Shown here in pieces: positions 1 through 64,000 of a stretch of DNA of 64,000 bases (positions within the stretch are counted from its first letter, which is position 1; each line of letters begins with the position of its first letter). Position numbers and translations under genes: made by a program. Origin of the DNA: a bacterium. GTDB taxonomy: Bacteria; RBG-13-61-14; DATKZS01. The stretch spans positions 1 to 64,000 of the forward strand of contig CAXXFL010000002.1 in NCBI GenBank assembly GCA_963674965.2. Reading direction: 5' to 3'. Below the pieces are notes generated by a model, which saw only the letters and a program-made list of their open reading frames with translations, had not been told where the DNA came from and searched no databases.

Positions 1-909
1 CGTTGAGCGAGGACGAGCGGCGCCGGGTGCTGGACGGACTCCACTCCGAGCGCTTTGCCGACAAGGCCCCCCGCGAGGTCTGGGCAACGCTCCTGGACGA
101 GGGGACATGGCTGTGCTCGGTCCGCACCATGTACCGCGTCCTCGACTCGGAAAAGGAAGTCAGGGAGCGGCGCAACCAGCTTCGGCATCCCCGATACAAA
201 AAACCCGAGTTGCTGGCCGAGGCCCCCAACCAGGTCTGGTCCTGGGACGTCACCAAGCTCAAGGGACCGGCCAAATGGACCTGCTACCAGCTCTACGTGA
301 TCATGGATATCTTCAGCCGCTGCGTGGTGGGCTGGATGATCGCCCGCCGCGAGAGCGCCGAGCTGGCCCGCCGCCTGATCGGGGACAGCATCCGAAAACA
401 GGAGATCGAGCCGGGACAACTCACAATCCACGCCGACCGGGGGAGTTCGATGAAATCAAAGCCGGTGGCCTTCTTGATGGCCGACCTGGGCGTGACCAAG
501 AGCCACTCGCGGCCCCACGTGTCCGACGACAACCCCTACTCGGAAAGCCAGTTCAAGACCATGAAGTACCGGCCCGAGTTCCCGAGCCGGTTCGGCTCCA
601 TCGAGGACGCCAGGGCCTTTTGCGTGAAGTTTTTCGATTGGTACAACCGCGAGCATCGGCACACCGGGATCGGCCTGATGACGCCCGAGATGGTCCATTA
701 CGGAATGGCGAGCGAGATCGTGGCCGCCCGGCAAAAAACGCTCGACCACGCCTATGAAAAAAACCCGGAGCGCTTCGTGAAAAGACCGCCGACGGCGCCG
801 GAGTTGCCCGGCAAAGCGTGGATCAACCCACCGGAGAAACCGGAGGAAACAAACAGTTTGCCACACTAAATTCAGGAAAGGCGTGTCTCATTTTGCTTGA
901 CACATTCCG
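1..909 (+). mobile_element. IS3-family element A, copy 1 (5' part outside window)
   Basis: Near-identical to the 3' part of the copy at 1961-3611; ends GTGTCTCATTTTGCTTGACACATTCCG. Confidence 0.95.
3..869 (+). CDS. IS3-family transposase OrfB (partial, rve DDE domain)
   Basis: PNQVWSWDVT, IHADRGS, DDNPYSESQFKT motifs. Confidence 0.93.
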   Translation: MSEDERRRVLDGLHSERFADKAPREVWATLLDEGTWLCSVRTMYRVLDSEKEVRERRNQLRHPRYKKPELLAEAPNQVWSWDVTKLKGPAKWTCYQLYVIMDIFSRCVVGWMIARRESAELARRLIGDSIRKQEIEPGQLTIHADRGSSMKSKPVAFLMADLGVTKSHSRPHVSDDNPYSESQFKTMKYRPEFPSRFGSIEDARAFCVKFFDWYNREHRHTGIGLMTPEMVHYGMASEIVAARQKTLDHAYEKNPERFVKRPPTAPELPGKAWINPPEKPEETNSLPH

Positions 910-1171
910 CCATGCTGCTTCCTGTGGCAAAGCTGGAGTGGCCAAATATCTAATATCAAAAGGAGCTGAAATTGATGCCCTAACTTCTAAAAGAGATACG
1001 CCGCTTAATCGTGCCATTTTCTGGGGACACATCGAAATGGTGAAAATACTATTGGAGAACGGCGCCGACCCGACAATCCGCAACGACAAAGGTAACAATG
1101 CTTTTGACATTGCGAAGAATCGTGGTGAACTTGAGATATTGGAATTGCTCAATAAATATGACGACCGTTGA
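910..1171 (+). pseudogene. Ankyrin-repeat protein, 3' fragment cut off by IS3-A copy 1
   Basis: HAASCGK..VAKYLISKGAEID, TPLNRAIFWGHIEMVKILLENGADPTIRND ankyrin consensus begins right at the IS end. Confidence 0.85.
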
Positions 1172-1178
1172 TGGGAGT

Positions 1179-1301
1179 TCTGGGGACAGAGTACTTAATT
1201 TATGAAAATCAACTGGGTTCTTCGACGATGAATATTGATGGAATATTTATAAACACCTCTCTAGCCGTAAATAAAGGCGAGATAAGTATGCTGTCCCCAG
1301 A
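1179..1301. repeat. Small inverted-repeat element (MITE/REP-like, GGGGACAG type)
   Basis: TCTGGGGACAGAGTACTTA (1179-1197) and TAAGTATGCTGTCCCCAGA (1283-1301) are 17/19 inverted matches. Confidence 0.6.
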
Positions 1302-2045
1302 TCTAAAACATGGACAGATGAAGAAATGGTTTAGGGATAAAAGACCAAAAAGGTAATAAATGCTATATGGTACCCGGCATGATTCGAGCTTTGCGAGACA
1401 ACACATTGCCATGTGAACGCCAGCAAAGTATTTGCTATTTGGTATTTACATATGTGGATGTGTCCTGGTTCAGCGGGAAATGGAGTACCCCCGCTTTTGC
1501 TAAGTGAGTACGGCCTTCGCACTCACCCTCAAGATTCCGCCCTTCGGGCGGGAGTTTTAAGAAGGCATTGGGGGTCTATCGTTTGATGAGTTTAGGCCGG
1601 GCGCTGAGGGTGTTCCCCAACGCCCTCTCATTAACGCGATGAGCCCCGCCGGGCTATCCCTCGGCGGGTTGCTCTCCAGCAGTGCCCGCCTCTGTTTCAC
1701 CCGGCAAGCTCAGGCTACTCCAACCGCCAACGCCATGTCAAGCCCGCCGCGTTCGACCATCCGCCGCCGCTTCCGCTCTTCCCGCGCCGCTTCCAGCTTC
1801 AGGTCCCGAGCCGCCCAAATCTCCGCCTCCCGGCCAGCCAGTTTGTCCGCCGGCGCAATGTAACCGATCGCGCTGTGCAACCGCACGTTGTTGTAATGCT
1901 CCACATACTCGCCCACGATCCGTTTGGCCTCATCCAAACTAAGCGGCGTCTTCGGACGGACCCTCTGTGCCAACGTAGATGAGACACTTCCCCTATGTTA
2001 AATTACTGTAGGGCGGGGGAGGTATTAGGATGTATAGAGAGATGG

Positions 2046-2558
2046 ATGAAGACAGGGATTGTTGGGGAGACGGAGGGAGCCCGTAGGGCGACCGGAGTCT
2101 CCCCAACCGGGACGGCCGAGCCGGAGGACACTCCTGCCAAGCGGCCCGAGCGGGTGGGGGCGCCGATCATTCTTCCCGAGCCGGAGGTCCCGGAAAAGCC
2201 CGCCCGGCGGCGCTTCACCGCGGCTTACAAGCTCGCAATCCTCGGGAAGGCCGACGCCTGCTCGGGGCATGGCGAGGTCGGCGCCCTGCTGCGCCGGGAG
2301 GGCCTTTATTCGTCGCACCTGACGGCCTGGCGCAAGCAGCGGGACGAGGGGGCCTTGAAAGCGCTTTCGCCCGTAAAGCGGGGCCGCAAGCCCAAGGCCA
2401 AAAACCCGCTGGCCGATGAAGTGGCCCGCCTCGAGCGCGAGAACGGGAAGCTCCAAAAGCGGCTCGAACAGGCCGAGATGATAATCGACTTCCAAAAAAA
2501 AGTTGCCGATCTGCTGGGGATACCCCTGGCCAAGCCGCCCGGCGAAGAGAGCGAATGA
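2046..2558 (+). CDS. IS3-A OrfA (HTH), N-terminus altered by the 11-bp deletion
   Basis: RRRFTAAYKLAIL..LLRREGLYSSHLTAWRKQ; start position uncertain. Confidence 0.8.
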   Translation: MKTGIVGETEGARRATGVSPTGTAEPEDTPAKRPERVGAPIILPEPEVPEKPARRRFTAAYKLAILGKADACSGHGEVGALLRREGLYSSHLTAWRKQRDEGALKALSPVKRGRKPKAKNPLADEVARLERENGKLQKRLEQAEMIIDFQKKVADLLGIPLAKPPGEESE

Positions 2559-3571
2559 TGGAATCGGCAAGCACGGCCGCTCCCCGGGTCGGCGCCAAGG
2601 CCGCCTGCGAGGCCCTGGGCCTGTCGCGAGCAACGTTTAATCGTCGCGCTAAAATTCCCTTCGGGCCTCCGCCGCCGAGGCGCGCGGCCAAGCCGGCAAG
2701 GTCGTTGAGCGAGGACGAGCGGCGCCGGGTGCTGGACGAACTCCACTCCGAGCGCTTTGCCGACAAGGCCCCCCGCGAGGTCTGGGCAACGCTCCTGGAC
2801 GAGGGGACATGGCTGTGCTCGGTCCGCACCATGTACCGCGTCCTCGACTCGGAAAAGGAAGTCAGGGAGCGGCGCAACCAGCTTCGGCATCCCCGATACA
2901 AAAAACCCGAGTTGCTGGCCGAGGCCCCCAACCAGGTCTGGTCCTGGGACGTCACCAAGCTCAAGGGACCGGCCAAATGGACCTGCTACCAGCTCTACGT
3001 GATCATGGATATCTTCAGCCGCTGCGTGGTGGGCTGGATGATCGCCCGCCGCGAGAGCGCCGAGCTGGCCCGCCGCCTGATCGGGGACAGCATCCGAAAA
3101 CAGGAGATCGAGCCGGGACAACTCACAATCCACGCCGACCGGGGGAGTTCGATGAAATCAAAGCCGGTGGCCTTCTTGATGGCCGACCTGGGCGTGACCA
3201 AGAGCCACTCGCGGCCCCACGTGTCCGACGACAACCCCTACTCGGAAAGCCAGTTCAAGACCATGAAGTACCGGCCCGAGTTCCCGAGCCGGTTCGGCTC
3301 CATCGAGGACGCCAGGGCCTTTTGCGTGAAGTTTTTCGATTGGTACAACCGCGAGCATCGGCACACCGGGATCGGCCTGATGACGCCCGAGATGGTCCAT
3401 TACGGAATGGCGAGCGAGATCGTGGCCGCCCGGCAAAAAACGCTCGACCACGCCTATGAAAAAAACCCGGAGCGCTTCGTGAAAAGACCGCCGACGGCGC
3501 CGGAGTTGCCCGGCAAAGCGTGGATCAACCCACCGGAGAAACCGGAGGAAACAAACAGTTTGCCACACTAA
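2555..3571 (+). CDS. IS3-A transposase OrfB
   Basis: rve DDE motifs; lies in the -1 frame relative to orfA, after an A8G slippery site. Confidence 0.93.
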   Translation: MMESASTAAPRVGAKAACEALGLSRATFNRRAKIPFGPPPPRRAAKPARSLSEDERRRVLDELHSERFADKAPREVWATLLDEGTWLCSVRTMYRVLDSEKEVRERRNQLRHPRYKKPELLAEAPNQVWSWDVTKLKGPAKWTCYQLYVIMDIFSRCVVGWMIARRESAELARRLIGDSIRKQEIEPGQLTIHADRGSSMKSKPVAFLMADLGVTKSHSRPHVSDDNPYSESQFKTMKYRPEFPSRFGSIEDARAFCVKFFDWYNREHRHTGIGLMTPEMVHYGMASEIVAARQKTLDHAYEKNPERFVKRPPTAPELPGKAWINPPEKPEETNSLPH

Positions 3572-4355
3572 ATTCAGGAAAGGCGTGTCTCATTTTGCTT
3601 GACACATTCCGGGATGCATTCCTTCTTCAGCGTTTGATACCACCGCTCCTTCTTGCCGTTGCTTTGCGGATAGTACGGCGAGGTCCGAACGTGCGTCATC
3701 CCGCTCACTCGGATGAACTCCTTGAAATCCCGGGCGATGAACTGCGGCCCATTGTCCGAGATGATGCGAGGCCGAGCAGCCGGATACTTCTCCTTCGCCC
3801 GCTCCAGGATCACTTCAACCTCCCACTCCTTCATGCTCTCTCGAATGTCCCAGTGGACCAGGTAGCGGCTTTGGCCGTCAATCACGCTGAACAGGTAATA
3901 AAACGTCCCGCAAATATTGATGTGGCTCACGTCAATGTGCCAGTGTTCATGCGGCCTTTCGGGCTGCTCGAAACCCGTGCCCTTCAGCGACGGCTGGCCC
4001 GAAAACCGACCCAGCAAACCCGCTTCCGACAGCACCCGGTAAACGCTCGCCGGAGACACGCATACCAGATTCTCATCAAGCATCATGAACGCCAGCCGGC
4101 GGTAACCCTCCAGCGGGTGATCGAAATGATAGCGGATGATCGCCTGCTTCTCCCAATCCAAAAGCCAATGGTCCCGAGGGACCTTGCCGTTGTGCTCGTT
4201 GGCCAGGCCGTAGCGCTTCTTCCAGTCGTAGTACTTCGAGCTCGATATCCCCAGCCAATCGATCAGACGGGCCGCCGGAAGCTCCGCGCGGGAAAGCCAG
4301 TAGCCGACGTAGTCAACCACCTCGTCCCGCGTGTCGGGGGGGACCCATGCGGCCC

Positions 4356-4664
4356 TCAGAGGTCCCCAAGCTCTTTTTTTAACTTGACGTGGTCCTCCAT
4401 CAGCTCTGAAATCACCTCGTCCTTCTTCCGAAGCTTGGCTTCCAGCGCCTCGATCCGCTCTGCCTCGCGCCGCTCCGGCCGGGAGGGCTGCCGTTCGAAG
4501 GCCGCCGCGCCGTTTTCAAAGAACTGCTTCTGCCAGTTGTAGAACTGGGTCGGCTGAATCCGCTCCTGCTCGCAAAGCTCCGACACTGCCACCTTGTCAA
4601 CCAGGTGCCGCCTCAGCACCCGAACCTTCTCCTCCGCCGTAAATCTTCTTCGTCTCCCTTCCAT
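4356..4664 (-). CDS. IS3-B OrfA (HTH_Tnp_1)
   Basis: RRRFTAEEKVRVLRRHL..FYNWQKQFFE; identical to 15038-15346. Confidence 0.92.
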   Translation of the reverse strand: MEGRRRRFTAEEKVRVLRRHLVDKVAVSELCEQERIQPTQFYNWQKQFFENGAAAFERQPSRPERREAERIEALEAKLRKKDEVISELMEDHVKLKKELGDL

Positions 4665-5070
4665 CGTCCCGCCTCCTTCTCGATATAACTATCCTCGCGG
4701 AGGCGTTCTCCATTTTCAACTGAGGCAGGACAGATGCACTTGAATGCTTATCGAAACAGGTGTCAAACATCGACAGCTACAAATGCAGTTCACAAGTGCT
4801 CCGGGCATAGCGAATGAGCTAATATGGTTGCTTTTACTACAATTTAGTAGTATGTTTTCATACGGCTGGAGGGGTTATAAACAGGGCAGGAAATGCACAA
4901 TTCTAAATATGCAAAATAAATGCAGGCTGTCCTCCGGACGATTTGAGTGATAACATTTTACCAAAGGGACGCAATTTGTAACGTGTTCTCAGAAGCGGAG
5001 AAAAAAATGTATGTAGCGGAAATAAAATTCACATTTTCCCCCAAGCTCGATCGAGATGATATTAATAATA

Positions 5071-6504
5071 CTGAACTTTAGAACTTTTTAGTCTGGTTTG
5101 CACGTATCGACATTAAGCAGCCTCCTTGAGGGGCGTAATTTCCTCTGGTTTGGGGTCGGAATGGAAAGCGGGAGAAATTCGCAAAGCCTTGTAGAAAGCG
5201 CGTCGGAGCCGACCGACGCTTGGGGGGCCGCTCGGGTCCCACCACGGTTCGGCCTCGATCTTTTCCGCCTCCGGGACGCAAAGGGCAAGCAGGCCCAAAA
5301 GGCCGTAGGCGACCAGGCAGAGGTTGGCGTGGCGCTTGATGGCCGTGAACGACCTCTGGCGATAGTCGCCGAAACCGCCCGCCGTCTTCACCTCCCGGAA
5401 CAACTCCTCGATCTTCCAGCGGCCCGAATACGTTTCCAGCGCCCGCTCCGGCTTCATCTCGACGTCGGTGGTGAAAAACACGTTCATTTTTTTGCCGGAG
5501 CGCCGGGGGAAAATGATGACGAGTATCGGCTTGTCGCCGAGGGTGGCGCTGGGGACCATCACCCCGACGAAGGCCTCGATGGTAACGGTCTTGCCGTAAA
5601 TCCTGGCCTTGATTTTTTCGCGCTTCGATCTTTTCAACCACAGTTGTTGGGGGCTGAACTTCTTGCCGCGCTTGGGCGGCCTTCCCGGACCATTCTTCCT
5701 TTTGGGGAGTTCGTAGAGCGCCGCGTTCGAGCGGAGGCGGCTGATCAGGACCACCTCTTTGCCGTCGAACTCGAGACCGGCCAACTTGGCCTTGGCGTAG
5801 AGGTTGTCCACCACCAGGACCAGTCTCCGAGCGGGCCAGGAGAACCTTTTTATCATCATGGCGGCCAACTCGATCTTGGTTTTGAACTCCCATCCCTTGG
5901 GGCAAAACTTTTCCTGGACGAAGAGCAGCGCCGAGAGGGGGAAGGCGAACCACTTGCCCCCGCGCTCCCATAGAAGCGCCATCACCACCCAGCAGTGGCC
6001 GAGCACCCGGCGCTTTTGATGGCCGGGGTTTTTGTCCGTCGGGTCCGGGTAATAGCCCAGACCGAAGAACTTCTTGCCCCATTTCTTGACCAGGGTGTCG
6101 TCGACGGCGACGACGATCTCGTCCATGATCTTGAGTCGTTGGGCCACCAGGTCGAGCAGGCATTGACTCACCTTTTGGCAGGACCACCGGCCCTTGCGCA
6201 TGAAAGCGTAGGGCGTGGTCCAGTGCATGACCCGGTGGACTTGGGTGAGGCGCATGACCTCGGTCACGCAGTGCTGGAGACCGAACAGCGCCGCGTGGGC
6301 GATAATGAAGGTCTGGAAGTGCTCGAACCCGGGCTTGGAGAAGCAGTTGACAAATACAAGCATCAGCGGCAACATAAGAGCTTGAGCGTTCATCAGCGTT
6401 CACTCCCGCGTTATGAGGGCCGATCACACCTCTCATTATACGGGAAAAACTGGTGAACGCTATTTTTACATGGTGGAACATGGCTAAAAAGTTCTAAAGT
6501 TCAG
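5071..6504 (-). mobile_element. IS4/IS701-like element, copy 1 (1434 bp)
   Basis: Terminal IR CTGAACTTTAGAACTTTTTAG; 8-bp duplication TAATAATA. Confidence 0.93.
5113..6393 (-). CDS. DDE transposase (IS4/IS701-like)
   Basis: VAVDDT, VVDNLY, YSGRWKIEELFREVK. Confidence 0.9.
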   Translation of the reverse strand: MNAQALMLPLMLVFVNCFSKPGFEHFQTFIIAHAALFGLQHCVTEVMRLTQVHRVMHWTTPYAFMRKGRWSCQKVSQCLLDLVAQRLKIMDEIVVAVDDTLVKKWGKKFFGLGYYPDPTDKNPGHQKRRVLGHCWVVMALLWERGGKWFAFPLSALLFVQEKFCPKGWEFKTKIELAAMMIKRFSWPARRLVLVVDNLYAKAKLAGLEFDGKEVVLISRLRSNAALYELPKRKNGPGRPPKRGKKFSPQQLWLKRSKREKIKARIYGKTVTIEAFVGVMVPSATLGDKPILVIIFPRRSGKKMNVFFTTDVEMKPERALETYSGRWKIEELFREVKTAGGFGDYRQRSFTAIKRHANLCLVAYGLLGLLALCVPEAEKIEAEPWWDPSGPPSVGRLRRAFYKALRISPAFHSDPKPEEITPLKEAA

Positions 6505-7329
6505 TAATAATAAAATAGACGATATATTGCGGGTATGGTCAACCAACGGACAAATAATTAGAAGTGACGTTCCTATAGTTTTCAAAACAAAAAGCTGTAC
6601 GGCATTTGCAATGGTACCGGAAGAAGATTCACTGAATCTCAAGTTCGCAAATAAGTATGTCAAGAGGGAACTAACAATTCTTAAACAGATAGGGCTACGA
6701 TTACATTTAGTAAAAATTCTCGGTGAGGAAGCGGAGCTAAGTAGTATTGACAGTTGTAAAAGTCCAACATGGCTTATCATGTGGCCTAGATATCTAGAAC
6801 CTCCACTTCGATGTGGCGATCATTTTCTACCTATCCCCTTGTATAGACTCTCCCCATCTAATAATGATGAGATATACTATGACGACATTTGCTTTTGGCA
6901 TGAAGCCTATAGAGCTTTCCATTACATCTGGACATATGGCACGGGAGAAAGATATGCATATCGCCAGCTTTCAAGCCTGAATAGTAAGCTTACAAAAGAA
7001 GGATTAAAAGTCAGGGAACGCATTGAGTCTTTAACTCGCACACCGACGTATTATTTTTTAGATCGTATTTATGGCAGAAGTTTAAAACAGGAAAAAGCAA
7101 GACGTTGTCCTTCTTGTGGAGGGGCATGGATACAGGAGGAACCAATTCATGGCAGGTTCCATTTTAAATGTGAAAAATGCAGGTTATTAAGCACCACTGC
7201 TGATTGGTTCTCATAAGGAGTGGAAAGGATAATAATTTATGCGCCGGTGGTTGACGCTCCCGCAGACTACAAGGACTACAACAGGTAACCCATCTATGAA
7301 AGCAAATTGTCAACCCTGGACGGTCTCAT

Positions 7330-7680
7330 CCTCCAGTTGCCAAAGCTTTTTCTTCTTTCCGTCTACCCTCCTTTACCCGAAAGAATCATGACCGGAGGAC
7401 CGAGCGGGCGAGGGACGGAGGGCGGGATTGTTTCGGGTCAATCCCATGACGGAAAGATGAAAAAGCGCCCCCCGGTCCGTGCCTCCCTCCAACCATCTAT
7501 TCGAGGTCAAGAGGTCGTAAGCCTCACGAATACGTTCGGTGTCCCGGCGTTGCTCCATACACATAGAAGGCCTTCGCGGCCACGGGTTACCAAGGAGTCG
7601 CCGAAAACTATTTTGGAGTGACACGGATTCTCGCGCCTCCTGGCCCGCCCTCAAGCCGGCCAAGTCACGGACGCGACCTC
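7330..7680 (-). ncRNA. Putative bridge/seek RNA of the IS1111-type element (ends approximate)
   Basis: Internal loop 7553-7597 carries GGTAACCCG and CTATGTG, matching both halves of the target; ATAGATG (7494-7500) matches the circle junction. Confidence 0.7.
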
Positions 7681-7686
7681 AACGAG

Positions 7687-8772
7687 TCAAACGGCCTCCT
7701 TGATCTTCCAGTAATACTTCCTCGTCTTGACCTTGCTCGTGGGCGTCACGTTGAGCTTGCCCGCGTCGAATTCCTCGCCGTCCAACATCATTCTCCACAT
7801 GACGCGGCAAAGCCGCTGGGCCACGCAGACCACCGCCTTCTTGTAACCCTGCCTCGCCGCCACCCGGGCGAAATACGGGTTGAGGGGGTGAGTGGGACGG
7901 CCCGCGTGATGGGCCGCCTCCACCAGCATCGAGCGGGCCTCCGAGGACCCGCGCTTGGTGATACGGCCGTGGACCACCCGGTCGCCGCTGTCCCAACTGG
8001 ACGGACAGAGTCCAAGGTAGCTTACCGCCTGGCCGCTCCGCTCGAACCGCCCGGCGTCGGCGATAACGGAAAGAAAGGTCGCCGCCGTCACCGGACCCAC
8101 GCCGGGGACGGTCTGGAGCAGGGGATAAGCATCGGCGAAATGGGCGCCCGCCTCCTTTTCGATTTTCTTGTTCAAGCGAGCGACTTCCTCCGAGACCTGA
8201 CGCCAGGTCCGAAAGTGCATCCGCAAAAGGTCGCGCTGGAAGGAGTCCGGGCAGGACTCCAGCGCCCGCTTCCAGCCTGAGGCGGTGTTCAGGCGGAAAG
8301 ACACTCGAACTCCCTCGCCCCGCAAAAGGGCCTTGGCCGAGTTGACCTGGGACGTCATTTGGCGGATGAAAAAACGGCGGCGGCCGAGCAGGGACCGCAG
8401 GCGGCGAACGGACCGGCCGGGCACGTAGACGCGGCTGACGTAAAGATCGCGGCGCAGACCGTCGCAAATCTCGAGGGCGTCGCGGCCGTCGCTCTTCTGG
8501 TTGGGGCGGAGCGACTTGGCCCGCACTTCGGCGGCGTTGATCACGTAAGGGTGAAACCCCAGCTCGGAGAGTTGCTCGCTGACCCAAAAGGACTGGGCCC
8601 CGCTCTCCAGGCCGGTCTTGATCCCGAGCTCGCCTCCGAGCCGGCCGAGAAGTTCCTCGAAGCCGGCGCGGTCGGTAGCCACGTCCCCCCGGGCGATTAT
8701 TTTTCCGTCCTCCTCCTGGGCCACGAACACCGTCCTCCTTGAATGCACGTCCAATCCGAGATAAGTTGTCAT
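7687..8772 (-). CDS. IS110-family DEDD recombinase/transposase
   Basis: YLGLDVHS, GLESG, KSDGRDA, TVPGVGPVTA, YLGLCPSSWDSG, GRITKRG; GGGAGG RBS before ATG at 8772. Confidence 0.95.
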   Translation of the reverse strand: MTTYLGLDVHSRRTVFVAQEEDGKIIARGDVATDRAGFEELLGRLGGELGIKTGLESGAQSFWVSEQLSELGFHPYVINAAEVRAKSLRPNQKSDGRDALEICDGLRRDLYVSRVYVPGRSVRRLRSLLGRRRFFIRQMTSQVNSAKALLRGEGVRVSFRLNTASGWKRALESCPDSFQRDLLRMHFRTWRQVSEEVARLNKKIEKEAGAHFADAYPLLQTVPGVGPVTAATFLSVIADAGRFERSGQAVSYLGLCPSSWDSGDRVVHGRITKRGSSEARSMLVEAAHHAGRPTHPLNPYFARVAARQGYKKAVVCVAQRLCRVMWRMMLDGEEFDAGKLNVTPTSKVKTRKYYWKIKEAV

Positions 8773-8904
8773 TGGGCTGTACCTCCCTTCATTTATTTGG
8801 GGCCCTGCATTGCAACCCCTTGGTTTACGGTTATACCTCAAACCGTCTTGGAGGACAGCCCGCTTTCATGTTTACACATTGCCCTCAGGCGTGAGACCTC
8901 CGGC

Positions 8905-9086
8905 GTAACCCATAGCTTTTGCTATGTGGGCGAGCATAGCGAGCAGGTCGCGTGGTACCAAGAATGGGGGTTGCCGCTCTCCCGCGGTTATGCTTGGAGA
9001 ATATGAAGTCGCGGGTCGGGTATTAAAGTTATACGCGCCGACCTGCTCCCTTCGGTCGCCCACATAGGCGAGCTATGTGGGTTACC
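8905..9086. repeat. Inverted pair of REP-like hairpin repeats (REPIN-like)
   Basis: GTAACC(CA)CATAG..CTATGTGGGCGA..GAGCAGGTCG at about 8905-8951 and its inverse at about 9033-9086. Confidence 0.65.
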
Positions 9087-11143
9087 CGTTCGGACGGGTG
9101 ACGTGCGTGGTGAACGCGGGCAACTCGGTGGTGTCTTATGAATACGACGGCATGAACCGGCCTTGGAAGAGGAAGTATTGGGCCGGGTCGAGCTGCGCGA
9201 ACAAGGGGTCGCTTCTGAGGACGATCGAGGTGGGGTATATTGGCGGGCGGATCGATTATATTAAGGACGACAAGGTTGGGGGCACGGCGCTGGATTACGA
9301 GTATGACGAGTACTTTCGGGTTTCGTCGGTCGAGCAGACGGTATGCGCGGACGCGGGTTGCGGTTCGACGGTCGGGGAGACCGTGTATTATGAGTATGAC
9401 GCCGGGGACCGGGTGACGAGGATGGCGACGGCGGACGGGGAGACGGTTGAGTACGGGTATTACGACGACGGGTCGTTGCGGGTGGTGAGCAGGAACGGGA
9501 CCACGGTGGCGGAGTACGAGTACGATCAGCAGGGCGCGCGGAGCAAGGTTACGCGGTACCGGGCGGACGGGGTGACGACGTCGTCGGCGACGGAATACGG
9601 TTACGACGAGCAGGGGAGATTGACGGACATCCATCACAAGGACGGGAGTACCACGCTGTCGAGGTATCAGTACGAATACGACTCGGGCGCCAACGCCAAG
9701 GGGCAAAGGACGGCGCAGGCGCGGACCTTGAGCGGTTCGTCGGTGCGGGTCGAGTACGAGTACGATTCGTTTTATCGGCTGTCGAGGGCGGGGACGTGGG
9801 ACGGCTCGACGCTGGAGTACGAGTATGATACCCTGGGGAATATCCTGTCCGTGACCGAGGTCGACGGCGGTTTCGACCTGGAGGAGGAGACGTACTTTTA
9901 CGATAGTTACGGGATGAACCGTTTGGAGGCGATCTGGTACGACATGGACGCTGACGGGGACACGTCGGAGCCGGCTGATTACGTGGTGCGGTACGATTAT
10001 AATGACGCGGGGTCCATGTCGGCACGGGACGTGATTAACGGTACCACGACGGTGGAGGCTCGGGATTATTATTATGACGCCGACGATATGCTGGTGGAGG
10101 TCAAGGAAGGCTCGACCACGGTGGTGGAGTATGTCTACGACGCGCTTGGGCGGCGGGTGCTGAAGGACCTTGGGACGGAGGAGACGATTTATTTTTACGA
10201 CGGCGAGGATATCGTGCAGACGTGTGACGGGGCGACGGTGGTAGGCCGCTACGTCCACGGCCCCGGCATAGATGACGTGCTGCAAGATATAGAATCTGGT
10301 GGCTCAAACTTCATCCTGACCGACGGTCTCGGTTCCCTCACGGAACTGGAAGCCAACGGCTCCCTCACCATGCGCTCCGAATACTCCCCCTTCGGCGACC
10401 AAAGCATTACATATGATCCCAACTCCATCGGCCTAGGCGGCTACGGGTATACAGGAAGAGAGTATGATGAAGAGACCGGGTTGATGTATTACAGATCGAG
10501 GTATTATAGTACGGAACAGAGGCGGTTCGTGCAGGAGGATAAATTTGCCGGGATATTAATATGGCAAGTCACTTTTATTAATAAATACACATACGTCATA
10601 AATGATCCCATTAATTATACCGATCCAATGGGTCTTTACATAGGGCAATTGCCGCCCTACCCTAAAGGCTATAATCCAGATACATGGATACATGGATTTC
10701 GTGCAGACCGCCGAACTGGCAAACTTGAGCGGTACCTTCAGGATCCAGAGACCGGCAGGACGTATCGACCTCATGCGGAAACTGACAGTCATTTTAGGCA
10801 TAATGACTGGACGGATCCGGGTGGAGGAAAGGGTGGAAGAGATCCCAAAAAATCTCTAAAAAGGAGACCGAATCAAAAGAGACCAGCCTATGGTGACCAA
10901 TCAGAAACCGATCCTAATGGTTGTGAACCCGAGGGATGGGGTATTGAAGATATAGATAGATGGGACCCGGATAAGAACCACAATGCCGTTGGGTTTTCAG
11001 AAGATCCGTTATTGGATTGGATGATGGGGTATGGCGGGAAATATCCAAGATTATTTTTCCTGCCGATCATCCCTTGGTTTCCAATACCAGGATTTGCCCC
11101 GGCTACTGTGCCCTTTTCGGCGCCCGTGCCCGTACCGGCGTAA
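9077..11143 (+). CDS. 5'-truncated Rhs/YD-repeat protein with C-terminal toxin domain
   Basis: Multiple YEYD..GR repeats, GYTGREYDEETGLMYYRSRYY core, DPMGL boundary, AT-richer CT; the ORF starts inside a REP, so it may be a pseudogene. Confidence 0.88.
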   Translation: MGYPFGRVTCVVNAGNSVVSYEYDGMNRPWKRKYWAGSSCANKGSLLRTIEVGYIGGRIDYIKDDKVGGTALDYEYDEYFRVSSVEQTVCADAGCGSTVGETVYYEYDAGDRVTRMATADGETVEYGYYDDGSLRVVSRNGTTVAEYEYDQQGARSKVTRYRADGVTTSSATEYGYDEQGRLTDIHHKDGSTTLSRYQYEYDSGANAKGQRTAQARTLSGSSVRVEYEYDSFYRLSRAGTWDGSTLEYEYDTLGNILSVTEVDGGFDLEEETYFYDSYGMNRLEAIWYDMDADGDTSEPADYVVRYDYNDAGSMSARDVINGTTTVEARDYYYDADDMLVEVKEGSTTVVEYVYDALGRRVLKDLGTEETIYFYDGEDIVQTCDGATVVGRYVHGPGIDDVLQDIESGGSNFILTDGLGSLTELEANGSLTMRSEYSPFGDQSITYDPNSIGLGGYGYTGREYDEETGLMYYRSRYYSTEQRRFVQEDKFAGILIWQVTFINKYTYVINDPINYTDPMGLYIGQLPPYPKGYNPDTWIHGFRADRRTGKLERYLQDPETGRTYRPHAETDSHFRHNDWTDPGGGKGGRDPKKSLKRRPNQKRPAYGDQSETDPNGCEPEGWGIEDIDRWDPDKNHNAVGFSEDPLLDWMMGYGGKYPRLFFLPIIPWFPIPGFAPATVPFSAPVPVPA

Positions 11144-11166
11144 TAGTGCCTTGCCGGAGTTTTCCG

Positions 11167-11610
11167 ATGAGAATAAACGAGCTTATCGAATCCGCAAGAG
11201 AAACCATGGACTTTTCCGCAGAAGAGATGGCTAAGTTGCTGGATATCACTTATGATTCTTATCTTGATATCGAGGATCATGATGACGAGCTATACTACTC
11301 CTCACTTGACATTATTCTATTAATCTCGGAGAAGCTTGAGCTTGACCTTTCCGAAATGATTAAACTTCTATATCCGGATACCCAGGACGCGCGGAACATC
11401 GATAACACTCTTCAATCTCTGAGGGTTGCGAAGGGATTCTCGGTCAGTGAATTGTCCGATATTATTGGGTTCTATGAGATTGTCATCGAGGAGTACGAGG
11501 AGGATCATAGCAAACTATTTAAATCCTTGCCTCTCTTCGCGGTGTACGACCTTGCAAAAGCGCTTGGCATTTCCATTTTGGATATTATATCGATTTGCAA
11601 AAACAACTAG
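11167..11610 (+). CDS. Acidic tandem XRE-HTH-like protein, probable immunity protein
   Basis: Two HTH-like repeats (ARETMDFSAEEMAKLLDI; LRVAKGFSVSELSDIIGF); directly follows the Rhs CT. Confidence 0.6.
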   Translation: MRINELIESARETMDFSAEEMAKLLDITYDSYLDIEDHDDELYYSSLDIILLISEKLELDLSEMIKLLYPDTQDARNIDNTLQSLRVAKGFSVSELSDIIGFYEIVIEEYEEDHSKLFKSLPLFAVYDLAKALGISILDIISICKNN

Positions 11611-11613
11611 TAC

Positions 11614-11738
11614 ACCACGGGGTGGCCCACGCAATATTGTCTTCAATATTGCGTGGGCGGCGAAGCCGCAGGCTGAACGCTTCTGACGCCAATCGTATTG
11701 AACGGCCCTTTTTCAAGTGGAGGAGCTAAAAACAATCA
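11614..11738 (+). repeat. Structured cassette leader, copy 1
   Basis: 15-bp perfect stem 11625-11658, GCGGCGAAGCCGC hairpin, GGAGG RBS; repeated at 13661 and 16917. Confidence 0.85.
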
Positions 11739-12650
11739 ATGCTTTATTTTTACGACGGCGAGGATATCGTGCAGGCGTTCGACGGGGCCACGGTGGTAGG
11801 CCGCTACGTCCACGGCCCGGGAGTCGACGACCTCCTCCAGGGCGAAAACTCCGGCGGGTCCGCCTTCCCGTTAACCGACGGTCTCGGCTCCCTCACCGAG
11901 TTCGAGTCCAACGGCGCCGTCTTCATGCGCTTCCAATACACCCCCTTCGGCGCCCAGACCTCCACCTACAACCCCTACTCCCTCCAGTCCCCCTACGGCT
12001 ACACCGGCCGCGAGCACGACGACGAAACAGGATTGATGTATTACCGCTCCCGCTACTACAGCCCCGAGCAGAGGCGGTTTGTGCAGGAGGATAAGTGGGC
12101 TGGCCGGACATTTATTCCAAACTCATACAATTCGAAGTATTCCTATTCAGCAAGCAACCCTACAAATTTCAATGATCCGTATGGATACTGGATGGATGAT
12201 ATATATGTGATAGCGCAAACTGAAATACTATATGAGGCTTGGTGGTTAACTAGGAGCCCGAGGTATCGGGTTTGGGGGCCACAAAATAATTGGACCAGAT
12301 TTGTATCAAATATCCCCTCACAAAACCCATATTCTAAAACATTCGTTATGCCAATGGGACATATCGTTTCAACCATGGACTGCATTGAAACGGGCCTATG
12401 TGATGGAAGCGTCGATCCCGGATTTGCTTGTCAAAGCTATGCTCAAGACTTGGCTGATTTTCTTAAAAAGCATGGCAATTTCCCTGATGACCTTGATGTT
12501 AAAATTGAGCCACGCCAAGTTGGGAAACCTTATGCAAACTCTCATGATCGTGTGTATATAGAGTTTAACGGCTATGAATATTCATATGACCCGTTTTGGA
12601 GAGTTGGGCCATTCTTTAGAAGAGGGATTCCAGGTACTGAGCATATGTGA
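11739..12650 (+). CDS. Orphan Rhs core-CT cassette 1 (papain/transglutaminase-like CT)
   Basis: Rhs core, DPYGY boundary, then CQSYA..SHDRVY..YDPFW. Confidence 0.85.
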   Translation: MLYFYDGEDIVQAFDGATVVGRYVHGPGVDDLLQGENSGGSAFPLTDGLGSLTEFESNGAVFMRFQYTPFGAQTSTYNPYSLQSPYGYTGREHDDETGLMYYRSRYYSPEQRRFVQEDKWAGRTFIPNSYNSKYSYSASNPTNFNDPYGYWMDDIYVIAQTEILYEAWWLTRSPRYRVWGPQNNWTRFVSNIPSQNPYSKTFVMPMGHIVSTMDCIETGLCDGSVDPGFACQSYAQDLADFLKKHGNFPDDLDVKIEPRQVGKPYANSHDRVYIEFNGYEYSYDPFWRVGPFFRRGIPGTEHM

Positions 12651-12663
12651 AAGGATCTGAGTT

Positions 12664-13131
12664 ATGGTGAAAGCGAAGGCTATATTTCCTTATTTTTTAA
12701 CTATTGTTGCCACAATGTTTATACTAATGTTAATTGATGGCTATCTACAGTTTGACTACAGGGCTCTCAACACGGAAGCAAAAGATGAGTTACGTATGAT
12801 TTATGATAGTCAATCGCGTTACTTCGAACATAACAAAGAACTTGCAGTTGATTTTAAAACTATGGGACATGTACCTAATAATGAAAGATATGCTATTTAT
12901 TATAATAATACGGTCATACCATCCAAACGCTCTGAATCAGTATCATTACCCAATTTCTATAGGTGTTATCGAGATGATAAAAAATGGAACGCATATGCAG
13001 TGGGAAACTTAGATGCCGATGAAGAATTAGATATTTGGATGATAGATGAAACGGGGAAGATTTTATATCTACATGATGACTACCGATCACTGCTGGCAGT
13101 ACCTGGAGTAAACGCACCGTCGATCAAGTAA
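12664..13131 (+). CDS. Type IV pilin-like membrane-anchored protein, putative immunity protein
   Basis: N-terminal TM, then ALNTEAKDELRMIYDSQSRYF..MGHVPNNERY..AYAVGNLDADEELDIWMID; no prepilin G|FTLIE motif. Confidence 0.65.
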   Translation: MVKAKAIFPYFLTIVATMFILMLIDGYLQFDYRALNTEAKDELRMIYDSQSRYFEHNKELAVDFKTMGHVPNNERYAIYYNNTVIPSKRSESVSLPNFYRCYRDDKKWNAYAVGNLDADEELDIWMIDETGKILYLHDDYRSLLAVPGVNAPSIK

Positions 13132-13220
13132 AATTTAATTCCCGAAATGGTTGGATTCAAGCGTTTAACACGCATTGGCGGAGACGCCATACGTAACCAA
13201 CGGATACACATTGTGTCTAT

Positions 13221-13661
13221 GTGTATTGTTGGTGGGGGAGCATGGTGAACCTCAAAAGGATTAGTAGCGATATGATACAAATCGCGGAAATGACAGAGTT
13301 TAAAATAATGGCGGTATCTTTTACTGCAAGTTTAATACTTATGTTCGTTGTATTCCCCGCATTATATTTGTCTTCATTTGATGTTTGTTTACTGGATAAA
13401 CTGGTTACTGGAATATCTTTCGTGTCAGCATCATTGGGCATAATTTTCTTTTCTCTGACGTGTTATAAAATTGGATTTCAACAAAATGACTACGACCTTA
13501 ATAAGTTGATAAGTTTTGTAAAGACGTCTTTTAAATCCTACCCAAAATGGATGTATCCAATTTTGCTAATATCTTTAATTCTTAGCTCCATGACGTTATT
13601 GTCATTTTTAATATTTGGCTTTGGGTTTCTATATTGGGGAGTTTATTTACTGGTACACTAA
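13221..13661 (+). CDS. Hypothetical multi-TM membrane protein (possible orphan immunity; start uncertain)
   Basis: AT-rich ORF with 3-4 hydrophobic segments. Confidence 0.55.
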   Translation: MYCWWGSMVNLKRISSDMIQIAEMTEFKIMAVSFTASLILMFVVFPALYLSSFDVCLLDKLVTGISFVSASLGIIFFSLTCYKIGFQQNDYDLNKLISFVKTSFKSYPKWMYPILLISLILSSMTLLSFLIFGFGFLYWGVYLLVH

Positions 13662-13785
13662 CCGCGGGGTGGCCCACGCGATATTGTCTTCAATATTGCG
13701 TGGGCGGCGAAGCCGCGGGCTGAACGTTCCTGACGCCAATCGTATTGAACGGCCCTTTTTCAAGTGGAGGAGCTAAAAACAATCA
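13661..13785 (+). repeat. Structured cassette leader, copy 2
   Basis: Near-identical to 11614-11738. Confidence 0.85.
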
Positions 13786-14718
13786 ATGCTTTATTTTAAC
13801 GACGGCGAGGATATCGTGCAGGCGTTCGACGGGGCCACGGTGGTAGGCCGCTGCGTCCACGGCCCGGGAGTCGACGACGTCCTCCAGGGGATGGACTCCG
13901 CCGGGGGCGCCGCCTTCCCCCTCACCGACGGTCTCGGCTCCCTCACCGAGTTCGAGTCCAACGGCGCCGTCTTCATGCGCTCCGAATACTCCCCCTTCGG
14001 CGCCCAAACCTCCACCTACAACCCCTACTCCCTCCAGTCCCCCTACGGCTACACCGGCCGCGAGCACGACGACGAAACCGGCCTCATGTTCTACCGCTCC
14101 CGCTACTACAGCCCCGAGCAGCGGAGGTTCACGCAGGAGGATAAGTGGGAAGGGATGGCATATTTTCCAAACTCATACAGCACGAAATATCCATATGTAT
14201 CTAATAGCCCATTGAATCATGTGGACCCAGACGGGTATTGGTGGAAAGAATCTTGGGTTTATGCTGAAGCCTTTCTATTAATGCAAGTATGGGGGATAAC
14301 CAGCGGGCCCCGCTATTGGACCTGGGGGCCTCAGAATAATCTTGAAAGAAGTCTAATGACGGGTAACGGGACTATGCGGGATATCGTGGGCAAAGCCGCA
14401 TTTTCTGGGTTTGGAAGACCATTTTACTATGAAATTGTAGATTGTGTTCAAGGGGGTAGGTGCGATGGAACTATCGCCGATGATTTCCAGTGCAGTGCGT
14501 ACTCACAAGACCTAGCTGATTTCATGAACTCTTACGGATATTTCCCCGGCGTAAAAATTTCTTCACAACCAGTGGCTAATTACCCAATTGGTTACTCCCA
14601 TGATCGCACATATTTTGACTTTGACAATGGAGATTATTTTGCACTAGATCCGTATTGGAAATTAGGTCCTCTATTTTCAGAAGGAGCGCCAGGAACTGGC
14701 CATTTGCCGCATCAATGA
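13786..14718 (+). CDS. Orphan Rhs core-CT cassette 2, CT paralogous to cassette 1
   Basis: DPDGY boundary; CSAYS..SHDRTY..LDPYW. Confidence 0.85.
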   Translation: MLYFNDGEDIVQAFDGATVVGRCVHGPGVDDVLQGMDSAGGAAFPLTDGLGSLTEFESNGAVFMRSEYSPFGAQTSTYNPYSLQSPYGYTGREHDDETGLMFYRSRYYSPEQRRFTQEDKWEGMAYFPNSYSTKYPYVSNSPLNHVDPDGYWWKESWVYAEAFLLMQVWGITSGPRYWTWGPQNNLERSLMTGNGTMRDIVGKAAFSGFGRPFYYEIVDCVQGGRCDGTIADDFQCSAYSQDLADFMNSYGYFPGVKISSQPVANYPIGYSHDRTYFDFDNGDYFALDPYWKLGPLFSEGAPGTGHLPHQ

Positions 14719-15037
14719 GGAAATAATATGAATAGGAGAAAATATAAATTATCTGGTTTAAGCGATAACATTTCTATCACTAGACTCCAATTATATCTAT
14801 TATGCGTGATACTATGTACTATTGCCTTGTTGGTACCGGGATTCATAGATAGCTATTTACGATATAATTTAAAAGCGCTTAGTACGGACGCAAAATGGGA
14901 ACTACGCTCGATTTACGATAGTCAGTTGCTCTACTTTGAAGATAAAAATGAATTTGCCATTGACTTCGTTGTCCTGCCTCAGTTGAAAATGGAGAACGCC
15001 TCCGCGAGGATAGTTATATCGAGAAGGAGGCGGGACG

Positions 15038-15346
15038 ATGGAAGGGAGACGAAGAAGATTTACGGCGGAGGAGAAGGTTCGGGTGCTGAGGCGGCACCTG
15101 GTTGACAAGGTGGCAGTGTCGGAGCTTTGCGAGCAGGAGCGGATTCAGCCGACCCAGTTCTACAACTGGCAGAAGCAGTTCTTTGAAAACGGCGCGGCGG
15201 CCTTCGAACGGCAGCCCTCCCGGCCGGAGCGGCGCGAGGCAGAGCGGATCGAGGCGCTGGAAGCCAAGCTTCGGAAGAAGGACGAGGTGATTTCAGAGCT
15301 GATGGAGGACCACGTCAAGTTAAAAAAAGAGCTTGGGGACCTCTGA
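15038..15346 (+). CDS. IS3-B OrfA
   Basis: HTH_Tnp_1-like. Confidence 0.92.
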   Translation: MEGRRRRFTAEEKVRVLRRHLVDKVAVSELCEQERIQPTQFYNWQKQFFENGAAAFERQPSRPERREAERIEALEAKLRKKDEVISELMEDHVKLKKELGDL

Positions 15347-15381
15347 GGGCCGCATGGGTCCCCCCCGACACGCGGGACGAG

Positions 15382-16338
15382 GTGGTTGACTACGTCGGCT
15401 ACTGGCTTTCCCGCGCGGAGCTTCCGGCGGCCCGTCTGATCGATTGGCTGGGGATATCGAGCTCGAAGTACTACGACTGGAAGAAGCGCTACGGCCTGGC
15501 CAACGAGCACAACGGCAAGGTCCCTCGGGACCATTGGCTTTTGGATTGGGAGAAGCAGGCGATCATCCGCTATCATTTCGATCACCCGCTGGAGGGTTAC
15601 CGCCGGCTGGCGTTCATGATGCTTGATGAGAATCTGGTATGCGTGTCTCCGGCGAGCGTTTACCGGGTGCTGTCGGAAGCGGGTTTGCTGGGTCGGTTTT
15701 CGGGCCAGCCGTCGCTGAAGGGCACGGGTTTCGAGCAGCCCGAAAGGCCGCATGAACACTGGCACATTGACGTGAGCCACATCAATATTTGCGGGACGTT
15801 TTATTACCTGTTCAGCGTGATTGACGGCCAAAGCCGCTACCTGGTCCACTGGGACATTCGAGAGAGCATGAAGGAGTGGGAGGTTGAAGTGATCCTGGAG
15901 CGGGCGAAGGAGAAGTATCCGGCTGCTCGGCCTCGCATCATCTCGGACAATGGGCCGCAGTTCATCGCCCGGGATTTCAAGGAGTTCATCCGAGTGAGCG
16001 GGATGACGCATGTTCGGACCTCGCCGTACTATCCGCAAAGCAACGGCAAGAAGGAGCGGTGGTATCAAACGCTGAAGAAGGAATGCATCCGTCCGAAGAC
16101 GCCGCTTAGTTTGGATGAGGCCAAACGGATCGTGGGCGAGTATGTGGAGCATTACAACAACGTGCGGTTGCACAGCGCGATCGGTTACATTGCGCCGGCG
16201 GACAAACTGGCTGGCCGGGAGGCGGAGATTTGGGCGGCTCGGGACCTGAAGCTGGAAGCGGCGCGGGAAGAGCGGAAGCGGCGGCGGATGGTCGAACGCG
16301 GCGGGCTTGACATGGCGTTGGCGGTTGGAGTAGCCTGA
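15382..16338 (+). CDS. IS3-B OrfB (likely expressed as OrfAB by -1 frameshift)
   Basis: WHIDVS, IISDNGPQF, YYPQSNGKKERWYQTLK. Confidence 0.93.
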   Translation: MVDYVGYWLSRAELPAARLIDWLGISSSKYYDWKKRYGLANEHNGKVPRDHWLLDWEKQAIIRYHFDHPLEGYRRLAFMMLDENLVCVSPASVYRVLSEAGLLGRFSGQPSLKGTGFEQPERPHEHWHIDVSHINICGTFYYLFSVIDGQSRYLVHWDIRESMKEWEVEVILERAKEKYPAARPRIISDNGPQFIARDFKEFIRVSGMTHVRTSPYYPQSNGKKERWYQTLKKECIRPKTPLSLDEAKRIVGEYVEHYNNVRLHSAIGYIAPADKLAGREAEIWAARDLKLEAAREERKRRRMVERGGLDMALAVGVA

Positions 16339-16916
16339 GCTTGCCGGGTGAAACAGAGGCGGGCACTGCTGGAGAGCAACCCGCCGAGGGATAGCCCGGC
16401 GGGGCTCATCGCGTTGATGAGAGGGCGTTGGGGAACACCCTCAGCGCCCGGCCTAAACTCATCAAACGATAGACCCCCAATGCCTTCTTAAAACTCCCGC
16501 CCGAAGGGCGGAATCTTGAGGGTGAGTGCGAAGGCCGTACTCACTTAGCAAAAGCGGGGGTACTCCATTTCCCGCTGAACCAGGACATTCGTCAGCATGG
16601 GATATATTCCAAACAATGAAAGATACAGTCTCATCTATAACGACGTCTTAGTACCGGCTAAAAAGGGAACCGGAGCTCCATTGCCTGGGTTTTTTAAGTG
16701 TTATGTAAATAAGCAACAATGGAATGCCTATGCAGTGGCCGAATTAGATAATGACAGTGGCTTGGATATTTGGATGATAAATGAGAAGGGTGAAATATAT
16801 CATCTACAAGATGATTATGATGTATCTGGTCCTACTTTAATGGTGGATGACAGATATTTTAGCTACAAGCGAATGCGAATGTAGACATTTAGGTCAGGGT
16901 GATTTGACGCGGGCAA

Positions 16917-16997
16917 CGGCGAAGCCGCGGGCTGAACGCTTTTGACGCCAATCGTATTGAACGGCCCTTTTTCAAGTGGAGGAGCTAAAAACAATCA
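16917..16997 (+). repeat. Cassette leader, partial copy 3
   Basis: CGGCGAAGCCGC..GGAGGAGCTAAAAACAATCA-ATG as in copies 1 and 2. Confidence 0.8.
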
Positions 16998-17373
16998 ATG
17001 CTTTATTTTTACGACGGCGAGGACGTGGTGCAGTCGTTCGACGGGGCGACGGTGGTAGGCCGCTACGTCCACGGCCCGGGCATAGATGACGTGCTGCAAG
17101 ACATAGAATCTGGTGGCTCAAACTTCATCTTGACCGACGGTCTCGGCTCCCTCACCGAGTTCGAGTCCAACGGCGCCGTCTTCATGCGCTCCGAATACTC
17201 CCCCTTCGGAGCCCAAACCTCCACCTACAACCCCTACTCCCTCCAGTCCCCCTACGGCTACACAGGAAGAGAGTATGACGACGAAACCGGCCTCATGTTC
17301 TACCGCTCCCGCTACTACAGCCCCGAGCAAAGGCGGTTCACGCAGGTGGATAAGTGGGGCGGTGATGTTTATT
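16998..17373 (+). pseudogene. Orphan Rhs cassette 3, truncated before its CT
   Basis: Rhs core runs to RRFTQVDKWGG, then transposase sequence. Confidence 0.8.
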
Positions 17374-17850
17374 GGCCTCGACAAACTGACCCGGTCTTGG
17401 GTCGAGACCGGGTTCAAGGCCCATCCGGACGTTTTAAGAATAAACGGCCGCCCGGTGCTGGTGGGGGACGGGATCAAGGTAGCCAAGTCCGGCGGGAAGA
17501 TGCCGGGGGTGAAGCTGTTGCATCAGGAATCGGATTCCAACACCAAGCCCGAATACATCATGGGGCACTCCTGCCAGGCCGTCGCGGTACTGGGCCGGGC
17601 CATGCAAAGCTTCTTCGCCATCCCCCTTTGCCGCCTAATCCACGAAGGGACCGTCTTCTCCAACCGCGACCGGCGGACCCTGCTCGATAAAATGGCGGCG
17701 CTCATCGATTCGATCGGGCTCGAGGAAAATTGCTACTTCGTGGCCGACGCCTATTACGCGAGCGGCAGGTCGTTAAAGGATTGTTGGCCCAGGGACACCA
17801 CCTCGTCACTTCGGTACGCAAAAACGCGGTGGCTTACTCGAATTCCCCCC
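17374..17850 (+). pseudogene. Internal fragment of a DDE (IS4/IS701-like) transposase
   Basis: VLVGDGIKVAKSG.KMPGVKLLHQES..YIMGH, FVADAYYA; frameshifted, no ends seen. Confidence 0.7.
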
Positions 17851-18033
17851 TACGGGGGACGGCCGCGTCGCCCCTGGTATTTGTCTTGCCATTGCCCTGA
17901 AATTACGGGCCGACCCGTTAAAAAACAGCTAGAAGACATTTTAAGTCTGTCGGTCAGTGTAGCAGTCGTGTTTAAAACGGGACTGACGCGATAATGACTT
18001 TCCCCTTTTGGATTATGGGTCCGGCGTTCTGGT

Positions 18034-18507
18034 TCACTTCTCCTTTTCCCTTTCCTCGAGCCTTATTTTCCGTCGGGCCTGGGCCTCGCGGTTCCTTCTT
18101 CGATCATCCTCCGTCTCGAGTATGAGGGGAGGAACGGCGGTGGGTCGGCCGTCCTCGTCAATGGCCACCATGGTAAGATAGGCGCTGACCACGTGACGCG
18201 TCTCGCCCGTCTTGGTGTTCTCCACCTCTGCCCTCACCCCCACCTCCATCGAGCTGCGGCCCACGTGGTTGAGGCTGGCCTTGAGAATGAGGAGCTCGCC
18301 GATGTAGCTGGGGCCGTGGAAGACCAGCCGGTCCACCGAGGCCGTCACCACGTAGGAACCAGCGTGACGGGAAGCAACCACTCCCGCGGCCGTGTCGATA
18401 TATTTCATGATCGAGCCGCCATGGACGTTTCCCCTCGAGTTCGCGTCCGACGGCAGCATGAAATGCGCCATGGTGATGGCGCCGTCACTCGCCCTCTTGC
18501 CTTCCAT
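18034..18507 (-). CDS. Acyl-CoA thioesterase (hotdog fold, YciA-like)
   Basis: PSDANSRGNVHGGSIMKYID, VVTASVD, VGRSSMEVGV. Confidence 0.92.
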   Translation of the reverse strand: MEGKRASDGAITMAHFMLPSDANSRGNVHGGSIMKYIDTAAGVVASRHAGSYVVTASVDRLVFHGPSYIGELLILKASLNHVGRSSMEVGVRAEVENTKTGETRHVVSAYLTMVAIDEDGRPTAVPPLILETEDDRRRNREAQARRKIRLEEREKEK

Positions 18508-18621
18508 TTATTCTCCCTTTCTCCTCGAAATCGATTTTAAAACAAGTTATGATACCATGTCCGGCCCCGAGCTTCGCCCTTGCCGGCTGCCCGCTAAAGG
18601 GAAATCAGGAGGAATGAAATA

Positions 18622-19851
18622 ATGGCCCGTAAAAATATTCGTTTTTTCGCGCGTCTTATCTTTTGCCTTATACTTCCGGCCCTGGCCGCGCCGCCCCTTT
18701 CCCTGGCGCAAGACGAAGCCGGGCGGCCGCTTCCGATCCGGATGACCCTCAAGTACAACGGCGTGCTCACCATCTCCGACATGCGTCCCTTCCCGTACGA
18801 CGGCCGGGAGGCAGAGTCCATCGGGACCGTCACCGACCTGGGCGGAGGCTTGGCCGAAATACGCTTCCCCGCCTCGAGCGCCGGCGCCCCTCCCCTCCTC
18901 ATGATGCCCGGCTTCAACGCCGTGCCCCTCAGGGTCGAGATAATGCCCCGCGACCTGGTTGGAACGGTCGACTTCAACACGGGCGAGGTCAAACTCAGCT
19001 TTGACGCGGCCTTCCAGCCCAACGTCTTGGGACTCAAGTCCTCGCCCCTGTCGGTGATCACGGAGCTGACCACGGGGACCTCGAGCGGAGACTTCCGGGA
19101 GGTCGAGGGAAGGCCCCTTGACGAAAAAGGCGACTGCCGCCTGGTTGGCGTGGCCGTTGTGCCCAAAACCAAGGACATGATGGTTAACTCTTTCCTGTCC
19201 CTTCCCACCGACGCGGTGACCGAGATGGAGGTTCACTTCGATTTCCCGGAGGGAAGGCCCGGCCAGGCCCCTCCCACTCCGGACAAGGCCTTCTTCGGCG
19301 TGGGCAAGAGGGGCCGGCTCACCATCGGCTCCATGCCGGCTTTCAAGTACGACGGCAAGGGCTCGGGCGGCGCGGGTTTGATCGAGGTGATGGATAACGG
19401 CGTCATGCGGGCGCGCTTCGGGGGTGAGGACCTCGTCATTCCTCCCCTCAGGCTCATGCCCGGATCGGGTTTCGCCCGGGTCGAGATCGAGACCAGGGAA
19501 CTGACCGGGACCATCGACCCGGAGACGGGAAGGATCGAGCTCGAGTTCGACGCGACCTTCGTTCCCAAGATGGGCAAGACCGCCATGACGCCCATATCCG
19601 TTGTCACGTCCCTTACCACTGAGACCTCGAGGGGCATGAAAAAGGAGCTTCAAGGGACCCGCATGAACGAGTACGGCGACGCCTTCCTGGTGGGAGTGGC
19701 CATAGTGCCCAAGACCGACGACCCGGGGGTGAACGCCCTCCTCGGCCTTCCCGCCGACGCGGCCTGCGAGTTGCCCGTGCATTTCGACTTCTTCGGCGGG
19801 AAAGAGCCGGACCTGGCCATGACGCTCGGACCGGAGGAAATCATTCGATAA
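18622..19851 (+). CDS. Secreted hypothetical protein with two tandem homologous domains
   Basis: Signal peptide; internal repeat GTVDFNTGEVKLSFDA../GTIDPETGRIELEFDA.., LVGVAVVPKT/LVGVAIVPKT. Confidence 0.8.
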   Translation: MARKNIRFFARLIFCLILPALAAPPLSLAQDEAGRPLPIRMTLKYNGVLTISDMRPFPYDGREAESIGTVTDLGGGLAEIRFPASSAGAPPLLMMPGFNAVPLRVEIMPRDLVGTVDFNTGEVKLSFDAAFQPNVLGLKSSPLSVITELTTGTSSGDFREVEGRPLDEKGDCRLVGVAVVPKTKDMMVNSFLSLPTDAVTEMEVHFDFPEGRPGQAPPTPDKAFFGVGKRGRLTIGSMPAFKYDGKGSGGAGLIEVMDNGVMRARFGGEDLVIPPLRLMPGSGFARVEIETRELTGTIDPETGRIELEFDATFVPKMGKTAMTPISVVTSLTTETSRGMKKELQGTRMNEYGDAFLVGVAIVPKTDDPGVNALLGLPADAACELPVHFDFFGGKEPDLAMTLGPEEIIR

Positions 19852-20090
19852 TAGCCAAACGGACCCGCCACGCCTAAAAAAATGGATTCGGAGGCCGGAG
19901 CACTGGCGCGAGTATAAACCCATTTTTTTTAAGGCGCTCATTGCGGATTAAACGTTTTATGCTAGCATTCATAAGATGAAAGCCCTGGCGTTTTCAGGAA
20001 GGCGGTCACGGTCTTGCTTCCCAGTACCAGGCGATCGTTCAGTGACCACTGAACGCGATTTTCATTTTTATCAGGTGGAGGTAATCTCAA

Positions 20091-21065
20091 ATGAAAAAGG
20101 CTTTGTTCTTTCTGGCGATGATATCCATTATCGGGGTATCCATGCTTGCCGCCGGCGGCGGTAAAAAAATCAAGTTGGGCGTCATCCAACTCCGGATCGA
20201 TCATCCTGACCACATTCTTCTGAGGAAAAGCTTCGTCGAGGAACTCGAGAAAAAAGGCTATGAGGTCGAGGCGACCGTCTTTAACGCCAACTCGGACAAG
20301 TATCCCGTGGAGTACTGCTCACGCGCCGCGGCCGAGGCCAGGAGAATGCAGGATGAGGGTTACGACCTCATCTACTGCACGGCCACTTACCACTGCATGA
20401 AGGACGAGAATCTTACGGTCCCGGTGATTGACGGCGTCTTTATATCGCCCATCATCCTCGGGTACGCCGAGGAAAGAGACGGCGCGAAATACTGTAAGGG
20501 CAACGCCACGGGAAGCATCTTCGGATACGCCTTCAAGGACGTCGTCGAAATGGCCAAAAAAATCAAACCCGACGCCAAGAAAATTGGATACGTCTATAAC
20601 CCCGCCTCTCCCATATCCAGGCCCATGGCGGAACTGGAGGAAGAGGCGAAAAAAGTCGGACTGCAAGTGATCGGGTATCCATTCGCGGATTCCAAGGAGG
20701 GACTCCAGGCGATTAGGAAAGCAGCCGATGAGGTGGACATTTCATTCGGCACCAACGACATGGCGGTGGTCGGCTTCGAGATGGAAGGGCTGAAACTGGC
20801 CGGAAGCACCAACCATCCCATGATCGTCGCCATCGTTCCCAACGTGCACCATGGGGCCATCGCCGCCATACAGTGGGACTGGGCGAGAGCGGGGGTCATG
20901 TGCGCGGAAAAAGCGGACAAGATAATGAACGGGACCCCGGCCAATTCCATCCCCATTACCTATCCCGACCAAGTCGAGATAGGAGTGAATCTCAAAGAAG
21001 CCAACAGGCTGGGGTTGAAAATACCCCAGGAACTGATCGATAAGGCCGTCTTAAAAGTGGAATAA
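20091..21065 (+). CDS. ABC transporter substrate-binding protein (ABC_sub_bind type)
   Basis: Signal peptide, NATG, PDAKKIGYVYNP, VNLKEANRLGLKIP. Confidence 0.85.
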   Translation: MKKALFFLAMISIIGVSMLAAGGGKKIKLGVIQLRIDHPDHILLRKSFVEELEKKGYEVEATVFNANSDKYPVEYCSRAAAEARRMQDEGYDLIYCTATYHCMKDENLTVPVIDGVFISPIILGYAEERDGAKYCKGNATGSIFGYAFKDVVEMAKKIKPDAKKIGYVYNPASPISRPMAELEEEAKKVGLQVIGYPFADSKEGLQAIRKAADEVDISFGTNDMAVVGFEMEGLKLAGSTNHPMIVAIVPNVHHGAIAAIQWDWARAGVMCAEKADKIMNGTPANSIPITYPDQVEIGVNLKEANRLGLKIPQELIDKAVLKVE

Positions 21066-21305
21066 ATCTTCGGCAATGGATGGCCCGCGAAGGGCGAGTT
21101 CCAGCCGGGAAGAAATTATTTGACCCTATTGCCGCGAGGGTGATAAATGGAATCAACCCTTTATCATCCTCGCGCCTTATTTCCCAACTAAAAATATTCA
21201 TACAAGGACCGCGGGCGTTCCTCCTGGACTCTGAAAACGGCGGACGGCTTTATCCCGACGGCGCGCTTCATGTATAATTGACGCGAAAAAAACAGCCGGG
21301 AGGAT

Positions 21306-22928
21306 ATGATGGACAGAAGAAAATTCATGGCCGCGGCGGGCGCGGTTATACTCGGCCGTACGGGCAAAACCGTTGGAGGCACGGACGCTCTTTCGGCCTT
21401 TGTCACCGTGGACCCCGAGCCGCTGCACCGGCTTCCCCACACCCAGTACGGACATTTCCTCGAGCACCTCGGCAAATGCATCAAGGGAGGAGTCTGGGCG
21501 GAGGGAGAGTCGGACGACATGTTCCTGGGCGGGGTGCGCTGGGAGCTGGTCGAGGCCATGCGCTCCCTCAAGCCCCCCTGCATCAGGTACCCCGGCGGCT
21601 GTTTCGCGGACGGCTATCACTGGCGCGACGGGGTGGGCCCGAGGGACTCGAGGCCCATAAGAAAGAACCGGGCCTGGGCCAGGCAGGGACAGGCGGTCGG
21701 GCCCATGGATGACAACCGTTTCGGGACCGACGAGTTCATGGCCCTTTGCGAAGAGGTGGGCGCCGACCCCATGCTTACGGTCAACGTGGGGTCGGGCACG
21801 GCCGAGGAAGCCGCGCGGTGGGTCGAGTACTGCAACGGACCGGCCAAATCGGGTCCGGGCGCCGAGCGGGCCAGGAACGGCCATCCCGAGCCTTACAACG
21901 TGAAGTACTGGTTCGTGGGCAACGAGATATTCAGCCCCGGCGAGATCGGCTCGCAAAGACCCAGGCAATACGTCGAGACCTTCAATACCTTCGCCAGGGC
22001 CATGCGGGCCGCGGACCCGGACGTAAAACTCATAGCGGTGGGGAATTTCATCCCCGAAATTTTGGGCCTCGAAAACGCCGGCATGAGCGCCAACAAAACG
22101 GTACTGGAGGGGGCCGGGGCCGAGGCCGACTACCTGTCCATCCACCAGTACGTGCCGCAGTGGGGCCTCGAGAACCTGATGAGGTTCGGCCTGGGCGACA
22201 AGAAGACCTCGGGTAGCGAGGATATCTACTACGAGGTGATCTCAATGGTCCAGAGGATGCAATACGTGCTCGAGCGGAGCGTCCGGGACGTGAAGACCTA
22301 TTCGCCCGCCGGCAAGCTCGTGCCCGTCGCCTTTGACGAGTGGAACCTGTGGTTCGACAGCCGCGCCGACCTCATCCAGGCCAACTATAACCTGCGCGAC
22401 GGACTCTGGACCGCCACCATGCTGAACCTCCTCCACCGCCTGGCCCCTTACGTGCCCATCGCCAACTACGCCCAGATGGTCAACTGCCTGGGCATGATCT
22501 GGTCGGACAAGGACGCCACTTTCCTTACCGCCTCCGGCCAGGCCTTCAAGCTCTACTCGAACCACGCCGGCGAGGAGTTTCTCGGCTCGACCGTCCAGAG
22601 CCCGCCCATCCCCCATAAAAGCTCCCTCCCCGCCCTGGACTTCTCAGCCACCAGGTCCGGCTCCCGACTGGCCCTCTTCCTCGTCAACCGCCACTACGAC
22701 TCGGAGCTGGAGGTCTCCTGCCTGCTGCGCCAAAACCGATCAAGCCGCCTCTTTGCCTGGGAGATGCACCACCACGACCCCGCCCGCTACAACACCGTCC
22801 AGGCACCCGCCGAGGTCACCATCAAGGAAAAGAGAGAAGGAGTCGCCATGGAAAATATCAACGGAGGTACCCGCCTCACCGTCCTCATGAAGCCGCACTC
22901 GCTCGCGTGCGTCGAGCTGGAGGAGTAA
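21306..22928 (+). CDS. abfA: GH51 alpha-L-arabinofuranosidase, Tat signal
   Basis: DRRKF Tat motif; YGHFLEHLG, RYPGGCF, FGTDEF, VGNE, FDEWN, AQMVN. Confidence 0.9.
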   Translation: MMDRRKFMAAAGAVILGRTGKTVGGTDALSAFVTVDPEPLHRLPHTQYGHFLEHLGKCIKGGVWAEGESDDMFLGGVRWELVEAMRSLKPPCIRYPGGCFADGYHWRDGVGPRDSRPIRKNRAWARQGQAVGPMDDNRFGTDEFMALCEEVGADPMLTVNVGSGTAEEAARWVEYCNGPAKSGPGAERARNGHPEPYNVKYWFVGNEIFSPGEIGSQRPRQYVETFNTFARAMRAADPDVKLIAVGNFIPEILGLENAGMSANKTVLEGAGAEADYLSIHQYVPQWGLENLMRFGLGDKKTSGSEDIYYEVISMVQRMQYVLERSVRDVKTYSPAGKLVPVAFDEWNLWFDSRADLIQANYNLRDGLWTATMLNLLHRLAPYVPIANYAQMVNCLGMIWSDKDATFLTASGQAFKLYSNHAGEEFLGSTVQSPPIPHKSSLPALDFSATRSGSRLALFLVNRHYDSELEVSCLLRQNRSSRLFAWEMHHHDPARYNTVQAPAEVTIKEKREGVAMENINGGTRLTVLMKPHSLACVELEE

Positions 22929-23128
22929 AAATAACGTGGACCCAAAACGGGTGACCACGGGTGACCCGCCCGGTTTCGAAGAAACCGCTCGTGTCTTGCC
23001 AAGCGGGATGAGCAGGTAGTTTCCACCGCGGCATAGCTCATTGTTTCACCGGAAGGTTACCACGAATTCTTCGACGCGTCCGGTAATGAGGGCTGTCAAT
23101 CCTGGAGCGTAGCGTTTTATAGTGCCGG

Positions 23129-24223
23129 TTACGGAAGAGTATTTGGTTGAGGGTCTTCACGTTCTCGAAGGCGGTATGGGCGAGAGTAAGAGCTTTTTTC
23201 GAGCCGCAAGGTTCGGTAGAATTTTAAGCCATGCGCCTCTTCATCCGGAAATTTTGCCGCGTAAAGGATTATAGGACCGCCTCGCGAACCGGCCGAGAGC
23301 CGCTCGAAAAGAGAGGTAACGGCGTCCTTTCTCTCCTTGTTCATCTCGTATTCCGTAAACATGTCGAAAAGCGCGCCGCCCGTGTATTTAGACGCCTCGA
23401 AGCCGTGTTTGAACTTGAAGTCCTTGCCCGAGTAGCGATGGAAAAACACCAGGTGCTCCCCATTGATCTTCCTGATAAAAAAGGCCCGCTTTCCCCGCTC
23501 CCACTCCTTTAGCCCGCTCGCGGGAGTAACGTCCATGCTGACGTCGTCGGGAGTGCCGGCTTTGCCATCGGCGCCTTTGCTGGTAATCGTATAAGCGGGC
23601 TTTTTCTTGTCGCCGGACTTTTTAAAATCGAAGGCCCTGCCCCATCCGTCCAGGTGGTAATTGGCGATGGCGTGGGCCTGGCCTTTGGTGAGTTTGTTGG
23701 TGGGAAGGCCCACCTCATCTTTGACGTCCGCCAAGCTCGTTATCTCGCTCCGGGTATTGTAAACGGCGTCGGATATTATTCCGTGCAGAATAGCCCGGGT
23801 GGCGTCCTCGGGGCGCGCGTACTTTACGGGATCGGCGCTCACGGCGCGCGCCTTGTATCCACATATTGCCCCGAGAGCCAAAACGCCCGCCAGGATAAAG
23901 GGCAAAGCCAAGGAGGCCATTACGGCCGAGACGATCGGGCCGCCCTCCTTTTGCCTTGCTCGATAACGATAGAGCGCCAAGAGGGTCACTGTGAAGACCA
24001 TGACCCAAACCATTTGGGGATGTGAACCGGCCGCGGACATGAGGCCGGCCCCCACCCCCTCTATACCGGTGGCCGCCTGGTTTCCTCCTTCCAGGGTGAG
24101 GGCCCCGGTCACGTCGAGCTTAACCGAGGCGCCGGACATGACCTCGGGGTCCATAAAGGAAACGTCCTGGTAGCGGGGAGCGTAGTCGAAAAAATCGAAC
24201 ATGGTCGCGGCTAATATTTTCAT
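23129..24223 (-). CDS. Membrane protein with GspG-like pseudopilin C-domain motif
   Basis: Two TM segments; DGWGRAF..YTITSKGADGKAGTPDDV. Confidence 0.55.
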   Translation of the reverse strand: MKILAATMFDFFDYAPRYQDVSFMDPEVMSGASVKLDVTGALTLEGGNQAATGIEGVGAGLMSAAGSHPQMVWVMVFTVTLLALYRYRARQKEGGPIVSAVMASLALPFILAGVLALGAICGYKARAVSADPVKYARPEDATRAILHGIISDAVYNTRSEITSLADVKDEVGLPTNKLTKGQAHAIANYHLDGWGRAFDFKKSGDKKKPAYTITSKGADGKAGTPDDVSMDVTPASGLKEWERGKRAFFIRKINGEHLVFFHRYSGKDFKFKHGFEASKYTGGALFDMFTEYEMNKERKDAVTSLFERLSAGSRGGPIILYAAKFPDEEAHGLKFYRTLRLEKSSYSRPYRLREREDPQPNTLP

Positions 24224-24461
24224 TGCACCGTCCTCACTCAGGCTGATAATCCCGCTCCAATGAGCGCCTTTTACCAAGTGACCTTACGACGAATTATACC
24301 ATAACTATCATCGCGTGGGACAACAATATTTGGGGCAAGCCTGAGAAGACCATCCAATATTTTCGTCATACTCTTTCATACTCCTGGTGTAATGAGGTAT
24401 ATTATTCCTAACGCTTCGCCACCTTATTTTGCAAAGCCGAATATCGGGGAGAGGTATCGAC

Positions 24462-25562
24462 ATGAGCGAAAAAACCAAACCAAGGGCCCGCGTCGAGGAC
24501 GACGGCGAGCGGCTCGCGATAACGGTGAGACCCAAAAAATTTGGCATGCTCCCTTTCATCGAGGTCCTGAGTCTTGGAAGTATTGCCTGCATTGCTCCAT
24601 CGTTCATGTTAATTTTGATGAGGAATTTTGCCGTTAACTTTTACGTGGCCCTGACGCTGATCTTCTTTTGCGCGATAAGCTTTTCGTCACTGGCAATTTT
24701 GGCGCGTCTATTTTCAAGGAAGCAGACGATAACGGCAACGCCGGCGGGAATAACCATCCTCAATCGCTCCTTGTTCTATAGTAAGACGACGGTCTGCCCC
24801 AGGGAGAAGATATCCTATCTGGCGCTTAGCCCTCATGAGATAGTGCCTTTTCCCGTTTTCACTGGCCCCTTATGGCTTTGCCTCGAGGACGGCAAAGTGG
24901 TCAGATTCGGCCTGGACCTCGCGTTGAAGGAAGCTGCCGATCTGGCCGGCGCCATTAGTGAAAGGACCGGAATCATCGGCCATCGGGGACCGTCCAAGGT
25001 GAAGGACCCTGGTAAGCCTTATTTTTTACGCGGCGAACAAAAGGTGGAAGTTGATGACGACGGCGAAAAGGCGGTAATTACCATTACTCAAAAGCCTCGA
25101 ATCAAGGACCTGATCCTGCCCTTTATCTTTCTATTAGTGTTTCTCTTTTGGACCGGCCTCCTGTTGGCTATCTCCATTTCCCTGGCGCTGAGAGGAATCG
25201 TCATGGGTATCGTCTTTGTGTTGCCGCTTATGCTCATGTGCCTTTGGGCGGTAAATTATTACCTCAAGCATTTTCTTTTCCTGCTGGCCGGCAGGGAGGT
25301 GATCGCCGCGACTCCCGGCCGGGTGACGAAAAGGACGGACGTCTTTGGAATACGCGGAAAAACCAGGACCTTCGAGGTAGAGGACATGCAAATCTTTTCC
25401 CTGACCTGGTATCGGATGTACAACCGGGGAAGTATCTGGTTCAAGACAGGGCGCAAGATACATTGGCTGGCCCAGGAGTCTTCCCTTGTTGACGCTTACG
25501 TCATGGCCGGTTTAATCAAGGAGCGCTCGGGAATCGGCGATGACCTATCCCTGGGCCTTTAG
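24462..25562 (+). CDS. Membrane protein with a duplicated 2TM+beta module
   Basis: VEDDGERLAITV/VDDDGEKAVITI and ITATPAGI/IAATPGRV repeats. Confidence 0.7.
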   Translation: MSEKTKPRARVEDDGERLAITVRPKKFGMLPFIEVLSLGSIACIAPSFMLILMRNFAVNFYVALTLIFFCAISFSSLAILARLFSRKQTITATPAGITILNRSLFYSKTTVCPREKISYLALSPHEIVPFPVFTGPLWLCLEDGKVVRFGLDLALKEAADLAGAISERTGIIGHRGPSKVKDPGKPYFLRGEQKVEVDDDGEKAVITITQKPRIKDLILPFIFLLVFLFWTGLLLAISISLALRGIVMGIVFVLPLMLMCLWAVNYYLKHFLFLLAGREVIAATPGRVTKRTDVFGIRGKTRTFEVEDMQIFSLTWYRMYNRGSIWFKTGRKIHWLAQESSLVDAYVMAGLIKERSGIGDDLSLGL

Positions 25563-25594
25563 AAATTCCCCGAAACGACTTGGTCCCTTCCAAT

Positions 25595-27133
25595 CTACCA
25601 GAACACTATGTAGAGCGTCACGGTGGCCACGATGGTGGCGGCCCCCCACCAGAGGGCGATGGGGCTGGGGGTGAGGTCGATGTTGTTGTTGGCCGGCAGC
25701 TCGGCGGGTTTTTCCATGGGCTGGATAAGGGTAATCACGCCCATGATGATCCACAGGATTAGCACCGTCACCGCCATGGAGTTGAGAAAGGATATTTTGA
25801 GTATTTCAAAATGGTTTAAAAGAAGGAACATCCCATAGATGGGACCGGTAAGCACCAGGGCCACCACGGACGAAAGGGGCGGGGCCTTTTTGATCACCAG
25901 CCCGAAAATAAACACCGCCACTATGCCGGGCGAGACAAAGCCCCAGAACATCTGGATGTACTTGAACACTCCCTCGAAGGACTCGAGGAAAGGGGCCCAG
26001 AGGCAGCCCATAACCACGAAGACCGCCGTGGCCACCCGGCCCATGAAAACCAGCTTCCTGGGCTCGGCCTCGGGCTTTAAAATCCTCTTGTAAATGTCGA
26101 TGGTGAAAATGGTGGCCGCCGAGTTGAGCATCGAGTCCAGGGAGCTCATGACCGCCCCGAACAGGGCCGCGAACATGACTCCGCGAAGGCCGGCGGGCAG
26201 GATCTTCTTGATCATGTAAGGATAGGCCTCGTCGTTGCTCGGTATCTCGGAGCCGTATAGCTGCCAGGCCATAATGCCGGGGAACACGATGATGAAGGGA
26301 ATTATCAGCTTGATGCCGGCCGCGAGGAGGATGCCTTTTTGTCCTTCTTTCAGGCTTTTGGCGCCCAGGGTCCTCTGGCAGATGAACTGGTTGAGGCCCC
26401 AGTAGAAAAGGTTTGGTATCCATATGCCCGCGATCATAATGGTCCAGGGCATCTCGGGGTTGTCGGCCGGGAGGATGGTATGGAGCTTGTCCTGGTTGGC
26501 CGCGAGGAATGGGCCTATGCCTCCCACCGCCCTGAGGCCGAGAATGGTAACCAAAAGCCCTCCCAGCAAAAGGGCCGCGCCCTGAATGAGGTCCGACCAT
26601 ACCACGGCCTTGAGGCCCCCGTAAATGGTGTATACGCCGGCCAGGATGCCGATAAGCCACACGCCGTGAAATATCCCGACGCCAAATATCTGCTTAAGGG
26701 CGAGAGCGCCGGAGAAAAGCACTGTAGCCACGGCCACGAAGATGAAGGCGACCATCATGTAAAAGGCCATGATGGCCCGGGCCGTCGAGTTATACCTGTA
26801 CTCGAGGAACTCGGGGATGGTATAAATCCCGGCTTTCAGGAACATGGGAAGCAGAACGAGGGCGACGAAAACCAGCGTGATGGCCGCTATCCATTCGTAG
26901 CTGGCAATGGCAAGGCCAAGCTCGCCGTAGCCCTGACCCGCCATGCCCACGAAATGCTCGGTCGAGATGTTGGACGCGATAAGGGAGAAGCCGATCAGCC
27001 AGAAGGGAAGTCCCCTTCCCGCCAGGAAGTAATCCTCCGTGCTTTCCTGCTTGCGCGAGGCGTAAAGGGAGACGCCTATAACCCCAGCGATAAAAAGAAC
27101 GAACGCCACGTAATCGAATAAATGGAATTCCAT
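25595..27133 (-). CDS. Sodium:solute symporter (SSS), probably for sugars
   Basis: DYFLAGR, IASNISTEHFVGMAG, YGGLKAVVWSD, MSSLDSMLNSAATIFTID. Confidence 0.93.
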   Translation of the reverse strand: MEFHLFDYVAFVLFIAGVIGVSLYASRKQESTEDYFLAGRGLPFWLIGFSLIASNISTEHFVGMAGQGYGELGLAIASYEWIAAITLVFVALVLLPMFLKAGIYTIPEFLEYRYNSTARAIMAFYMMVAFIFVAVATVLFSGALALKQIFGVGIFHGVWLIGILAGVYTIYGGLKAVVWSDLIQGAALLLGGLLVTILGLRAVGGIGPFLAANQDKLHTILPADNPEMPWTIMIAGIWIPNLFYWGLNQFICQRTLGAKSLKEGQKGILLAAGIKLIIPFIIVFPGIMAWQLYGSEIPSNDEAYPYMIKKILPAGLRGVMFAALFGAVMSSLDSMLNSAATIFTIDIYKRILKPEAEPRKLVFMGRVATAVFVVMGCLWAPFLESFEGVFKYIQMFWGFVSPGIVAVFIFGLVIKKAPPLSSVVALVLTGPIYGMFLLLNHFEILKISFLNSMAVTVLILWIIMGVITLIQPMEKPAELPANNNIDLTPSPIALWWGAATIVATVTLYIVFW

Positions 27134-27252
27134 CTGCCCCTCCTTGGTGGAGGCTATTTTATAATAATCGCGCTCCTCTAACAAATCCTCGCGATTATAC
27201 CCAAAGCTCCTTTGCCTTCCCGCTTATCAGCTAACTCTCTGAAATAATTATA

Positions 27253-28600
27253 GGCTCCTCACGCAAATCTGTGGGTGGATTCCGGCATGGGCATTTGACC
27301 CAGGCAATGTAATTGTATCAGGGTGAACCATTTTTCGCTCCTGTAACCTCTGGCTCGGTGACTGATGGCCTTGGCGTTGTTGTTCATTGCCTCCACCGCC
27401 CCATTATCGATCGGAACGTTGAACCAATTAAGGACGTCTTCCTCATGACGGCGAAGAAGCCAGGCAAAATCACGCATCGGTTCCAGGCGAGAGTGGGTCG
27501 CCCACCAGAACCACTTGTTCAAATAACGCTTGGCCCAACCCTTGCTCTGATAGGACCACAATTCACGGAAGCTCTCCTTGAGAAGGTAAGCGCGGTTGAT
27601 CTTAAGGTTCATGCTCTCCAGGTAACCAAGCCGCTGTTTCTGTTTGGGCGTCAGGTTCCAGGGGTTTTTGAGCCAGATGTATTTCGTGCCCTTCAAAAGC
27701 TCCGGGTCCTTTTCCTTGAGCTTCTCGGCTTCCTTTTTTCTCACCTTGTCCACGGCGTCGTTCAAGTGGCGGACAAGGTGGAATTTGTCAAAAACAAGGA
27801 CCGCCTTGGGCGCCTTCTCCTTGATGACGTCCACGTAAGGCGCCCACATGTCGCAACAGACGCCCTGGATGGCGGCAACCCCCTCCTCGCCAAGTTCATC
27901 GAAAAAACGTTCCAGGGTCTCTTTCTTGCGCCCCTCTCCGGACCACAAAAGACGCCGCCTCTTGCCGATCTCGTAAACCTGGGCGTGATAGACGTGGCCT
28001 TTTTTGCGAGAGACCTCGTCGATCCCGATGTAAAGCACGCCGGAAACGTCGCGGTGTTCGAGGCCGTAAGCCACCGCGTGCTTGACCGCCGCCCCCACCG
28101 TGGACCAACTCAAGCCGAAAAGGTCGGCCACGACGCCGACGGCCAGGAGCCTGGCCCAGGCGGCGAGCACGATGATCAGCGGCAGGGAGAGCCGACTTTT
28201 GCCCATTCCCCACGGGACCTGCTCGACCTTGACGCCGCAATTTGGGCAGTTCACCCGGCGCGGGCTGTAAACGATGGTCACGGGGATGCCCCACAACGGA
28301 ACATGACGCCAGGTCCTCTCGGCAAGCGTGTCGTAAACCCAAGATCGAGAGCCGCAACAAGAGCAGGTGAGCTTCCGAAGCTTCTTGCGATCCATAAGAA
28401 CCGTAAGCCCCGCCGCGTCTCCGCTGACGCTCTTAACCTTGTGATCCTTGACGCCAAGCGTTTCTCGTACAAGACTCTCTACAAGCACGGTCGACTCCTT
28501 CAGGCTTCAGGATTGTTTTCGCATAACCCTATTAGCCTGAAACGACTGTGCTTTTCAACTAAACTATGTCAAAGAACACCCACAGATTCTTGGGAAGACC
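27253..28600 (-). mobile_element. ISL3-family element 1
   Basis: GG-starting imperfect IRs sharing AATCTGTGGGTG; no target duplication seen. Confidence 0.88.
27259..28488 (-). CDS. ISL3 transposase
   Basis: Zn-finger CSCCG/CPNCG, IGIDE, CCDMW, FDKFH, EAMNNNAK. Confidence 0.93.
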   Translation of the reverse strand: MLVESLVRETLGVKDHKVKSVSGDAAGLTVLMDRKKLRKLTCSCCGSRSWVYDTLAERTWRHVPLWGIPVTIVYSPRRVNCPNCGVKVEQVPWGMGKSRLSLPLIIVLAAWARLLAVGVVADLFGLSWSTVGAAVKHAVAYGLEHRDVSGVLYIGIDEVSRKKGHVYHAQVYEIGKRRRLLWSGEGRKKETLERFFDELGEEGVAAIQGVCCDMWAPYVDVIKEKAPKAVLVFDKFHLVRHLNDAVDKVRKKEAEKLKEKDPELLKGTKYIWLKNPWNLTPKQKQRLGYLESMNLKINRAYLLKESFRELWSYQSKGWAKRYLNKWFWWATHSRLEPMRDFAWLLRRHEEDVLNWFNVPIDNGAVEAMNNNAKAISHRARGYRSEKWFTLIQLHCLGQMPMPESTHRFA

Positions 28601-28790
28601 CCCTTCAGTTATATCATCACGTATTCCATCTAAAGCTTTCACGGCAATCCATCCAGCAAATTCATATTGTTGATCTTCAGCAATATAAATCTGATAATCG
28701 ACACATCCACCACTCCCACAATGAGCAGTAGCAACGTTAACTATATAGTTCATTTTTTGGTCGGAATTTAAATCGATTTTGTAAGATGTA

Positions 28791-30224
28791 CTGAACTTTA
28801 GAACTTTTTAGTCTGGTTTGCACGTATCGACATTAAGCAGCCTCCTTGAGGGGCGTAATTTCCTCTGGTTTGGGGTCGGAATGGAAAGCGGGAGAAATTC
28901 GCAAAGCCTTGTAGAAAGCGCGTCGGAGCCGACCGACGCTTGGGGGGCCGCTCGGGTCCCACCACGGTTCGGCCTCGATCTTTTCCGCCTCCGGGACGCA
29001 AAGGGCAAGCAGGCCCAAAAGGCCGTAGGCGACCAGGCAGAGGTTGGCGTGGCGCTTGATGGCCGTGAACGACCTCTGGCGATAGTCGCCGAAACCGCCC
29101 GCCGTCTTCACCTCCCGGAACAACTCCTCGATCTTCCAGCGGCCCGAATACGTTTCCAGCGCCCGCTCCGGCTTCATCTCGACGTCGGTGGTGAAAAACA
29201 CGTTCATTTTTTTGCCGGAGCGCCGGGGGAAAATGATGACGAGTATCGGCTTGTCGCCGAGGGTGGCGCTGGGGACCATCACCCCGACGAAGGCCTCGAT
29301 GGTAACGGTCTTGCCGTAAATCCTGGCCTTGATTTTTTCGCGCTTCGATCTTTTCAACCACAGTTGTTGGGGGCTGAACTTCTTGCCGCGCTTGGGCGGC
29401 CTTCCCGGACCATTCTTCCTTTTGGGGAGTTCGTAGAGCGCCGCGTTCGAGCGGAGGCGGCTGATCAGGACCACCTCTTTGCCGTCGAACTCGAGACCGG
29501 CCAACTTGGCCTTGGCGTAGAGGTTGTCCACCACCAGGACCAGTCTCCGAGCGGGCCAGGAGAACCTTTTTATCATCATGGCGGCCAACTCGATCTTGGT
29601 TTTGAACTCCCATCCCTTGGGGCAAAACTTTTCCTGGACGAAGAGCAGCGCCGAGAGGGGGAAGGCGAACCACTTGCCCCCGCGCTCCCATAGAAGCGCC
29701 ATCACCACCCAGCAGTGGCCGAGCCCCCGGCGCTTTTGATGGCCGGGGTTTTTGTCCGTCGGGTCCGGGTAATAGCCCAGACCGAAGAACTTCTTGCCCC
29801 ATTTCTTGACCAGGGTGTCGTCGACGGCGACGACGATCTCGTCCATGATCTTGAGTCGTTGGGCCACCAGGTCGAGCAGGCATTGACTCACCTTTTGGCA
29901 GGACCACCGGCCCTTGCGCATGAAAGCGTAGGGCGTGGTCCAGTGCATGACCCGGTGGACTTGGGTGAGGCGCATGACCTCGGTCACGCAGTGCTGGAGA
30001 CCGAACAGCGCCGCGTGGGCGATAATGAAGGTCTGGAAGTGCTCGAACCCGGGCTTGGAGAAGCAGTTGACAAATACAAGCATCAGCGGCAACATAAGAG
30101 CTTGAGCGTTCATCAGCGTTCACTCCCGCGTTATGAGGGCCGATCACACCTCTCATTATACGGGAAAAACTGGTGAACGCTATTTTTACATGGTGGAACA
30201 TGGCTAAAAAGTTCTAAAGTTCAG
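28791..30224 (-). mobile_element. IS4/IS701-like element, copy 2
   Basis: Near-identical to 5071-6504; 8-bp duplication AAGATGTA. Confidence 0.93.
28833..30113 (-). CDS. DDE transposase (IS4/IS701-like)
   Basis: One visible V>G difference from 5113-6393. Confidence 0.9.
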   Translation of the reverse strand: MNAQALMLPLMLVFVNCFSKPGFEHFQTFIIAHAALFGLQHCVTEVMRLTQVHRVMHWTTPYAFMRKGRWSCQKVSQCLLDLVAQRLKIMDEIVVAVDDTLVKKWGKKFFGLGYYPDPTDKNPGHQKRRGLGHCWVVMALLWERGGKWFAFPLSALLFVQEKFCPKGWEFKTKIELAAMMIKRFSWPARRLVLVVDNLYAKAKLAGLEFDGKEVVLISRLRSNAALYELPKRKNGPGRPPKRGKKFSPQQLWLKRSKREKIKARIYGKTVTIEAFVGVMVPSATLGDKPILVIIFPRRSGKKMNVFFTTDVEMKPERALETYSGRWKIEELFREVKTAGGFGDYRQRSFTAIKRHANLCLVAYGLLGLLALCVPEAEKIEAEPWWDPSGPPSVGRLRRAFYKALRISPAFHSDPKPEEITPLKEAA

Positions 30225-30446
30225 AAGATGTAATTTCATACATGCAATCGGAGGAGCCATCTTGTTGACACCAAACATAATTTGCATCGGCTTTTAAGCA
30301 TTTATTGAACACATCGACGGGTATAGCATATGTTTTTTGTAGCAATAAGTTATCTGGATTTTCAATGCCTTTACTTGATTCATCGTCTTGACTTTCAAGT
30401 CTAATAGCTTTCTGTGATTTAGAACAGGCAGAAGGAATTGAAATAA

Positions 30447-31789
30447 GGTTCAACGTATTTAAGTATGGGTATATTTAGCATGGAAAGCGCCCCTTATCTT
30501 TAGGAAGAAGTATTCCATGTCCCTGAAGCCGAAGGCAATGCGCTTTATCACCTTGATCTTGTTGTTCACTCCCTCGATGAGGCTGGTGTGAATAGGATAA
30601 CGGCAATGAGAGATGAGACCGGGCATGTGATCCTTGAGCTTCTTGGCGAATTTCTTCAAAGCGTCGATCCGCGATCTCATCGCTCGATGATACCAGTTCA
30701 TCAGCCACTTGCGCGACCAAGCCTCGCTTTTATACCTCCAGATCTGCTTGAGGTCGTCCTTAAGAACATAGACTTTGAAAAGCTTGCGGTTAAGCCGGAG
30801 GAGATCGGCCAACCGAACGTGCTCGCCCCTTTCCACGTCAAGGTTCGAGGCGTTTTTAAGAAGCAGGTAGCGGCTGCCCTTGATGGCTTCCTTGCGTTCG
30901 CCTCGGGCCATCCTGAATTCCTGGACCCGGACCTTGTCCACCACCTCGCGTCCGTAAGCCGAAATGACGTGGAAGGGATCGTAAACTATCGCGGCGTTAG
31001 GGCAATGCTCGCGAGTGGCCTCCTCATAAGGCTTCCACATGTCCATGGCCACCGCCTCGATCTTCTCGCACTTTTCCGGCCCCAGGGCCTCGTAAAAAAA
31101 GGACAGGCTCTCCTTGGTCCGGTCCAGGCCGATGTAGGGGATTTCACCGCTCTTGAAGTCGATCACGGCCGTGGCGTAGCGATGGCGGCGGCGGATGGAA
31201 AACTCGTCCACGCCGATGACGGTGGGAGAAGCCTCGGACGGATCGGGCACTCGCTCATCCAGCGCGGCCTTGTCTATGGCCTTGACCGTCTTCTCGTGGA
31301 GGCCGTACTGCTCGGCAACGGCCTTAAGGCTACGAATCTCCTCGCAGGCCAAAGCCACCTCGGCGGCAAGACGTTTCGAGTACTCGACCCGGGGAAGCGT
31401 CCACTCGAGGCTCTCGGTGACCACTCCGCAGTCGGGGCAATCAACGCGGACCTGATAGAAAAAAAGGTAACTCCGCTTGAAGACGCCGTAGGAAAGATCA
31501 CGGACGCAACGTTCGTCGCAGTCGTAATACGCGCTGAACTCCCTGCCGCATCTGCACTTGTAAACGTTGCGATCGCGCGAAAGCTCGATCATCAGGCTGG
31601 GGAATTCATCTCCCTCCCAAGTATGAGTGCTGACCCGATGAACGGAAAAACCTGGAATGTTGACCATAATATCGATATAATCCTTTTTGACCGCCATCTC
31701 GTCCTCCTTGTTTTGGTGCTTTTTGCTAAAACTACTCTGACAAAGAGAACGGGGGCGGTCAATTCACCCACACTAAATTACGTAGAACC
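30447..31789 (-). mobile_element. ISL3-family element 2
   Basis: IRs GGTTCAACGTATTTAAGTATGGGT / GGTTCTACGTAATTTAGTGTGGGT; no target duplication seen. Confidence 0.88.
30459..31697 (-). CDS. ISL3 transposase
   Basis: IGVDEF, AMDMW, YDPFH, EGVNNKIKVIKRIAFGFR. Confidence 0.93.
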   Translation of the reverse strand: MAVKKDYIDIMVNIPGFSVHRVSTHTWEGDEFPSLMIELSRDRNVYKCRCGREFSAYYDCDERCVRDLSYGVFKRSYLFFYQVRVDCPDCGVVTESLEWTLPRVEYSKRLAAEVALACEEIRSLKAVAEQYGLHEKTVKAIDKAALDERVPDPSEASPTVIGVDEFSIRRRHRYATAVIDFKSGEIPYIGLDRTKESLSFFYEALGPEKCEKIEAVAMDMWKPYEEATREHCPNAAIVYDPFHVISAYGREVVDKVRVQEFRMARGERKEAIKGSRYLLLKNASNLDVERGEHVRLADLLRLNRKLFKVYVLKDDLKQIWRYKSEAWSRKWLMNWYHRAMRSRIDALKKFAKKLKDHMPGLISHCRYPIHTSLIEGVNNKIKVIKRIAFGFRDMEYFFLKIRGAFHAKYTHT

Positions 31790-31811
31790 AAATTTCTCAG
31801 AGAGGTAAATA

Positions 31812-33371
31812 ATGACAAACGGCCGAACAGGACTGCCGCCACGCGACAAGTCCATTCCCGCTGCCGCTTATGTGCGCATGTCCACCGAACATCAGCAATA
31901 CAGCGCCGACAACCAGCTTGAGATCATCAGGCAATATGCCGAGCACCACAATTACAAGATTGTAGAGATCTATTCTGATGAAGGAAAGAGCGGTCTGAAT
32001 ATTGAAGGCCGAGATTCTCTCGCGAGGCTGCTGCGCGACGTCGAAAGCGGGCAGGCGGCATTTGAGGAGATACTGGTATATGACGTTTCCCGCTGGGCCA
32101 GATTCCAGGACGCGGACGAGAGCGCGCACTATGAATACATCTGCAAGAGAGCCGGGGTCAAGATCAAGTATTGCGCGGAGCTATTTGAAAACGACGGCAG
32201 CCCTATTTCAACAATCGTCAAAGGAGTAAAGCGCTCCATGGCCGTGGAATACAGCCGGGAGTTGTCGGGCAAGGTCTTTCATGGAGCGTCGAACCTGGTA
32301 AAGCTGGGATTTCGCCAGGGTGGCACGGCTGGTTACGGCCTGCGTCGAGTGCTGGTGGACGCCAGCGGACAATTTAAGGACGAGTTCAAAATGGGCGAGC
32401 ATAAAAGCCTCCAGACTGACCGGGTGATTCTGACTCCTGGCCCTGCCGAAGAAGTGGCAAACGTTCGTGAGATGTTTCGGCTTTTCGTTCATGAAGGCAA
32501 GAATGAAGGCGAGATAGCCGCTATTTTCAATGACAGAAATATTTTGAACGATTATCAGCGGCCCTGGAAGCGTGGTCCCATTCGCCAGATACTGACCAAT
32601 GAAAAGTACATTGGGCACAACGTTTATAACCGCCAGTCGTACAAGCTGAAAATCGCGAGGGTGCAGAATCCGCCTGAGGAGTGGATTCGTAAGGACGGGG
32701 CCTTTGAGCCGATCGTTGACGCGCAGACTTTTTTCACAGCTCGGGGCATAATCCTGGCTCGCAGCCGGAGGTTGAGCGATGATGAGATGTTGGAAAAGCT
32801 GAAAGATGTGTACCTCAAGAACGGCAGGCTTTCGGGGATTTTGATTGATGAAGCTGAAACACTGCCCACGGCTTCAGCGTATCAGCATCGCTTCGGTAGC
32901 CTGTTACGGGCCTACCGGCTGATAGGTTACGTCCCGGAAATCGATTACAGTTACATTGAAGTCAATCGTCGGTTGAGGGAGATGTATCCGCAAACTATCG
33001 CTGAGGTGATCAATCAATTGGAAGAACATGGCGCGGAAGTGGAGACTGACGAGCAATCGGATCTGCTATTGATCAATCGAGAGATTCTGGTTTCCTTAAC
33101 CCTGGCTCGCTGTCGGCAGACAGGAGCCGGGGCCCTTCGCTGGCTGCTGCGCTTTGAAGAGGGCCTCAGGCCCGACATAACCATTGCGGTTAGAATGGAA
33201 GAAGGCAATGAGCAGATCCGGGATTATTATCTGTTCCCCGCTCTCGACCTGACGGCCAGTAAACTTCGCCTGGCAGAAGAGAAGAGCATCAACTTGGACG
33301 CGTATCGTTTTGACAATCTCGATTATTTCTTCAATCTTGCCGAGCGCGTGATTCTGGAGGATGTGGCTTAA
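31812..33371 (+). CDS. Large serine recombinase
   Basis: AYVRMSTEHQ catalytic Ser, VYDVSRWAR, LTNEKYIG recombinase domain. Confidence 0.92.
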   Translation: MTNGRTGLPPRDKSIPAAAYVRMSTEHQQYSADNQLEIIRQYAEHHNYKIVEIYSDEGKSGLNIEGRDSLARLLRDVESGQAAFEEILVYDVSRWARFQDADESAHYEYICKRAGVKIKYCAELFENDGSPISTIVKGVKRSMAVEYSRELSGKVFHGASNLVKLGFRQGGTAGYGLRRVLVDASGQFKDEFKMGEHKSLQTDRVILTPGPAEEVANVREMFRLFVHEGKNEGEIAAIFNDRNILNDYQRPWKRGPIRQILTNEKYIGHNVYNRQSYKLKIARVQNPPEEWIRKDGAFEPIVDAQTFFTARGIILARSRRLSDDEMLEKLKDVYLKNGRLSGILIDEAETLPTASAYQHRFGSLLRAYRLIGYVPEIDYSYIEVNRRLREMYPQTIAEVINQLEEHGAEVETDEQSDLLLINREILVSLTLARCRQTGAGALRWLLRFEEGLRPDITIAVRMEEGNEQIRDYYLFPALDLTASKLRLAEEKSINLDAYRFDNLDYFFNLAERVILEDVA

Positions 33372-33373
33372 TC

Positions 33374-34267
33374 ATGGCTAAAAAGAAGCTGGAAGATCTT
33401 ACAATCGCGGTTATTCCTATCGAACAGATCCGGGTTATCAATCCCCGCGTGCGTGATAAAAACAAGTTTCATCGGATCGTCCGCAGCATGCCCCAGATCG
33501 GCATCAAGAGGCCGATAATAGTGAGCCGCGGAAAGCCTGGTGAAACCGAGGAGTCGGGATATGATCTGGTGTGCGGGCAGGGGCGTCTGGAGGCGTTTAT
33601 CGAGCTTGGCGAAAAGGAAATTCCCGCAATCGTGATTGATGCTTCCCAAAAACAGAGTCTGCAGATGAGTCTGGTGGAGAACCTGGCGCGTCGTCATAGC
33701 AGCTATTATGAATTGATTGGAAATCTTTTGTTGCAAAAGGATCGCGGGTACAGCAATCTTGAGATAGCCAATAAAACCGGGCTGACTGAAAATTACGTTA
33801 GAAGCATATTGAAGCTGCTGGAGGAGGGAGAAGAGCGTTTGGTAGAAGCGGTCGCGTCCGGGCGCATACCCATCAGCGCCGCTTTGGAAATAATGAAACT
33901 GGACGACTCACAGTTGCAGAGTTGGCTAACCGAAGCGTATGAGGACGGTGAGTTGAAAGGCAAGGAGCTGAGGATGACGCGGCGCATAGCTGAGAAGCGC
34001 ATGCTGATGGGCAAAACCAAGCATAAGTATCCTCACGGTCAAGGGGGCGGCAAGGCAGGTCTGCTAAGGGAGTATCAAAAGCAGGCCGAAATCCAGAAGC
34101 TGCAGGTAAAGAAGTCGGAATTGGCGGAGTATCGCCGCTCGATAGTCGAGGCCGCTTTTCGGCGACTGCTCGGCGATGAGAATTTTATCAATCTACTGCG
34201 CGCCGAAGGTTTGCAGGACATGCCGCGCATGCTGTCGGATGGAGCCCTCAAGGTTGACGGGCGATGA
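33374..34267 (+). CDS. ParB/RepB-like protein 1
   Basis: IGIKRPIIV, LVCGQGRLEA, SLVENLARR. Confidence 0.88.
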   Translation: MAKKKLEDLTIAVIPIEQIRVINPRVRDKNKFHRIVRSMPQIGIKRPIIVSRGKPGETEESGYDLVCGQGRLEAFIELGEKEIPAIVIDASQKQSLQMSLVENLARRHSSYYELIGNLLLQKDRGYSNLEIANKTGLTENYVRSILKLLEEGEERLVEAVASGRIPISAALEIMKLDDSQLQSWLTEAYEDGELKGKELRMTRRIAEKRMLMGKTKHKYPHGQGGGKAGLLREYQKQAEIQKLQVKKSELAEYRRSIVEAAFRRLLGDENFINLLRAEGLQDMPRMLSDGALKVDGR

Positions 34268-35148
34268 GCAAGAAAATCAAATGGGCTTTTAATGGCGAAA
34301 TGGTCGTCCTTCCCTTGGACAGAATACTTCCCGTCAAATCGATCAAATTCTCGACAAGTCATTCCAACAAATACAACAGCATTCTTGCCTCGATCAAAGA
34401 AGTGGGGCTGGTCGAGCCACTCGTGGTTTTTCCCGAAAAAGGCCGCAAGGGTTTTTATTGTCTACTGGACGGGCATCTTAGATACAAGGCGATTACTGAT
34501 CTTGGCTGGACTGAAGTCAAGTGCCTGGTCGCGAAGGATGAGGAGTACTTCAGCTATAATTATTACATCAACCGACTTGCAATTATCCAGGAGCACAGGA
34601 TGATTGTGGAGGCTCTAAGCAAGGGCTTATCTGAGGAAGAACTCGCCCGAACCCTCAATGTCGACGTTAAAAGGATTCGCGAACGCAGGGACATAGTGAA
34701 CGGCATCTGCCCGGAAGCGGTGGATATGCTGAAAGATAAACAGGTTGCCGTAAAGACTCTCAAGCTATTAAAAAAAGTCAAGCCCATTAGACAAATAGAG
34801 ATTGCTGAGACACTGGTTCGACTGAATTATTTCAGCGCAAAGTACGTGGAGGCACAGGTCCTGGCCACTGCGCCGGAGCTAATGGTTGATTCAGGAAAAT
34901 CAATAAAAGGGAAAGAGACCACACTTGCTGATATGGCAAAGTTGCGCAAAGAGCTGGAGACATTGGAGCGCAAGTATCGCCTGCTTGACGATTCGCTGGC
35001 CGAGAACACACTTAAAGTCGCCATATACCGTAAGTATTTAAAGCGTATACTAGACAACTCCAAGGTGAAGAAATATTTGTCCAAGAACTATCCAGAATTA
35101 TTGAGCGAGTTCAAGGAAATCATAGAAAAAGAGACGATCTCAGTGTAA
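34264..35148 (+). CDS. ParB/RepB-like protein 2
   Basis: SIKEVGLVEPLVV, LLDGHLRYKA; ATGA overlap with the previous gene. Confidence 0.88.
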   Translation: MSKKIKWAFNGEMVVLPLDRILPVKSIKFSTSHSNKYNSILASIKEVGLVEPLVVFPEKGRKGFYCLLDGHLRYKAITDLGWTEVKCLVAKDEEYFSYNYYINRLAIIQEHRMIVEALSKGLSEEELARTLNVDVKRIRERRDIVNGICPEAVDMLKDKQVAVKTLKLLKKVKPIRQIEIAETLVRLNYFSAKYVEAQVLATAPELMVDSGKSIKGKETTLADMAKLRKELETLERKYRLLDDSLAENTLKVAIYRKYLKRILDNSKVKKYLSKNYPELLSEFKEIIEKETISV

Positions 35149-35687
35149 TTGAGCATAACTTCATGCCCTGAGTATGTTTATAGTATGAATCGATGCGCAA
35201 ACCTGCCATAATGAGAAAAGATCATGGCCCGCCGAAAGGAAAGACCTTCGCAATATTGCTGACCTGAGATCTAGAGATTTTCTAGATTTTTCAAATTTTC
35301 CCGACACTTTCACATTTTCTCCGGTATATAATCTGCAGGAGCTTTTCATTTTTTCTGGCGATTGCCTTGCTTTGTTCCGAATCCGAGGCTCCGACGAGGA
35401 ATTTAATGGAACTTTTGAATCCTGATTTCGGATGGTTGACCCTCAACATGCTGATGAGCTTCGCCGAATTCGAGCGTGAGATTATCTCGGAGCGAACTCG
35501 GGACAAGATAGGAGCAGCAAGGAAAAAAGGGAAATGGACCGGCGGGCAGGTTCCCTTACGTTTCAGGATTGTGGACAAAAAATTGATTCTCAACGAGCCG
35601 GAGGCGGATGCGGTGCGGCCCTCTGTGCCAACGTAGATGAGACACTTCCCCTATGTTAAATTACTGTAGGGCGGGGGAGGTATTAGG

Positions 35688-36227
35688 ATGTATAGAGAGA
35701 TGGATGAAGACAGGAAGAAGGCAGGGATTGTTGGGGAGACGGAGGGAGCCCGTAGGGCGACCGGAGTCTCCCCAACCGGGACGGCCGAGCCGGAGGACAC
35801 TCCTGCCAAGCGGCCCGAGCGGGTGGGGGCGCCGATCATTCTTCCCGAGCCGGAGGTCCCGGAAAAGCCCGCCCGGCGGCGCTTCACCGCGGCTTACAAG
35901 CTCGCAATCCTCGGGAAGGCCGACGCCTGCTCGGGGCATGGCGAGGTCGGCGCCCTGCTGCGCCGGGAGGGCCTTTATTCGTCGCACCTGACGGCCTGGC
36001 GCAAGCAGCGGGACGAGGGGGCCTTGAAAGCGCTTTCGCCCGTAAAGCGGGGCCGCAAGCCCAAGGCCAAAAACCCGCTGGCCGATGAAGTGGCCCGCCT
36101 CGAGCGCGAGAACGGGAAGCTCCAAAAGCGGCTCGAACAGGCCGAGATGATAATCGACTTCCAAAAAAAAGTTGCCGATCTGCTGGGGATACCCCTGGCC
36201 AAGCCGCCCGGCGAAGAGAGCGAATGA
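35688..36227 (+). CDS. IS3-A OrfA
   Basis: HTH transposase N-terminal part. Confidence 0.88.
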   Translation: MYREMDEDRKKAGIVGETEGARRATGVSPTGTAEPEDTPAKRPERVGAPIILPEPEVPEKPARRRFTAAYKLAILGKADACSGHGEVGALLRREGLYSSHLTAWRKQRDEGALKALSPVKRGRKPKAKNPLADEVARLERENGKLQKRLEQAEMIIDFQKKVADLLGIPLAKPPGEESE

Positions 36228-37240
36228 TGGAATCGGCAAGCACGGCCGCTCCCCGGGTCGGCGCCAAGGCCGCCTGCGAGGCCCTGGGCCTGTCGCGAGC
36301 AACGTTTAATCGTCGCGCTAAAATTCCCTTCGGGCCTCCGCCGCCGAGGCGCGCGGCCAAGCCGGCAAGGTCGTTGAGCGAGGACGAGCGGCGCCGGGTG
36401 CTGGACGAACTCCACTCCGAGCGCTTTGCCGACAAGGCCCCCCGCGAGGTCTGGGCAACGCTCCTGGACGAGGGGACATGGCTGTGCTCGGTCCGCACCA
36501 TGTACCGCGTCCTCGACTCGGAAAAGGAAGTCCGGGAGCGGCGCAACCAACTCCGGCGTCCCCGATACAAAAAACCCGAGTTGCTGGCCGAGGCCCCCAA
36601 CCAGGTCTGGTCCTGGGACGTCACCAAACTCAAGGGACCGGCCAAATGGACCTGCTACCAACTCTACGTGATCATGGACATCTTCAGCCGCTGCGTGGTG
36701 GGATGGATGATCGCCGGACGCGAAAGCGCGGAGCTGGCCCGCCGCCTGATCGGGGACAGCATCCGAAAACAGGGGATCGAGCCGGGACAACTCACCATCC
36801 ACGCCGACCGGGGGAGTTCGATGAAATCAAAGCCGGTGGCCTTCTTGATGGCCGACCTGGGCGTGACCAAGAGCCACTCGCGGCCCCACGTGTCCGACGA
36901 CAACCCCTACTCGGAAAGCCAGTTCAAGACCATGAAGTACCGGCCCGAGTTCCCGAGCCGGTTCGGCTCCATCGAGGACGCCAGGGCCTTTTGCGTGAAG
37001 TTTTTCGATTGGTACAACCGCGAGCATCGGCACACCGGGATCGGCCTGATGACGCCCGAGATGGTCCATTACGGAATGGCGAGCGAGATCGTGGCCGCCA
37101 GGCAAAAAACGCTCGACCACGCCTATGAAAAAAAACCGGAGCGCTTCGTGAAAAGACCGCCGACGGCGCCGGAGTTGCCCGGCAAAGCGTGGATCAACCC
37201 ACCGGCGAAACCGGAGGAAATAAACAGTTTGCCACACTAA
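36224..37240 (+). CDS. IS3-A OrfB
   Basis: rve DDE domain. Confidence 0.93.
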   Translation: MMESASTAAPRVGAKAACEALGLSRATFNRRAKIPFGPPPPRRAAKPARSLSEDERRRVLDELHSERFADKAPREVWATLLDEGTWLCSVRTMYRVLDSEKEVRERRNQLRRPRYKKPELLAEAPNQVWSWDVTKLKGPAKWTCYQLYVIMDIFSRCVVGWMIAGRESAELARRLIGDSIRKQGIEPGQLTIHADRGSSMKSKPVAFLMADLGVTKSHSRPHVSDDNPYSESQFKTMKYRPEFPSRFGSIEDARAFCVKFFDWYNREHRHTGIGLMTPEMVHYGMASEIVAARQKTLDHAYEKKPERFVKRPPTAPELPGKAWINPPAKPEEINSLPH

Positions 37241-38233
37241 ATTCAGGAAAGGCGTGTCTCATTTTGCTTGACACATTCCGCGGCGGGTGTTCGATCTCTA
37301 TATCGATTGCCGATCCCCGCTTGCGGTTTTCCAAAGCCTTTCTGATAATTTGGAAAACATAGACAGTAACCGCAAATGGAACAAGCACACGGTTCTGCGC
37401 ATGCTGAAAAATCCGCTTTATGCGGGCTACATATCTTACGGAAACAATCTCTATGAAGGCGAACATGCTTCAATAGTGGACAAAGATAAGTTCCATGCCG
37501 TCCAGAAACTTATTCGTGACAATACCCGAACCCGCCAGGTTTCTACAGATGAATATCTTCTGCAGGGACTGACTCGTTGTGCAGCCTGCGGGGCCGCTTA
37601 TACTCCAGCCTCAGCCAAACGAGGAAAAAACAAGCGGCGCTATTACCGCTGCCTTACCCGCGATAAACAGGGCCGGGACGCCTGCCCCGCCCGGCCACTG
37701 CCCGCGGAATCACTCGAGAAATATGTGGTTGATCGGGTAAAGGACGCCGCGTCCGAGATCGACAATCCTGACGATTTATTGTCATCCGTTAGACGGAATT
37801 ATGCGGCCAGGCTTCAGGAAAGGAACATGGAACGTCAACGACTGCCTAAGATGATCGGCGAACTTGCGGCAAAAGGGCACGAGATCGCTAAAAATATGGA
37901 GCAGGCAAAGGGGGAGGATTGGAAAAAACTCGATGCCAGGCTCGGCTGCTTGTACGATGAACTGGGGAAGATGGACCACAATCTTTGCCAAGTGGAACGG
38001 AACATCGCTGCTCTGAAAAAGCAACATGAAGAGGTCGAGTGGATGATTAGCGTTATGAGACGATTTGACTCGGTATGGGATGCCTTGACATCTGAAAACA
38101 AACGCCGACTACTGCGCGCAATTGTAAGTGAAATCATCATCGACGAGCCTTGTGGCAAGGTGGAAATGAAAATTGTCGATTACTCGGCCGCGGGGCCTCC
38201 TTATGTTAACAAGAAGACGCGCTGGAGGATACC

Positions 38234-38653
38234 ATGATCGAATCCGAACAACTCATTAAAACGATGACCGCATATATTTTTCGCGCCCGCCGGGGACGGG
38301 AGACTATATTGTCCGCCGAGCCTCCAGTTAAACCAGAACCCCCCACTTTGAAACCGATTCCCCTTGCGGTATTGCTAGGGCAGGCTCATCATCTGCAAAA
38401 GGAGCTTGACCATGGCGGATGCGGCAACCGGGCTGACCTGGCTCGGCGGCACGGTCTCACACGGGCCCGCCTTACCCAGATACTGAACCTGCTCCTATTG
38501 GCCCCGCAAATCCAGGAGGAGATTTTATTCATGGAATCGACCAGTAAAAGAGATGCCATTAGCGAACGCAGGCTGCGTGACATTATCCAGGCCGAGGACT
38601 GGAACCAACAGCTGAGACAGTGGGAATTGCTGAAGTCTTCATGCGGGACTTGA
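38234..38653 (+). CDS. Small HTH protein accompanying serine recombinases
   Basis: RADLARRHGLTRARLTQILNLLLLAPQIQEEIL; paralog at 58917. Confidence 0.75.
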   Translation: MIESEQLIKTMTAYIFRARRGRETILSAEPPVKPEPPTLKPIPLAVLLGQAHHLQKELDHGGCGNRADLARRHGLTRARLTQILNLLLLAPQIQEEILFMESTSKRDAISERRLRDIIQAEDWNQQLRQWELLKSSCGT

Positions 38654-38722
38654 TGGCTCACATGCGAATTTTCTCCTTCAGGTACATGGCAATGGGCATG
38701 GTCGAATAAAAGGTGACCGCTG

Positions 38723-39406
38723 ATGAGCCATATGAATAGAAAAATCTCGGAATGTAATGGCTTGAAAAAGGGATCGGGAAAGCCCATTACTCTGGATATC
38801 CTCTTTCATGACGGGCTTTCGCAATTCATCGTGCGTAAGATCGACCCAATAAGTTTCCATGGCTATAAACGGAGGATAGCTCTGGACCATGAAGATAGAG
38901 AGTGCTCCACCGCATTGCTCACCGATGACGGCCTCCACCTTATGCCCAACGGCTGTACAGCGGAAATGTACCTGGATGAGGAAGGGGACCATGTCGAGCG
39001 GAAGGAAATCATTGCTTGTGATGAAGCTGGAAACTCATTAGCTGAATTTCCAGCCACCGCCGGGGCTCCACAGACGATATCAGGCCCGGTTCCGGCCAGT
39101 GAGATTTTGGAGCATGTCGTCACGGCGGTTTCTCTACTGGAAGCGAAAACGCTGGACTCGGGATTGCAGGACTCACTCGAAGCTGGCGAAATTTATCGGA
39201 CATCGTTCCGGCCGCGCAAAACATACCATGACAATCCCGCATTCCTGCTCAAGGGAGTTGAGGGATTTTTCCTGATCGTGGGTGAGCGATGTCGATTCGA
39301 GTATGCTCGGCGTGGGCAATTGATCAACTTCGCCGATAATTACGAGAACGATGACGCTCAGGATTTCTTTGATATGGGATTTAGAGCCTGGAGAGGTTTT
39401 TCGTGA
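38723..39406 (+). CDS. Hypothetical protein, divergent Ku-like (subunit 1)
   Basis: By-eye similarity to the bacterial Ku core (GDHVERKEII; GPVPASEI..LLE; FRPR..AFLL); acidic tail. Confidence 0.55.
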   Translation: MSHMNRKISECNGLKKGSGKPITLDILFHDGLSQFIVRKIDPISFHGYKRRIALDHEDRECSTALLTDDGLHLMPNGCTAEMYLDEEGDHVERKEIIACDEAGNSLAEFPATAGAPQTISGPVPASEILEHVVTAVSLLEAKTLDSGLQDSLEAGEIYRTSFRPRKTYHDNPAFLLKGVEGFFLIVGERCRFEYARRGQLINFADNYENDDAQDFFDMGFRAWRGFS

Positions 39407-40113
39407 GCGCGCGCAAGATCAGGATCACGGACCATCTTGGCAGGGATGCGGTAGTGGCGCTGGAAGCATGTCGTCTTGGTAAAAACATCACGTACAAGAG
39501 CATGAGCGGATCGACCATTCGCCATGTTCGCCTTGTGAAGGGCTGCACGACAAATAATCATGAAGCTTTGATTGATCGTTTCGGTGATGGACAGGCTCTT
39601 GCCAAGGCATTGATTGAGGGCGACCCGGAAATAGACATGGAGGCGGTGGGCAAGGAGACTGGTCAGTGCAGGAGGGTATTCGTGAATGGCCAAGACCAGC
39701 CATTGTACGCGGCAAAAATCATGGAGGTCGTTTATGGTCCTGATGGCTCGGAATGTGAACGACGGGAACCGAAGCCATATCACTCGAACCTCCTCGATCC
39801 TCGTCCCTGGTCCGGGAAGCTATTACCTCGTAATGTCACGGCCCGGCGTTTTGCATTCACGCGGAAGTACATGGTCAGGCACGTTGACGCCCTTACCTTC
39901 GACTTTCTATTTTCGCTTGCCGGTTACCTCGAAGAGCGAGATAGCCTGGCTATTATCGGCTCCGGACCTGACAGCCTGGGCCCTCTGATCCTTGAACGAA
40001 ACGGCGCTCCCATGCTGGGATTGCTCGAGGGCAGGACAGACGGCGACAGCTACCTGCTGGTTTTGCATCTCGCGGCTTTCGAGTTGCGGCGCCCGCTGGA
40101 GATCGTTTTATGA
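39403..40113 (+). CDS. Hypothetical protein, divergent Ku-like (subunit 2)
   Basis: FTRKYMV..FLFSLAGYLEERDSLAII..LLVLHL..ELRRP resembles the Ku C-terminal half; GTGA overlap with the previous gene. Confidence 0.55.
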   Translation: MSARKIRITDHLGRDAVVALEACRLGKNITYKSMSGSTIRHVRLVKGCTTNNHEALIDRFGDGQALAKALIEGDPEIDMEAVGKETGQCRRVFVNGQDQPLYAAKIMEVVYGPDGSECERREPKPYHSNLLDPRPWSGKLLPRNVTARRFAFTRKYMVRHVDALTFDFLFSLAGYLEERDSLAIIGSGPDSLGPLILERNGAPMLGLLEGRTDGDSYLLVLHLAAFELRRPLEIVL

Positions 40114-43100
40114 TTGTCGATCCGTCCCGCTGGAAGCCATTTGGGCAAGGACGCATTGCTCCTCCGGGCTCCATAGTGAACACTGTTCTTGCAGCCCGAT
40201 TGGCCGCGTACAAACGTAACGTGGCGTCCAGCTATCGGAGCGTATCACCGGACAACATCTTGCAGACCATTCCGCCCGGCAGCCATATTCTGTCACCGAA
40301 GATAGACGGCGAGTGCTGGTTCCTGTATGCGTGGGATGGAGAGGTCGATCTGCTGTCGCCTTCAGGCAGGGCGATTACCGGCATCCCGATTACCCATAAA
40401 GCTGCGGAGAACCTGGGTGATCAAAGAATGCTTGTTGCTGGAGAGCTTTATGCCGAGAGCAACTCGGGCAGGTCACATATCCACGACATCATGTCAGCTT
40501 TGAAGACAGGAGAGCATGCCGATCCCGACCGGTTGCGTTTTGCCGCATTTGACCTGATACAGGATAATGACAAGGATGCGCAGGCATGGTCCTTTCCCCA
40601 ACGGGTTGGGAGGTTACAGGAAATATTCGACACCGGCGATAAAATCCACATCGCTGATTTCAAAACAGCCGATTCGCCCCATGCCGTCGCTCATGCGTTC
40701 GAGCAGACCGTGACCCAAGGTGGAGCGGAAGGAATCGTACTCCGATTAGAAAACGGCGGGATTTTAAAGATCAAACCTGAGATTACCATCGATGCTGCGG
40801 TGGTCGGATACGCTGAATCTCAGGGTCGAGTCCATGAACTTCTCCTTGCCCTGGTGCTGAACGACAATCGCTTTATGCTGATCGGCAGAGTATCTATTGG
40901 CATGAGTGCAGTCGAGAAGATGGACCTTCATGAACGTTTTTCTGAGATGTCCTGCCAATCGAGTTTCCGAAAGGTCACCGACCAGGGAGTCCTTTATCGC
41001 TGGGTACGCCCGAAAATCGTCGTCGAAGTAAAATGCAATGATATCATCAAATCTGACAGCAAGGACCGTCCTGTACGCAGGATGCTGTTGGATTACTCTG
41101 AGGATGGTTGGTCACCCGTAGGGACAACGAACAGCATAAGCATGATAAACGCCGTCTTTCTGCGCATGCGTCATGACAAATCCGTGAGCGTAGCAGAGGC
41201 AGGGATGAGACAGGTGACGGACCATGTCCATCTTGAAGAAACCAAACAACCGCAACTTGATCCTGCTGAAGCGCTTCGCCGCGAGGTCTACACCAAGGAA
41301 GGAAAATCCGGGATAACCGTTCGAAAAGTAGTTACCTGGAAAACCAACAAGCATGGTGCGGACGATTTGTATCCCCCATACGTCGCCTTCTTCACCGATT
41401 ACTCTGCTGCTCGCAAGGAGCCGCTTAAAACCAGCCTGCGTATAGCCTCCACGTTGGAGAAGATAGACAAGATCGCTGACCAATGGCTGGCCGAGAACAT
41501 TAAACGAGACTGGAATTGCGTTAGCCGTGACCTCACAGATCAATCCAACATCATTCATCAAGAAGTCACCCAGGATAATTCAGCGACGTCTTCCAAACAA
41601 TTTTCCCTTCCGAAGACAGTTGAAAAAAACGTCACTATATCATTCGCCCGTAGCGCCTCGCCGTCATTCCCCATCGCCAGGAAACGCCTCAAATCTCTGT
41701 CCGATAGTGGCGCGCTCATGATCGAGACGGACGATAAGGACCGCGAGGTTTGGTACTCTCTTACCATCGGATCTGGTAACCTGGTCGAGCTCGCCCGTAG
41801 AATCTCTAACCTCACCCGCATGGTCCGGGGGTGGAAGTCCGCAGAGTTCTGCATCTCGAGAGAACCGGTCAAGCCAATCGACTTTGGAGCATTTATTAAT
41901 CGACTGGAAGAGGTAGACCGTTGCCGCCGCAAGAAAATCCGTGAGGCTTCAGAGTCGTGCGCTAACAATTGTCGATTGGGATGTGATCAACTCTTTATCA
42001 AGCCCGTCAAACAATCCCTTGACTCGTACCAATCCCGGCAGTTGTGGTGGACGGTCGGGAACTTCGATGGCCGAATGCTGAAAATAGACAAGAGGAAACT
42101 CAAGCGACAAGCTTCTGCCTCTAGAAACGAGCTATACCGGCTGTGTCCTAACTATGATAGTAAAGCCGTAGCGCAAAACATAGATTGTCTGCCCGAAGTT
42201 ATCACTGCAGAGGCCGAGGGCTGGAAAATTATTTATCGCAGGGAAGACGGATCGCCCGCATGGCTATGGCCGGTTAAGCACCCACTGCCCTTCGGGTTTT
42301 CTGATGCGAGGCGTGTGGGCGTAGCGGATGCAAAAGGCGCGATGGAACATGGCCAGCCACATGCTGCGCCACTCCGAAATATCTCTACTGTATCTTACTT
42401 GGACGTCCGCGGGCAGGACGAAGCGGTCGAGGCCGTGCGAGACATGGTCGAGCTACCGATAACGCATGCGGACCTGTTCGCTCAGGTGGGCGTGAGTGGC
42501 GCTGGTGGAGGAATCATTCTCGCGGGACCGCCGGGGACAGGTAAAACTCTTTTGGCCAGGGCCGTGGCTGGCGAGAGTAAAGCGCATATCGAAATAGTAG
42601 CGGGGCCGGAACTCCTGTCGAAATGGTTCGGTGAGTCCGAGAGAAGGTTGCGCGCTGTCTTTAAAAGAGCCCGTGAGCTTCAGCCATCCATCATTCTCTT
42701 CGACGAACTTGACGGAATCGCCGGAACCAGAAATGGAGATTCCAGCCAACGAACCTTTGTTGCCCAATTGCTAACGCTACTCGATGGCATTGAAAGCCGA
42801 GGGCAAGTATTCGTGATCGCTACAACCAACCGGCCCAACGACATAGATCCCGCGCTTCGTCGTCCCGGAAGGTTCGACAGGGTCGTAAACATGGACCTAC
42901 CAAATAAGTCCGGTCGCAAGTCTCTTTTCGAACATCACACCAGAAACATGAAGATCTCCCAGGACATTGATTTTACGCAACTGGCCACTATAACTCCCAG
43001 TCTCTCCGGAGCCCAGATCGCTTTCATCTGTAGACGCGCTGGTGTCCTGTGCATAAAGGAGGCCATAATTGAAGGGCCTTTCAAACAGTCCATGTCCGTT

Positions 43101-43196
43101 AAAAGTAAACATTTAATAAAAGCAATTGAAGAGATGAGGCCAACAAGCTCTCAATCCCATGTCAGTGATTGGATGCCAACAGAAAGTGCTCTTTAA
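40110..43196 (+). CDS. ATP-dependent DNA ligase-like / WGR-like / Cdc48-type AAA+ ATPase fusion
   Basis: KIDGE, AGELY, FAAFDLI, EGIVLR, KIKP, OB fold, FLRMRHDK; GPPGTGKT, ILFDELD, TTNRPNDIDPALRRPGRFDR. Confidence 0.85.
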   Translation: MIVDPSRWKPFGQGRIAPPGSIVNTVLAARLAAYKRNVASSYRSVSPDNILQTIPPGSHILSPKIDGECWFLYAWDGEVDLLSPSGRAITGIPITHKAAENLGDQRMLVAGELYAESNSGRSHIHDIMSALKTGEHADPDRLRFAAFDLIQDNDKDAQAWSFPQRVGRLQEIFDTGDKIHIADFKTADSPHAVAHAFEQTVTQGGAEGIVLRLENGGILKIKPEITIDAAVVGYAESQGRVHELLLALVLNDNRFMLIGRVSIGMSAVEKMDLHERFSEMSCQSSFRKVTDQGVLYRWVRPKIVVEVKCNDIIKSDSKDRPVRRMLLDYSEDGWSPVGTTNSISMINAVFLRMRHDKSVSVAEAGMRQVTDHVHLEETKQPQLDPAEALRREVYTKEGKSGITVRKVVTWKTNKHGADDLYPPYVAFFTDYSAARKEPLKTSLRIASTLEKIDKIADQWLAENIKRDWNCVSRDLTDQSNIIHQEVTQDNSATSSKQFSLPKTVEKNVTISFARSASPSFPIARKRLKSLSDSGALMIETDDKDREVWYSLTIGSGNLVELARRISNLTRMVRGWKSAEFCISREPVKPIDFGAFINRLEEVDRCRRKKIREASESCANNCRLGCDQLFIKPVKQSLDSYQSRQLWWTVGNFDGRMLKIDKRKLKRQASASRNELYRLCPNYDSKAVAQNIDCLPEVITAEAEGWKIIYRREDGSPAWLWPVKHPLPFGFSDARRVGVADAKGAMEHGQPHAAPLRNISTVSYLDVRGQDEAVEAVRDMVELPITHADLFAQVGVSGAGGGIILAGPPGTGKTLLARAVAGESKAHIEIVAGPELLSKWFGESERRLRAVFKRARELQPSIILFDELDGIAGTRNGDSSQRTFVAQLLTLLDGIESRGQVFVIATTNRPNDIDPALRRPGRFDRVVNMDLPNKSGRKSLFEHHTRNMKISQDIDFTQLATITPSLSGAQIAFICRRAGVLCIKEAIIEGPFKQSMSVKSKHLIKAIEEMRPTSSQSHVSDWMPTESAL

Positions 43197-43477
43197 TGTT
43201 AGGACCGTTGACTCTCCTGACGGCGGATAATCTCCGTAAAGCGAGATACTATCTCGGCCGTGATATGTTTGGGATTAGATTTTCTTATGGTCTGAGCGAT
43301 CATCTCAGCGCTTTTTCCGGGGATTCCTCCTGCTTTGTGAAGCTCGACTATAAGCTGAAGGCCCCATAGGAGAGGGACTCCTTCTTGCTTGCAAAGTTTT
43401 CGAAGGTTCCCTCTGTGCCAACGTAGATGAGACACTTCCCCTATGTTAAATTACTGTAGGGCGGGGGAGGTATTAGG

Positions 43478-44017
43478 ATGTATAGAGAGATGGATGAAGA
43501 CAGGAAGAAGGCAGGGATTGTTGGGGAGACGGAGGGAGCCCGTAGGGCGACCGGAGTCTCCCCAACCGGGACGGCCGAGCCGGAGGACACTCCTGCCAAG
43601 CGGCCCGAGCGGGTGGGGGCGCCGATCATTCTTCCCGAGCCGGAGGTCCCGGAAAAGCCCGCCCGGCGGCGCTTCACCGCGGCTTACAAGCTCGCAATCC
43701 TCGGGAAGGCCGACGCCTGCTCGGGGCATGGCGAGGTCGGCGCCCTGCTGCGCCGGGAGGGCCTTTATTCGTCGCACCTGACGGCCTGGCGCAAGCAGCG
43801 GGACGAGGGGGCCTTGAAAGCGCTTTCGCCCGTAAAGCGGGGCCGCAAGCCCAAGGCCAAAAACCCGCTGGCCGATGAAGTGGCCCGCCTCGAGCGCGAG
43901 AACGGGAAGCTCCAAAAGCGGCTCGAACAGGCCGAGATGATAATCGACTTCCAAAAAAAAGTTGCCGATCTGCTGGGGATACCCCTGGCCAAGCCGCCCG
44001 GCGAAGAGAGCGAATGA
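43478..44017 (+). CDS. IS3-A OrfA
   Basis: Identical to 35688-36227. Confidence 0.88.
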   Translation: MYREMDEDRKKAGIVGETEGARRATGVSPTGTAEPEDTPAKRPERVGAPIILPEPEVPEKPARRRFTAAYKLAILGKADACSGHGEVGALLRREGLYSSHLTAWRKQRDEGALKALSPVKRGRKPKAKNPLADEVARLERENGKLQKRLEQAEMIIDFQKKVADLLGIPLAKPPGEESE

Positions 44018-45030
44018 TGGAATCGGCAAGCACGGCCGCTCCCCGGGTCGGCGCCAAGGCCGCCTGCGAGGCCCTGGGCCTGTCGCGAGCAACGTTTAAT
44101 CGTCGCGCTAAAATTCCCTTCGGGCCTCCGCCGCCGAGGCGCGCGGCCAAGCCGGCAAGGTCGTTGAGCGAGGACGAGCGGCGCCGGGTGCTGGACGAAC
44201 TCCACTCCGAGCGCTTTGCCGACAAGGCCCCCCGCGAGGTCTGGGCAACGCTCCTGGACGAGGGGACATGGCTGTGCTCGGTCCGCACCATGTACCGCGT
44301 CCTCGACTCGGAAAAGGAAGTCCGGGAGCGGCGCAACCAACTCCGGCGTCCCCGATACAAAAAACCCGAGTTGCTGGCCGAGGCCCCCAACCAGGTCTGG
44401 TCCTGGGACGTCACCAAACTCAAGGGACCGGCCAAATGGACCTGCTACCAACTCTACGTGATCATGGACATCTTCAGCCGCTGCGTGGTGGGATGGATGA
44501 TCGCCGGACGCGAAAGCGCGGAGCTGGCCCGCCGCCTGATCGGGGACAGCATCCGAAAACAGGGGATCGAGCCGGGACAACTCACCATCCACGCCGACCG
44601 GGGGAGTTCGATGAAATCAAAGCCGGTGGCCTTCTTGATGGCCGACCTGGGCGTGACCAAGAGCCACTCGCGGCCCCACGTGTCCGACGACAACCCCTAC
44701 TCGGAAAGCCAGTTCAAGACCATGAAGTACCGGCCCGAGTTCCCGAGCCGGTTCGGCTCCATCGAGGACGCCAGGGCCTTTTGCGTGAAGTTTTTCGATT
44801 GGTACAACCGCGAGCATCGGCACACCGGGATCGGCCTGATGACGCCCGAGATGGTCCATTACGGAATGGCGAGCGAGATCGTGGCCGCCAGGCAAAAAAC
44901 GCTCGACCACGCCTATGAAAAAAAACCGGAGCGCTTCGTGAAAAGACCGCCGACGGCGCCGGAGTTGCCCGGCAAAGCGTGGATCAACCCACCGGCGAAA
45001 CCGGAGGAAATAAACAGTTTGCCACACTAA
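44014..45030 (+). CDS. IS3-A OrfB
   Basis: Identical to 36224-37240. Confidence 0.93.
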   Translation: MMESASTAAPRVGAKAACEALGLSRATFNRRAKIPFGPPPPRRAAKPARSLSEDERRRVLDELHSERFADKAPREVWATLLDEGTWLCSVRTMYRVLDSEKEVRERRNQLRRPRYKKPELLAEAPNQVWSWDVTKLKGPAKWTCYQLYVIMDIFSRCVVGWMIAGRESAELARRLIGDSIRKQGIEPGQLTIHADRGSSMKSKPVAFLMADLGVTKSHSRPHVSDDNPYSESQFKTMKYRPEFPSRFGSIEDARAFCVKFFDWYNREHRHTGIGLMTPEMVHYGMASEIVAARQKTLDHAYEKKPERFVKRPPTAPELPGKAWINPPAKPEEINSLPH

Positions 45031-45387
45031 ATTCAGGAAAGGCGTGTCTCATTTTGCTTGACACATTCCGGTTTTTATCGTTGGTCACACAGGTGAAGCC
45101 ATGCCGTTTTGCCGCTAGGAGACATAGTCGGTCCTGAAACGATGTCGGTCCGGGTTGAGTGGCTGCGGCAAAGGCATCCTCGATTTCGGGCTCAATGATA
45201 ATAAGACCAAGCTCGACAAGTTCGTTTTCGTCATCTATCTGGTTGACTTCGTCTACTACAGGGCTGGCCACATGGAGTGGTCCCACGTATTTCACAACAA
45301 GTTGAAGAATAGCTCGGTCCGCATTGATGAAATCAATGAGGACACAAGCATCCATGATCATCAATTGGGGATTTCGTTGGCGCTTCG

Positions 45388-46500
45388 TCAAAGAACAGCC
45401 TCCCAATTATCGAGGAGATCCCGCATCTCCTCAATACCAATGTGAAGCATTTCCGCGCCACGACTGATAGAAATTTTGTCCTTTTCAAGGGCCTTTCTGA
45501 CAAGACGACTGAAGCGGTCCTCGTAAAAATCGAATCGCTGTAATCCATATGGCTCAGCGGAGTCAATGGCCATTGGTTCTTCCTTAAAGGCGAGTTTTCG
45601 ATTGAATCGTTTCTGATAGGCAACATTGAATTTCATCCAGATGGACTTGTCCGCGACTTCGTGTTCAATGAGTCGAGCCAAAACGGTTTTATAGCTGACA
45701 CGGAAAATTCGTTTGACTTTAAAGACCCTGTCTACGAAGTGCAATCCCGATGCATCATTCCATTCTTTGAGAAATCCCTTGTCCGGCATTATGAAATGTC
45801 CGGCAAAAAAATCAGCCTCTTGCTCCTCTTTTTTGTTTTCCTCAGTTTGAGAAACATCATAGGCGTCAGGATGCAGCATGAGATGACCGAGTTCGTGGGC
45901 TGCGCTAAAGATCCGCCTCTCAACGGTAATCCTTTCCCAAACGTTTACTGCTATGGCAGGGCCTCCGTCCTTTTCTCCCACTGATAATCCGAAAAAACCA
46001 TCAGAAGCCATGGGAACAGACCGCACTTTTATACCTGCATGTTCGAGCAATCCGCAGATATCGTATAATGGCTCGTCATCCCAGAGTTCCAATTTCTTCC
46101 GGCAAAGCTCGGCGGAACGGACGATATTCTCATTGGAGCAGCGCACCCTGACCTTCTTTAGCTCAAAAGGAATTCTCTCGCCGAGAGTTCCCTCTAGGTA
46201 ATTGAAATCCTCTAGCCATCTGGACACCTCTGCCAGGATATTTTCACGGTACTGTACCTTCCGGGTAGAGCGAAACCTTACGGTCTGCAAATCCCTTACC
46301 GGCAAAAAGAGTTCCCGGAGATTAACATCAAGCGCTTTAGCGATTGCTTGAATGGTCTTCATCCGAGGTTCGTTTTTGGCAAGTTCCATGTTCTTGACTG
46401 CGGGCAGGGATATACCTGCTGCTTCAGCCAATGCCTTTTGGCTGAAGCGCTTTGCAGTCCTAAACCGCCTCACGTTTTTAGCGAGTATCTGCAAGTTCAT
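45388..46500 (-). CDS. XRE-HTH + ImmA/IrrE metallopeptidase
   Basis: N-terminal SQKALAEAAGIS HTH; FSAAHELGH; EQEADFFAGHFIMP. Confidence 0.9.
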   Translation of the reverse strand: MNLQILAKNVRRFRTAKRFSQKALAEAAGISLPAVKNMELAKNEPRMKTIQAIAKALDVNLRELFLPVRDLQTVRFRSTRKVQYRENILAEVSRWLEDFNYLEGTLGERIPFELKKVRVRCSNENIVRSAELCRKKLELWDDEPLYDICGLLEHAGIKVRSVPMASDGFFGLSVGEKDGGPAIAVNVWERITVERRIFSAAHELGHLMLHPDAYDVSQTEENKKEEQEADFFAGHFIMPDKGFLKEWNDASGLHFVDRVFKVKRIFRVSYKTVLARLIEHEVADKSIWMKFNVAYQKRFNRKLAFKEEPMAIDSAEPYGLQRFDFYEDRFSRLVRKALEKDKISISRGAEMLHIGIEEMRDLLDNWEAVL

Positions 46501-46528
46501 AGCAATCTCCTTTCCCGACCACATCCCT

Positions 46529-46565
46529 AATATACCACTTATCAGATATTTGTCAAGTAATATCT
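46529..46565 (-). promoter_or_regulatory. Sigma70 promoter with palindromic operator over the -35
   Basis: TTGACA-16-TATATT on the minus strand; AGATATT-N8-AATATCT at 46544-46565. Confidence 0.65.
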
Positions 46566-46851
46566 TTTAGGCATGGAAAATCACGCCTACAATTTCGACT
46601 TGACTTCGAAAAGGGCACCTAATTTAACCACTTGAGAAATAGTGTTAAGTTGATTTCACTGCAGAACAGACAGTCTTCTTGCTTTTTCCATTGTTAAATC
46701 AGTTAGATATTGCACACGGGATTTATAGAGCATGCTTTATGGAGGTCTCATTTGCGGAGCCAGATCTTCACCCACGTGGGGGGGGGAATAGCAAAAAGAT
46801 AAAGTGACGCGCTGATTGCAATGGCCAACCGCCAGGATTTATCTCGCTCTT

Positions 46852-49677
46852 TCATTCCCGCTTATCGCCGTCCAGCACCTCGCGAATCTTTCTGGCCAGC
46901 GTCTGGGATGTGAAGGGCTTCTGGAGGAAGTTGGTCCCGGGGTCGAGCACCCCGTGGTGGACGATGGCGTTGTCGGTGTAACCGGAGACGTAGATGATTT
47001 TCATCTCCGGGCATGACTTGGAAAGCCTTCCGACCAGTTCCTTGCCGCTCATGCCGGGCATGACCACGTCGGTGACGATGAGATGTATCTTGCCCGAGTA
47101 GGCGGCGCATATTTTTATCGCCTGCTCTCCATTGGCGGCCTCGATCACCTTATATCCAAGTTTAAGCAGTATCCGGCTCGCGACCTTGCGGACGTAGCCG
47201 TCGTCCTCGACGAGGAGTATGGTTTCGGACCCGCGCCACGATTCCGCCCCGTCCCTCTCCCGTTTTTTCAGTTTCTCGGCCTCGTCTTCGACCCGGGGCA
47301 GATATATCTTGAAGGCCGTCCCCTCCCCGGGTTCGCTGTACACCCAGATATAGCCCCCGCTTTGCTTGACGATCCCGTAAACGGTGGACAGGCCAAGGCC
47401 CGTGCCCTTGCCCCTCTCCTTGGTGGTGAAGAAGGGCTCGAAGATGTGAATCCGGGTTTGCTCGTCTATGCCCGTGCCCGAGTCGCTAACCGCTATCATC
47501 ACGTATTGTCCCGGCGTAACGGACGCGTGCCTTTTGGCGTATTCCCGGCTCAGCTCGACGTTGGCGGTCTCGATGGCGAGTTTCCCGCCTCCGGGCATGG
47601 CGTCCCGAGCGTTGACCGCCAGGTTGGCCAGAATCTGCTCTATCTGTCCCACGTCGGCCTTGACGTTTCCCAGGTCGGGGGCCAGGAACTTTGTTAACTC
47701 GACGTCCTCCCCGATCACGCGGAAGAGCATCTTTTCCATGCTCGCGACCACGTCGTTTAAATTGAAGACCCGCGTTTGCAGCGCCTGCCGCCTTCCGAAA
47801 GCCAGGAGCTGCCGGGTCAGGTCGGCGCAGCGGTTGGCCGCTTCCTGAATATCCTCCATGTCCTCGCGTATCGGGTCCCGATCGTTTAGTTCATTGAGCA
47901 GGGCCGCGGTGATCATTATTATCGGGGTCAGGGCGTTGTTGAAGTCGTGGGCCACGCCCCCGGCCAGCCGGCCGATGGCCTCCATCTTCATGGCCTGGTT
48001 AAGCTGTTCCTCGAGCCGCCGCTCCCTGGTGATGTCCCGCACGACGGCCACGACCTTGTCGTTTCCCGCCTTGACCAGCCTGGCCTCGAAGATATGGTCC
48101 TCGCCGCCGACTTTCAAATGGTAGTTGTATACCTGCAACTCGCCCGTCTCGAGGGCCCGATCGACCATGCTCATGTGCCGCTCGGGCAGGTCGCCTTGGA
48201 ACACGTCCACGATTTTCTTGCCCAGAAACTCGGAAGGTGGCACGAGGAGTTCTCCCAATGGGGAATCCTTGTAGTCGAGGAAAGTGTAATCCTTGTCCAA
48301 AAGGAACATAATGTCGGGGTTCGCCTCGAGCATGGCCCGGTTGCGGGCCTCGCTTTCCCTAAGGGCCTCTTCACTCCGGGCCCGCCGGAGCGCGATCGCG
48401 GCCATGTCGCCAAAGGCTCGGGCCACCTCCGCGTCGTATTCGTTGAAGTCCTCCGGCTTGTTGGCCAGGCCGATGACCCCCACCACCTTGTCCCCTATCA
48501 CCAGGGGAGCGAACATTACGTTCTTCAACTCGACGTGGCCGGAGGGCATTAACTCGACGTGTTCTCCCTTCATGAAGTCGTTGTCGTAGACGACTTTTCC
48601 CGTCGAGTAGGACTCGGCGCGCAATCCGCGGACGGGCATGGGAAGGCTCGGGGCGACATTGCAGGGCATGCCGCCCGCCTCCAGAAAAAGAACCTCGTTC
48701 TCGGAGCCGTCCTCGCTGAGAAGGGCCACGTAGCCCGAGACCGCCCCGGTTACCAGGCGGCAGGCGTCGAAAATCCTTCGCGCCGAGGCCTGAAAGCTTT
48801 GGAATTCCAGGACCGCTCGGGCCGCGTCGAACAATCCTCTAGATTCGGCCTCCCGCCGGCGGGTTTCGGACAGGGACTCTTTTAATAGCCGTTCGGATAA
48901 CTTCTGCTCGGTAATGTCCAAATTAACCCCGGTCATCCTCACGGCGGCTCCTTGGCCGTCGCGCTCGATCACGCAATACCCCTTGATCGAGCGGACCGAT
49001 CCGTCGGGCCGAATCACTCGGAACTCATTGTCGGAATTCCGGTCGTTTTGGAGGGCCTTACAAGCGACTTCATCGCTTTTTGCCCGATCTTCCGGATGGA
49101 TCATCTCAAGCCAGGCCTCATACGTCCCGGGGAAGTCCTCGCGCCGTACGCCGTAAAGCTCGTACATCCGGTCGTCCCAGATCATCTCATTCTTTTTTAC
49201 GTCCCAGTCCCAGATCCCGAGCTTTGCCGCCTTGGTGGCCAGATCGAGTCTTTCCAGCAGCGTGGCTACCCGCCGGTCGGCGTTCCTTCTCTCGCGCCTT
49301 ATCTTGGCCTCACGAAGCTCGCGCTCGACGGCCGGACAAAGACGCTTCAAGTTGCCCTTGACGAAATAATCGCTGGCGCCGGCCTTCATGGCCTCGACGG
49401 CCGTGTCCTCGCCGATGGTCCCGGAGACGATTATGCATGGAACGTCAAGCTCGCTTTCGTTCAAGATTTTCAGACCCTTGATCGCGTCGAACTGGGGCAT
49501 GGTGAAGTCCGAGAGGATGACGTCCCAGGCCCCATTCCCGAGAGCGGCCTTCAAGTCGGCCGCCGTTTGCACGCGGACGGAGTGAACGTCGTACCCCCCG
49601 CGGATCAACTCTCTTTTGATTTGCAAATAGTCGTCCTCGTTGTCCTCGAGGACAAGGACTCGAAGCGGCAATCCCAT
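46852..49677 (-). CDS. Hybrid sensor kinase REC-PAS-GAF-PAS-HisKA-HATPase-REC
   Basis: LAGGVAHDFNN, NARDAM, GTGLGL, two receiver domains. Confidence 0.92.
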   Translation of the reverse strand: MGLPLRVLVLEDNEDDYLQIKRELIRGGYDVHSVRVQTAADLKAALGNGAWDVILSDFTMPQFDAIKGLKILNESELDVPCIIVSGTIGEDTAVEAMKAGASDYFVKGNLKRLCPAVERELREAKIRRERRNADRRVATLLERLDLATKAAKLGIWDWDVKKNEMIWDDRMYELYGVRREDFPGTYEAWLEMIHPEDRAKSDEVACKALQNDRNSDNEFRVIRPDGSVRSIKGYCVIERDGQGAAVRMTGVNLDITEQKLSERLLKESLSETRRREAESRGLFDAARAVLEFQSFQASARRIFDACRLVTGAVSGYVALLSEDGSENEVLFLEAGGMPCNVAPSLPMPVRGLRAESYSTGKVVYDNDFMKGEHVELMPSGHVELKNVMFAPLVIGDKVVGVIGLANKPEDFNEYDAEVARAFGDMAAIALRRARSEEALRESEARNRAMLEANPDIMFLLDKDYTFLDYKDSPLGELLVPPSEFLGKKIVDVFQGDLPERHMSMVDRALETGELQVYNYHLKVGGEDHIFEARLVKAGNDKVVAVVRDITRERRLEEQLNQAMKMEAIGRLAGGVAHDFNNALTPIIMITAALLNELNDRDPIREDMEDIQEAANRCADLTRQLLAFGRRQALQTRVFNLNDVVASMEKMLFRVIGEDVELTKFLAPDLGNVKADVGQIEQILANLAVNARDAMPGGGKLAIETANVELSREYAKRHASVTPGQYVMIAVSDSGTGIDEQTRIHIFEPFFTTKERGKGTGLGLSTVYGIVKQSGGYIWVYSEPGEGTAFKIYLPRVEDEAEKLKKRERDGAESWRGSETILLVEDDGYVRKVASRILLKLGYKVIEAANGEQAIKICAAYSGKIHLIVTDVVMPGMSGKELVGRLSKSCPEMKIIYVSGYTDNAIVHHGVLDPGTNFLQKPFTSQTLARKIREVLDGDKRE

Positions 49678-49760
49678 CGGCCCCTCCATGCATATCCGCT
49701 GCGGACTTCGCGGCATTAAACCGTCGCTGAAATCCTCGACTCGCGTCAGTGTTTTCGAGC

Positions 49761-50204
49761 TTACTTCGGCGGCGACTGGTTAAGGAGCAGCCAATAAAGC
49801 CCTAGTTGGCCCACGGCCTCGCTGAACTGGCTGAACTCGACGGGCTTTCTCACATAGGAGTTGGCCCCCAGCTTGTAACCGTTGACCATGTCGGCCTCCT
49901 CGTCGGATGAAGTAAGGATGACCACCGGCAAGAGACGGGTGCGCTCGTCCTTTCTGATATGATCGAGTACCTCGAGACCGTCTATCTTGGGCATCTTTAG
50001 ATCGAGCAGCACCACCTGGGGCATATCATCCACGTCGCGCCCTTCATAGGTCCCCCTCCCGAATATATAATCCAGGGCCTCGGACCCGTCATGGGCGACC
50101 ACCACCTCGTTGGCCACGTTGCTCTTCTTGAGCGCCCTTTTGGTCAGTTCCACGTCGTCCGGGTTGTCCTCCACCAAAAGAATCACCTTTTCCTTGCAAA
50201 CCAT
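49761..50204 (-). CDS. Single-domain response regulator (Rcp1-like)
   Basis: [32 protein letters not shown]. Confidence 0.92.
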
Positions 50205-50267
50205 AATATTGCCTCCTTATTTTCGTGCATCTCCCATCGCTTGATTTTTCTAAACGCCGGGTTCCCT

Positions 50268-52031
50268 TCACGAGTCCAGCGTGAAATAAAAGGTCGCTCC
50301 CTTTTCCGGCTCGGACTCGGCCCAGATTCGGCCGCCGTGGCGGTGGATCACGCGGGCCACCGTGGCCAGACCGATGCCGGTGCCGGGAAAATCATGGGTG
50401 GTGTGAAGCCGCTGGAACGCCCCGAACAGCTTGTCCGCGTACTGCATGTCGAAACCCACACCATTGTCCCTTACGTAATAAACCATGCCGTCGTCCGAGT
50501 CCGGATCGGCCGCGCCCTTTTCCCGCTCCGGACCCAGCGCGCCCACCTCGATGCGGGCGTTGGGGTTATTGCCGGTGAACTTGAAGGCGTTGCCCAGCAG
50601 GTTATCCATGGCCACCTCTAAAAGTTTCTTGTCCGCGCAAACGACCAGGCCGTCCTGAATGACGAAGTCCACCATCCGGTCCGGCTCTCTTTTTCTCAGT
50701 TCCTGGGCCGAGGCCCGGGCCAGGTTGCTTAGTCCCACCTCCTCCGGTTTCATCTCCGTCCGAGTGATGCGGGAAAGCTTGAGCAGGTCCTCGATGAGCT
50801 GGCCCATGCGCTGGGCCGCGAGGCTTACCCGGTCCAGGTAGTTTTGCGCGTCCCCGTCAAGCTTGTCGTGATAGTCCTCCATCAGGGCCTGGCAAAAGCC
50901 GTGGATGGTACGAAGCGGGGCCCTGAGGTCGTGCGAGACCGAATAGGCGAAGCTTTCCAGTTCCCTGTTGGACGCCTCGAGTTCGATATTGGCCTTTCGG
51001 ATTTTTTCCTCCTGCCGCTTGCTGAACAGGGCCTCGATAAAGGCGACGGCCAAGTCCTCGACGGCCCGAGCGTCCATTTCCTCGTAGCCGCCCTCCTTGT
51101 TGGCCAGAGCGATTACGCCCAGGGTCTTTCCGCCGCGTTTAAGCGGCACGCCGAGAAAACCGGTCAGTTCCGGATGGCCCTCCGGTACCCCGACCCGGGC
51201 GGGATGCGAGGAGGGCGAGTTGATAATAAAGGATGATTCCGTCTTTATAACCTCTCCCCATATGCCACTTACTTCCATGTCCCGTATGGCGGCCAACGCT
51301 TCCGAGCCGGGTATCTTGCAGGCGTCCCATCCCGGGTCGCTCAAGGCGAAGGTGTCGAAGGTCCCCCGCTCGTTGACTTCGCCAATGAAGCCGAAGCGGC
51401 TGCCCGTGAGTTCCTCGGCCACGGCCAGACACGCCCGGCCCAAGTCCTCGTCGTTCTCGCTCGTTAGCGCCTCCTGGAAAACCCGGTTGATGCCGTCCAT
51501 GATCCGGTTGCGCCGCGAGATATACTCCTCGTTAAGCTTGCGCTCGGTGATATCCATGGCCACGCCGATGACCCCGACTACCTCCCCGGCGGCGTTGACG
51601 TAGGGGATTTTACTGGTACTGACCCAGCGCTGGTCCTCATCGGTGGTCCACTTTTCCTCGAAATTCAGCTTCGGGAGCCGGCTTTTTATAACTTCCAGGT
51701 CATCGTCAAAATAGGCCTGGGCCTGCTCGCGAGGATATATATCGAAGCAGTCCTTGCCCTCGAGGTCCTTTTTTTCCATCTTGTGCGCTTCGGCCACGTA
51801 TTTGTTCACCCGCAAATACTTGTTATGGGCGTCCTTGTAAAACACCAATCCCGGGATGGCGTCGATGATGATCTCCAGTTCGTCAGCCATCCGCCGAAGC
51901 TCCAGGGATCCGGATTGACCTCCATCGCCAGGCGGGCCGGCCGCGGCTTGGGCTTTTAGCCTATCGTTTTCCTCGCGAAGCCCGATCAATTCCTCGATGA
52001 GCTGTTTTTTCGTTTTTCTTTCGTCTTTCAT
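50268..52031 (-). CDS. PAS-GAF histidine kinase
   Basis: FAYSVSHDLRAPLR, NAFKFT, DNGVGF, FQRLH, GTGIGL. Confidence 0.92.
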   Translation of the reverse strand: MKDERKTKKQLIEELIGLREENDRLKAQAAAGPPGDGGQSGSLELRRMADELEIIIDAIPGLVFYKDAHNKYLRVNKYVAEAHKMEKKDLEGKDCFDIYPREQAQAYFDDDLEVIKSRLPKLNFEEKWTTDEDQRWVSTSKIPYVNAAGEVVGVIGVAMDITERKLNEEYISRRNRIMDGINRVFQEALTSENDEDLGRACLAVAEELTGSRFGFIGEVNERGTFDTFALSDPGWDACKIPGSEALAAIRDMEVSGIWGEVIKTESSFIINSPSSHPARVGVPEGHPELTGFLGVPLKRGGKTLGVIALANKEGGYEEMDARAVEDLAVAFIEALFSKRQEEKIRKANIELEASNRELESFAYSVSHDLRAPLRTIHGFCQALMEDYHDKLDGDAQNYLDRVSLAAQRMGQLIEDLLKLSRITRTEMKPEEVGLSNLARASAQELRKREPDRMVDFVIQDGLVVCADKKLLEVAMDNLLGNAFKFTGNNPNARIEVGALGPEREKGAADPDSDDGMVYYVRDNGVGFDMQYADKLFGAFQRLHTTHDFPGTGIGLATVARVIHRHGGRIWAESEPEKGATFYFTLDS

Positions 52032-53011
52032 CTCAGGCGCGCCTCCGCGTGGCCGCTCGCGGTTTCATGAACGTTGGCGGCCAAAGCGATATTATTGATT
52101 TGAAATCAGTATTTAATGAGGGCATAGGGAAAAAGGGCCGCGCGCGAGTCGCTGGTCCCATCGCGTCGGGAACCTCGCGCCTTGCAAGCTCCAGGGCTTT
52201 TTCCCCGACAAGTACAAGGAAGGCCGGATAAAGTTTGTTAATTCTAATTCGTGGAAGGGTCTTTGACAACTCAAATGTATGTTCGATCGCAAGCAAGCGG
52301 GCTCTCCAATGATGCAGTCAATCAGTTAACGCCCCGCCGACGATTTGGCGCGCTCTTCGGATGGCGTTATAAAAGGCCGGCCTTTATCGCGAGGACCTTT
52401 CCTCTGGGCCGGGCCCCATATGAGCCGCGACATACGATGAGATTTTCCCGCTTCATGTTCTTGTATAATTTTCAATCAGCGGTCATGGTTCCTCGGCTGG
52501 AGCGGAATTCCATACTGATGGGGGAATCGGGACCCGTGTTTTGCTTGCTTCACTGCAATTTAAATATGTCGCAATAAAGTGAAGATAGCTTACAGGCGAT
52601 CGTTTGTAAAGATCGATGATCGTTTTTTGCAAATATTTTCTTTTCTTATAATGGCGCCGCCAAGGCACTTAGGCCAATTCCCTGCTTACCATCAGCGACA
52701 ATGACGGGCGCGGCAATAATAGCGTATTCCATCTCCCTGGATGCAGTAAATCGGCCCCATATACATCGCTTCCCTTTTTGGCTCGGAAATTGAACGGATT
52801 TGAAACGAATATACAAACCGTTTTATCAAGGAAAGGAGGCCTGGGAAATCACAAGTTAAATCGGCCATATTGCAGGATTGGCGAAGATTTTGGCTTGTCG
52901 TTTTTCCCTAATTGGAAATTCGGTTCTCAAATTTGGCAATTTATTCAGGACGAGGAAAGAGGGCGCGTTCCAGCTTGATGCTTGGCGACGCGCGAACCGG
53001 GCGGGAATATT

Positions 53012-55042
53012 ATGGACCAGTCGAACAAAAGATTATTGTTGATCGAGGATTCGAAGTTCAGTGTCAAGTTCATCAGGACTTTACTTAACGAATCGACCAA
53101 ATTCAAGTATTCGATCCGCGGCGTCGAGACTTTGGAGCAAAGCCTTGCGGCCCTGGAAACGGAAGTTTTCGACCTGATACTTTTGGACCTTGGTCTTCCC
53201 GATTCCAAGGGCCTGGAAACATTGAGAAAGGTCAAGTATCATTGCGGCGACGTCCCCATCATCGTGCAGAGCGCGGGCAAGGAGGATGGACTGGCCGAGA
53301 GTTGCATAAGGGAAGGGGCCCAGGACTTCATAGCCAAGGACGAACTCGATTTCGACCGCCTTATCAAAAGCATACTCTATTCCCTTGAGAGGACGCGCAT
53401 AGAACGCAACATGCGGGACTCGGAGCAGCGCTACAGAAACCTTTTCGAGTCGTCCCGCGACGCCATCATGATACTCGACGATCATGGCTTCATTGACTGT
53501 AACGAGGCCACATTGCGCATGTTCGGGTGCAAGGCGAAGGAATATTTCATTGGAAGGACCCCGGCCGATTTTTCCCCTCCCCTGCAGGAAAACGGCTCGG
53601 ATTCCATGGCGGAGGCGCAAATGAGGATATCGCGCGCCCTCGAGGAAGGAGAGCAGTTCTTCGAGTGGACCCATACGAAGCTAAGCGGCGACAACTTTCG
53701 CGCCGAGGTACTGCTAAGCGCGGTCACGCTTAAAGACAAGCTTGTCCTTCAAGCGACGGTAAGGGACATCAGTTCCCGCAAGGAAATGGAGGAAAGTCTT
53801 TTCCTGTTCAAGGACTTGGCGGACCATTCCAACGATTCCATCCTGATAGTCGATGATAATGGCGACCTTCAATACATGAACGCGGCGGCGGAGAAGTCAT
53901 TTGGCTACTCGAGAATGGAAGCGGGCAAGATGGATATTCTCGAGCGCGTATTCGGTTGCGACGTTCAGGCCGACTATCTCGAGAGGATCATGGACCATCC
54001 CCAGCAATCCTATCAAGGGGGCTGCGCTCCAGCCCTGGAAGTCAAGGCTATAAGGAAGAATGGCGAGAGCTTTCCCGCCGAGGTCCTGATGTACAACTTC
54101 GGCGTCAAGGGCAAAAGGTTCGTCGCCTGCATCGCTCGGGATATCAAGTACAGAAAGATCGCCGAGTTCGAGATGGCGCAGGACCAGAAACTGAAGTCGA
54201 TCGGGAGCCTCGCGGCGGGCATCGCCCACGAGATCAACACTCCGACCCAGTTCGTGTCCGACAACGTCAGGTTCCTGCGGGACTCCTTTTCCGACCTGGA
54301 CTCGCTTTTGAAGAAATACAGGGAACTCGCGGGCCTGGCGGGAGAGGGCAAGGACGGCCGGGACCTCGCCCTCTCGATAGCCTCGGCCGAGGAGAGCATC
54401 GACCTCGATTACCTGATGGAGGACATACCGAGCGCCATCGAGCAAAGCCTTACGGGCCTGGAAAGGATATCCTCCATCGTGCAGGCGATGAAGGACTTCG
54501 CCCATCCCGAGCTTAAGGAGCGAAGGTTCACCAGCGTCAACAAGCTCATCGAAAGCTCGGCCACGGTGGCCAAGAACGAATGGAAATACGTGTCCGACCT
54601 CGATCTTCGGCTCGACCCGGACATGCCCGACCTTTTTTGCCAGCCCGGCGAGTTGAGCCAGGTTTTTCTCAACATGATCATCAACGCCGCCGATTCCATC
54701 GCCGAGGCGGTGGGCGACGGCTCTCATGGCAAAGGCCTCATTTCGGTGTCCTCTTCTCACGACGACCTGGGCGTGACTATCGAGATACGCGACACCGGGG
54801 CCGGCATCCCTCGCGAGATTGTCTCCAGGATTTTCGACCCCTTTTTCACTACCAAGGAAGTCGGCAAGGGCACGGGCCAGGGCCTGTCCTTGGCCCGTAA
54901 GATAATCGTGGAGGGGCACAAGGGGGAAATTATCGTCGATTCCAGGCCCGGCGAGGGCACGCGCTTTGCCATCAAGCTTCCCTTGCTGGCGGAGGAATAT
55001 CCGGTGGAGGACGGTCTTGAAAAAGAAGCTCTTGTTCGTTGA
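53012..55042 (+). CDS. REC-PAS-PAS histidine kinase
   Basis: LAAGIAHEINTP, GTGQGL. Confidence 0.9.
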   Translation: MDQSNKRLLLIEDSKFSVKFIRTLLNESTKFKYSIRGVETLEQSLAALETEVFDLILLDLGLPDSKGLETLRKVKYHCGDVPIIVQSAGKEDGLAESCIREGAQDFIAKDELDFDRLIKSILYSLERTRIERNMRDSEQRYRNLFESSRDAIMILDDHGFIDCNEATLRMFGCKAKEYFIGRTPADFSPPLQENGSDSMAEAQMRISRALEEGEQFFEWTHTKLSGDNFRAEVLLSAVTLKDKLVLQATVRDISSRKEMEESLFLFKDLADHSNDSILIVDDNGDLQYMNAAAEKSFGYSRMEAGKMDILERVFGCDVQADYLERIMDHPQQSYQGGCAPALEVKAIRKNGESFPAEVLMYNFGVKGKRFVACIARDIKYRKIAEFEMAQDQKLKSIGSLAAGIAHEINTPTQFVSDNVRFLRDSFSDLDSLLKKYRELAGLAGEGKDGRDLALSIASAEESIDLDYLMEDIPSAIEQSLTGLERISSIVQAMKDFAHPELKERRFTSVNKLIESSATVAKNEWKYVSDLDLRLDPDMPDLFCQPGELSQVFLNMIINAADSIAEAVGDGSHGKGLISVSSSHDDLGVTIEIRDTGAGIPREIVSRIFDPFFTTKEVGKGTGQGLSLARKIIVEGHKGEIIVDSRPGEGTRFAIKLPLLAEEYPVEDGLEKEALVR

Positions 55043-56222
55043 CGACGAACCCATGATACTGGCAGGCATCAGGCGCCTTTTAAGGCCTATGCGCGACGAG
55101 TGGATCATGGAGTTCGCCGGCGGGGGGAAAGAGGCGCTCGAGAAAATGGAGAAGGACGACTTCGACGTTATCGTGTCGGACATGCGCATGCCGGGCATGG
55201 ATGGGGCCGAGCTTTTAAACGAGGTGAAAAAGGCCCATCCCGACACGGTCCGGATCGTACTGTCCGGCCATTCGGAATGGGACATGGTCTCGCGGGCGCT
55301 GGGGGCGATGCATCAATACCTGACCAAGCCCTGTGACGCGGACTCCCTTAAGTCCACCATCGGGAGGGCGCTCTATATCAGGGACATGATGGCCGACCAG
55401 GCCATGAAGAAGCTGCTCATGGACATGGAGGCCCTGCCCAGTCTTCCCTCCCTATACGTCGAACTTTTAAAAGAACTGAACGACGAGACGTCGTCCATGG
55501 ACAAGATAGGCGGCATTATCATGAAGGACATAGGGATGACCGCCAAAGTGCTCCAGCTTGTAAATTCATCCTTTTTTGGACTGCCCCGTAACGTATCCAA
55601 CATATCGCAGGCCATTGGCCTTTTAGGTCTTGACACCATCAGGGCCCTCGCGATCTCGCTCAAAATATTCTCCAGCTTCGCCCCGGAGAGAAGCGCCGGC
55701 ATTTCCCTTCCCAATTTGTGGGACCACGCGATGAACGTGGCCGTCTTCGCCAAAAAAATCGTGAGGCTCGAAACCGGGGACAATAAAATGGGGGACGACG
55801 CCTTTCTGGCGGGAATGCTTCACGACGCTGGCAAGTTGGTATTCGCGTCGAATTTTCCCGAGAAGTACTCCCGGGCGCTGGAGTCCGCTCAAGGCGCACA
55901 GTCGGTCGAGACGGAAATGGATGCCTTTGGCCTGAACCACGCGGACGTTGGCGCCTATCTTTTGGGCCTTTGGGGAATGCCGGACTCGATTATCGAGACC
56001 ATCGCTTTTCATCACTTTCCCTCTCAATCTCCGAACCTTGTTTTCGGCCCCCTTGCGGCCGTGCACGCCGCGGACCGGCTCGCCTACGAGATGGCCGGGG
56101 AAGGAGACCGGATGGAGCCGCCATTGGATTTGAAATACCTCGAGGGACTGGGACTGGCCGAAAGAGTTCCCCTTTGGAGCGATGCTTGCCGTGAAATCAT
56201 GGAAACGAGGAAACCCAAATGA
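55017..56222 (+). CDS. REC + HDOD domain protein
   Basis: LFVDDE, LPSLP, LVNSSFFG, GMLHDAGK; TTG start after GGAGG. Confidence 0.88.
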   Translation: MKKKLLFVDDEPMILAGIRRLLRPMRDEWIMEFAGGGKEALEKMEKDDFDVIVSDMRMPGMDGAELLNEVKKAHPDTVRIVLSGHSEWDMVSRALGAMHQYLTKPCDADSLKSTIGRALYIRDMMADQAMKKLLMDMEALPSLPSLYVELLKELNDETSSMDKIGGIIMKDIGMTAKVLQLVNSSFFGLPRNVSNISQAIGLLGLDTIRALAISLKIFSSFAPERSAGISLPNLWDHAMNVAVFAKKIVRLETGDNKMGDDAFLAGMLHDAGKLVFASNFPEKYSRALESAQGAQSVETEMDAFGLNHADVGAYLLGLWGMPDSIIETIAFHHFPSQSPNLVFGPLAAVHAADRLAYEMAGEGDRMEPPLDLKYLEGLGLAERVPLWSDACREIMETRKPK

Positions 56223-57394
56223 ACAACAAAATATTGTTCGTTGACGACGAGGAAAATATTCTTCTGGCCTTTAAAAGGACGTTAAGAAAGGAATACGAGG
56301 TCGAGACGGCCGCCGGGGGCAAGTCGGGGCTGATGAAGATAGACTCGAAAGGGCCGTACGCGGTCGTCGTCTCGGACCTGAGAATGCCCGCCATGGACGG
56401 CATCGCCTTTCTGTCCAGGGTAAAGGATATCAGCCCCGACTCGGTAAGGATCATGCTGACGGGAAACGCCGAAATGGAAACCGCCATCAGCGCCGTCAAC
56501 GAGGGGAATATTTTTCGCTTTCTCGTCAAGCCCTGCCCGCCCGAGACGCTGAAGGCGACGCTGAAGTCCGCCCTCCAACAATACAGGCTTATCACCGCGG
56601 AAAGGGAACTCCTCGAGCGGACCCTGAAGGGAAGCATCAAGGTGCTCATCGACGTGCTGTCCCTGGTCAACCCCGCGGCCTTCGGGCGGGCCAACCGCGT
56701 CAAGTCCTACGCCAAGGAAATCGCCGCCAGCCTCAACGCGCCGCGCCGATGGCGCTTCGAGGTCGCGGCCATGCTCTCGCAGATCGGGTGCGTCACTCTT
56801 CCCGGCGAGATGATGGAAAAAATCTACCACGGACTTGAGCTTGGCCCCGAGGAAAAAGAGATGTACGACGCCCATCCCCGCGTGGCCAAGGACCTGATCG
56901 CCAATATCCCCAGGCTGGGCGAGATAGCGGAGATCATCGAGTATCAGGAGAAAAACTACGATGGCACCGGGCTGCCCGCCTCGGCGGCGGCCGGCGATAA
57001 AATTCCCTTCGGGGCCAGGATACTGAAGGTTTCCCTCGATTTCGACCGGCTCGAGTCGAAGGGATTGTCAAAAGGCGAGGCCCTGGCCGAGATGAAGAAA
57101 AGTCCGGAACTATACGATCCGATCGTCTTGTCGGCCCTCGAGACCATTATCGGCGCCAACCTGGAGGAGGAGGCCCTGGTGGTCAAGTCCATGCCCGTCA
57201 GCGCGCTCCAGGCGGGCATGATCCTGGCCGAGGACGTTCATAACGAAAAAGGCATACTGCTTATATCAAGGGGACAGGATATCTCCGCGCCCCTTCGCGA
57301 CAAGCTGATAAACTTTCATAAGTCCGGCGTCATAGGAGACGAGGTCAAGGTAATGACCAAGTCCCACGGCGAAAAACAAAGGGCCGCTGGATAA
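56219..57394 (+). CDS. REC + degenerate HD-GYP-like domain protein
   Basis: AAMLSQIG (HD lost), YQEKNYDGTGLP, IPFGARIL. Confidence 0.85.
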   Translation: MNNKILFVDDEENILLAFKRTLRKEYEVETAAGGKSGLMKIDSKGPYAVVVSDLRMPAMDGIAFLSRVKDISPDSVRIMLTGNAEMETAISAVNEGNIFRFLVKPCPPETLKATLKSALQQYRLITAERELLERTLKGSIKVLIDVLSLVNPAAFGRANRVKSYAKEIAASLNAPRRWRFEVAAMLSQIGCVTLPGEMMEKIYHGLELGPEEKEMYDAHPRVAKDLIANIPRLGEIAEIIEYQEKNYDGTGLPASAAAGDKIPFGARILKVSLDFDRLESKGLSKGEALAEMKKSPELYDPIVLSALETIIGANLEEEALVVKSMPVSALQAGMILAEDVHNEKGILLISRGQDISAPLRDKLINFHKSGVIGDEVKVMTKSHGEKQRAAG

Positions 57395-57592
57395 TTATTG
57401 CCAGTGGCGGCCTTTCTTCGCGAGTCCGGTGGCGGGCTTTTTAAACCGAGACTTTGGGAGGTAACTCTCTATATAAAAGCCTTGACTCACGCCATGGACT
57501 ACGCGATCAATCTTCTAGATGACACTAGAAGGGGACGGACCTGGAGGAGACGCGGTTTCTCCGGTCGATATATGCCCCGCTTTCCATTTACC

Positions 57593-58893
57593 ATTTCCTT
57601 GATCTCCAGCGACTTGAAAGTGATCGAGACCTTTCCAGTCGAGCCGTCGTAGCCGATCCTTTCTATGAGCACGTTCAGGAGCCGGGCCTGCTCGCGGGAG
57701 TTGAGCGAGTCTCAGATGTTATCGAAGGTCGCCAGTTCATCGACCACCTCCTTTTCGTTCACGGCCCCGCGCCGCAGTTGAATGATCTCCTCCTTGATTT
57801 GGGTCATTCTGTGCTCGGCTGTCCTGATCTGGTCCTGGAGGTCCGCGAGGTAATCTGTCTCCAGGGTCCCGTCGTCCTTCCTGGCGATTGGCTCCTTGAC
57901 CACCTTTCGCAACTTCAGGTTCAAGCGCCTGAGCTCGCCGGTCAACTCGTCGCGCTCGGTATCGAGCACCTTCAGCTTGCTTTCGACGCGGTGCCTGGCG
58001 TGGCCGATTGTCGCGGCGATCAGTTCTTCATTCATGCCAATTCCCCGAATGTGTCTGACCACTTCCTGTTCGATGTCGTGACCGTTGAGGGATTTGGAGG
58101 GGCAGGAATTATAGCCGTTCTTCTGGGCGTTCATGCAGACGTAATATCGGTAGCGCTTTTCCTTCTTTATGACGTAGGAAGGAGACATGGCCGTTCCGCA
58201 AGGGACGCAGTAGAGCAGGCCTTTCAGCAGAGCGCCGTACTTGTTGCGAACCGCATAGGAATTACCGTGGCAGTTGCCGCTCATGATGTCCTGGACCTTT
58301 TGCCATATCTCCGGCTCGACTATGGCTTTGTGCTCGCCTTCGTAGATCTCATCCTTGTACTTGATCCTGCCGGTGTAGATGATGTCGGTCAGAAGCCGGT
58401 GCAGGTTGGTTTTGTTGAAATGCTTGCCGTCCCGTTTGTGTCCCTTCTTGGTCGTCCATTCCTTGGTTCTCCAGCCCAGGTGGTTCAACTCCTTTACGAC
58501 CGGCATCATGGTGGTGTGCTCCAGGTACAGCTCGTAGATGGCACGAACCCGTTCCGCCTCCTTCTTGTTGACATGGATGCGGCCGCCGCGAGGGTCGATG
58601 TCGTAGCCCAACACGGGCATGCCGCCTGTCCACTTGCCTTTCTGGCGGGCGGCTGACATCTTGTCGCGTGTACGTTCGGCAATGATCTCGCGTTCGAACT
58701 GGGCAAAGGAAAGGAGCATGTTCAGAGTGAGGCGGCCCATTGAGTCAGTGGTCGAGAACCGCTGGGTGACCGAGACGAAGCTCACGCCTTGACGCTCGAA
58801 ATTTTCCACGAGGCGGCTGAAGTCGAGGAGCGAGCGGGATAGCCGGTCCACCTTGTAGACCACCACCACGTCGATCTCCCCGGCCTCGATGTC
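57593..58893 (-). pseudogene. Third large serine recombinase: inverted fragment with premature stop
   Basis: DIEAGEIDVVVVYKVDRLSRS..; TGA at 57712-57714 where the paralog has W; homology continues past the stop. Confidence 0.85.
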
Positions 58894-58916
58894 GGTAAGG
58901 GAGGCGGAGAAAAGGA

Positions 58917-59350
58917 ATGAAACAGCAGGAAGTGAAAAAGCGTATCAGCGAATCAGGCGGCCTCGAGGTGGAGTTCACCCTCTCTCCAAGCCAACGTCAT
59001 CGAGGCAAGAAGAAGACATCAAAACCGGCAGTAGCACCGGGCAGCATCCCCCGCGTCACCCGCCTCATGGCCCTGGCCATCAAGTTCGACGGCATGATCG
59101 CTCGCGGTGAAGTCCGCGACTATGCCGACATCGCCCGCCTCGGCTACGTCTCCCGCGCCCGCGTCACCCAGATCATGAACCTCACCAACCTCGCTCCCGA
59201 CATCCAGGAGGAAATCCTTTTCCTCCCCCGCACGTTCAAGGCCATGATCCGATCCGTGAGCAGAAACTACGGCCTATAGCAATGGAGCCGGATTGGGGGG
59301 AGCAGAGGAAACTTTGGAAACAGCTTCTTCATCAAAGACGTAGGTCATAA
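58917..59350 (+). pseudogene. Recombinase-companion HTH protein, frameshifted near the 3' end
   Basis: YADIARLGYVSRARVTQIMNL..APDIQEEIL; tail EQKLRPIAMEPDWGEQRKLW is in another frame. Confidence 0.72.
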
Positions 59351-59551
59351 AGATAGAATCCTTGTTCTTTCTTTCTCCCACTGTTCCTCTGTCCCCAGGA
59401 ATTCCAGGAAATGTTCCTTTGCGGAATCCGGATCGTCCTTTACCCACTGATTCCACATTTCTTCACCCATCTTGTCGCACTCCCCTCTGTGCCAACGTAG
59501 ATGAGACACTTCCCCTATGTTAAATTACTGTAGGGCGGGGGAGGTATTAGG

Positions 59552-60091
59552 ATGTATAGAGAGATGGATGAAGACAGGAAGAAGGCAGGGATTGTTGGGG
59601 AGACGGAGGGAGCCCGTAGGGCGACCGGAGTCTCCCCAACCGGGACGGCCGAGCCGGAGGACACTCCTGCCAAGCGGCCCGAGCGGGTGGGGGCGCCGAT
59701 CATTCTTCCCGAGCCGGAGGTCCCGGAAAAGCCCGCCCGGCGGCGCTTCACCGCGGCTTACAAGCTCGCAATCCTCGGGAAGGCCGACGCCTGCTCGGGG
59801 CATGGCGAGGTCGGCGCCCTGCTGCGCCGGGAGGGCCTTTATTCGTCGCACCTGACGGCCTGGCGCAAGCAGCGGGACGAGGGGGCCTTGAAAGCGCTTT
59901 CGCCCGTAAAGCGGGGCCGCAAGCCCAAGGCCAAAAACCCGCTGGCCGATGAAGTGGCCCGCCTCGAGCGCGAGAACGGGAAGCTCCAAAAGCGGCTCGA
60001 ACAGGCCGAGATGATAATCGACTTCCAAAAAAAAGTTGCCGATCTGCTGGGGATACCCCTGGCCAAGCCGCCCGGCGAAGAGAGCGAATGA
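59552..60091 (+). CDS. IS3-A OrfA
   Basis: Identical to 35688-36227. Confidence 0.88.
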   Translation: MYREMDEDRKKAGIVGETEGARRATGVSPTGTAEPEDTPAKRPERVGAPIILPEPEVPEKPARRRFTAAYKLAILGKADACSGHGEVGALLRREGLYSSHLTAWRKQRDEGALKALSPVKRGRKPKAKNPLADEVARLERENGKLQKRLEQAEMIIDFQKKVADLLGIPLAKPPGEESE

Positions 60092-61104
60092 TGGAATCGG
60101 CAAGCACGGCCGCTCCCCGGGTCGGCGCCAAGGCCGCCTGCGAGGCCCTGGGCCTGTCGCGAGCAACGTTTAATCGTCGCGCTAAAATTCCCTTCGGGCC
60201 TCCGCCGCCGAGGCGCGCGGCCAAGCCGGCAAGGTCGTTGAGCGAGGACGAGCGGCGCCGGGTGCTGGACGAACTCCACTCCGAGCGCTTTGCCGACAAG
60301 GCCCCCCGCGAGGTCTGGGCAACGCTCCTGGACGAGGGGACATGGCTGTGCTCGGTCCGCACCATGTACCGCGTCCTCGACTCGGAAAAGGAAGTCCGGG
60401 AGCGGCGCAACCAACTCCGGCGTCCCCGATACAAAAAACCCGAGTTGCTGGCCGAGGCCCCCAACCAGGTCTGGTCCTGGGACGTCACCAAACTCAAGGG
60501 ACCGGCCAAATGGACCTGCTACCAACTCTACGTGATCATGGACATCTTCAGCCGCTGCGTGGTGGGATGGATGATCGCCGGACGCGAAAGCGCGGAGCTG
60601 GCCCGCCGCCTGATCGGGGACAGCATCCGAAAACAGGGGATCGAGCCGGGACAACTCACCATCCACGCCGACCGGGGGAGTTCGATGAAATCAAAGCCGG
60701 TGGCCTTCTTGATGGCCGACCTGGGCGTGACCAAGAGCCACTCGCGGCCCCACGTGTCCGACGACAACCCCTACTCGGAAAGCCAGTTCAAGACCATGAA
60801 GTACCGGCCCGAGTTCCCGAGCCGGTTCGGCTCCATCGAGGACGCCAGGGCCTTTTGCGTGAAGTTTTTCGATTGGTACAACCGCGAGCATCGGCACACC
60901 GGGATCGGCCTGATGACGCCCGAGATGGTCCATTACGGAATGGCGAGCGAGATCGTGGCCGCCAGGCAAAAAACGCTCGACCACGCCTATGAAAAAAAAC
61001 CGGAGCGCTTCGTGAAAAGACCGCCGACGGCGCCGGAGTTGCCCGGCAAAGCGTGGATCAACCCACCGGCGAAACCGGAGGAAATAAACAGTTTGCCACA
61101 CTAA
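60088..61104 (+). CDS. IS3-A OrfB
   Basis: Identical to 36224-37240. Confidence 0.93.
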   Translation: MMESASTAAPRVGAKAACEALGLSRATFNRRAKIPFGPPPPRRAAKPARSLSEDERRRVLDELHSERFADKAPREVWATLLDEGTWLCSVRTMYRVLDSEKEVRERRNQLRRPRYKKPELLAEAPNQVWSWDVTKLKGPAKWTCYQLYVIMDIFSRCVVGWMIAGRESAELARRLIGDSIRKQGIEPGQLTIHADRGSSMKSKPVAFLMADLGVTKSHSRPHVSDDNPYSESQFKTMKYRPEFPSRFGSIEDARAFCVKFFDWYNREHRHTGIGLMTPEMVHYGMASEIVAARQKTLDHAYEKKPERFVKRPPTAPELPGKAWINPPAKPEEINSLPH

Positions 61105-61323
61105 ATTCAGGAAAGGCGTGTCTCATTTTGCTTGACACATTCCGCTCTTCGCAATTTTGGTTTACGAAATTTTCTATCTGCTTCTTGCTGGGCCGTCTAC
61201 GATAAATCTTTTCTTTTGGCCTGTTACAAAGCCAACATGCACAGCGTAAAATCCAGGTCTTCTCGGACTCGGACTTTGAGTCTCCCTGAGTCAAAGTATG
61301 CTTTACAGGTCCGTCGAAAAACA

Positions 61324-62673
61324 TTATTGCACCCCCTTACGGCCCAATAAATACTTCGCTAGCCGCACGAAGTGGCGAATCATTGCCTCACGGTCCTGAA
61401 GGTTACCGTAGGGTATTTCTATAACCTCATAACCTTTGCTTCTTAGTTCAGCCCTGATTTGGAGGTCACGCAGTCGTGTCTCAGCATTGCCGTGTAAATG
61501 ACCGCTCATAACCGACTTGACCTTGGAGCGGAACTCCTGGAATCGCTCGGCTAGGATGCGCTCCTCGGGGGAGAAATCTAGGTGTCGGGGATCGAGACGA
61601 CGGTCACTGAAGCGCTTGGGGTCGGTCTCTGCGTTGATCTCGCTTTTGAGCCTGCGGATGACTACCTGCTCGACCCGCTTGCGCTCGTCGGAGGTGAATT
61701 CACTGGTTCGGGTGAAGCGCACGGGGTCGAGCATTTCCAAAAGGCCTGAGAAACAGCGGGTGTGGCCGTTGTGCGGCGTCGCGGAGAGAAACAGCTTGTG
61801 TTCGAACAACGGACTAATCTGCTGGAGCATCTTGGACAGGTCGCTGTCGTCACCAAACTGGGACGGGCAGAGGTTATGGCACTCGTCTACGATCAACATG
61901 TCCCAAGGCAGGTGCGGGGAACCTTCCTGCTGTCGGCTGGCGGACAGGAATTGGCCCAAGATGTCGTGCTGGCGCAGGTAATGGTAGCTAGCGATGATCC
62001 GGGGGAATGAGCGCCAGGGGTTGATATCGAGGCCCTGGCGCTTCTGAAGAGCGTGGGTACTAGGCCGGTCAACGATATCAAAGTGCAATGAGAACTTGTC
62101 CCTCATCTCCTGCCGCCACTGGGTTCGCAGGGATGCGGGTGTCAGGATGAGTATACGGCGGACACGGCGGCGGATGAGGAGTTCGGTAAGGACTAATCCA
62201 GCCTCGACGGTTTTACCAAGACCTACATCGTCGCCGATCAGGAGCGAGATGCGGGGCATTTCCAGGGCGTGGTATAGGGGCACGAGTTGGAAATCATCCA
62301 CCTGGATGGCCCCGAAGAACGGGGAAGCCATTTTGAAGCGCTGGTCAACTTTGCATGGTTCATCGGGAGCGACAAAGGGGGTGAAGGCGGACCAGCGAGT
62401 TGAGCGAATCAGGGTGTCGAAGTCGGCGGAGGCCATGGGACTGGAGGAGTCCACCTGCGGTAGCACGGACGGCTCCAGGCACCGGGAACGCATCTCGTGC
62501 TCCCAGATGACCTGCTCCTCACGGGGACCGTCTGGGTCGGTGTACTCCAGCTGCACCAGGTGGAAGCGTCCTTCCGGTCCCGAGTCGAACGGTTCGACCG
62601 ACGATATGATGGCCCTGCGGTTGCGCACCGTGGCCAGCATTCCCACTTGGGGATGTGATGACTCCGTCGACAT
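61324..62673 (-). pseudogene. DrmD-like SNF2 helicase N-terminal half fused to an unrelated C-terminal tail
   Basis: LLIGDDVGLGKT, IVDECH, LSATPHNG; helicase C-domain absent; tail HLHGNAE..IRAELRSKGYEVIEI. Confidence 0.72.
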
Positions 62674-62799
62674 ACAATCCTCCCGATTTAGATTGAGCTT
62701 TTATCAGGTAAATATATCATGTAGTGTAAAACGGAGAAAGCGTCCGGCAAATACTATAAAAATTTAATGTGAGCGGATAGGTTTTGTATTATAAGTCCA

Positions 62800-63193
62800 A
62801 TGCATGGACCTTATGGAGGGCAAGAATCAATCGCATTAGATCAGGGTTTGGTCGTTGTGGGTTGGGATGATGTTCCTGATATGGGGCCAACAAAGAACCG
62901 GAAGGATATACGTCCAAGTCAAATCGGGAGATTCACCCTCCGATGTAAATACTGTACGGGAGCTGCAGGGGGTCCTGAACAGATTCCAGGCAAACCAGGG
63001 ACTTTTGGTTTCTTGGGGAGGCTTTAAAGGAAACGTGGAAACGGAGTCAAGGCAGATATTTTTCCAGATTCGTCTATGGGATTCTGATGATTTAATGGAC
63101 GCGCTTTTTACTCACTATGAAAAACTTTCAGAAGACATCCAGGCCGAATTGCCTCTCAAACGTATTTGGACGCTTGTTCTGCCGGATGAATAA
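62800..63193 (+). pseudogene. Mrr-like restriction endonuclease with internal deletion
   Basis: N-terminal ALDQGLVVVGW frame switches at about 62905 to YVQVKSG..VRELQG..LLVSWGGF..IRLWD..ELPLKRIW. Confidence 0.75.
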
Positions 63194-63535
63194 GATGGAG
63201 TGAAAAAATATACGAGGACAACTTATTCTTTTCCATCGTCCTCCTTGACTTCGATCAGTGATTTCGACTAGACTTTTATCGCTCGAGCGGCTCAGAAATT
63301 ATTGTTCGCCGCGCTGACTAATGGGCATTGAGCCTTCAATTCAGTCAGGGTCCGCGGGCCAATCTGAATTTCGAAAGTCTGACGGCGACTTTTAGAATTT
63401 ATGGAGATATCCCATGCAAGTTGAACGCGCCCAAGGCTGTCTCCTTGGACAGCTTGCCGGAGACGCGCTGGGCGGCCTGGTCGAGTTTCGAACTCCGGAG
63501 GACAGGGATCAGTTTTAAGCGCATATCTGGGAGGT

Positions 63536-64000
63536 ATGAAATTGAAGTATGCAAGTGTAAAGGTCATCTTGATGGCGGTGCTGGCGGTAGTTGTTATTCC
63601 AAGCGCGAAGGTAATGGGGGCTGGAACCAGGAGGATATGGTCTCCTGAATTAGAAATGATGTTCATGTCTCCCTTTCGGGATTATTATCGTCCATCCAGT
63701 TTTGAATTCATAGACACTTTGACGGCGGCCCCGCATTTCTTATTCAAGGACGTCACGATAGGGTCTGATGGAGGCTATGGATTCTCCATTATACGGCGAT
63801 CCAATCCTTATGGATGCGATAACGTGTATAAAAAAATTACCGGAGATTATGATTTGATTATTGACTCTCAAATGACTCCCTTTGGATTATATTGGGACGT
63901 TTTGGATGAGGTTCTTTATTTCAATCAAATTAAGATAAGGGACCTTGGGAATTGGAACCCCGGCGAGCAAGATATATATTCTGTAGTCTCTTTTCTGATC
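63536..64000 (+). CDS. Secreted hypothetical protein, runs off the window (not in ORF track)
   Basis: MKLKYASVKVILMAVLAVVVIPSAKVMG signal-like start; 155 codons open to the window end. Confidence 0.6.
   Translation, partial: MKLKYASVKVILMAVLAVVVIPSAKVMGAGTRRIWSPELEMMFMSPFRDYYRPSSFEFIDTLTAAPHFLFKDVTIGSDGGYGFSIIRRSNPYGCDNVYKKITGDYDLIIDSQMTPFGLYWDVLDEVLYFNQIKIRDLGNWNPGEQDIYSVVSFLI

Follow-up and report, generated by a model that had tools for sequence, protein, structure and literature searches.

The insertion sequences of the IS1111 group, which belong to the IS110 family, have been reported to carry a bridge or seek RNA at their right end (Durrant et al. 2024, PMC11208160; Siddiquee et al. 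2024, PMC11187229), and the order of the guides as well as a donor site formed by a multi-loop have been described for this right-end RNA (PMC11187229, PMC11208160). In the portions of these reports drawn on here, the RNA segment matching the target's top strand precedes, in the 5' to 3' direction, the one matching the bottom strand (PMC11187229), the subterminal inverted repeats measure ~7-17 bp and are accompanied by short terminal extensions (PMC11208160), and the transposases comprise 330-350 aa with the motif GL-P----S(t)G (PMC11187229). The 'long' forms of the RNA range from 148 to 172 nt in the review table cited for this purpose.

The locus described here, located in a stretch of 64,000 nucleotides of bacterial DNA (the window), is very probably an intact IS1111-group IS110 element, in which a DEDD/Ser transposase is guided by an RNA from the right-end non-coding region; transcription of the RNA, its binding by the protein and the chemistry are presumed. 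Matches in Pfam and NCBIfam place the protein in the IS110 family. The assignment to IS1111, already made in the initial annotation, agrees with the guide order, with the presence of subterminal inverted repeats and of a long non-coding region behind the gene, and with the motif GL-P----S/T-G. That annotation had further spoken of a new recombinase-RNA pair, which holds for the family member alone, as the principle of RNA guiding was published in 2024.

As far as the cited part of PMC11187229 describes them, ISEc11, ISPa11, ISKpn4 and ISPst6 share with this element a DEDD transposase bearing the GL-P----S(t)G motif, and differ from it in target sequence, in protein length (330-350 aa against 361 aa) and in that the present element is known from sequence alone. 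Further features common to the group, in the same portions of the literature, are the subterminal inverted repeats with short extensions (here 5 nt at the left end, 3 nt at the right), the long non-coding region downstream of the gene with a short left end, the position of GGUAACCCG (complement of the top strand) ahead of CUAUGUG (bottom strand) in the RNA, an RNA length of ~156 nt, which falls inside the 'long' range, and site-specific insertion without duplication. With the bridge RNA of IS621, in the passages of PMC11208160 and PMC11208158 used here, the locus has in common two guide loops (target and donor), each of which reads one strand per side of a common 2-nt core with one nearly invariant and one variable base, and a 3' donor guide that tends to reach 2 nt into the target flank in the manner of the IS621 handshake guide. 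In contrast to IS621, which belongs to the IS110 group, the RNA lies at the opposite end of the element and, seen from the gene, its guides come in the reverse order. The inverted repeats are long, and where IS621 has a simple internal loop, the donor guides here occupy a multi-branch loop that a long-range helix closes off. The core dinucleotide is TG, CG or GG (on the opposite strand CA, CG or CC), whereas that of IS621 is CT. ISPpu9 of Pseudomonas putida, in the cited part of PMC12288879, likewise inserts into repetitive extragenic palindromes and has a small-RNA gene downstream of its transposase; its extra RNA-only genomic copies find a parallel here in one degenerate RNA with a right end (C7:511594-511743), although host and sequence are unrelated.

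Table 1. Features of the insertion sequence and its surroundings (positions in the window)
Feature	Position	Strand	Basis
Transposase gene, 361 aa; D8, E56, D95, D98, GLCPSSWDS(262)G	7687..8772	-	Pfam, NCBIfam, alignment
Conserved guide (bridge/seek) RNA, ~156 nt	7474..7629	-	Model R1, 113 bits; covariation
Insertion sequence	7293..8876	-	Four full copies at 100% identity; junctions
Target half-site GGTAACC + CA core, right-end junction (TG-GGTTACC in transposase orientation)	7284..7292	+	Direct reading; junction common to other copies
Target half-site CATTG, one mismatch against guide-encoded CATAG	8877..8881	+	Direct reading; uninterrupted form GGTAACCCACATTG found elsewhere in the genome
Right-end subterminal inverted repeat, plus strand ATGAAAGCAAATTGTC; 3-nt terminal extension 7293-7295	7296..7311	-	
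Left-end subterminal inverted repeat; then 5-nt extension 8870-8874 and core 8875-8876	8854..8869	-	
Perfect unoccupied target GGTAACCCACATAG, far end of ~200-bp repeat	9073..9086	-	Direct reading; plus strand = CTATGTGGGTTACC
TTGACA, -35-like hexamer near right tip (putative promoter function)	7308..7313	-	Fixed position among relatives
Target loop, 5' guide GGUAACCCG	7583..7591	-	Direct reading; 7/7 flank positions in the window
Target loop, 3' guide CUAUGUG	7560..7566	-	Equals left target CTATG + core TG, hence pairs with bottom strand
Donor loop, 5' strand, weakly complementary to core + left-end tip	7527..7544	-	5/9 in the window
Donor loop, 3' guide AUAGAUG (plus strand CATCTAT)	7494..7500	-	Equals right-end ...AT-AGA + core TG; 7/8 in the window

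The transposase is matched by Pfam families PF01548 (E 3e-17) and PF02371 (E 5e-22), so that a DEDD/RuvC-like N-terminal domain and an IS116/IS110/IS902 C-terminal domain are both present, and by the NCBIfam model NF033542 'IS110 family RNA-guided transposase' with 219 bits (cut-off 140); its C-terminal domain also matches the chains of IS621 and ISCro4 (E 4e-10 and 2e-10, respectively). Across 26 aligned relatives, the four acidic residues listed in Table 1 and G263 are invariant, and residue 262 is serine in 22 and threonine in the remaining four. The stretch GLCPSSWDSG (residues 254-263) corresponds to the C-terminal motif of IS1111, and by position and motif these residues would be the equivalents of D11, E60, D102, D105 and S241 of IS621. 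The protein is longer than the range quoted for IS1111, and the relatives listed measure 359-405 aa. Identity to plasmid-borne relatives is at most 32% among the matches listed, two plasmid regions with relatives being annotated merely as 'IS110 family transposase'; among 60 other genomes, matches of E 1e-40 or better were confined to two, in both of which the match is truncated at a contig end.

With one copy of the CA core counted, the insertion sequence measures 1584 bp. The initial annotation had extended it over 7284-9086, but the limits are those given in Table 1 and the stretch 8877-9086 is a ~200-bp repeat, which holds an empty site. The non-coding portions amount to 394 nt downstream of the transposase (7293-7686) against 104 nt upstream (8773-8876), and the two subterminal repeats are complementary at 12 of 16 positions, including a perfect 8-bp core (ATGAAAGC/GCTTTCAT). 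At the right junction, GGTAACC (7284-7290) and CA (7291-7292) are followed by TCTATG; at the left junction, GTTTA (8870-8874) and CA (8875-8876) are followed by CATTG (8877-8881). Read directly, these junctions give GGTAACC-CA-CATTG upon removal of the element, just as had been claimed. This site is a one-mismatch variant, found uninterrupted at two other places in the genome, and the proposal that one mismatch was tolerated at a site with a CA/TG core agrees with CATTG in the window against the CATAG encoded by the guide.

The genome harbours four identical full copies (100% identity over ~1.6 kb), which points to recent movement of the element, together with two truncated copies. A survey of the other copies, suggested earlier as a check, places all four full and both truncated copies in GTAACC-CA-CATAG-like sites, those of the full copies being GGTAACC-CA-CATTG, GGTAACC-CA-CATAG, GCGTAACC-CA-CATAG and GTGAACC-CA-CATAG, the last of which lies outside the ~200-bp repeat. 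Deletion of the element with one CA in silico yields sequences that are present uninterrupted elsewhere in the genome. On the evidence of the junctions and the uninterrupted paralogous sites, insertion is site-specific, employs a core dinucleotide common to donor and target, and proceeds without target duplication. An alternative target, GTAACCCATAG with a 2-bp duplication, was considered, as this variant occurs seven times; it was rejected, since the guide reads CACATAG and CA-containing sites exist uninterrupted. The perfect empty site noted previously at about 200 bp is confirmed by direct reading, 197 bp from the element, and its 14-mer occurs four times in the 6.5-Mb genome against ~0.05 expected by our own arithmetic.

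On the minus strand, positions 7597-7553 read CTCC-TT-GGTAACCCG-T-GGCC-GCGAA-GGCC-TT-CTATGTG-TAT-GGAG, letter for letter the internal loop with both target guides that the initial annotation had described, and the structure covaries. In 90 of the 96 sources searched, model R1 detects the RNA immediately behind the transposase gene. In the seed alignment (14 sequences, MAFFT), 85.3% of cells pair compared with 37-50% for slid partners, with compensatory changes in 19 of the 29 pairs; with 89 distinct sequences, for which the alignment is model-fitted, the corresponding values are 91.2% and 38-49%. The minimum-energy fold of the single sequence (7474-7629, minus strand) reproduces the internal loop. 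A search of Rfam with 7000-9300 at E up to 1 gave no match, and a weak R1 match (E 0.15) behind an IS110-family gene on a Klebsiella plasmid was not counted as evidence.

The pairing of the target loop was analysed over 50 distinct guide sets, after five loci whose ends were visibly miscalled had been taken out by eye; the permutation tests given here and below count related elements as independent. In the window, eight bases of GGUAACCCG are Watson-Crick complementary to the TG-GGTTACC top strand, and a G lies opposite the core T. Across the guide sets, the 5' target guide matches its cognate flank at 4.76 of 7 positions on average against 2.19 for non-cognate flanks, and the 3' target guide at 4.24 of 7 against 1.84, neither mean being reached in any of 2000 permutations. 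At least six of seven positions agree for the 5' guide in 25 of 50 cognate but only 21 of 2450 non-cognate pairs; the other 25 of the 50 relatives show five or fewer in the fixed register. In 45 of the 50 sets, the left junction has the core dinucleotide (TG, CG or GG) that the 3' target guide carries. A handshake on the 3' side of the target loop was without enrichment (17 of 50 cognate compared with 761 of 2450 non-cognate pairs).

Covariation of the donor loop with the element ends is present as well, weaker than that of the target loop. The 3' donor guide agrees with its own right end at 5.98 of 8 positions against 4.32 for non-cognate ends, and the 5' donor guide with the left end at 5.82 of 9 against 4.20 (50 guide sets; 0/2000 permutations each). 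These smaller contrasts are attributable to the conservation of the element ends across the family. In 42 of the 50 sets, the right junction has the core dinucleotide of the 3' donor guide, and this guide extends 2 nt into the target flank in 17 of 50 cognate pairs (310 of 2450 non-cognate pairs). The earlier observation that ATAGATG fits the predicted circle junction is borne out, as it equals the right end plus core and its positions covary with the right end in relatives. The hairpin loop GCUUACGA (7515-7522) was also tried as a guide for the left end and rejected, since the loop of L087, the closest relative (transposase 64% identical), differs and mismatches its own left end.

That the agreement between loop and flank arose by chance, or is a relic at the DNA level in which no RNA takes part, such as a target copy that the element has captured, is extremely improbable, even if the stability of the single-sequence fold is unremarkable (z -1.46 for the window RNA, -2.19 for the non-coding region as a whole). 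The match far exceeds what chance would give: when the 394-nt non-coding region downstream was shuffled by mononucleotides 200,000 times, only six shuffles held GGTAACCC and CTATGTG in order and within 60 nt. The compensatory changes in the helices and the variation of loop positions with the flanks across the 50 guide sets likewise argue against such an origin. A narrower role for the RNA, that of a 'seekRNA' which guides target choice alone, deserves more weight and is nonetheless unlikely. The protein would then recognise the ends through the subterminal inverted repeats, and the AUAGAUG match would reflect shared ancestry, promoter constraints or pairing after the exchange. The 5/9 match of the 5' donor strand in the window and donor contrasts below those of the target loop are in keeping with this role, as is the report of Siddiquee et al. 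(PMC11187229, in the part cited), in which RNAs of 82-96 nt bear target matches and the inverted repeats are stressed. Against it stand the donor-side matches, which exceed all 2000 permutations, the agreement of the donor core, and at least eight states of the right-end tip (AGA-TG, AGA-CG, AGG-GG, AGG-CG, GGA-CG, GGG-TG, AAA-GG and others) that are mirrored in the RNA.

It is also conceivable that the complementarity is real and the element by now a fossil, with a silent RNA or an inactive protein, so that the matches record past activity. A scan of the minus strand over 7200-9000 for promoters and terminators, which found no sigma-70-like promoter and nothing that would start the RNA, speaks for this possibility. 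It is nevertheless highly unlikely in view of the four copies without a single difference, the open 361-aa frame with all catalytic residues conserved, and the perfect sites that are still unoccupied.

In the favoured reading of an intact, RNA-guided element, the RNA consists of a long-range helix (P0) enclosing two branches. The first is a stem-loop whose internal loop binds the target, GGUAACCCG being directed against the (T)G-GGTTACC top strand and CUAUGUG against the bottom strand; the second is a small hairpin, and the single strands on either side of it form the donor-binding loop. By analogy with IS621 and ISEc11, the element may be excised as a circle in which the right end is joined through TG to the left end. 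Such a junction would bring the TTGACA of the right end to a distance of 17-18 nt from a -10-like hexamer in the left end, creating a possible junction promoter; TTGACA occurs at the fixed right-tip position in 19 of 56 relatives, and TTGAC followed by any base in 32. The contigs of four sequencing runs contained no circle junction and no joint spanning the element. The complex of transposase and RNA would then pair donor with target and recombine them at the common TG (CA) core, without target duplication.

The degenerate RNA at C7 provides an independent case within the same genome, as its different 5' guide, GUGGGUGGCCCU, matches its own flank (TG followed by GGCCACCC). In its donor guide, AAUAGAUGGUU, it does not differ from the four active copies. 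If still made, this RNA could act in trans on the transposase and circle of the active elements and thereby open a second class of sites, which is a quite improbable scenario; were it true, guide modules would evolve and spread apart from the enzyme.

The locus adds one decodable recombinase-RNA pair, along with a clade of ~50 natural sets of guides, targets and ends from uncultured bacteria. The guide sets can aid in deriving rules for IS1111-type RNAs, such as the register, the choice of core (TG, CG or GG) and the multi-loop donor site, and the sets of the clade can aid the choice of orthogonal enzymes for DNA-insertion tools.

The insertion sequence holds one long gene, whose product has both IS110-family domains (PF01548 and PF02371 in Pfam) and passes the NCBI model 'IS110 family RNA-guided transposase' with 219 bits against a cut-off of 140. 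D8, E56, D95 and D98 are invariant in an alignment of the protein with 25 relatives; residue 262, within the motif GLCPSSWDSG, is S in 22 of the aligned proteins and T in the other 4. Solved structures match the C-terminal half only (ISCro4, E 1.9e-10; IS621, E 4.2e-10), and protein searching returned 789 matches at E 1e-30 or better, the best non-self match being 66% identical. Features of the IS1111 group are present in the subterminal inverted repeats (8 bp perfect, 12/16 overall), the non-coding ends of 394 nt versus 104 nt and the GL-P----S/T-G motif of the transposase, which at 361 aa is slightly longer than the 330-350 aa quoted for IS1111 transposases. The initial annotation holds in what it described, and its interpretation is supported. 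Judged from sequence, this is a new member of the group, apparently active, whose guide RNA can be read.

Coordinates of the element, its guide RNA, the composite repeat and neighbouring genes (C1, C2 and C7 are contigs of the same genome; window position = 7630 minus RNA position)
Feature	Position	Strand	Description
Insertion sequence	window 7293-8876		1584 bp
Transposase gene	window 7687-8772	minus	sole long gene of the element
Guide RNA	window 7474-7629	minus	~156 nt
P0	RNA 4-8/149-153 and 12-17/138-143		long-range helix
P1-P2-P3	RNA 27-85		stem-loop with large internal loop
P4	RNA 104-129		hairpin
Composite repeat	window 8877-9086		~200 bp
Composite repeat	C1:590024-590240		~200 bp
Composite repeat	C2:618941-619020		
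Composite repeat	C2:624403-624620		~200 bp
Composite repeat	C7:766990-767050		
Second transposase gene	window 5113-6393	minus	DDE_5 / DDE_Tnp_1, 426 aa
DUF2310 gene	window 6527-7216	plus	zinc-ribbon protein, E 2e-61
RHS-repeat ORF	window 9077-11143	plus	688 aa

The 6.5-Mb genome contains 23 matches of the element, four of them full-length at 100% identity. On the window's plus strand, these four lie between GGTAACC-CA and CATTG (window copy), GGTAACC-CA and CATAG, GCGTAACC-CA and CATAG, and GTGAACC-CA and CATAG. A truncated right-end piece (157 bp, C7:767052-767208, 99% identity) and a truncated left-end piece (69 bp, C2:90343-90411, 97% identity) are still joined to target-like sites, and all six copies occupy one kind of site. 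Unoccupied GGTAACCCACATAG occurs four times in the genome, window 9073-9086 included, and the one-mismatch variant used by the window copy, GGTAACCCACATTG, is unoccupied at two places; since both exist in this form, the flanks joined by a single CA represent real empty sites. Insertion causes no target duplication, and element and target have the core CA in common (TG when read along the gene). The initial annotation had likewise given a CA/TG core and proposed that one mismatch was tolerated here.

The target sits in a composite repeat with a hairpin, CCACATAG-loop-CTATGTGG, at its ends. The window element occupies one end, and the perfect empty site that had been pointed out nearby is the other end of the same repeat. 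GTAACC(CA)CATAG stands beside a short hairpin at both ends, one of which holds a further, degenerate site (GGTAACCCACATTG), and CACATAG and CATAG copies were each counted seven times. The fourth full copy (GTGAACC-CA/CATAG) lies outside the repeat, which argues that the sequence is recognised and not the repeat as such. As for the surroundings, the second, unrelated transposase gene lies ~900 bp from the element, the DUF2310 gene ends 68 bp before the target half-site, and the first possible start codon of the RHS-repeat ORF falls within the unoccupied target site; the ORF may represent an orphan RHS gene, or one truncated at its 5' end, with the composite repeat as its border.

When the sequence behind the gene was aligned with its counterpart at related loci (57 genome and 80 metagenome loci), a conserved block emerged. 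In a 14-sequence MAFFT alignment, 85.3% of cells pair in the consensus structure, as against 37-50% with partners slid, and the helices covary, with compensatory changes in 19 of 29 pairs and a score reached by none of 500 shuffles. A covariance model built from this alignment was searched on 96 sources, made up of the window together with 17 genome loci (of 57) and 78 metagenome loci (of 80); loci that were distant, fragmentary or duplicated within a genome were omitted, as were two that end at the gene. In 90 of these sources the model matched immediately behind the gene (94 matches). Pairing reaches 91.2% of cells over the 89 different sequences that matched, versus 38-49% when slid, in an alignment that leans towards the structure because it was fitted to the model. 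Of 24 sources from distant relatives, with transposases 24-32% identical, 12 gave a weak match at this position with E up to 1, and 8 did so with E up to 0.01. Weak matches at that position occur in Acidobacteriota and Gemmatimonadales records (loci L065, L066, L070 and L083; transposases 27-31% identical), and the RNA architecture may therefore reach much beyond the clade of the window element. No Rfam family matched the guide RNA when 7000-9300 was searched at E up to 1.

Within the first stem-loop, the internal loop has UU-GGUAACCCG-U as its 5' side (7593-7582) and UU-CUAUGUG-UAU as its 3' side (7568-7557), exactly as in the initial annotation, where the two strands were taken as guides for the two target halves. 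The target in gene orientation is CTATG-TG-GGTTACC; the 5' strand forms eight Watson-Crick pairs with its top strand, places a G opposite the core T and adds one more pair, and the 3' strand is identical to CTATG-TG and would therefore pair with the bottom one. Located between hairpin P4 and the P0 3' strand, AUAGAUG (7500-7494) is the same as the right end (...AT-AGA) followed by core TG; the initial annotation had matched it to the predicted circle junction.

Across relatives, subterminal inverted repeats were located without use of the RNA, successfully in 65 of 90 RNA rows. Dropping five loci with visibly wrong repeat calls (L040, L116, L117, L134 and L153) and those with too little flank left 54. 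Once identical guide pairs had been merged, 50 guide sets remained, among which 45 different right flanks and 44 different left flanks are represented. Mean agreement for cognate versus non-cognate pairs was 4.76/7 versus 2.19 for the 5' target guide and right flank, 4.24/7 versus 1.84 for the 3' target guide and left flank, 5.98/8 versus 4.32 for the 3' donor guide and right-end tip, and 5.82/9 versus 4.20 for the 5' donor strand and core plus left-end tip; each observed mean was reached by 0 of 2000 permutations, related elements not being independent. The 5' target guide scored at least 6/7 in 25/50 cognate but 21/2450 non-cognate pairs. Members of the family differ in their core (TG, CG, GG), and RNA and junction agree on it in 45/50 cases at the left and 42/50 at the right. 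The window element scores 7/7 (5' target), 4/7 (3' target), 7/8 (3' donor) and 5/9 (5' donor, a poor match); elements with other extension lengths score low because the register was fixed. The reading of the loop as a guide to the element's own target is thus supported, loop positions following the flanks across relatives. The 3' donor guide also tends to reach two bases into the target flank (17/50 cognate versus 310/2450 non-cognate), resembling the 'handshake' bases described for IS621.

A degenerate guide RNA with a right end and no transposase gene upstream lies at C7:511594-511743 (minus; locus L171, 42 bits). It has the same 3' donor guide as the active copies. Its 5' target guide differs from the window element's and matches its own flank TG|GGCCACCC over 9 nt, which makes it an independent case of a guide that agrees with its flank. 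Elsewhere, fragments at C1:9817-9996 and C5:429766-429930 (C5, a further contig) correspond to parts of the element's ends at 82-87% identity, the latter holding left-end and right-end pieces of a diverged relative side by side.

The mechanism proposed here draws on published descriptions of IS621 and ISEc11. The element would excise as a circle in the order right end-TG-left end. TTGACA near the right tip has a fixed position in 19/56 relatives (TTGAC plus any base in 32/56); in the circle, 17-18 nt would separate it from the left-end TAAACA(T), creating a putative junction promoter that would serve both the gene and the RNA that follows it. A promoter scan of the minus strand of window 7200-9000 found no internal promoter. 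The protein-RNA complex would then hold donor junction and target through the two loops and carry out strand exchange at the core.

Siddiquee et al. (PMC11187229) showed that in IS1111 elements the RNA lies downstream and that, within it, the match to the top strand precedes (5') the one to the bottom strand; the window element is arranged in the same way. Durrant et al. (PMC11208160) predicted right-end bridge RNAs in 93.0% of ISfinder IS1111 elements and describe donor-binding nucleotides as often lying in a multi-loop, which the window RNA also possesses. The element does not represent a new kind of system, but it is a tidy example of the known one and brings a useful family-wide data set.

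Follow-up and report, generated by a model that had tools for sequence, protein, structure and literature searches.

Bacteria typically rejoin DNA ends with a homodimer of Ku (PF02735) and the ligase LigD. Phage-encoded Ku-fold proteins, such as mycobacteriophage Ku and Mu Gam, have a single subunit and depend on the host ligase. In eukaryotes the end-binding ring is Ku70/Ku80, a heterodimer of diverged Ku-fold paralogues in which only one subunit carries a recruiting tail, and it acts with DNA ligase IV; trapped Ku70/80 is extracted by p97/VCP (Cdc48), as described in PMC5577460. Paired Ku subunits are also found in a bacterium. According to a report on Sinorhizobium meliloti (PMC6379672), Ku3 and Ku4 are co-encoded, co-maintained Ku paralogues that have been proposed to act together as a heterodimer, with LigD4 as the ligase, one of the two Ku proteins being devoid of motifs present in the other.

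The cassette considered here lies in a window of 64,000 nucleotides (the whole stretch of DNA that was analysed), and we found no published description of it in the literature. With moderate confidence, we propose that its three genes constitute a cryptic, self-contained NHEJ-type module for joining DNA ends, whose parts are invisible to sequence searches. If this is true, the trio represents a hitherto undescribed means of repairing DNA breaks that is widespread among bacteria. The genes are as follows.

38723 to 39406, forward strand: ORF1, 227 aa, ATG start, candidate Ku-fold subunit A (from the ORF list)
39403 to 40113, forward strand: ORF2, 236 aa, GTG start, candidate Ku-fold subunit B, without a tail (from the ORF list)
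40110 to 43196, forward strand: ORF3, 1028 aa, ATG start, fusion of a ligase and a Cdc48-type AAA ATPase

As a first-pass annotation of this DNA had stated, the three ORFs are coupled and intact, with 4-nt overlaps of GTGA at 39403-39406 (ORF1/ORF2) and ATGA at 40110-40113 (ORF2/ORF3) and with reading frames unbroken in the window. A second trio in the same genome (G000:C6) shares 96-97% nucleotide identity and is likewise intact, containing no stops or indels. The dN/dS ratios between the two genomic copies were 0.44, 0.13 and 0.39, and we count these values together with the integrity of both copies as a sign of selection. Canonical Ku is absent from the host genome, which is 97.6% complete.

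Neither small protein could be assigned by sequence. Searches of Pfam, NCBIfam, PADLOC and PHROGs returned no family match for ORF1 or for ORF2, and the Pfam Ku model matched 0 of 62 members of the ORF1 family and 0 of 51 members of the ORF2 family. When the two families were compared by hhalign to an alignment of four canonical Ku proteins, the probabilities (1.6%, 0.12% and 0.08%) were insignificant, and a PDB profile search did not retrieve Ku. The best hhalign fragment between ORF1 and Ku, itself insignificant, covered residues 81-102, the same segment that had been picked out earlier as resembling Ku; the sequence-level resemblance claimed at that time is statistically nil. The ORF1 family comprises 936 representative clusters at E<=1e-3, and ORF2 has 142 homologues and 458 genome loci. 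Aligned to one another, the families gave hhalign E-values of 0.0015-0.0018 at a probability of 15-17%, which suggests that they are distinct and related only faintly.

The predicted structures pointed to Ku. Foldseek searches of the PDB with the AF2 models of ORF1 (low overall confidence, pLDDT 54.6) and ORF2 (pLDDT 79.9) each gave roughly 50 top matches that were all Ku chains, with best E-values of 4.1e-5 and 1.4e-5, respectively, and a probability of 1.00 in both cases. The matches to ORF1 included Ku80 chains (4e-5) and Mtb Ku 9i91 (6e-5), and those to ORF2 included Mtb Ku 9i91 (1.4e-5), B. subtilis Ku 9vnq (3.7e-4) and Ku70/80 chains. In the viral library BFVD, mycobacteriophage Ku (E 1.1e-3) was the sole real match to the ORF2 model, the next having a probability of 0.08. 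The alignments to Ku spanned 200-260 columns with TM-scores of only 0.34-0.41 and RMSD values of 10-19 Å. By structure search, ORF1 and ORF2 are therefore predicted Ku-fold proteins of low TM-score, in line with the fold that had been proposed for them.

Low TM-scores and the absence of a sequence signal could also mean that the likeness to Ku is limited to a shared beta-barrel, and that the pair has another task, for example binding RNA for an enzyme that seals it or protein for one that adenylates it; ORF3 does show a weak match to RNA_ligase (PF09414, E 0.018). We regard this explanation as quite improbable. Two barely related families that were modelled independently retrieved solely Ku, near full length and from two libraries. 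The enzyme finds its best family matches among DNA ligase domains, headed by the NHEJ ligase model, and the strict association of the two proteins with a ligase is reminiscent of Ku-LigD operons.

Prediction of the ORF1+ORF2 complex yielded ipSAE values of 0.75, 0.76 and 0.74 against 0.00 for the best control, with the proviso that the program may be reproducing Ku dimers known to it. Of the solved complexes used for comparison, 58 of 80 attained this mark, compared to 2 of 110 mismatched pairs. The predicted complex contained 352-383 contacts at a partner pLDDT of 75-76, and the runs shared at least 77% of their contacts. Placed on the profile alignment of the two proteins, ORF1 residue 133 meets its own equivalent, ORF2 residue 152, and the contact pairs 194-218 and 183-228 (ORF1-ORF2) are near mirror images. 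This mirror-like pattern suggests a pseudo-twofold dimer that would have descended from a homodimer. The predicted assembly is one large pseudo-symmetric heterodimer; a heterodimer had been envisaged in the first-pass annotation for two different Ku-like proteins, and in the module that we propose these anciently diverged paralogues would bind DNA ends.

Such a predicted pair resembles Ku70/Ku80 in its diverged Ku-fold paralogues and in the restriction of a putative recruiting tail to one of them, but the cassette subunits are devoid of vWA and SAP domains and have no linked ubiquitin system. It also resembles Ku3-Ku4 as a pair of co-encoded, co-maintained bacterial subunits, one without motifs that the other has. 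However, those proteins, as described in PMC6379672, are ordinary PF02735 Ku acting with LigD, whereas the cassette subunits fall outside the Ku sequence family and accompany a ligase that is not LigD. In common with bacterial Ku-LigD, a small protein of predicted Ku fold is encoded beside an ATP-dependent ligase; unlike that system, there are two different subunits, neither of which is detected by the Ku HMM. In the family alignment, an acidic C-terminal tail is kept at the end of ORF1 and is modified in the clade of the window. This tail, found only on ORF1, probably recruits the ligase, perhaps via the extra conserved domain of the latter, and may act as a recruiting arm much like the C-terminus of bacterial Ku, which recruits LigD according to PMC9638933.

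The three genes travel together. Among the best 80 of 458 ORF2-bearing loci, an ORF1 homologue was found in 77 and the ligase in 76, and the order ORF1-ORF2-ligase was colinear and on one strand in all 73 loci holding all three. The two small genes accompany the ligase almost everywhere in this set. These loci cover Myxococcota, Planctomycetota, Armatimonadota, Bacillota, Bacteroidota and Chloroflexota. A fourth conserved gene was not found in this set, no other gene being present in more than 10 of the 80 loci, nor did we find an end-processing enzyme linked to the cassette. Most loci carry a short form of the cassette that has no AAA domain and lies among ordinary chromosomal or housekeeping genes. 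Canonical Ku was also present in 5 of 15 other carrier genomes, and the cassette is therefore no simple substitute for Ku.

The third gene encodes a ligase with several additional domains.

40236 to 41180, forward strand: nucleotidyltransferase and OB domains of an ATP-dependent DNA ligase (ORF3 residues 43-357; Lys64 in motif I)
41262 to 41519, forward strand: conserved extra domain 3' of the OB fold (residues about 385-470), common to short and long ligases
41637 to 42299, forward strand: four-cysteine domain, long forms only (residues about 510-730)
42375 to 43139, forward strand: classical AAA ATPase of the Cdc48/VAT/p97 type (residues about 756-1010)

The ligase core matched PF01068 (1.8e-10) and PF04679 (7.9e-10), which bears out its earlier designation as an ATP-dependent ligase. 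As in Ku-LigD systems, the nearest NCBIfam model was the NHEJ ligase domain TIGR02779 (4.7e-22), although the 78.6 bits obtained missed the cut-off of 227.75. Motifs I, III, IIIa, IV, V and VI were each at least 90% conserved in 68 aligned ligases. Pfam revealed no polymerase or phosphoesterase domain in ORF3, which sets it apart from LigD, as does its possession of extra domains of its own, including an AAA motor in the clade of the window. A ligase with all catalytic motifs but without these processing domains would seal ends that are already ligatable.

The AAA ATPase and two further conserved domains of ORF3 were absent from the first-pass annotation. The domain at residues about 385-470 belongs to no known family and has no Pfam match, and BLAST recovered it in short-form loci. 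In the four-cysteine domain, Cys 605, 617, 625 and 679 and Trp 575, 646 and 718 are invariant, the cysteines being present in 116 of 116 aligned long forms; Pfam, the PDB and the Atlas gave no match. The AAA part matched PF00004 (5e-42) plus AAA_lid_3, scored 2.8e-76 with the CDC48 subfamily model (under the full-length cut-off), and had VAT and p97 as its best solved relatives (E about 1e-122 to 1e-118). The regions that we take to be Walker A, Walker B, the pore-loop K-W-F-G, sensor 1 and the arginine finger are conserved across the 116 long forms. The architecture is the same in more than 154 full-length homologues, and the ligase-AAA fusion forms one clade (SH-aLRT 99) in which several phyla are mixed.

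In this clade, the Cdc48/VAT-type hexameric unfoldase may strip the putative ring once it has become topologically trapped after sealing, or may remove other end-bound proteins. The arrangement would parallel the extraction of Ku by p97 as described in PMC5577460, where a Cdc48-type unfoldase is likewise tied to end-joining machinery. In contrast to p97, the motor of the cassette is joined covalently to the ligase and would form one AAA ring rather than two, and its action on the putative Ku-like ring is our inference. Since short forms manage without the AAA domain, ring removal cannot be an obligatory step.

The AAA domain also bears on an anti-phage or anti-plasmid role, which had been offered as an alternative to repair and in which the Ku-like ring would sense invader DNA ends and the ligase-AAA protein would be the effector. 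The domain matches PADLOC IetA (4.2e-31) and the NCBIfam 'anti-phage ATPase IteA' (1.7e-28, under cut-off), the cassette sits on a mobile island, and a 2026 paper ties mycobacterial NHEJ to phage defence (PMC12848934). We nevertheless judge this role very unlikely. The database matches reflect a generic AAA module only, which fits the CDC48 and PAN models much better, and neither ORF1 nor ORF2 was matched by a PADLOC model. No defence family was prominent among 141 neighbour proteins (46 of the best 80 loci), short forms have no ATPase effector at all and lie amid housekeeping genes, and a fully conserved ligase active site would be odd in an effector. Of the original reading, a heterodimeric Ku with a non-LigD ligase, the fold, the pairing and the ligase type are thus supported, and the anti-phage alternative is not.

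The surroundings of the cassette are those of a mobile element.

31792 to 46765, no strand assigned: integrative island carrying the cassette; second copy at G000:C6 809713-822457, 93-97% identity
35619 to 37280, forward strand: IS3-family insertion (HTH_Tnp_1 and rve ORFs), 1662 bp, splitting the serine recombinase gene
38234 to 38653, forward strand: 139-aa accessory gene between recombinase and ORF1 (phrog_14161 'recombinase', 7.5e-19)
43409 to 45070, forward strand: second IS copy, 213 bp downstream of ORF3, 100% identical to 35619-37280

This roughly 13-kb serine-recombinase island occurs twice in the genome with the trio intact in both copies. Besides the trio and the 139-aa gene, it contains two ParB/RepB-like genes, the gene for a large serine recombinase, which is split here, a small ORF into which an IS has inserted, and an HTH-Peptidase_M78 gene. 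The gene content and the second copy support the mobile-island location proposed earlier, and in this genome the cassette is carried as cargo of the island.

With the same biochemistry, the long-form cassette could instead serve its carrier in counter-defence or element maintenance and not in host repair; it would reseal the clean double-strand cuts that restriction enzymes or CRISPR nucleases of a new host make on cell entry, or protect and rejoin the ends of the element. The island setting with its ParB/RepB-like genes, the two copies and the sparse occurrence of the cassette in the host phylum (1 of 13 genomes) are consistent with this, as is the mixing of phyla in the long-form clade. Long-form relatives adjoin serine recombinases, the 139-aa gene, and DUF4314/DUF5049, DUF2924, and Amidoligase_2 plus GATase_6 genes, and a ligase without end-processing domains would suit clean enzymatic cuts. 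However, 50,697 phage records, 72,556 plasmid records and IMG/VR contigs contained no match, and the short forms, which are the majority of loci, adjoin ordinary chromosomal genes; we consider service to the element unlikely. Carriage of a predicted Ku-fold protein by a mobile element recalls phage Ku, from which the cassette differs in having its own ligase and in not being found in these phage and plasmid collections.

The insertion at 35619-37280 is missing from the C6 island copy and has dozens of near-identical copies in the genome; in the C6 copy, the flanks of the 43409-45070 insertion are contiguous. The first-pass statement that nearly every neighbour of the trio is IS-disrupted was overstated: the recombinase is split and an IS lies downstream of ORF3, but the two ParB/RepB-like genes and the upstream 139-aa gene are intact. 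Homologues of the 139-aa gene adjoin serine recombinases in two related loci (L003 and L024), and the gene is intact in both island copies. It is a recombinase-associated accessory gene outside the conserved trio.

The three genes of the cassette lie on the forward strand of the window as follows:

38723-39406, forward strand: ORF1, 227 aa, candidate Ku-like protein
39403-40113, forward strand: ORF2, 236 aa, GTG start, candidate Ku-like protein
40110-43196, forward strand: ORF3, 1028 aa, ligase and AAA protein

Every start codon overlaps the preceding stop, through GTGA at the ORF1/ORF2 junction and ATGA at the ORF2/ORF3 junction, and both the coordinates and the junction sequence bear out the coupling of the three ORFs claimed in the first-pass annotation. 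The likeness to Ku that had also been claimed for ORF1 and ORF2 was recovered at the level of predicted fold, but not at the level of sequence. Neither protein was assigned a family in scans of Pfam, NCBIfam, PADLOC or PHROGs. The Pfam Ku model matched neither ORF1 nor ORF2 at E<=1, and at E<=0.1 it matched 0 of 62 members of the ORF1 family and 0 of 51 members of the ORF2 family; likewise, Ku was not among the matches in a profile search of PDB sequences. When the two families were compared by hhalign with canonical Ku, represented by an alignment of four proteins from carrier and related genomes, the probabilities were 0.08%, 1.6% and 0.12%. Comparison of predicted structures, on the other hand, returned Ku throughout. 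The ORF2 model was obtained from a 51-sequence alignment with a pLDDT of 79.9 and the weaker ORF1 model from 11 sequences with a pLDDT of 54.6, and each was searched separately with Foldseek against 350,542 PDB chains. For both models a Ku chain was every listed top match (best E 1.4e-5 for ORF2 and 4.1e-5 for ORF1, probability 1.00, 200-260 aligned columns), including chains from M. tuberculosis (9i91), B. subtilis (9vnq), a mycobacterial entry (8v53) and many Ku70/80 entries. The ORF2 model had one real match in the viral library BFVD, a mycobacteriophage Ku (E 1.1e-3), the next match having a probability of 0.08; the ESM Atlas gave no usable match for ORF2. TM-scores against Ku were just 0.34-0.41 and RMSD was high, which we attribute to the long central arms, whose confidence is low when the chain is modelled as a monomer. 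Read together with these low TM-scores and the low pLDDT of ORF1, the fold searches assign the Ku core fold to both predicted models.

The ORF1 and ORF2 families seem to resemble each other at most faintly, since hhalign between them aligned 131-135 colinear columns of the C-terminal halves with E 0.0015-0.0018 and a probability of 15-17%. At the C-terminus of nearly all homologues in the ORF1-family alignment (A5), an acidic run is followed by a nearly fixed D-L-D-F-S-M-M at the very end, and an acidic tail of this kind is not found in the ORF2 family. The ORF1 ending is longer and altered in the clade of the window (window 39300-39403). In appearance, the ORF1 C-terminal ending resembles a short docking peptide.

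We predicted the complex of ORF1 with ORF2 from alignments of 62 rows (ORF1, enlarged) and 51 rows (ORF2), together with three controls. The pair scored an ipSAE of 0.75, 0.76 and 0.74, and the best control 0.00; of 80 solved complexes 58 attain this mark, as do 2 of 110 mismatched pairs. The models contained 352-383 contacts at a partner pLDDT of 75-76, with agreement between runs in at least 77% of contacts. The predicted interface is made up of the central segments of both chains, which are disordered or of low confidence in the monomers, and of the C-terminal strands. When the contacts were mapped through the ORF1/ORF2 profile alignment, residue 133 of ORF1 touched its own equivalent, residue 152 of ORF2, and the contact pairs 194-218 and 183-228 (ORF1-ORF2) were near mirror images. 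Self-equivalent and mirror-image contacts of this kind suggest the pattern of a pseudo-twofold dimer. The predicted model supports, while falling short of showing, that ORF1 binds ORF2, and it favours the earlier idea of two different Ku-fold proteins that pair.

Regions of ORF3 are listed here by residue number:

43-357: nucleotidyltransferase and OB domains of ATP-dependent DNA ligase (Pfam)
~385-470: extra conserved domain of ~90 residues, common to all 68 aligned ligases
~756-1010: classical AAA ATPase (PF00004, 5e-42; AAA lid PF17862, 4e-7)

Both ligase Pfam domains scored above their cut-offs. Across the alignment of 68 homologues, motifs I (KxDG, containing Lys64), III, IIIa, IV, V and VI, in the usual numbering, were each at least 90% conserved. 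Judged by these motifs, ORF3 belongs to the ATP-dependent DNA ligase superfamily, as the first-pass annotation had stated; what that annotation had missed was the AAA ATPase and the ~400 residues between it and the ligase, which the scans assigned to no recognized family. LigD was rejected as an identity for ORF3. Pfam found only PF01068, PF04679 and AAA families, with no AEP polymerase and no 3'-phosphoesterase, and the LigD models remained far under their cut-offs (TIGR02776, 62 bits against 373; TIGR02779, 78.6 against 227.75), in keeping with the proposal of a ligase other than LigD. In the AAA module, conservation among 116 long forms (ligases fused to the AAA part) covers the regions of Walker A, Walker B, the pore loop, the sensor and the arginine fingers, and among solved structures the closest relatives of the module are archaeal VAT and p97/Cdc48. 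Since ORF3 has a single AAA module and reaches only 257 bits with the CDC48 model, whose cut-off is 802, we class the module from its sequence as Cdc48-like; ORF3 was rejected as an orthologue of Cdc48, which has an N domain and tandem D1/D2 rings. Within the middle domain, cysteines 605, 617, 625 and 679 are invariant in 116 of 116 long forms (window 41922-42146) with the spacing C-x11-C-x7-C-x53-C, as are three tryptophans. The four cysteines, in a domain that belongs to no known family, may form a site for zinc or an iron-sulfur cluster; the middle region had no usable match in the ESM Atlas and no match in a phmmer search of the PDB. The anti-phage role that had been offered as one of two possible functions found no backing in PADLOC, where IetA/TRIP13 models matched only the AAA region, ORF1 and ORF2 matched nothing, and no IetS-like protease was found. 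As the full set of components was not matched, the cassette was rejected as IetAS or another PADLOC defence system.

A word-indexed search yielded 142 homologues of ORF2; full-length homologues of ORF3 numbered at least 154, and an ORF1 profile collected 936 representative clusters at E<=1e-3. Scanning a single genome for each of 185,579 species gave 458 stretches that encode an ORF2 relative, and the best 80 of these were examined. Their hosts belong to Myxococcota, Planctomycetota, Armatimonadota, Bacillota, Bacteroidota, Chloroflexota and other phyla. Among these best 80 of 458 loci, an ORF1 homologue lay upstream of ORF2 in 77 and a ligase directly downstream in 76, and ORF1, ORF2 and ligase were colinear on one strand in all of the loci that had both partners (73/73). 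Two of the three loci lacking ORF1 are cut by contig ends, and the third, L033 (8001-9388), looks decayed, with no ORF1 homologue in the 8 kb upstream and only a 225-aa ligase fragment. In three of the four loci lacking a ligase, the sequence stops no more than 130 bases past ORF2; the fourth locus, L055, has 655 bases left with no match. The Ku-like pair is genomically linked to an ATP-dependent DNA ligase, and the three-gene synteny for which the first-pass annotation had called holds across loci. Flanking-ORF clustering and family scans revealed no fourth gene in more than 10 of the 80 loci, and the 141 neighbour proteins assigned to families, drawn from 46 of the 80, were heterogeneous, with no family in more than four. 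The cassette of one isolate genome (L061) sits between transporter, kinase and tRNA-modification genes, and the genes downstream in ten other loci were mostly unrelated, the exceptions (two histidine kinases and two MerR-TPR genes) coming from closely related loci. Because no fourth gene recurs beyond that level and the neighbours vary, the unit consists of exactly three genes. One further locus has a decayed look, L022 (3001-5771), in which the ligase and the middle-plus-AAA part are in different frames. Two Armatimonadota loci (L009, 5643-7369, and L020, 5604-7354) have Amidoligase_2 and GATase_6 genes directly before the cassette on the same strand.

The ligase of most loci is a short form of 480-570 aa that ends after the extra ~90-residue domain, while the long form was found in 14 of the 80 loci and in the window. 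In a quick maximum-likelihood tree, the long forms made up one clade (SH-aLRT 99), which also took in two rows truncated at contig ends and in which several phyla are mixed. Relatives of this clade adjoin serine recombinases and other mobile-element genes. Searches of IMG/VR and of phage and plasmid records did not find the cassette. Several relatives of the long-form clade in Myxococcota encode a small DUF4314-DUF5049 protein directly upstream of ORF1:

L002, 756-1166: DUF4314-DUF5049 protein
L003, 5339-5749: DUF4314-DUF5049 protein
L006, 4003-4461: DUF4314-DUF5049 protein

Bacterial end joining as taught consists of a Ku homodimer and LigD, occurs in a minority of species and is found with a Ku profile, and heterodimeric Ku is thought typical of eukaryotes. 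To our knowledge, how a DNA-encircling ring is removed after sealing is still an open question for bacterial Ku. Known systems that come closest are bacterial Ku-LigD, the eukaryotic set of Ku70/80, ligase IV and p97, and Ku3-Ku4 of S. meliloti, which passages of one report describe as a putative heterodimer (PMC6379672). Compared with Ku (PF02735, YkoV-Mku type), the cassette pair shares fold and ligase linkage but not sequence, and compared with LigD the cassette ligase differs in architecture. On the strength of this combination, we call the cassette a new form of the NHEJ kind that lies outside the Ku and LigD families. Literature searches found no published description of it, and such proteins do not occur in the covered passages of a survey from 2025 on the evolution of Ku (PMC11936186). 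Going by the predicted models, the ORF1 and ORF2 families, one of them with its 936 clusters and both lacking a Pfam or NCBIfam model, appear to be disguised Ku proteins. Confirmation of this would mean that surveys of NHEJ-capable bacteria are incomplete and that the heterodimeric state typical of eukaryotes has a bacterial parallel. Canonical Ku is absent from the cassette genome and from the other 12 genomes of its phylum; PF02735 is present in 5 of 15 other carrier genomes, and the idea of the cassette as a clean replacement of canonical Ku was rejected.

The gene order and its conservation, the conserved catalytic motifs, the fold matches and the predicted pairing form the established ground from which we infer a mechanism. 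The interpretation of the first-pass annotation is partly supported and is extended. The ORF1-ORF2 pair would assemble on DNA ends as a Ku-like ring. The tail of ORF1 would recruit the ligase, in analogy to the C-terminus of Ku, which recruits LigD according to PMC9638933. The ORF3 ligase would seal ends that are already compatible, because it comes without a polymerase or phosphoesterase domain. We lean slightly towards a function of the cassette in end joining. Once the break is sealed, the fused Cdc48-type motor could strip the ring that is interlocked with the DNA; in eukaryotes, removal of a Ku ring trapped on sealed DNA needs p97, as passages of PMC5577460 describe. We regard such a role for the motor as rather unlikely, and since short forms exist without AAA, the motor is an add-on. 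Given its tie to the mobile clade, it may serve the mobile element, for example in resealing restriction cuts. A wider proposal, which we put forward as speculative and rather unlikely, is that bacteria of at least six phyla have a second, sequence-invisible NHEJ, with an obligate Ku70/80-like heterodimer and its own ligase, and in the mobile clade a fused Cdc48-type unfoldase that unloads the ring trapped on repaired DNA. If true, p97-dependent Ku extraction would have a prokaryotic counterpart that works without ubiquitin, and heterodimeric Ku and motor-driven Ku removal would not be eukaryotic inventions. If the reading of the pair as Ku is confirmed, the ligase-Cdc48 fusion would be a simple reconstitutable system for studying ring removal after sealing. 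A compact three-gene end-joining kit is also a possible tool for engineering the genomes of laboratory strains. The finding is widespread, can be tested with three proteins and touches the question of how Ku leaves DNA.

The genome bearing the cassette (6.5 Mb, 97.6% complete) is the only one of the 13 in its small phylum to have it, and has two copies. As the first-pass annotation had recognized, the trio lies on a mobile island, here a serine-recombinase island present twice in the genome. After removal of two 1662-bp IS copies that only the window version of the island has, window 31792-46765 corresponds to 809713-822457 of another contig (C6), with an identity of 93-97%. Besides the trio, the island contains two ParB/RepB-like genes, a large serine recombinase (IS-split in the window), a 139-aa recombinase-associated gene and an HTH-Peptidase_M78 gene. 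Both trios are intact, with dN/dS between copies of 0.44, 0.13 and 0.39. The ParB_N/RepB-like genes, adjacent and overlapping at the left island end (window 33374-35148), are under stronger constraint than the trio (dN/dS 0.08 and 0.03) and have a dS between copies of 0.26-0.29, against 0.05-0.13 for the trio. These differences suggest that the island is mosaic or recombined. Insertion sequences and the genes next to them are arranged as follows:

35619-37280, 43409-45070 and also 59483-61145: 1662-bp IS3-family element (HTH_Tnp_1 and rve ORFs)
43199-43435: 78-aa ORF, on the other side of the IS
44984-45406, reverse strand: 140-aa ORF running into the IS end, its start overlapped by 19 bases by the Peptidase_M78 gene
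45388-46524, reverse strand: HTH and Peptidase_M78 (ImmA/IrrE-type) gene

The IS3-family element is present in dozens of copies, 98-100% identical, on all seven contigs, and two other IS types, at ~28789-30224 and ~30444-31789, are likewise multicopy; the genome is undergoing IS expansion. Since the flanks of the IS are contiguous in the C6 copy, the 140-aa and 78-aa ORFs may belong to a gene split by the IS in the window.
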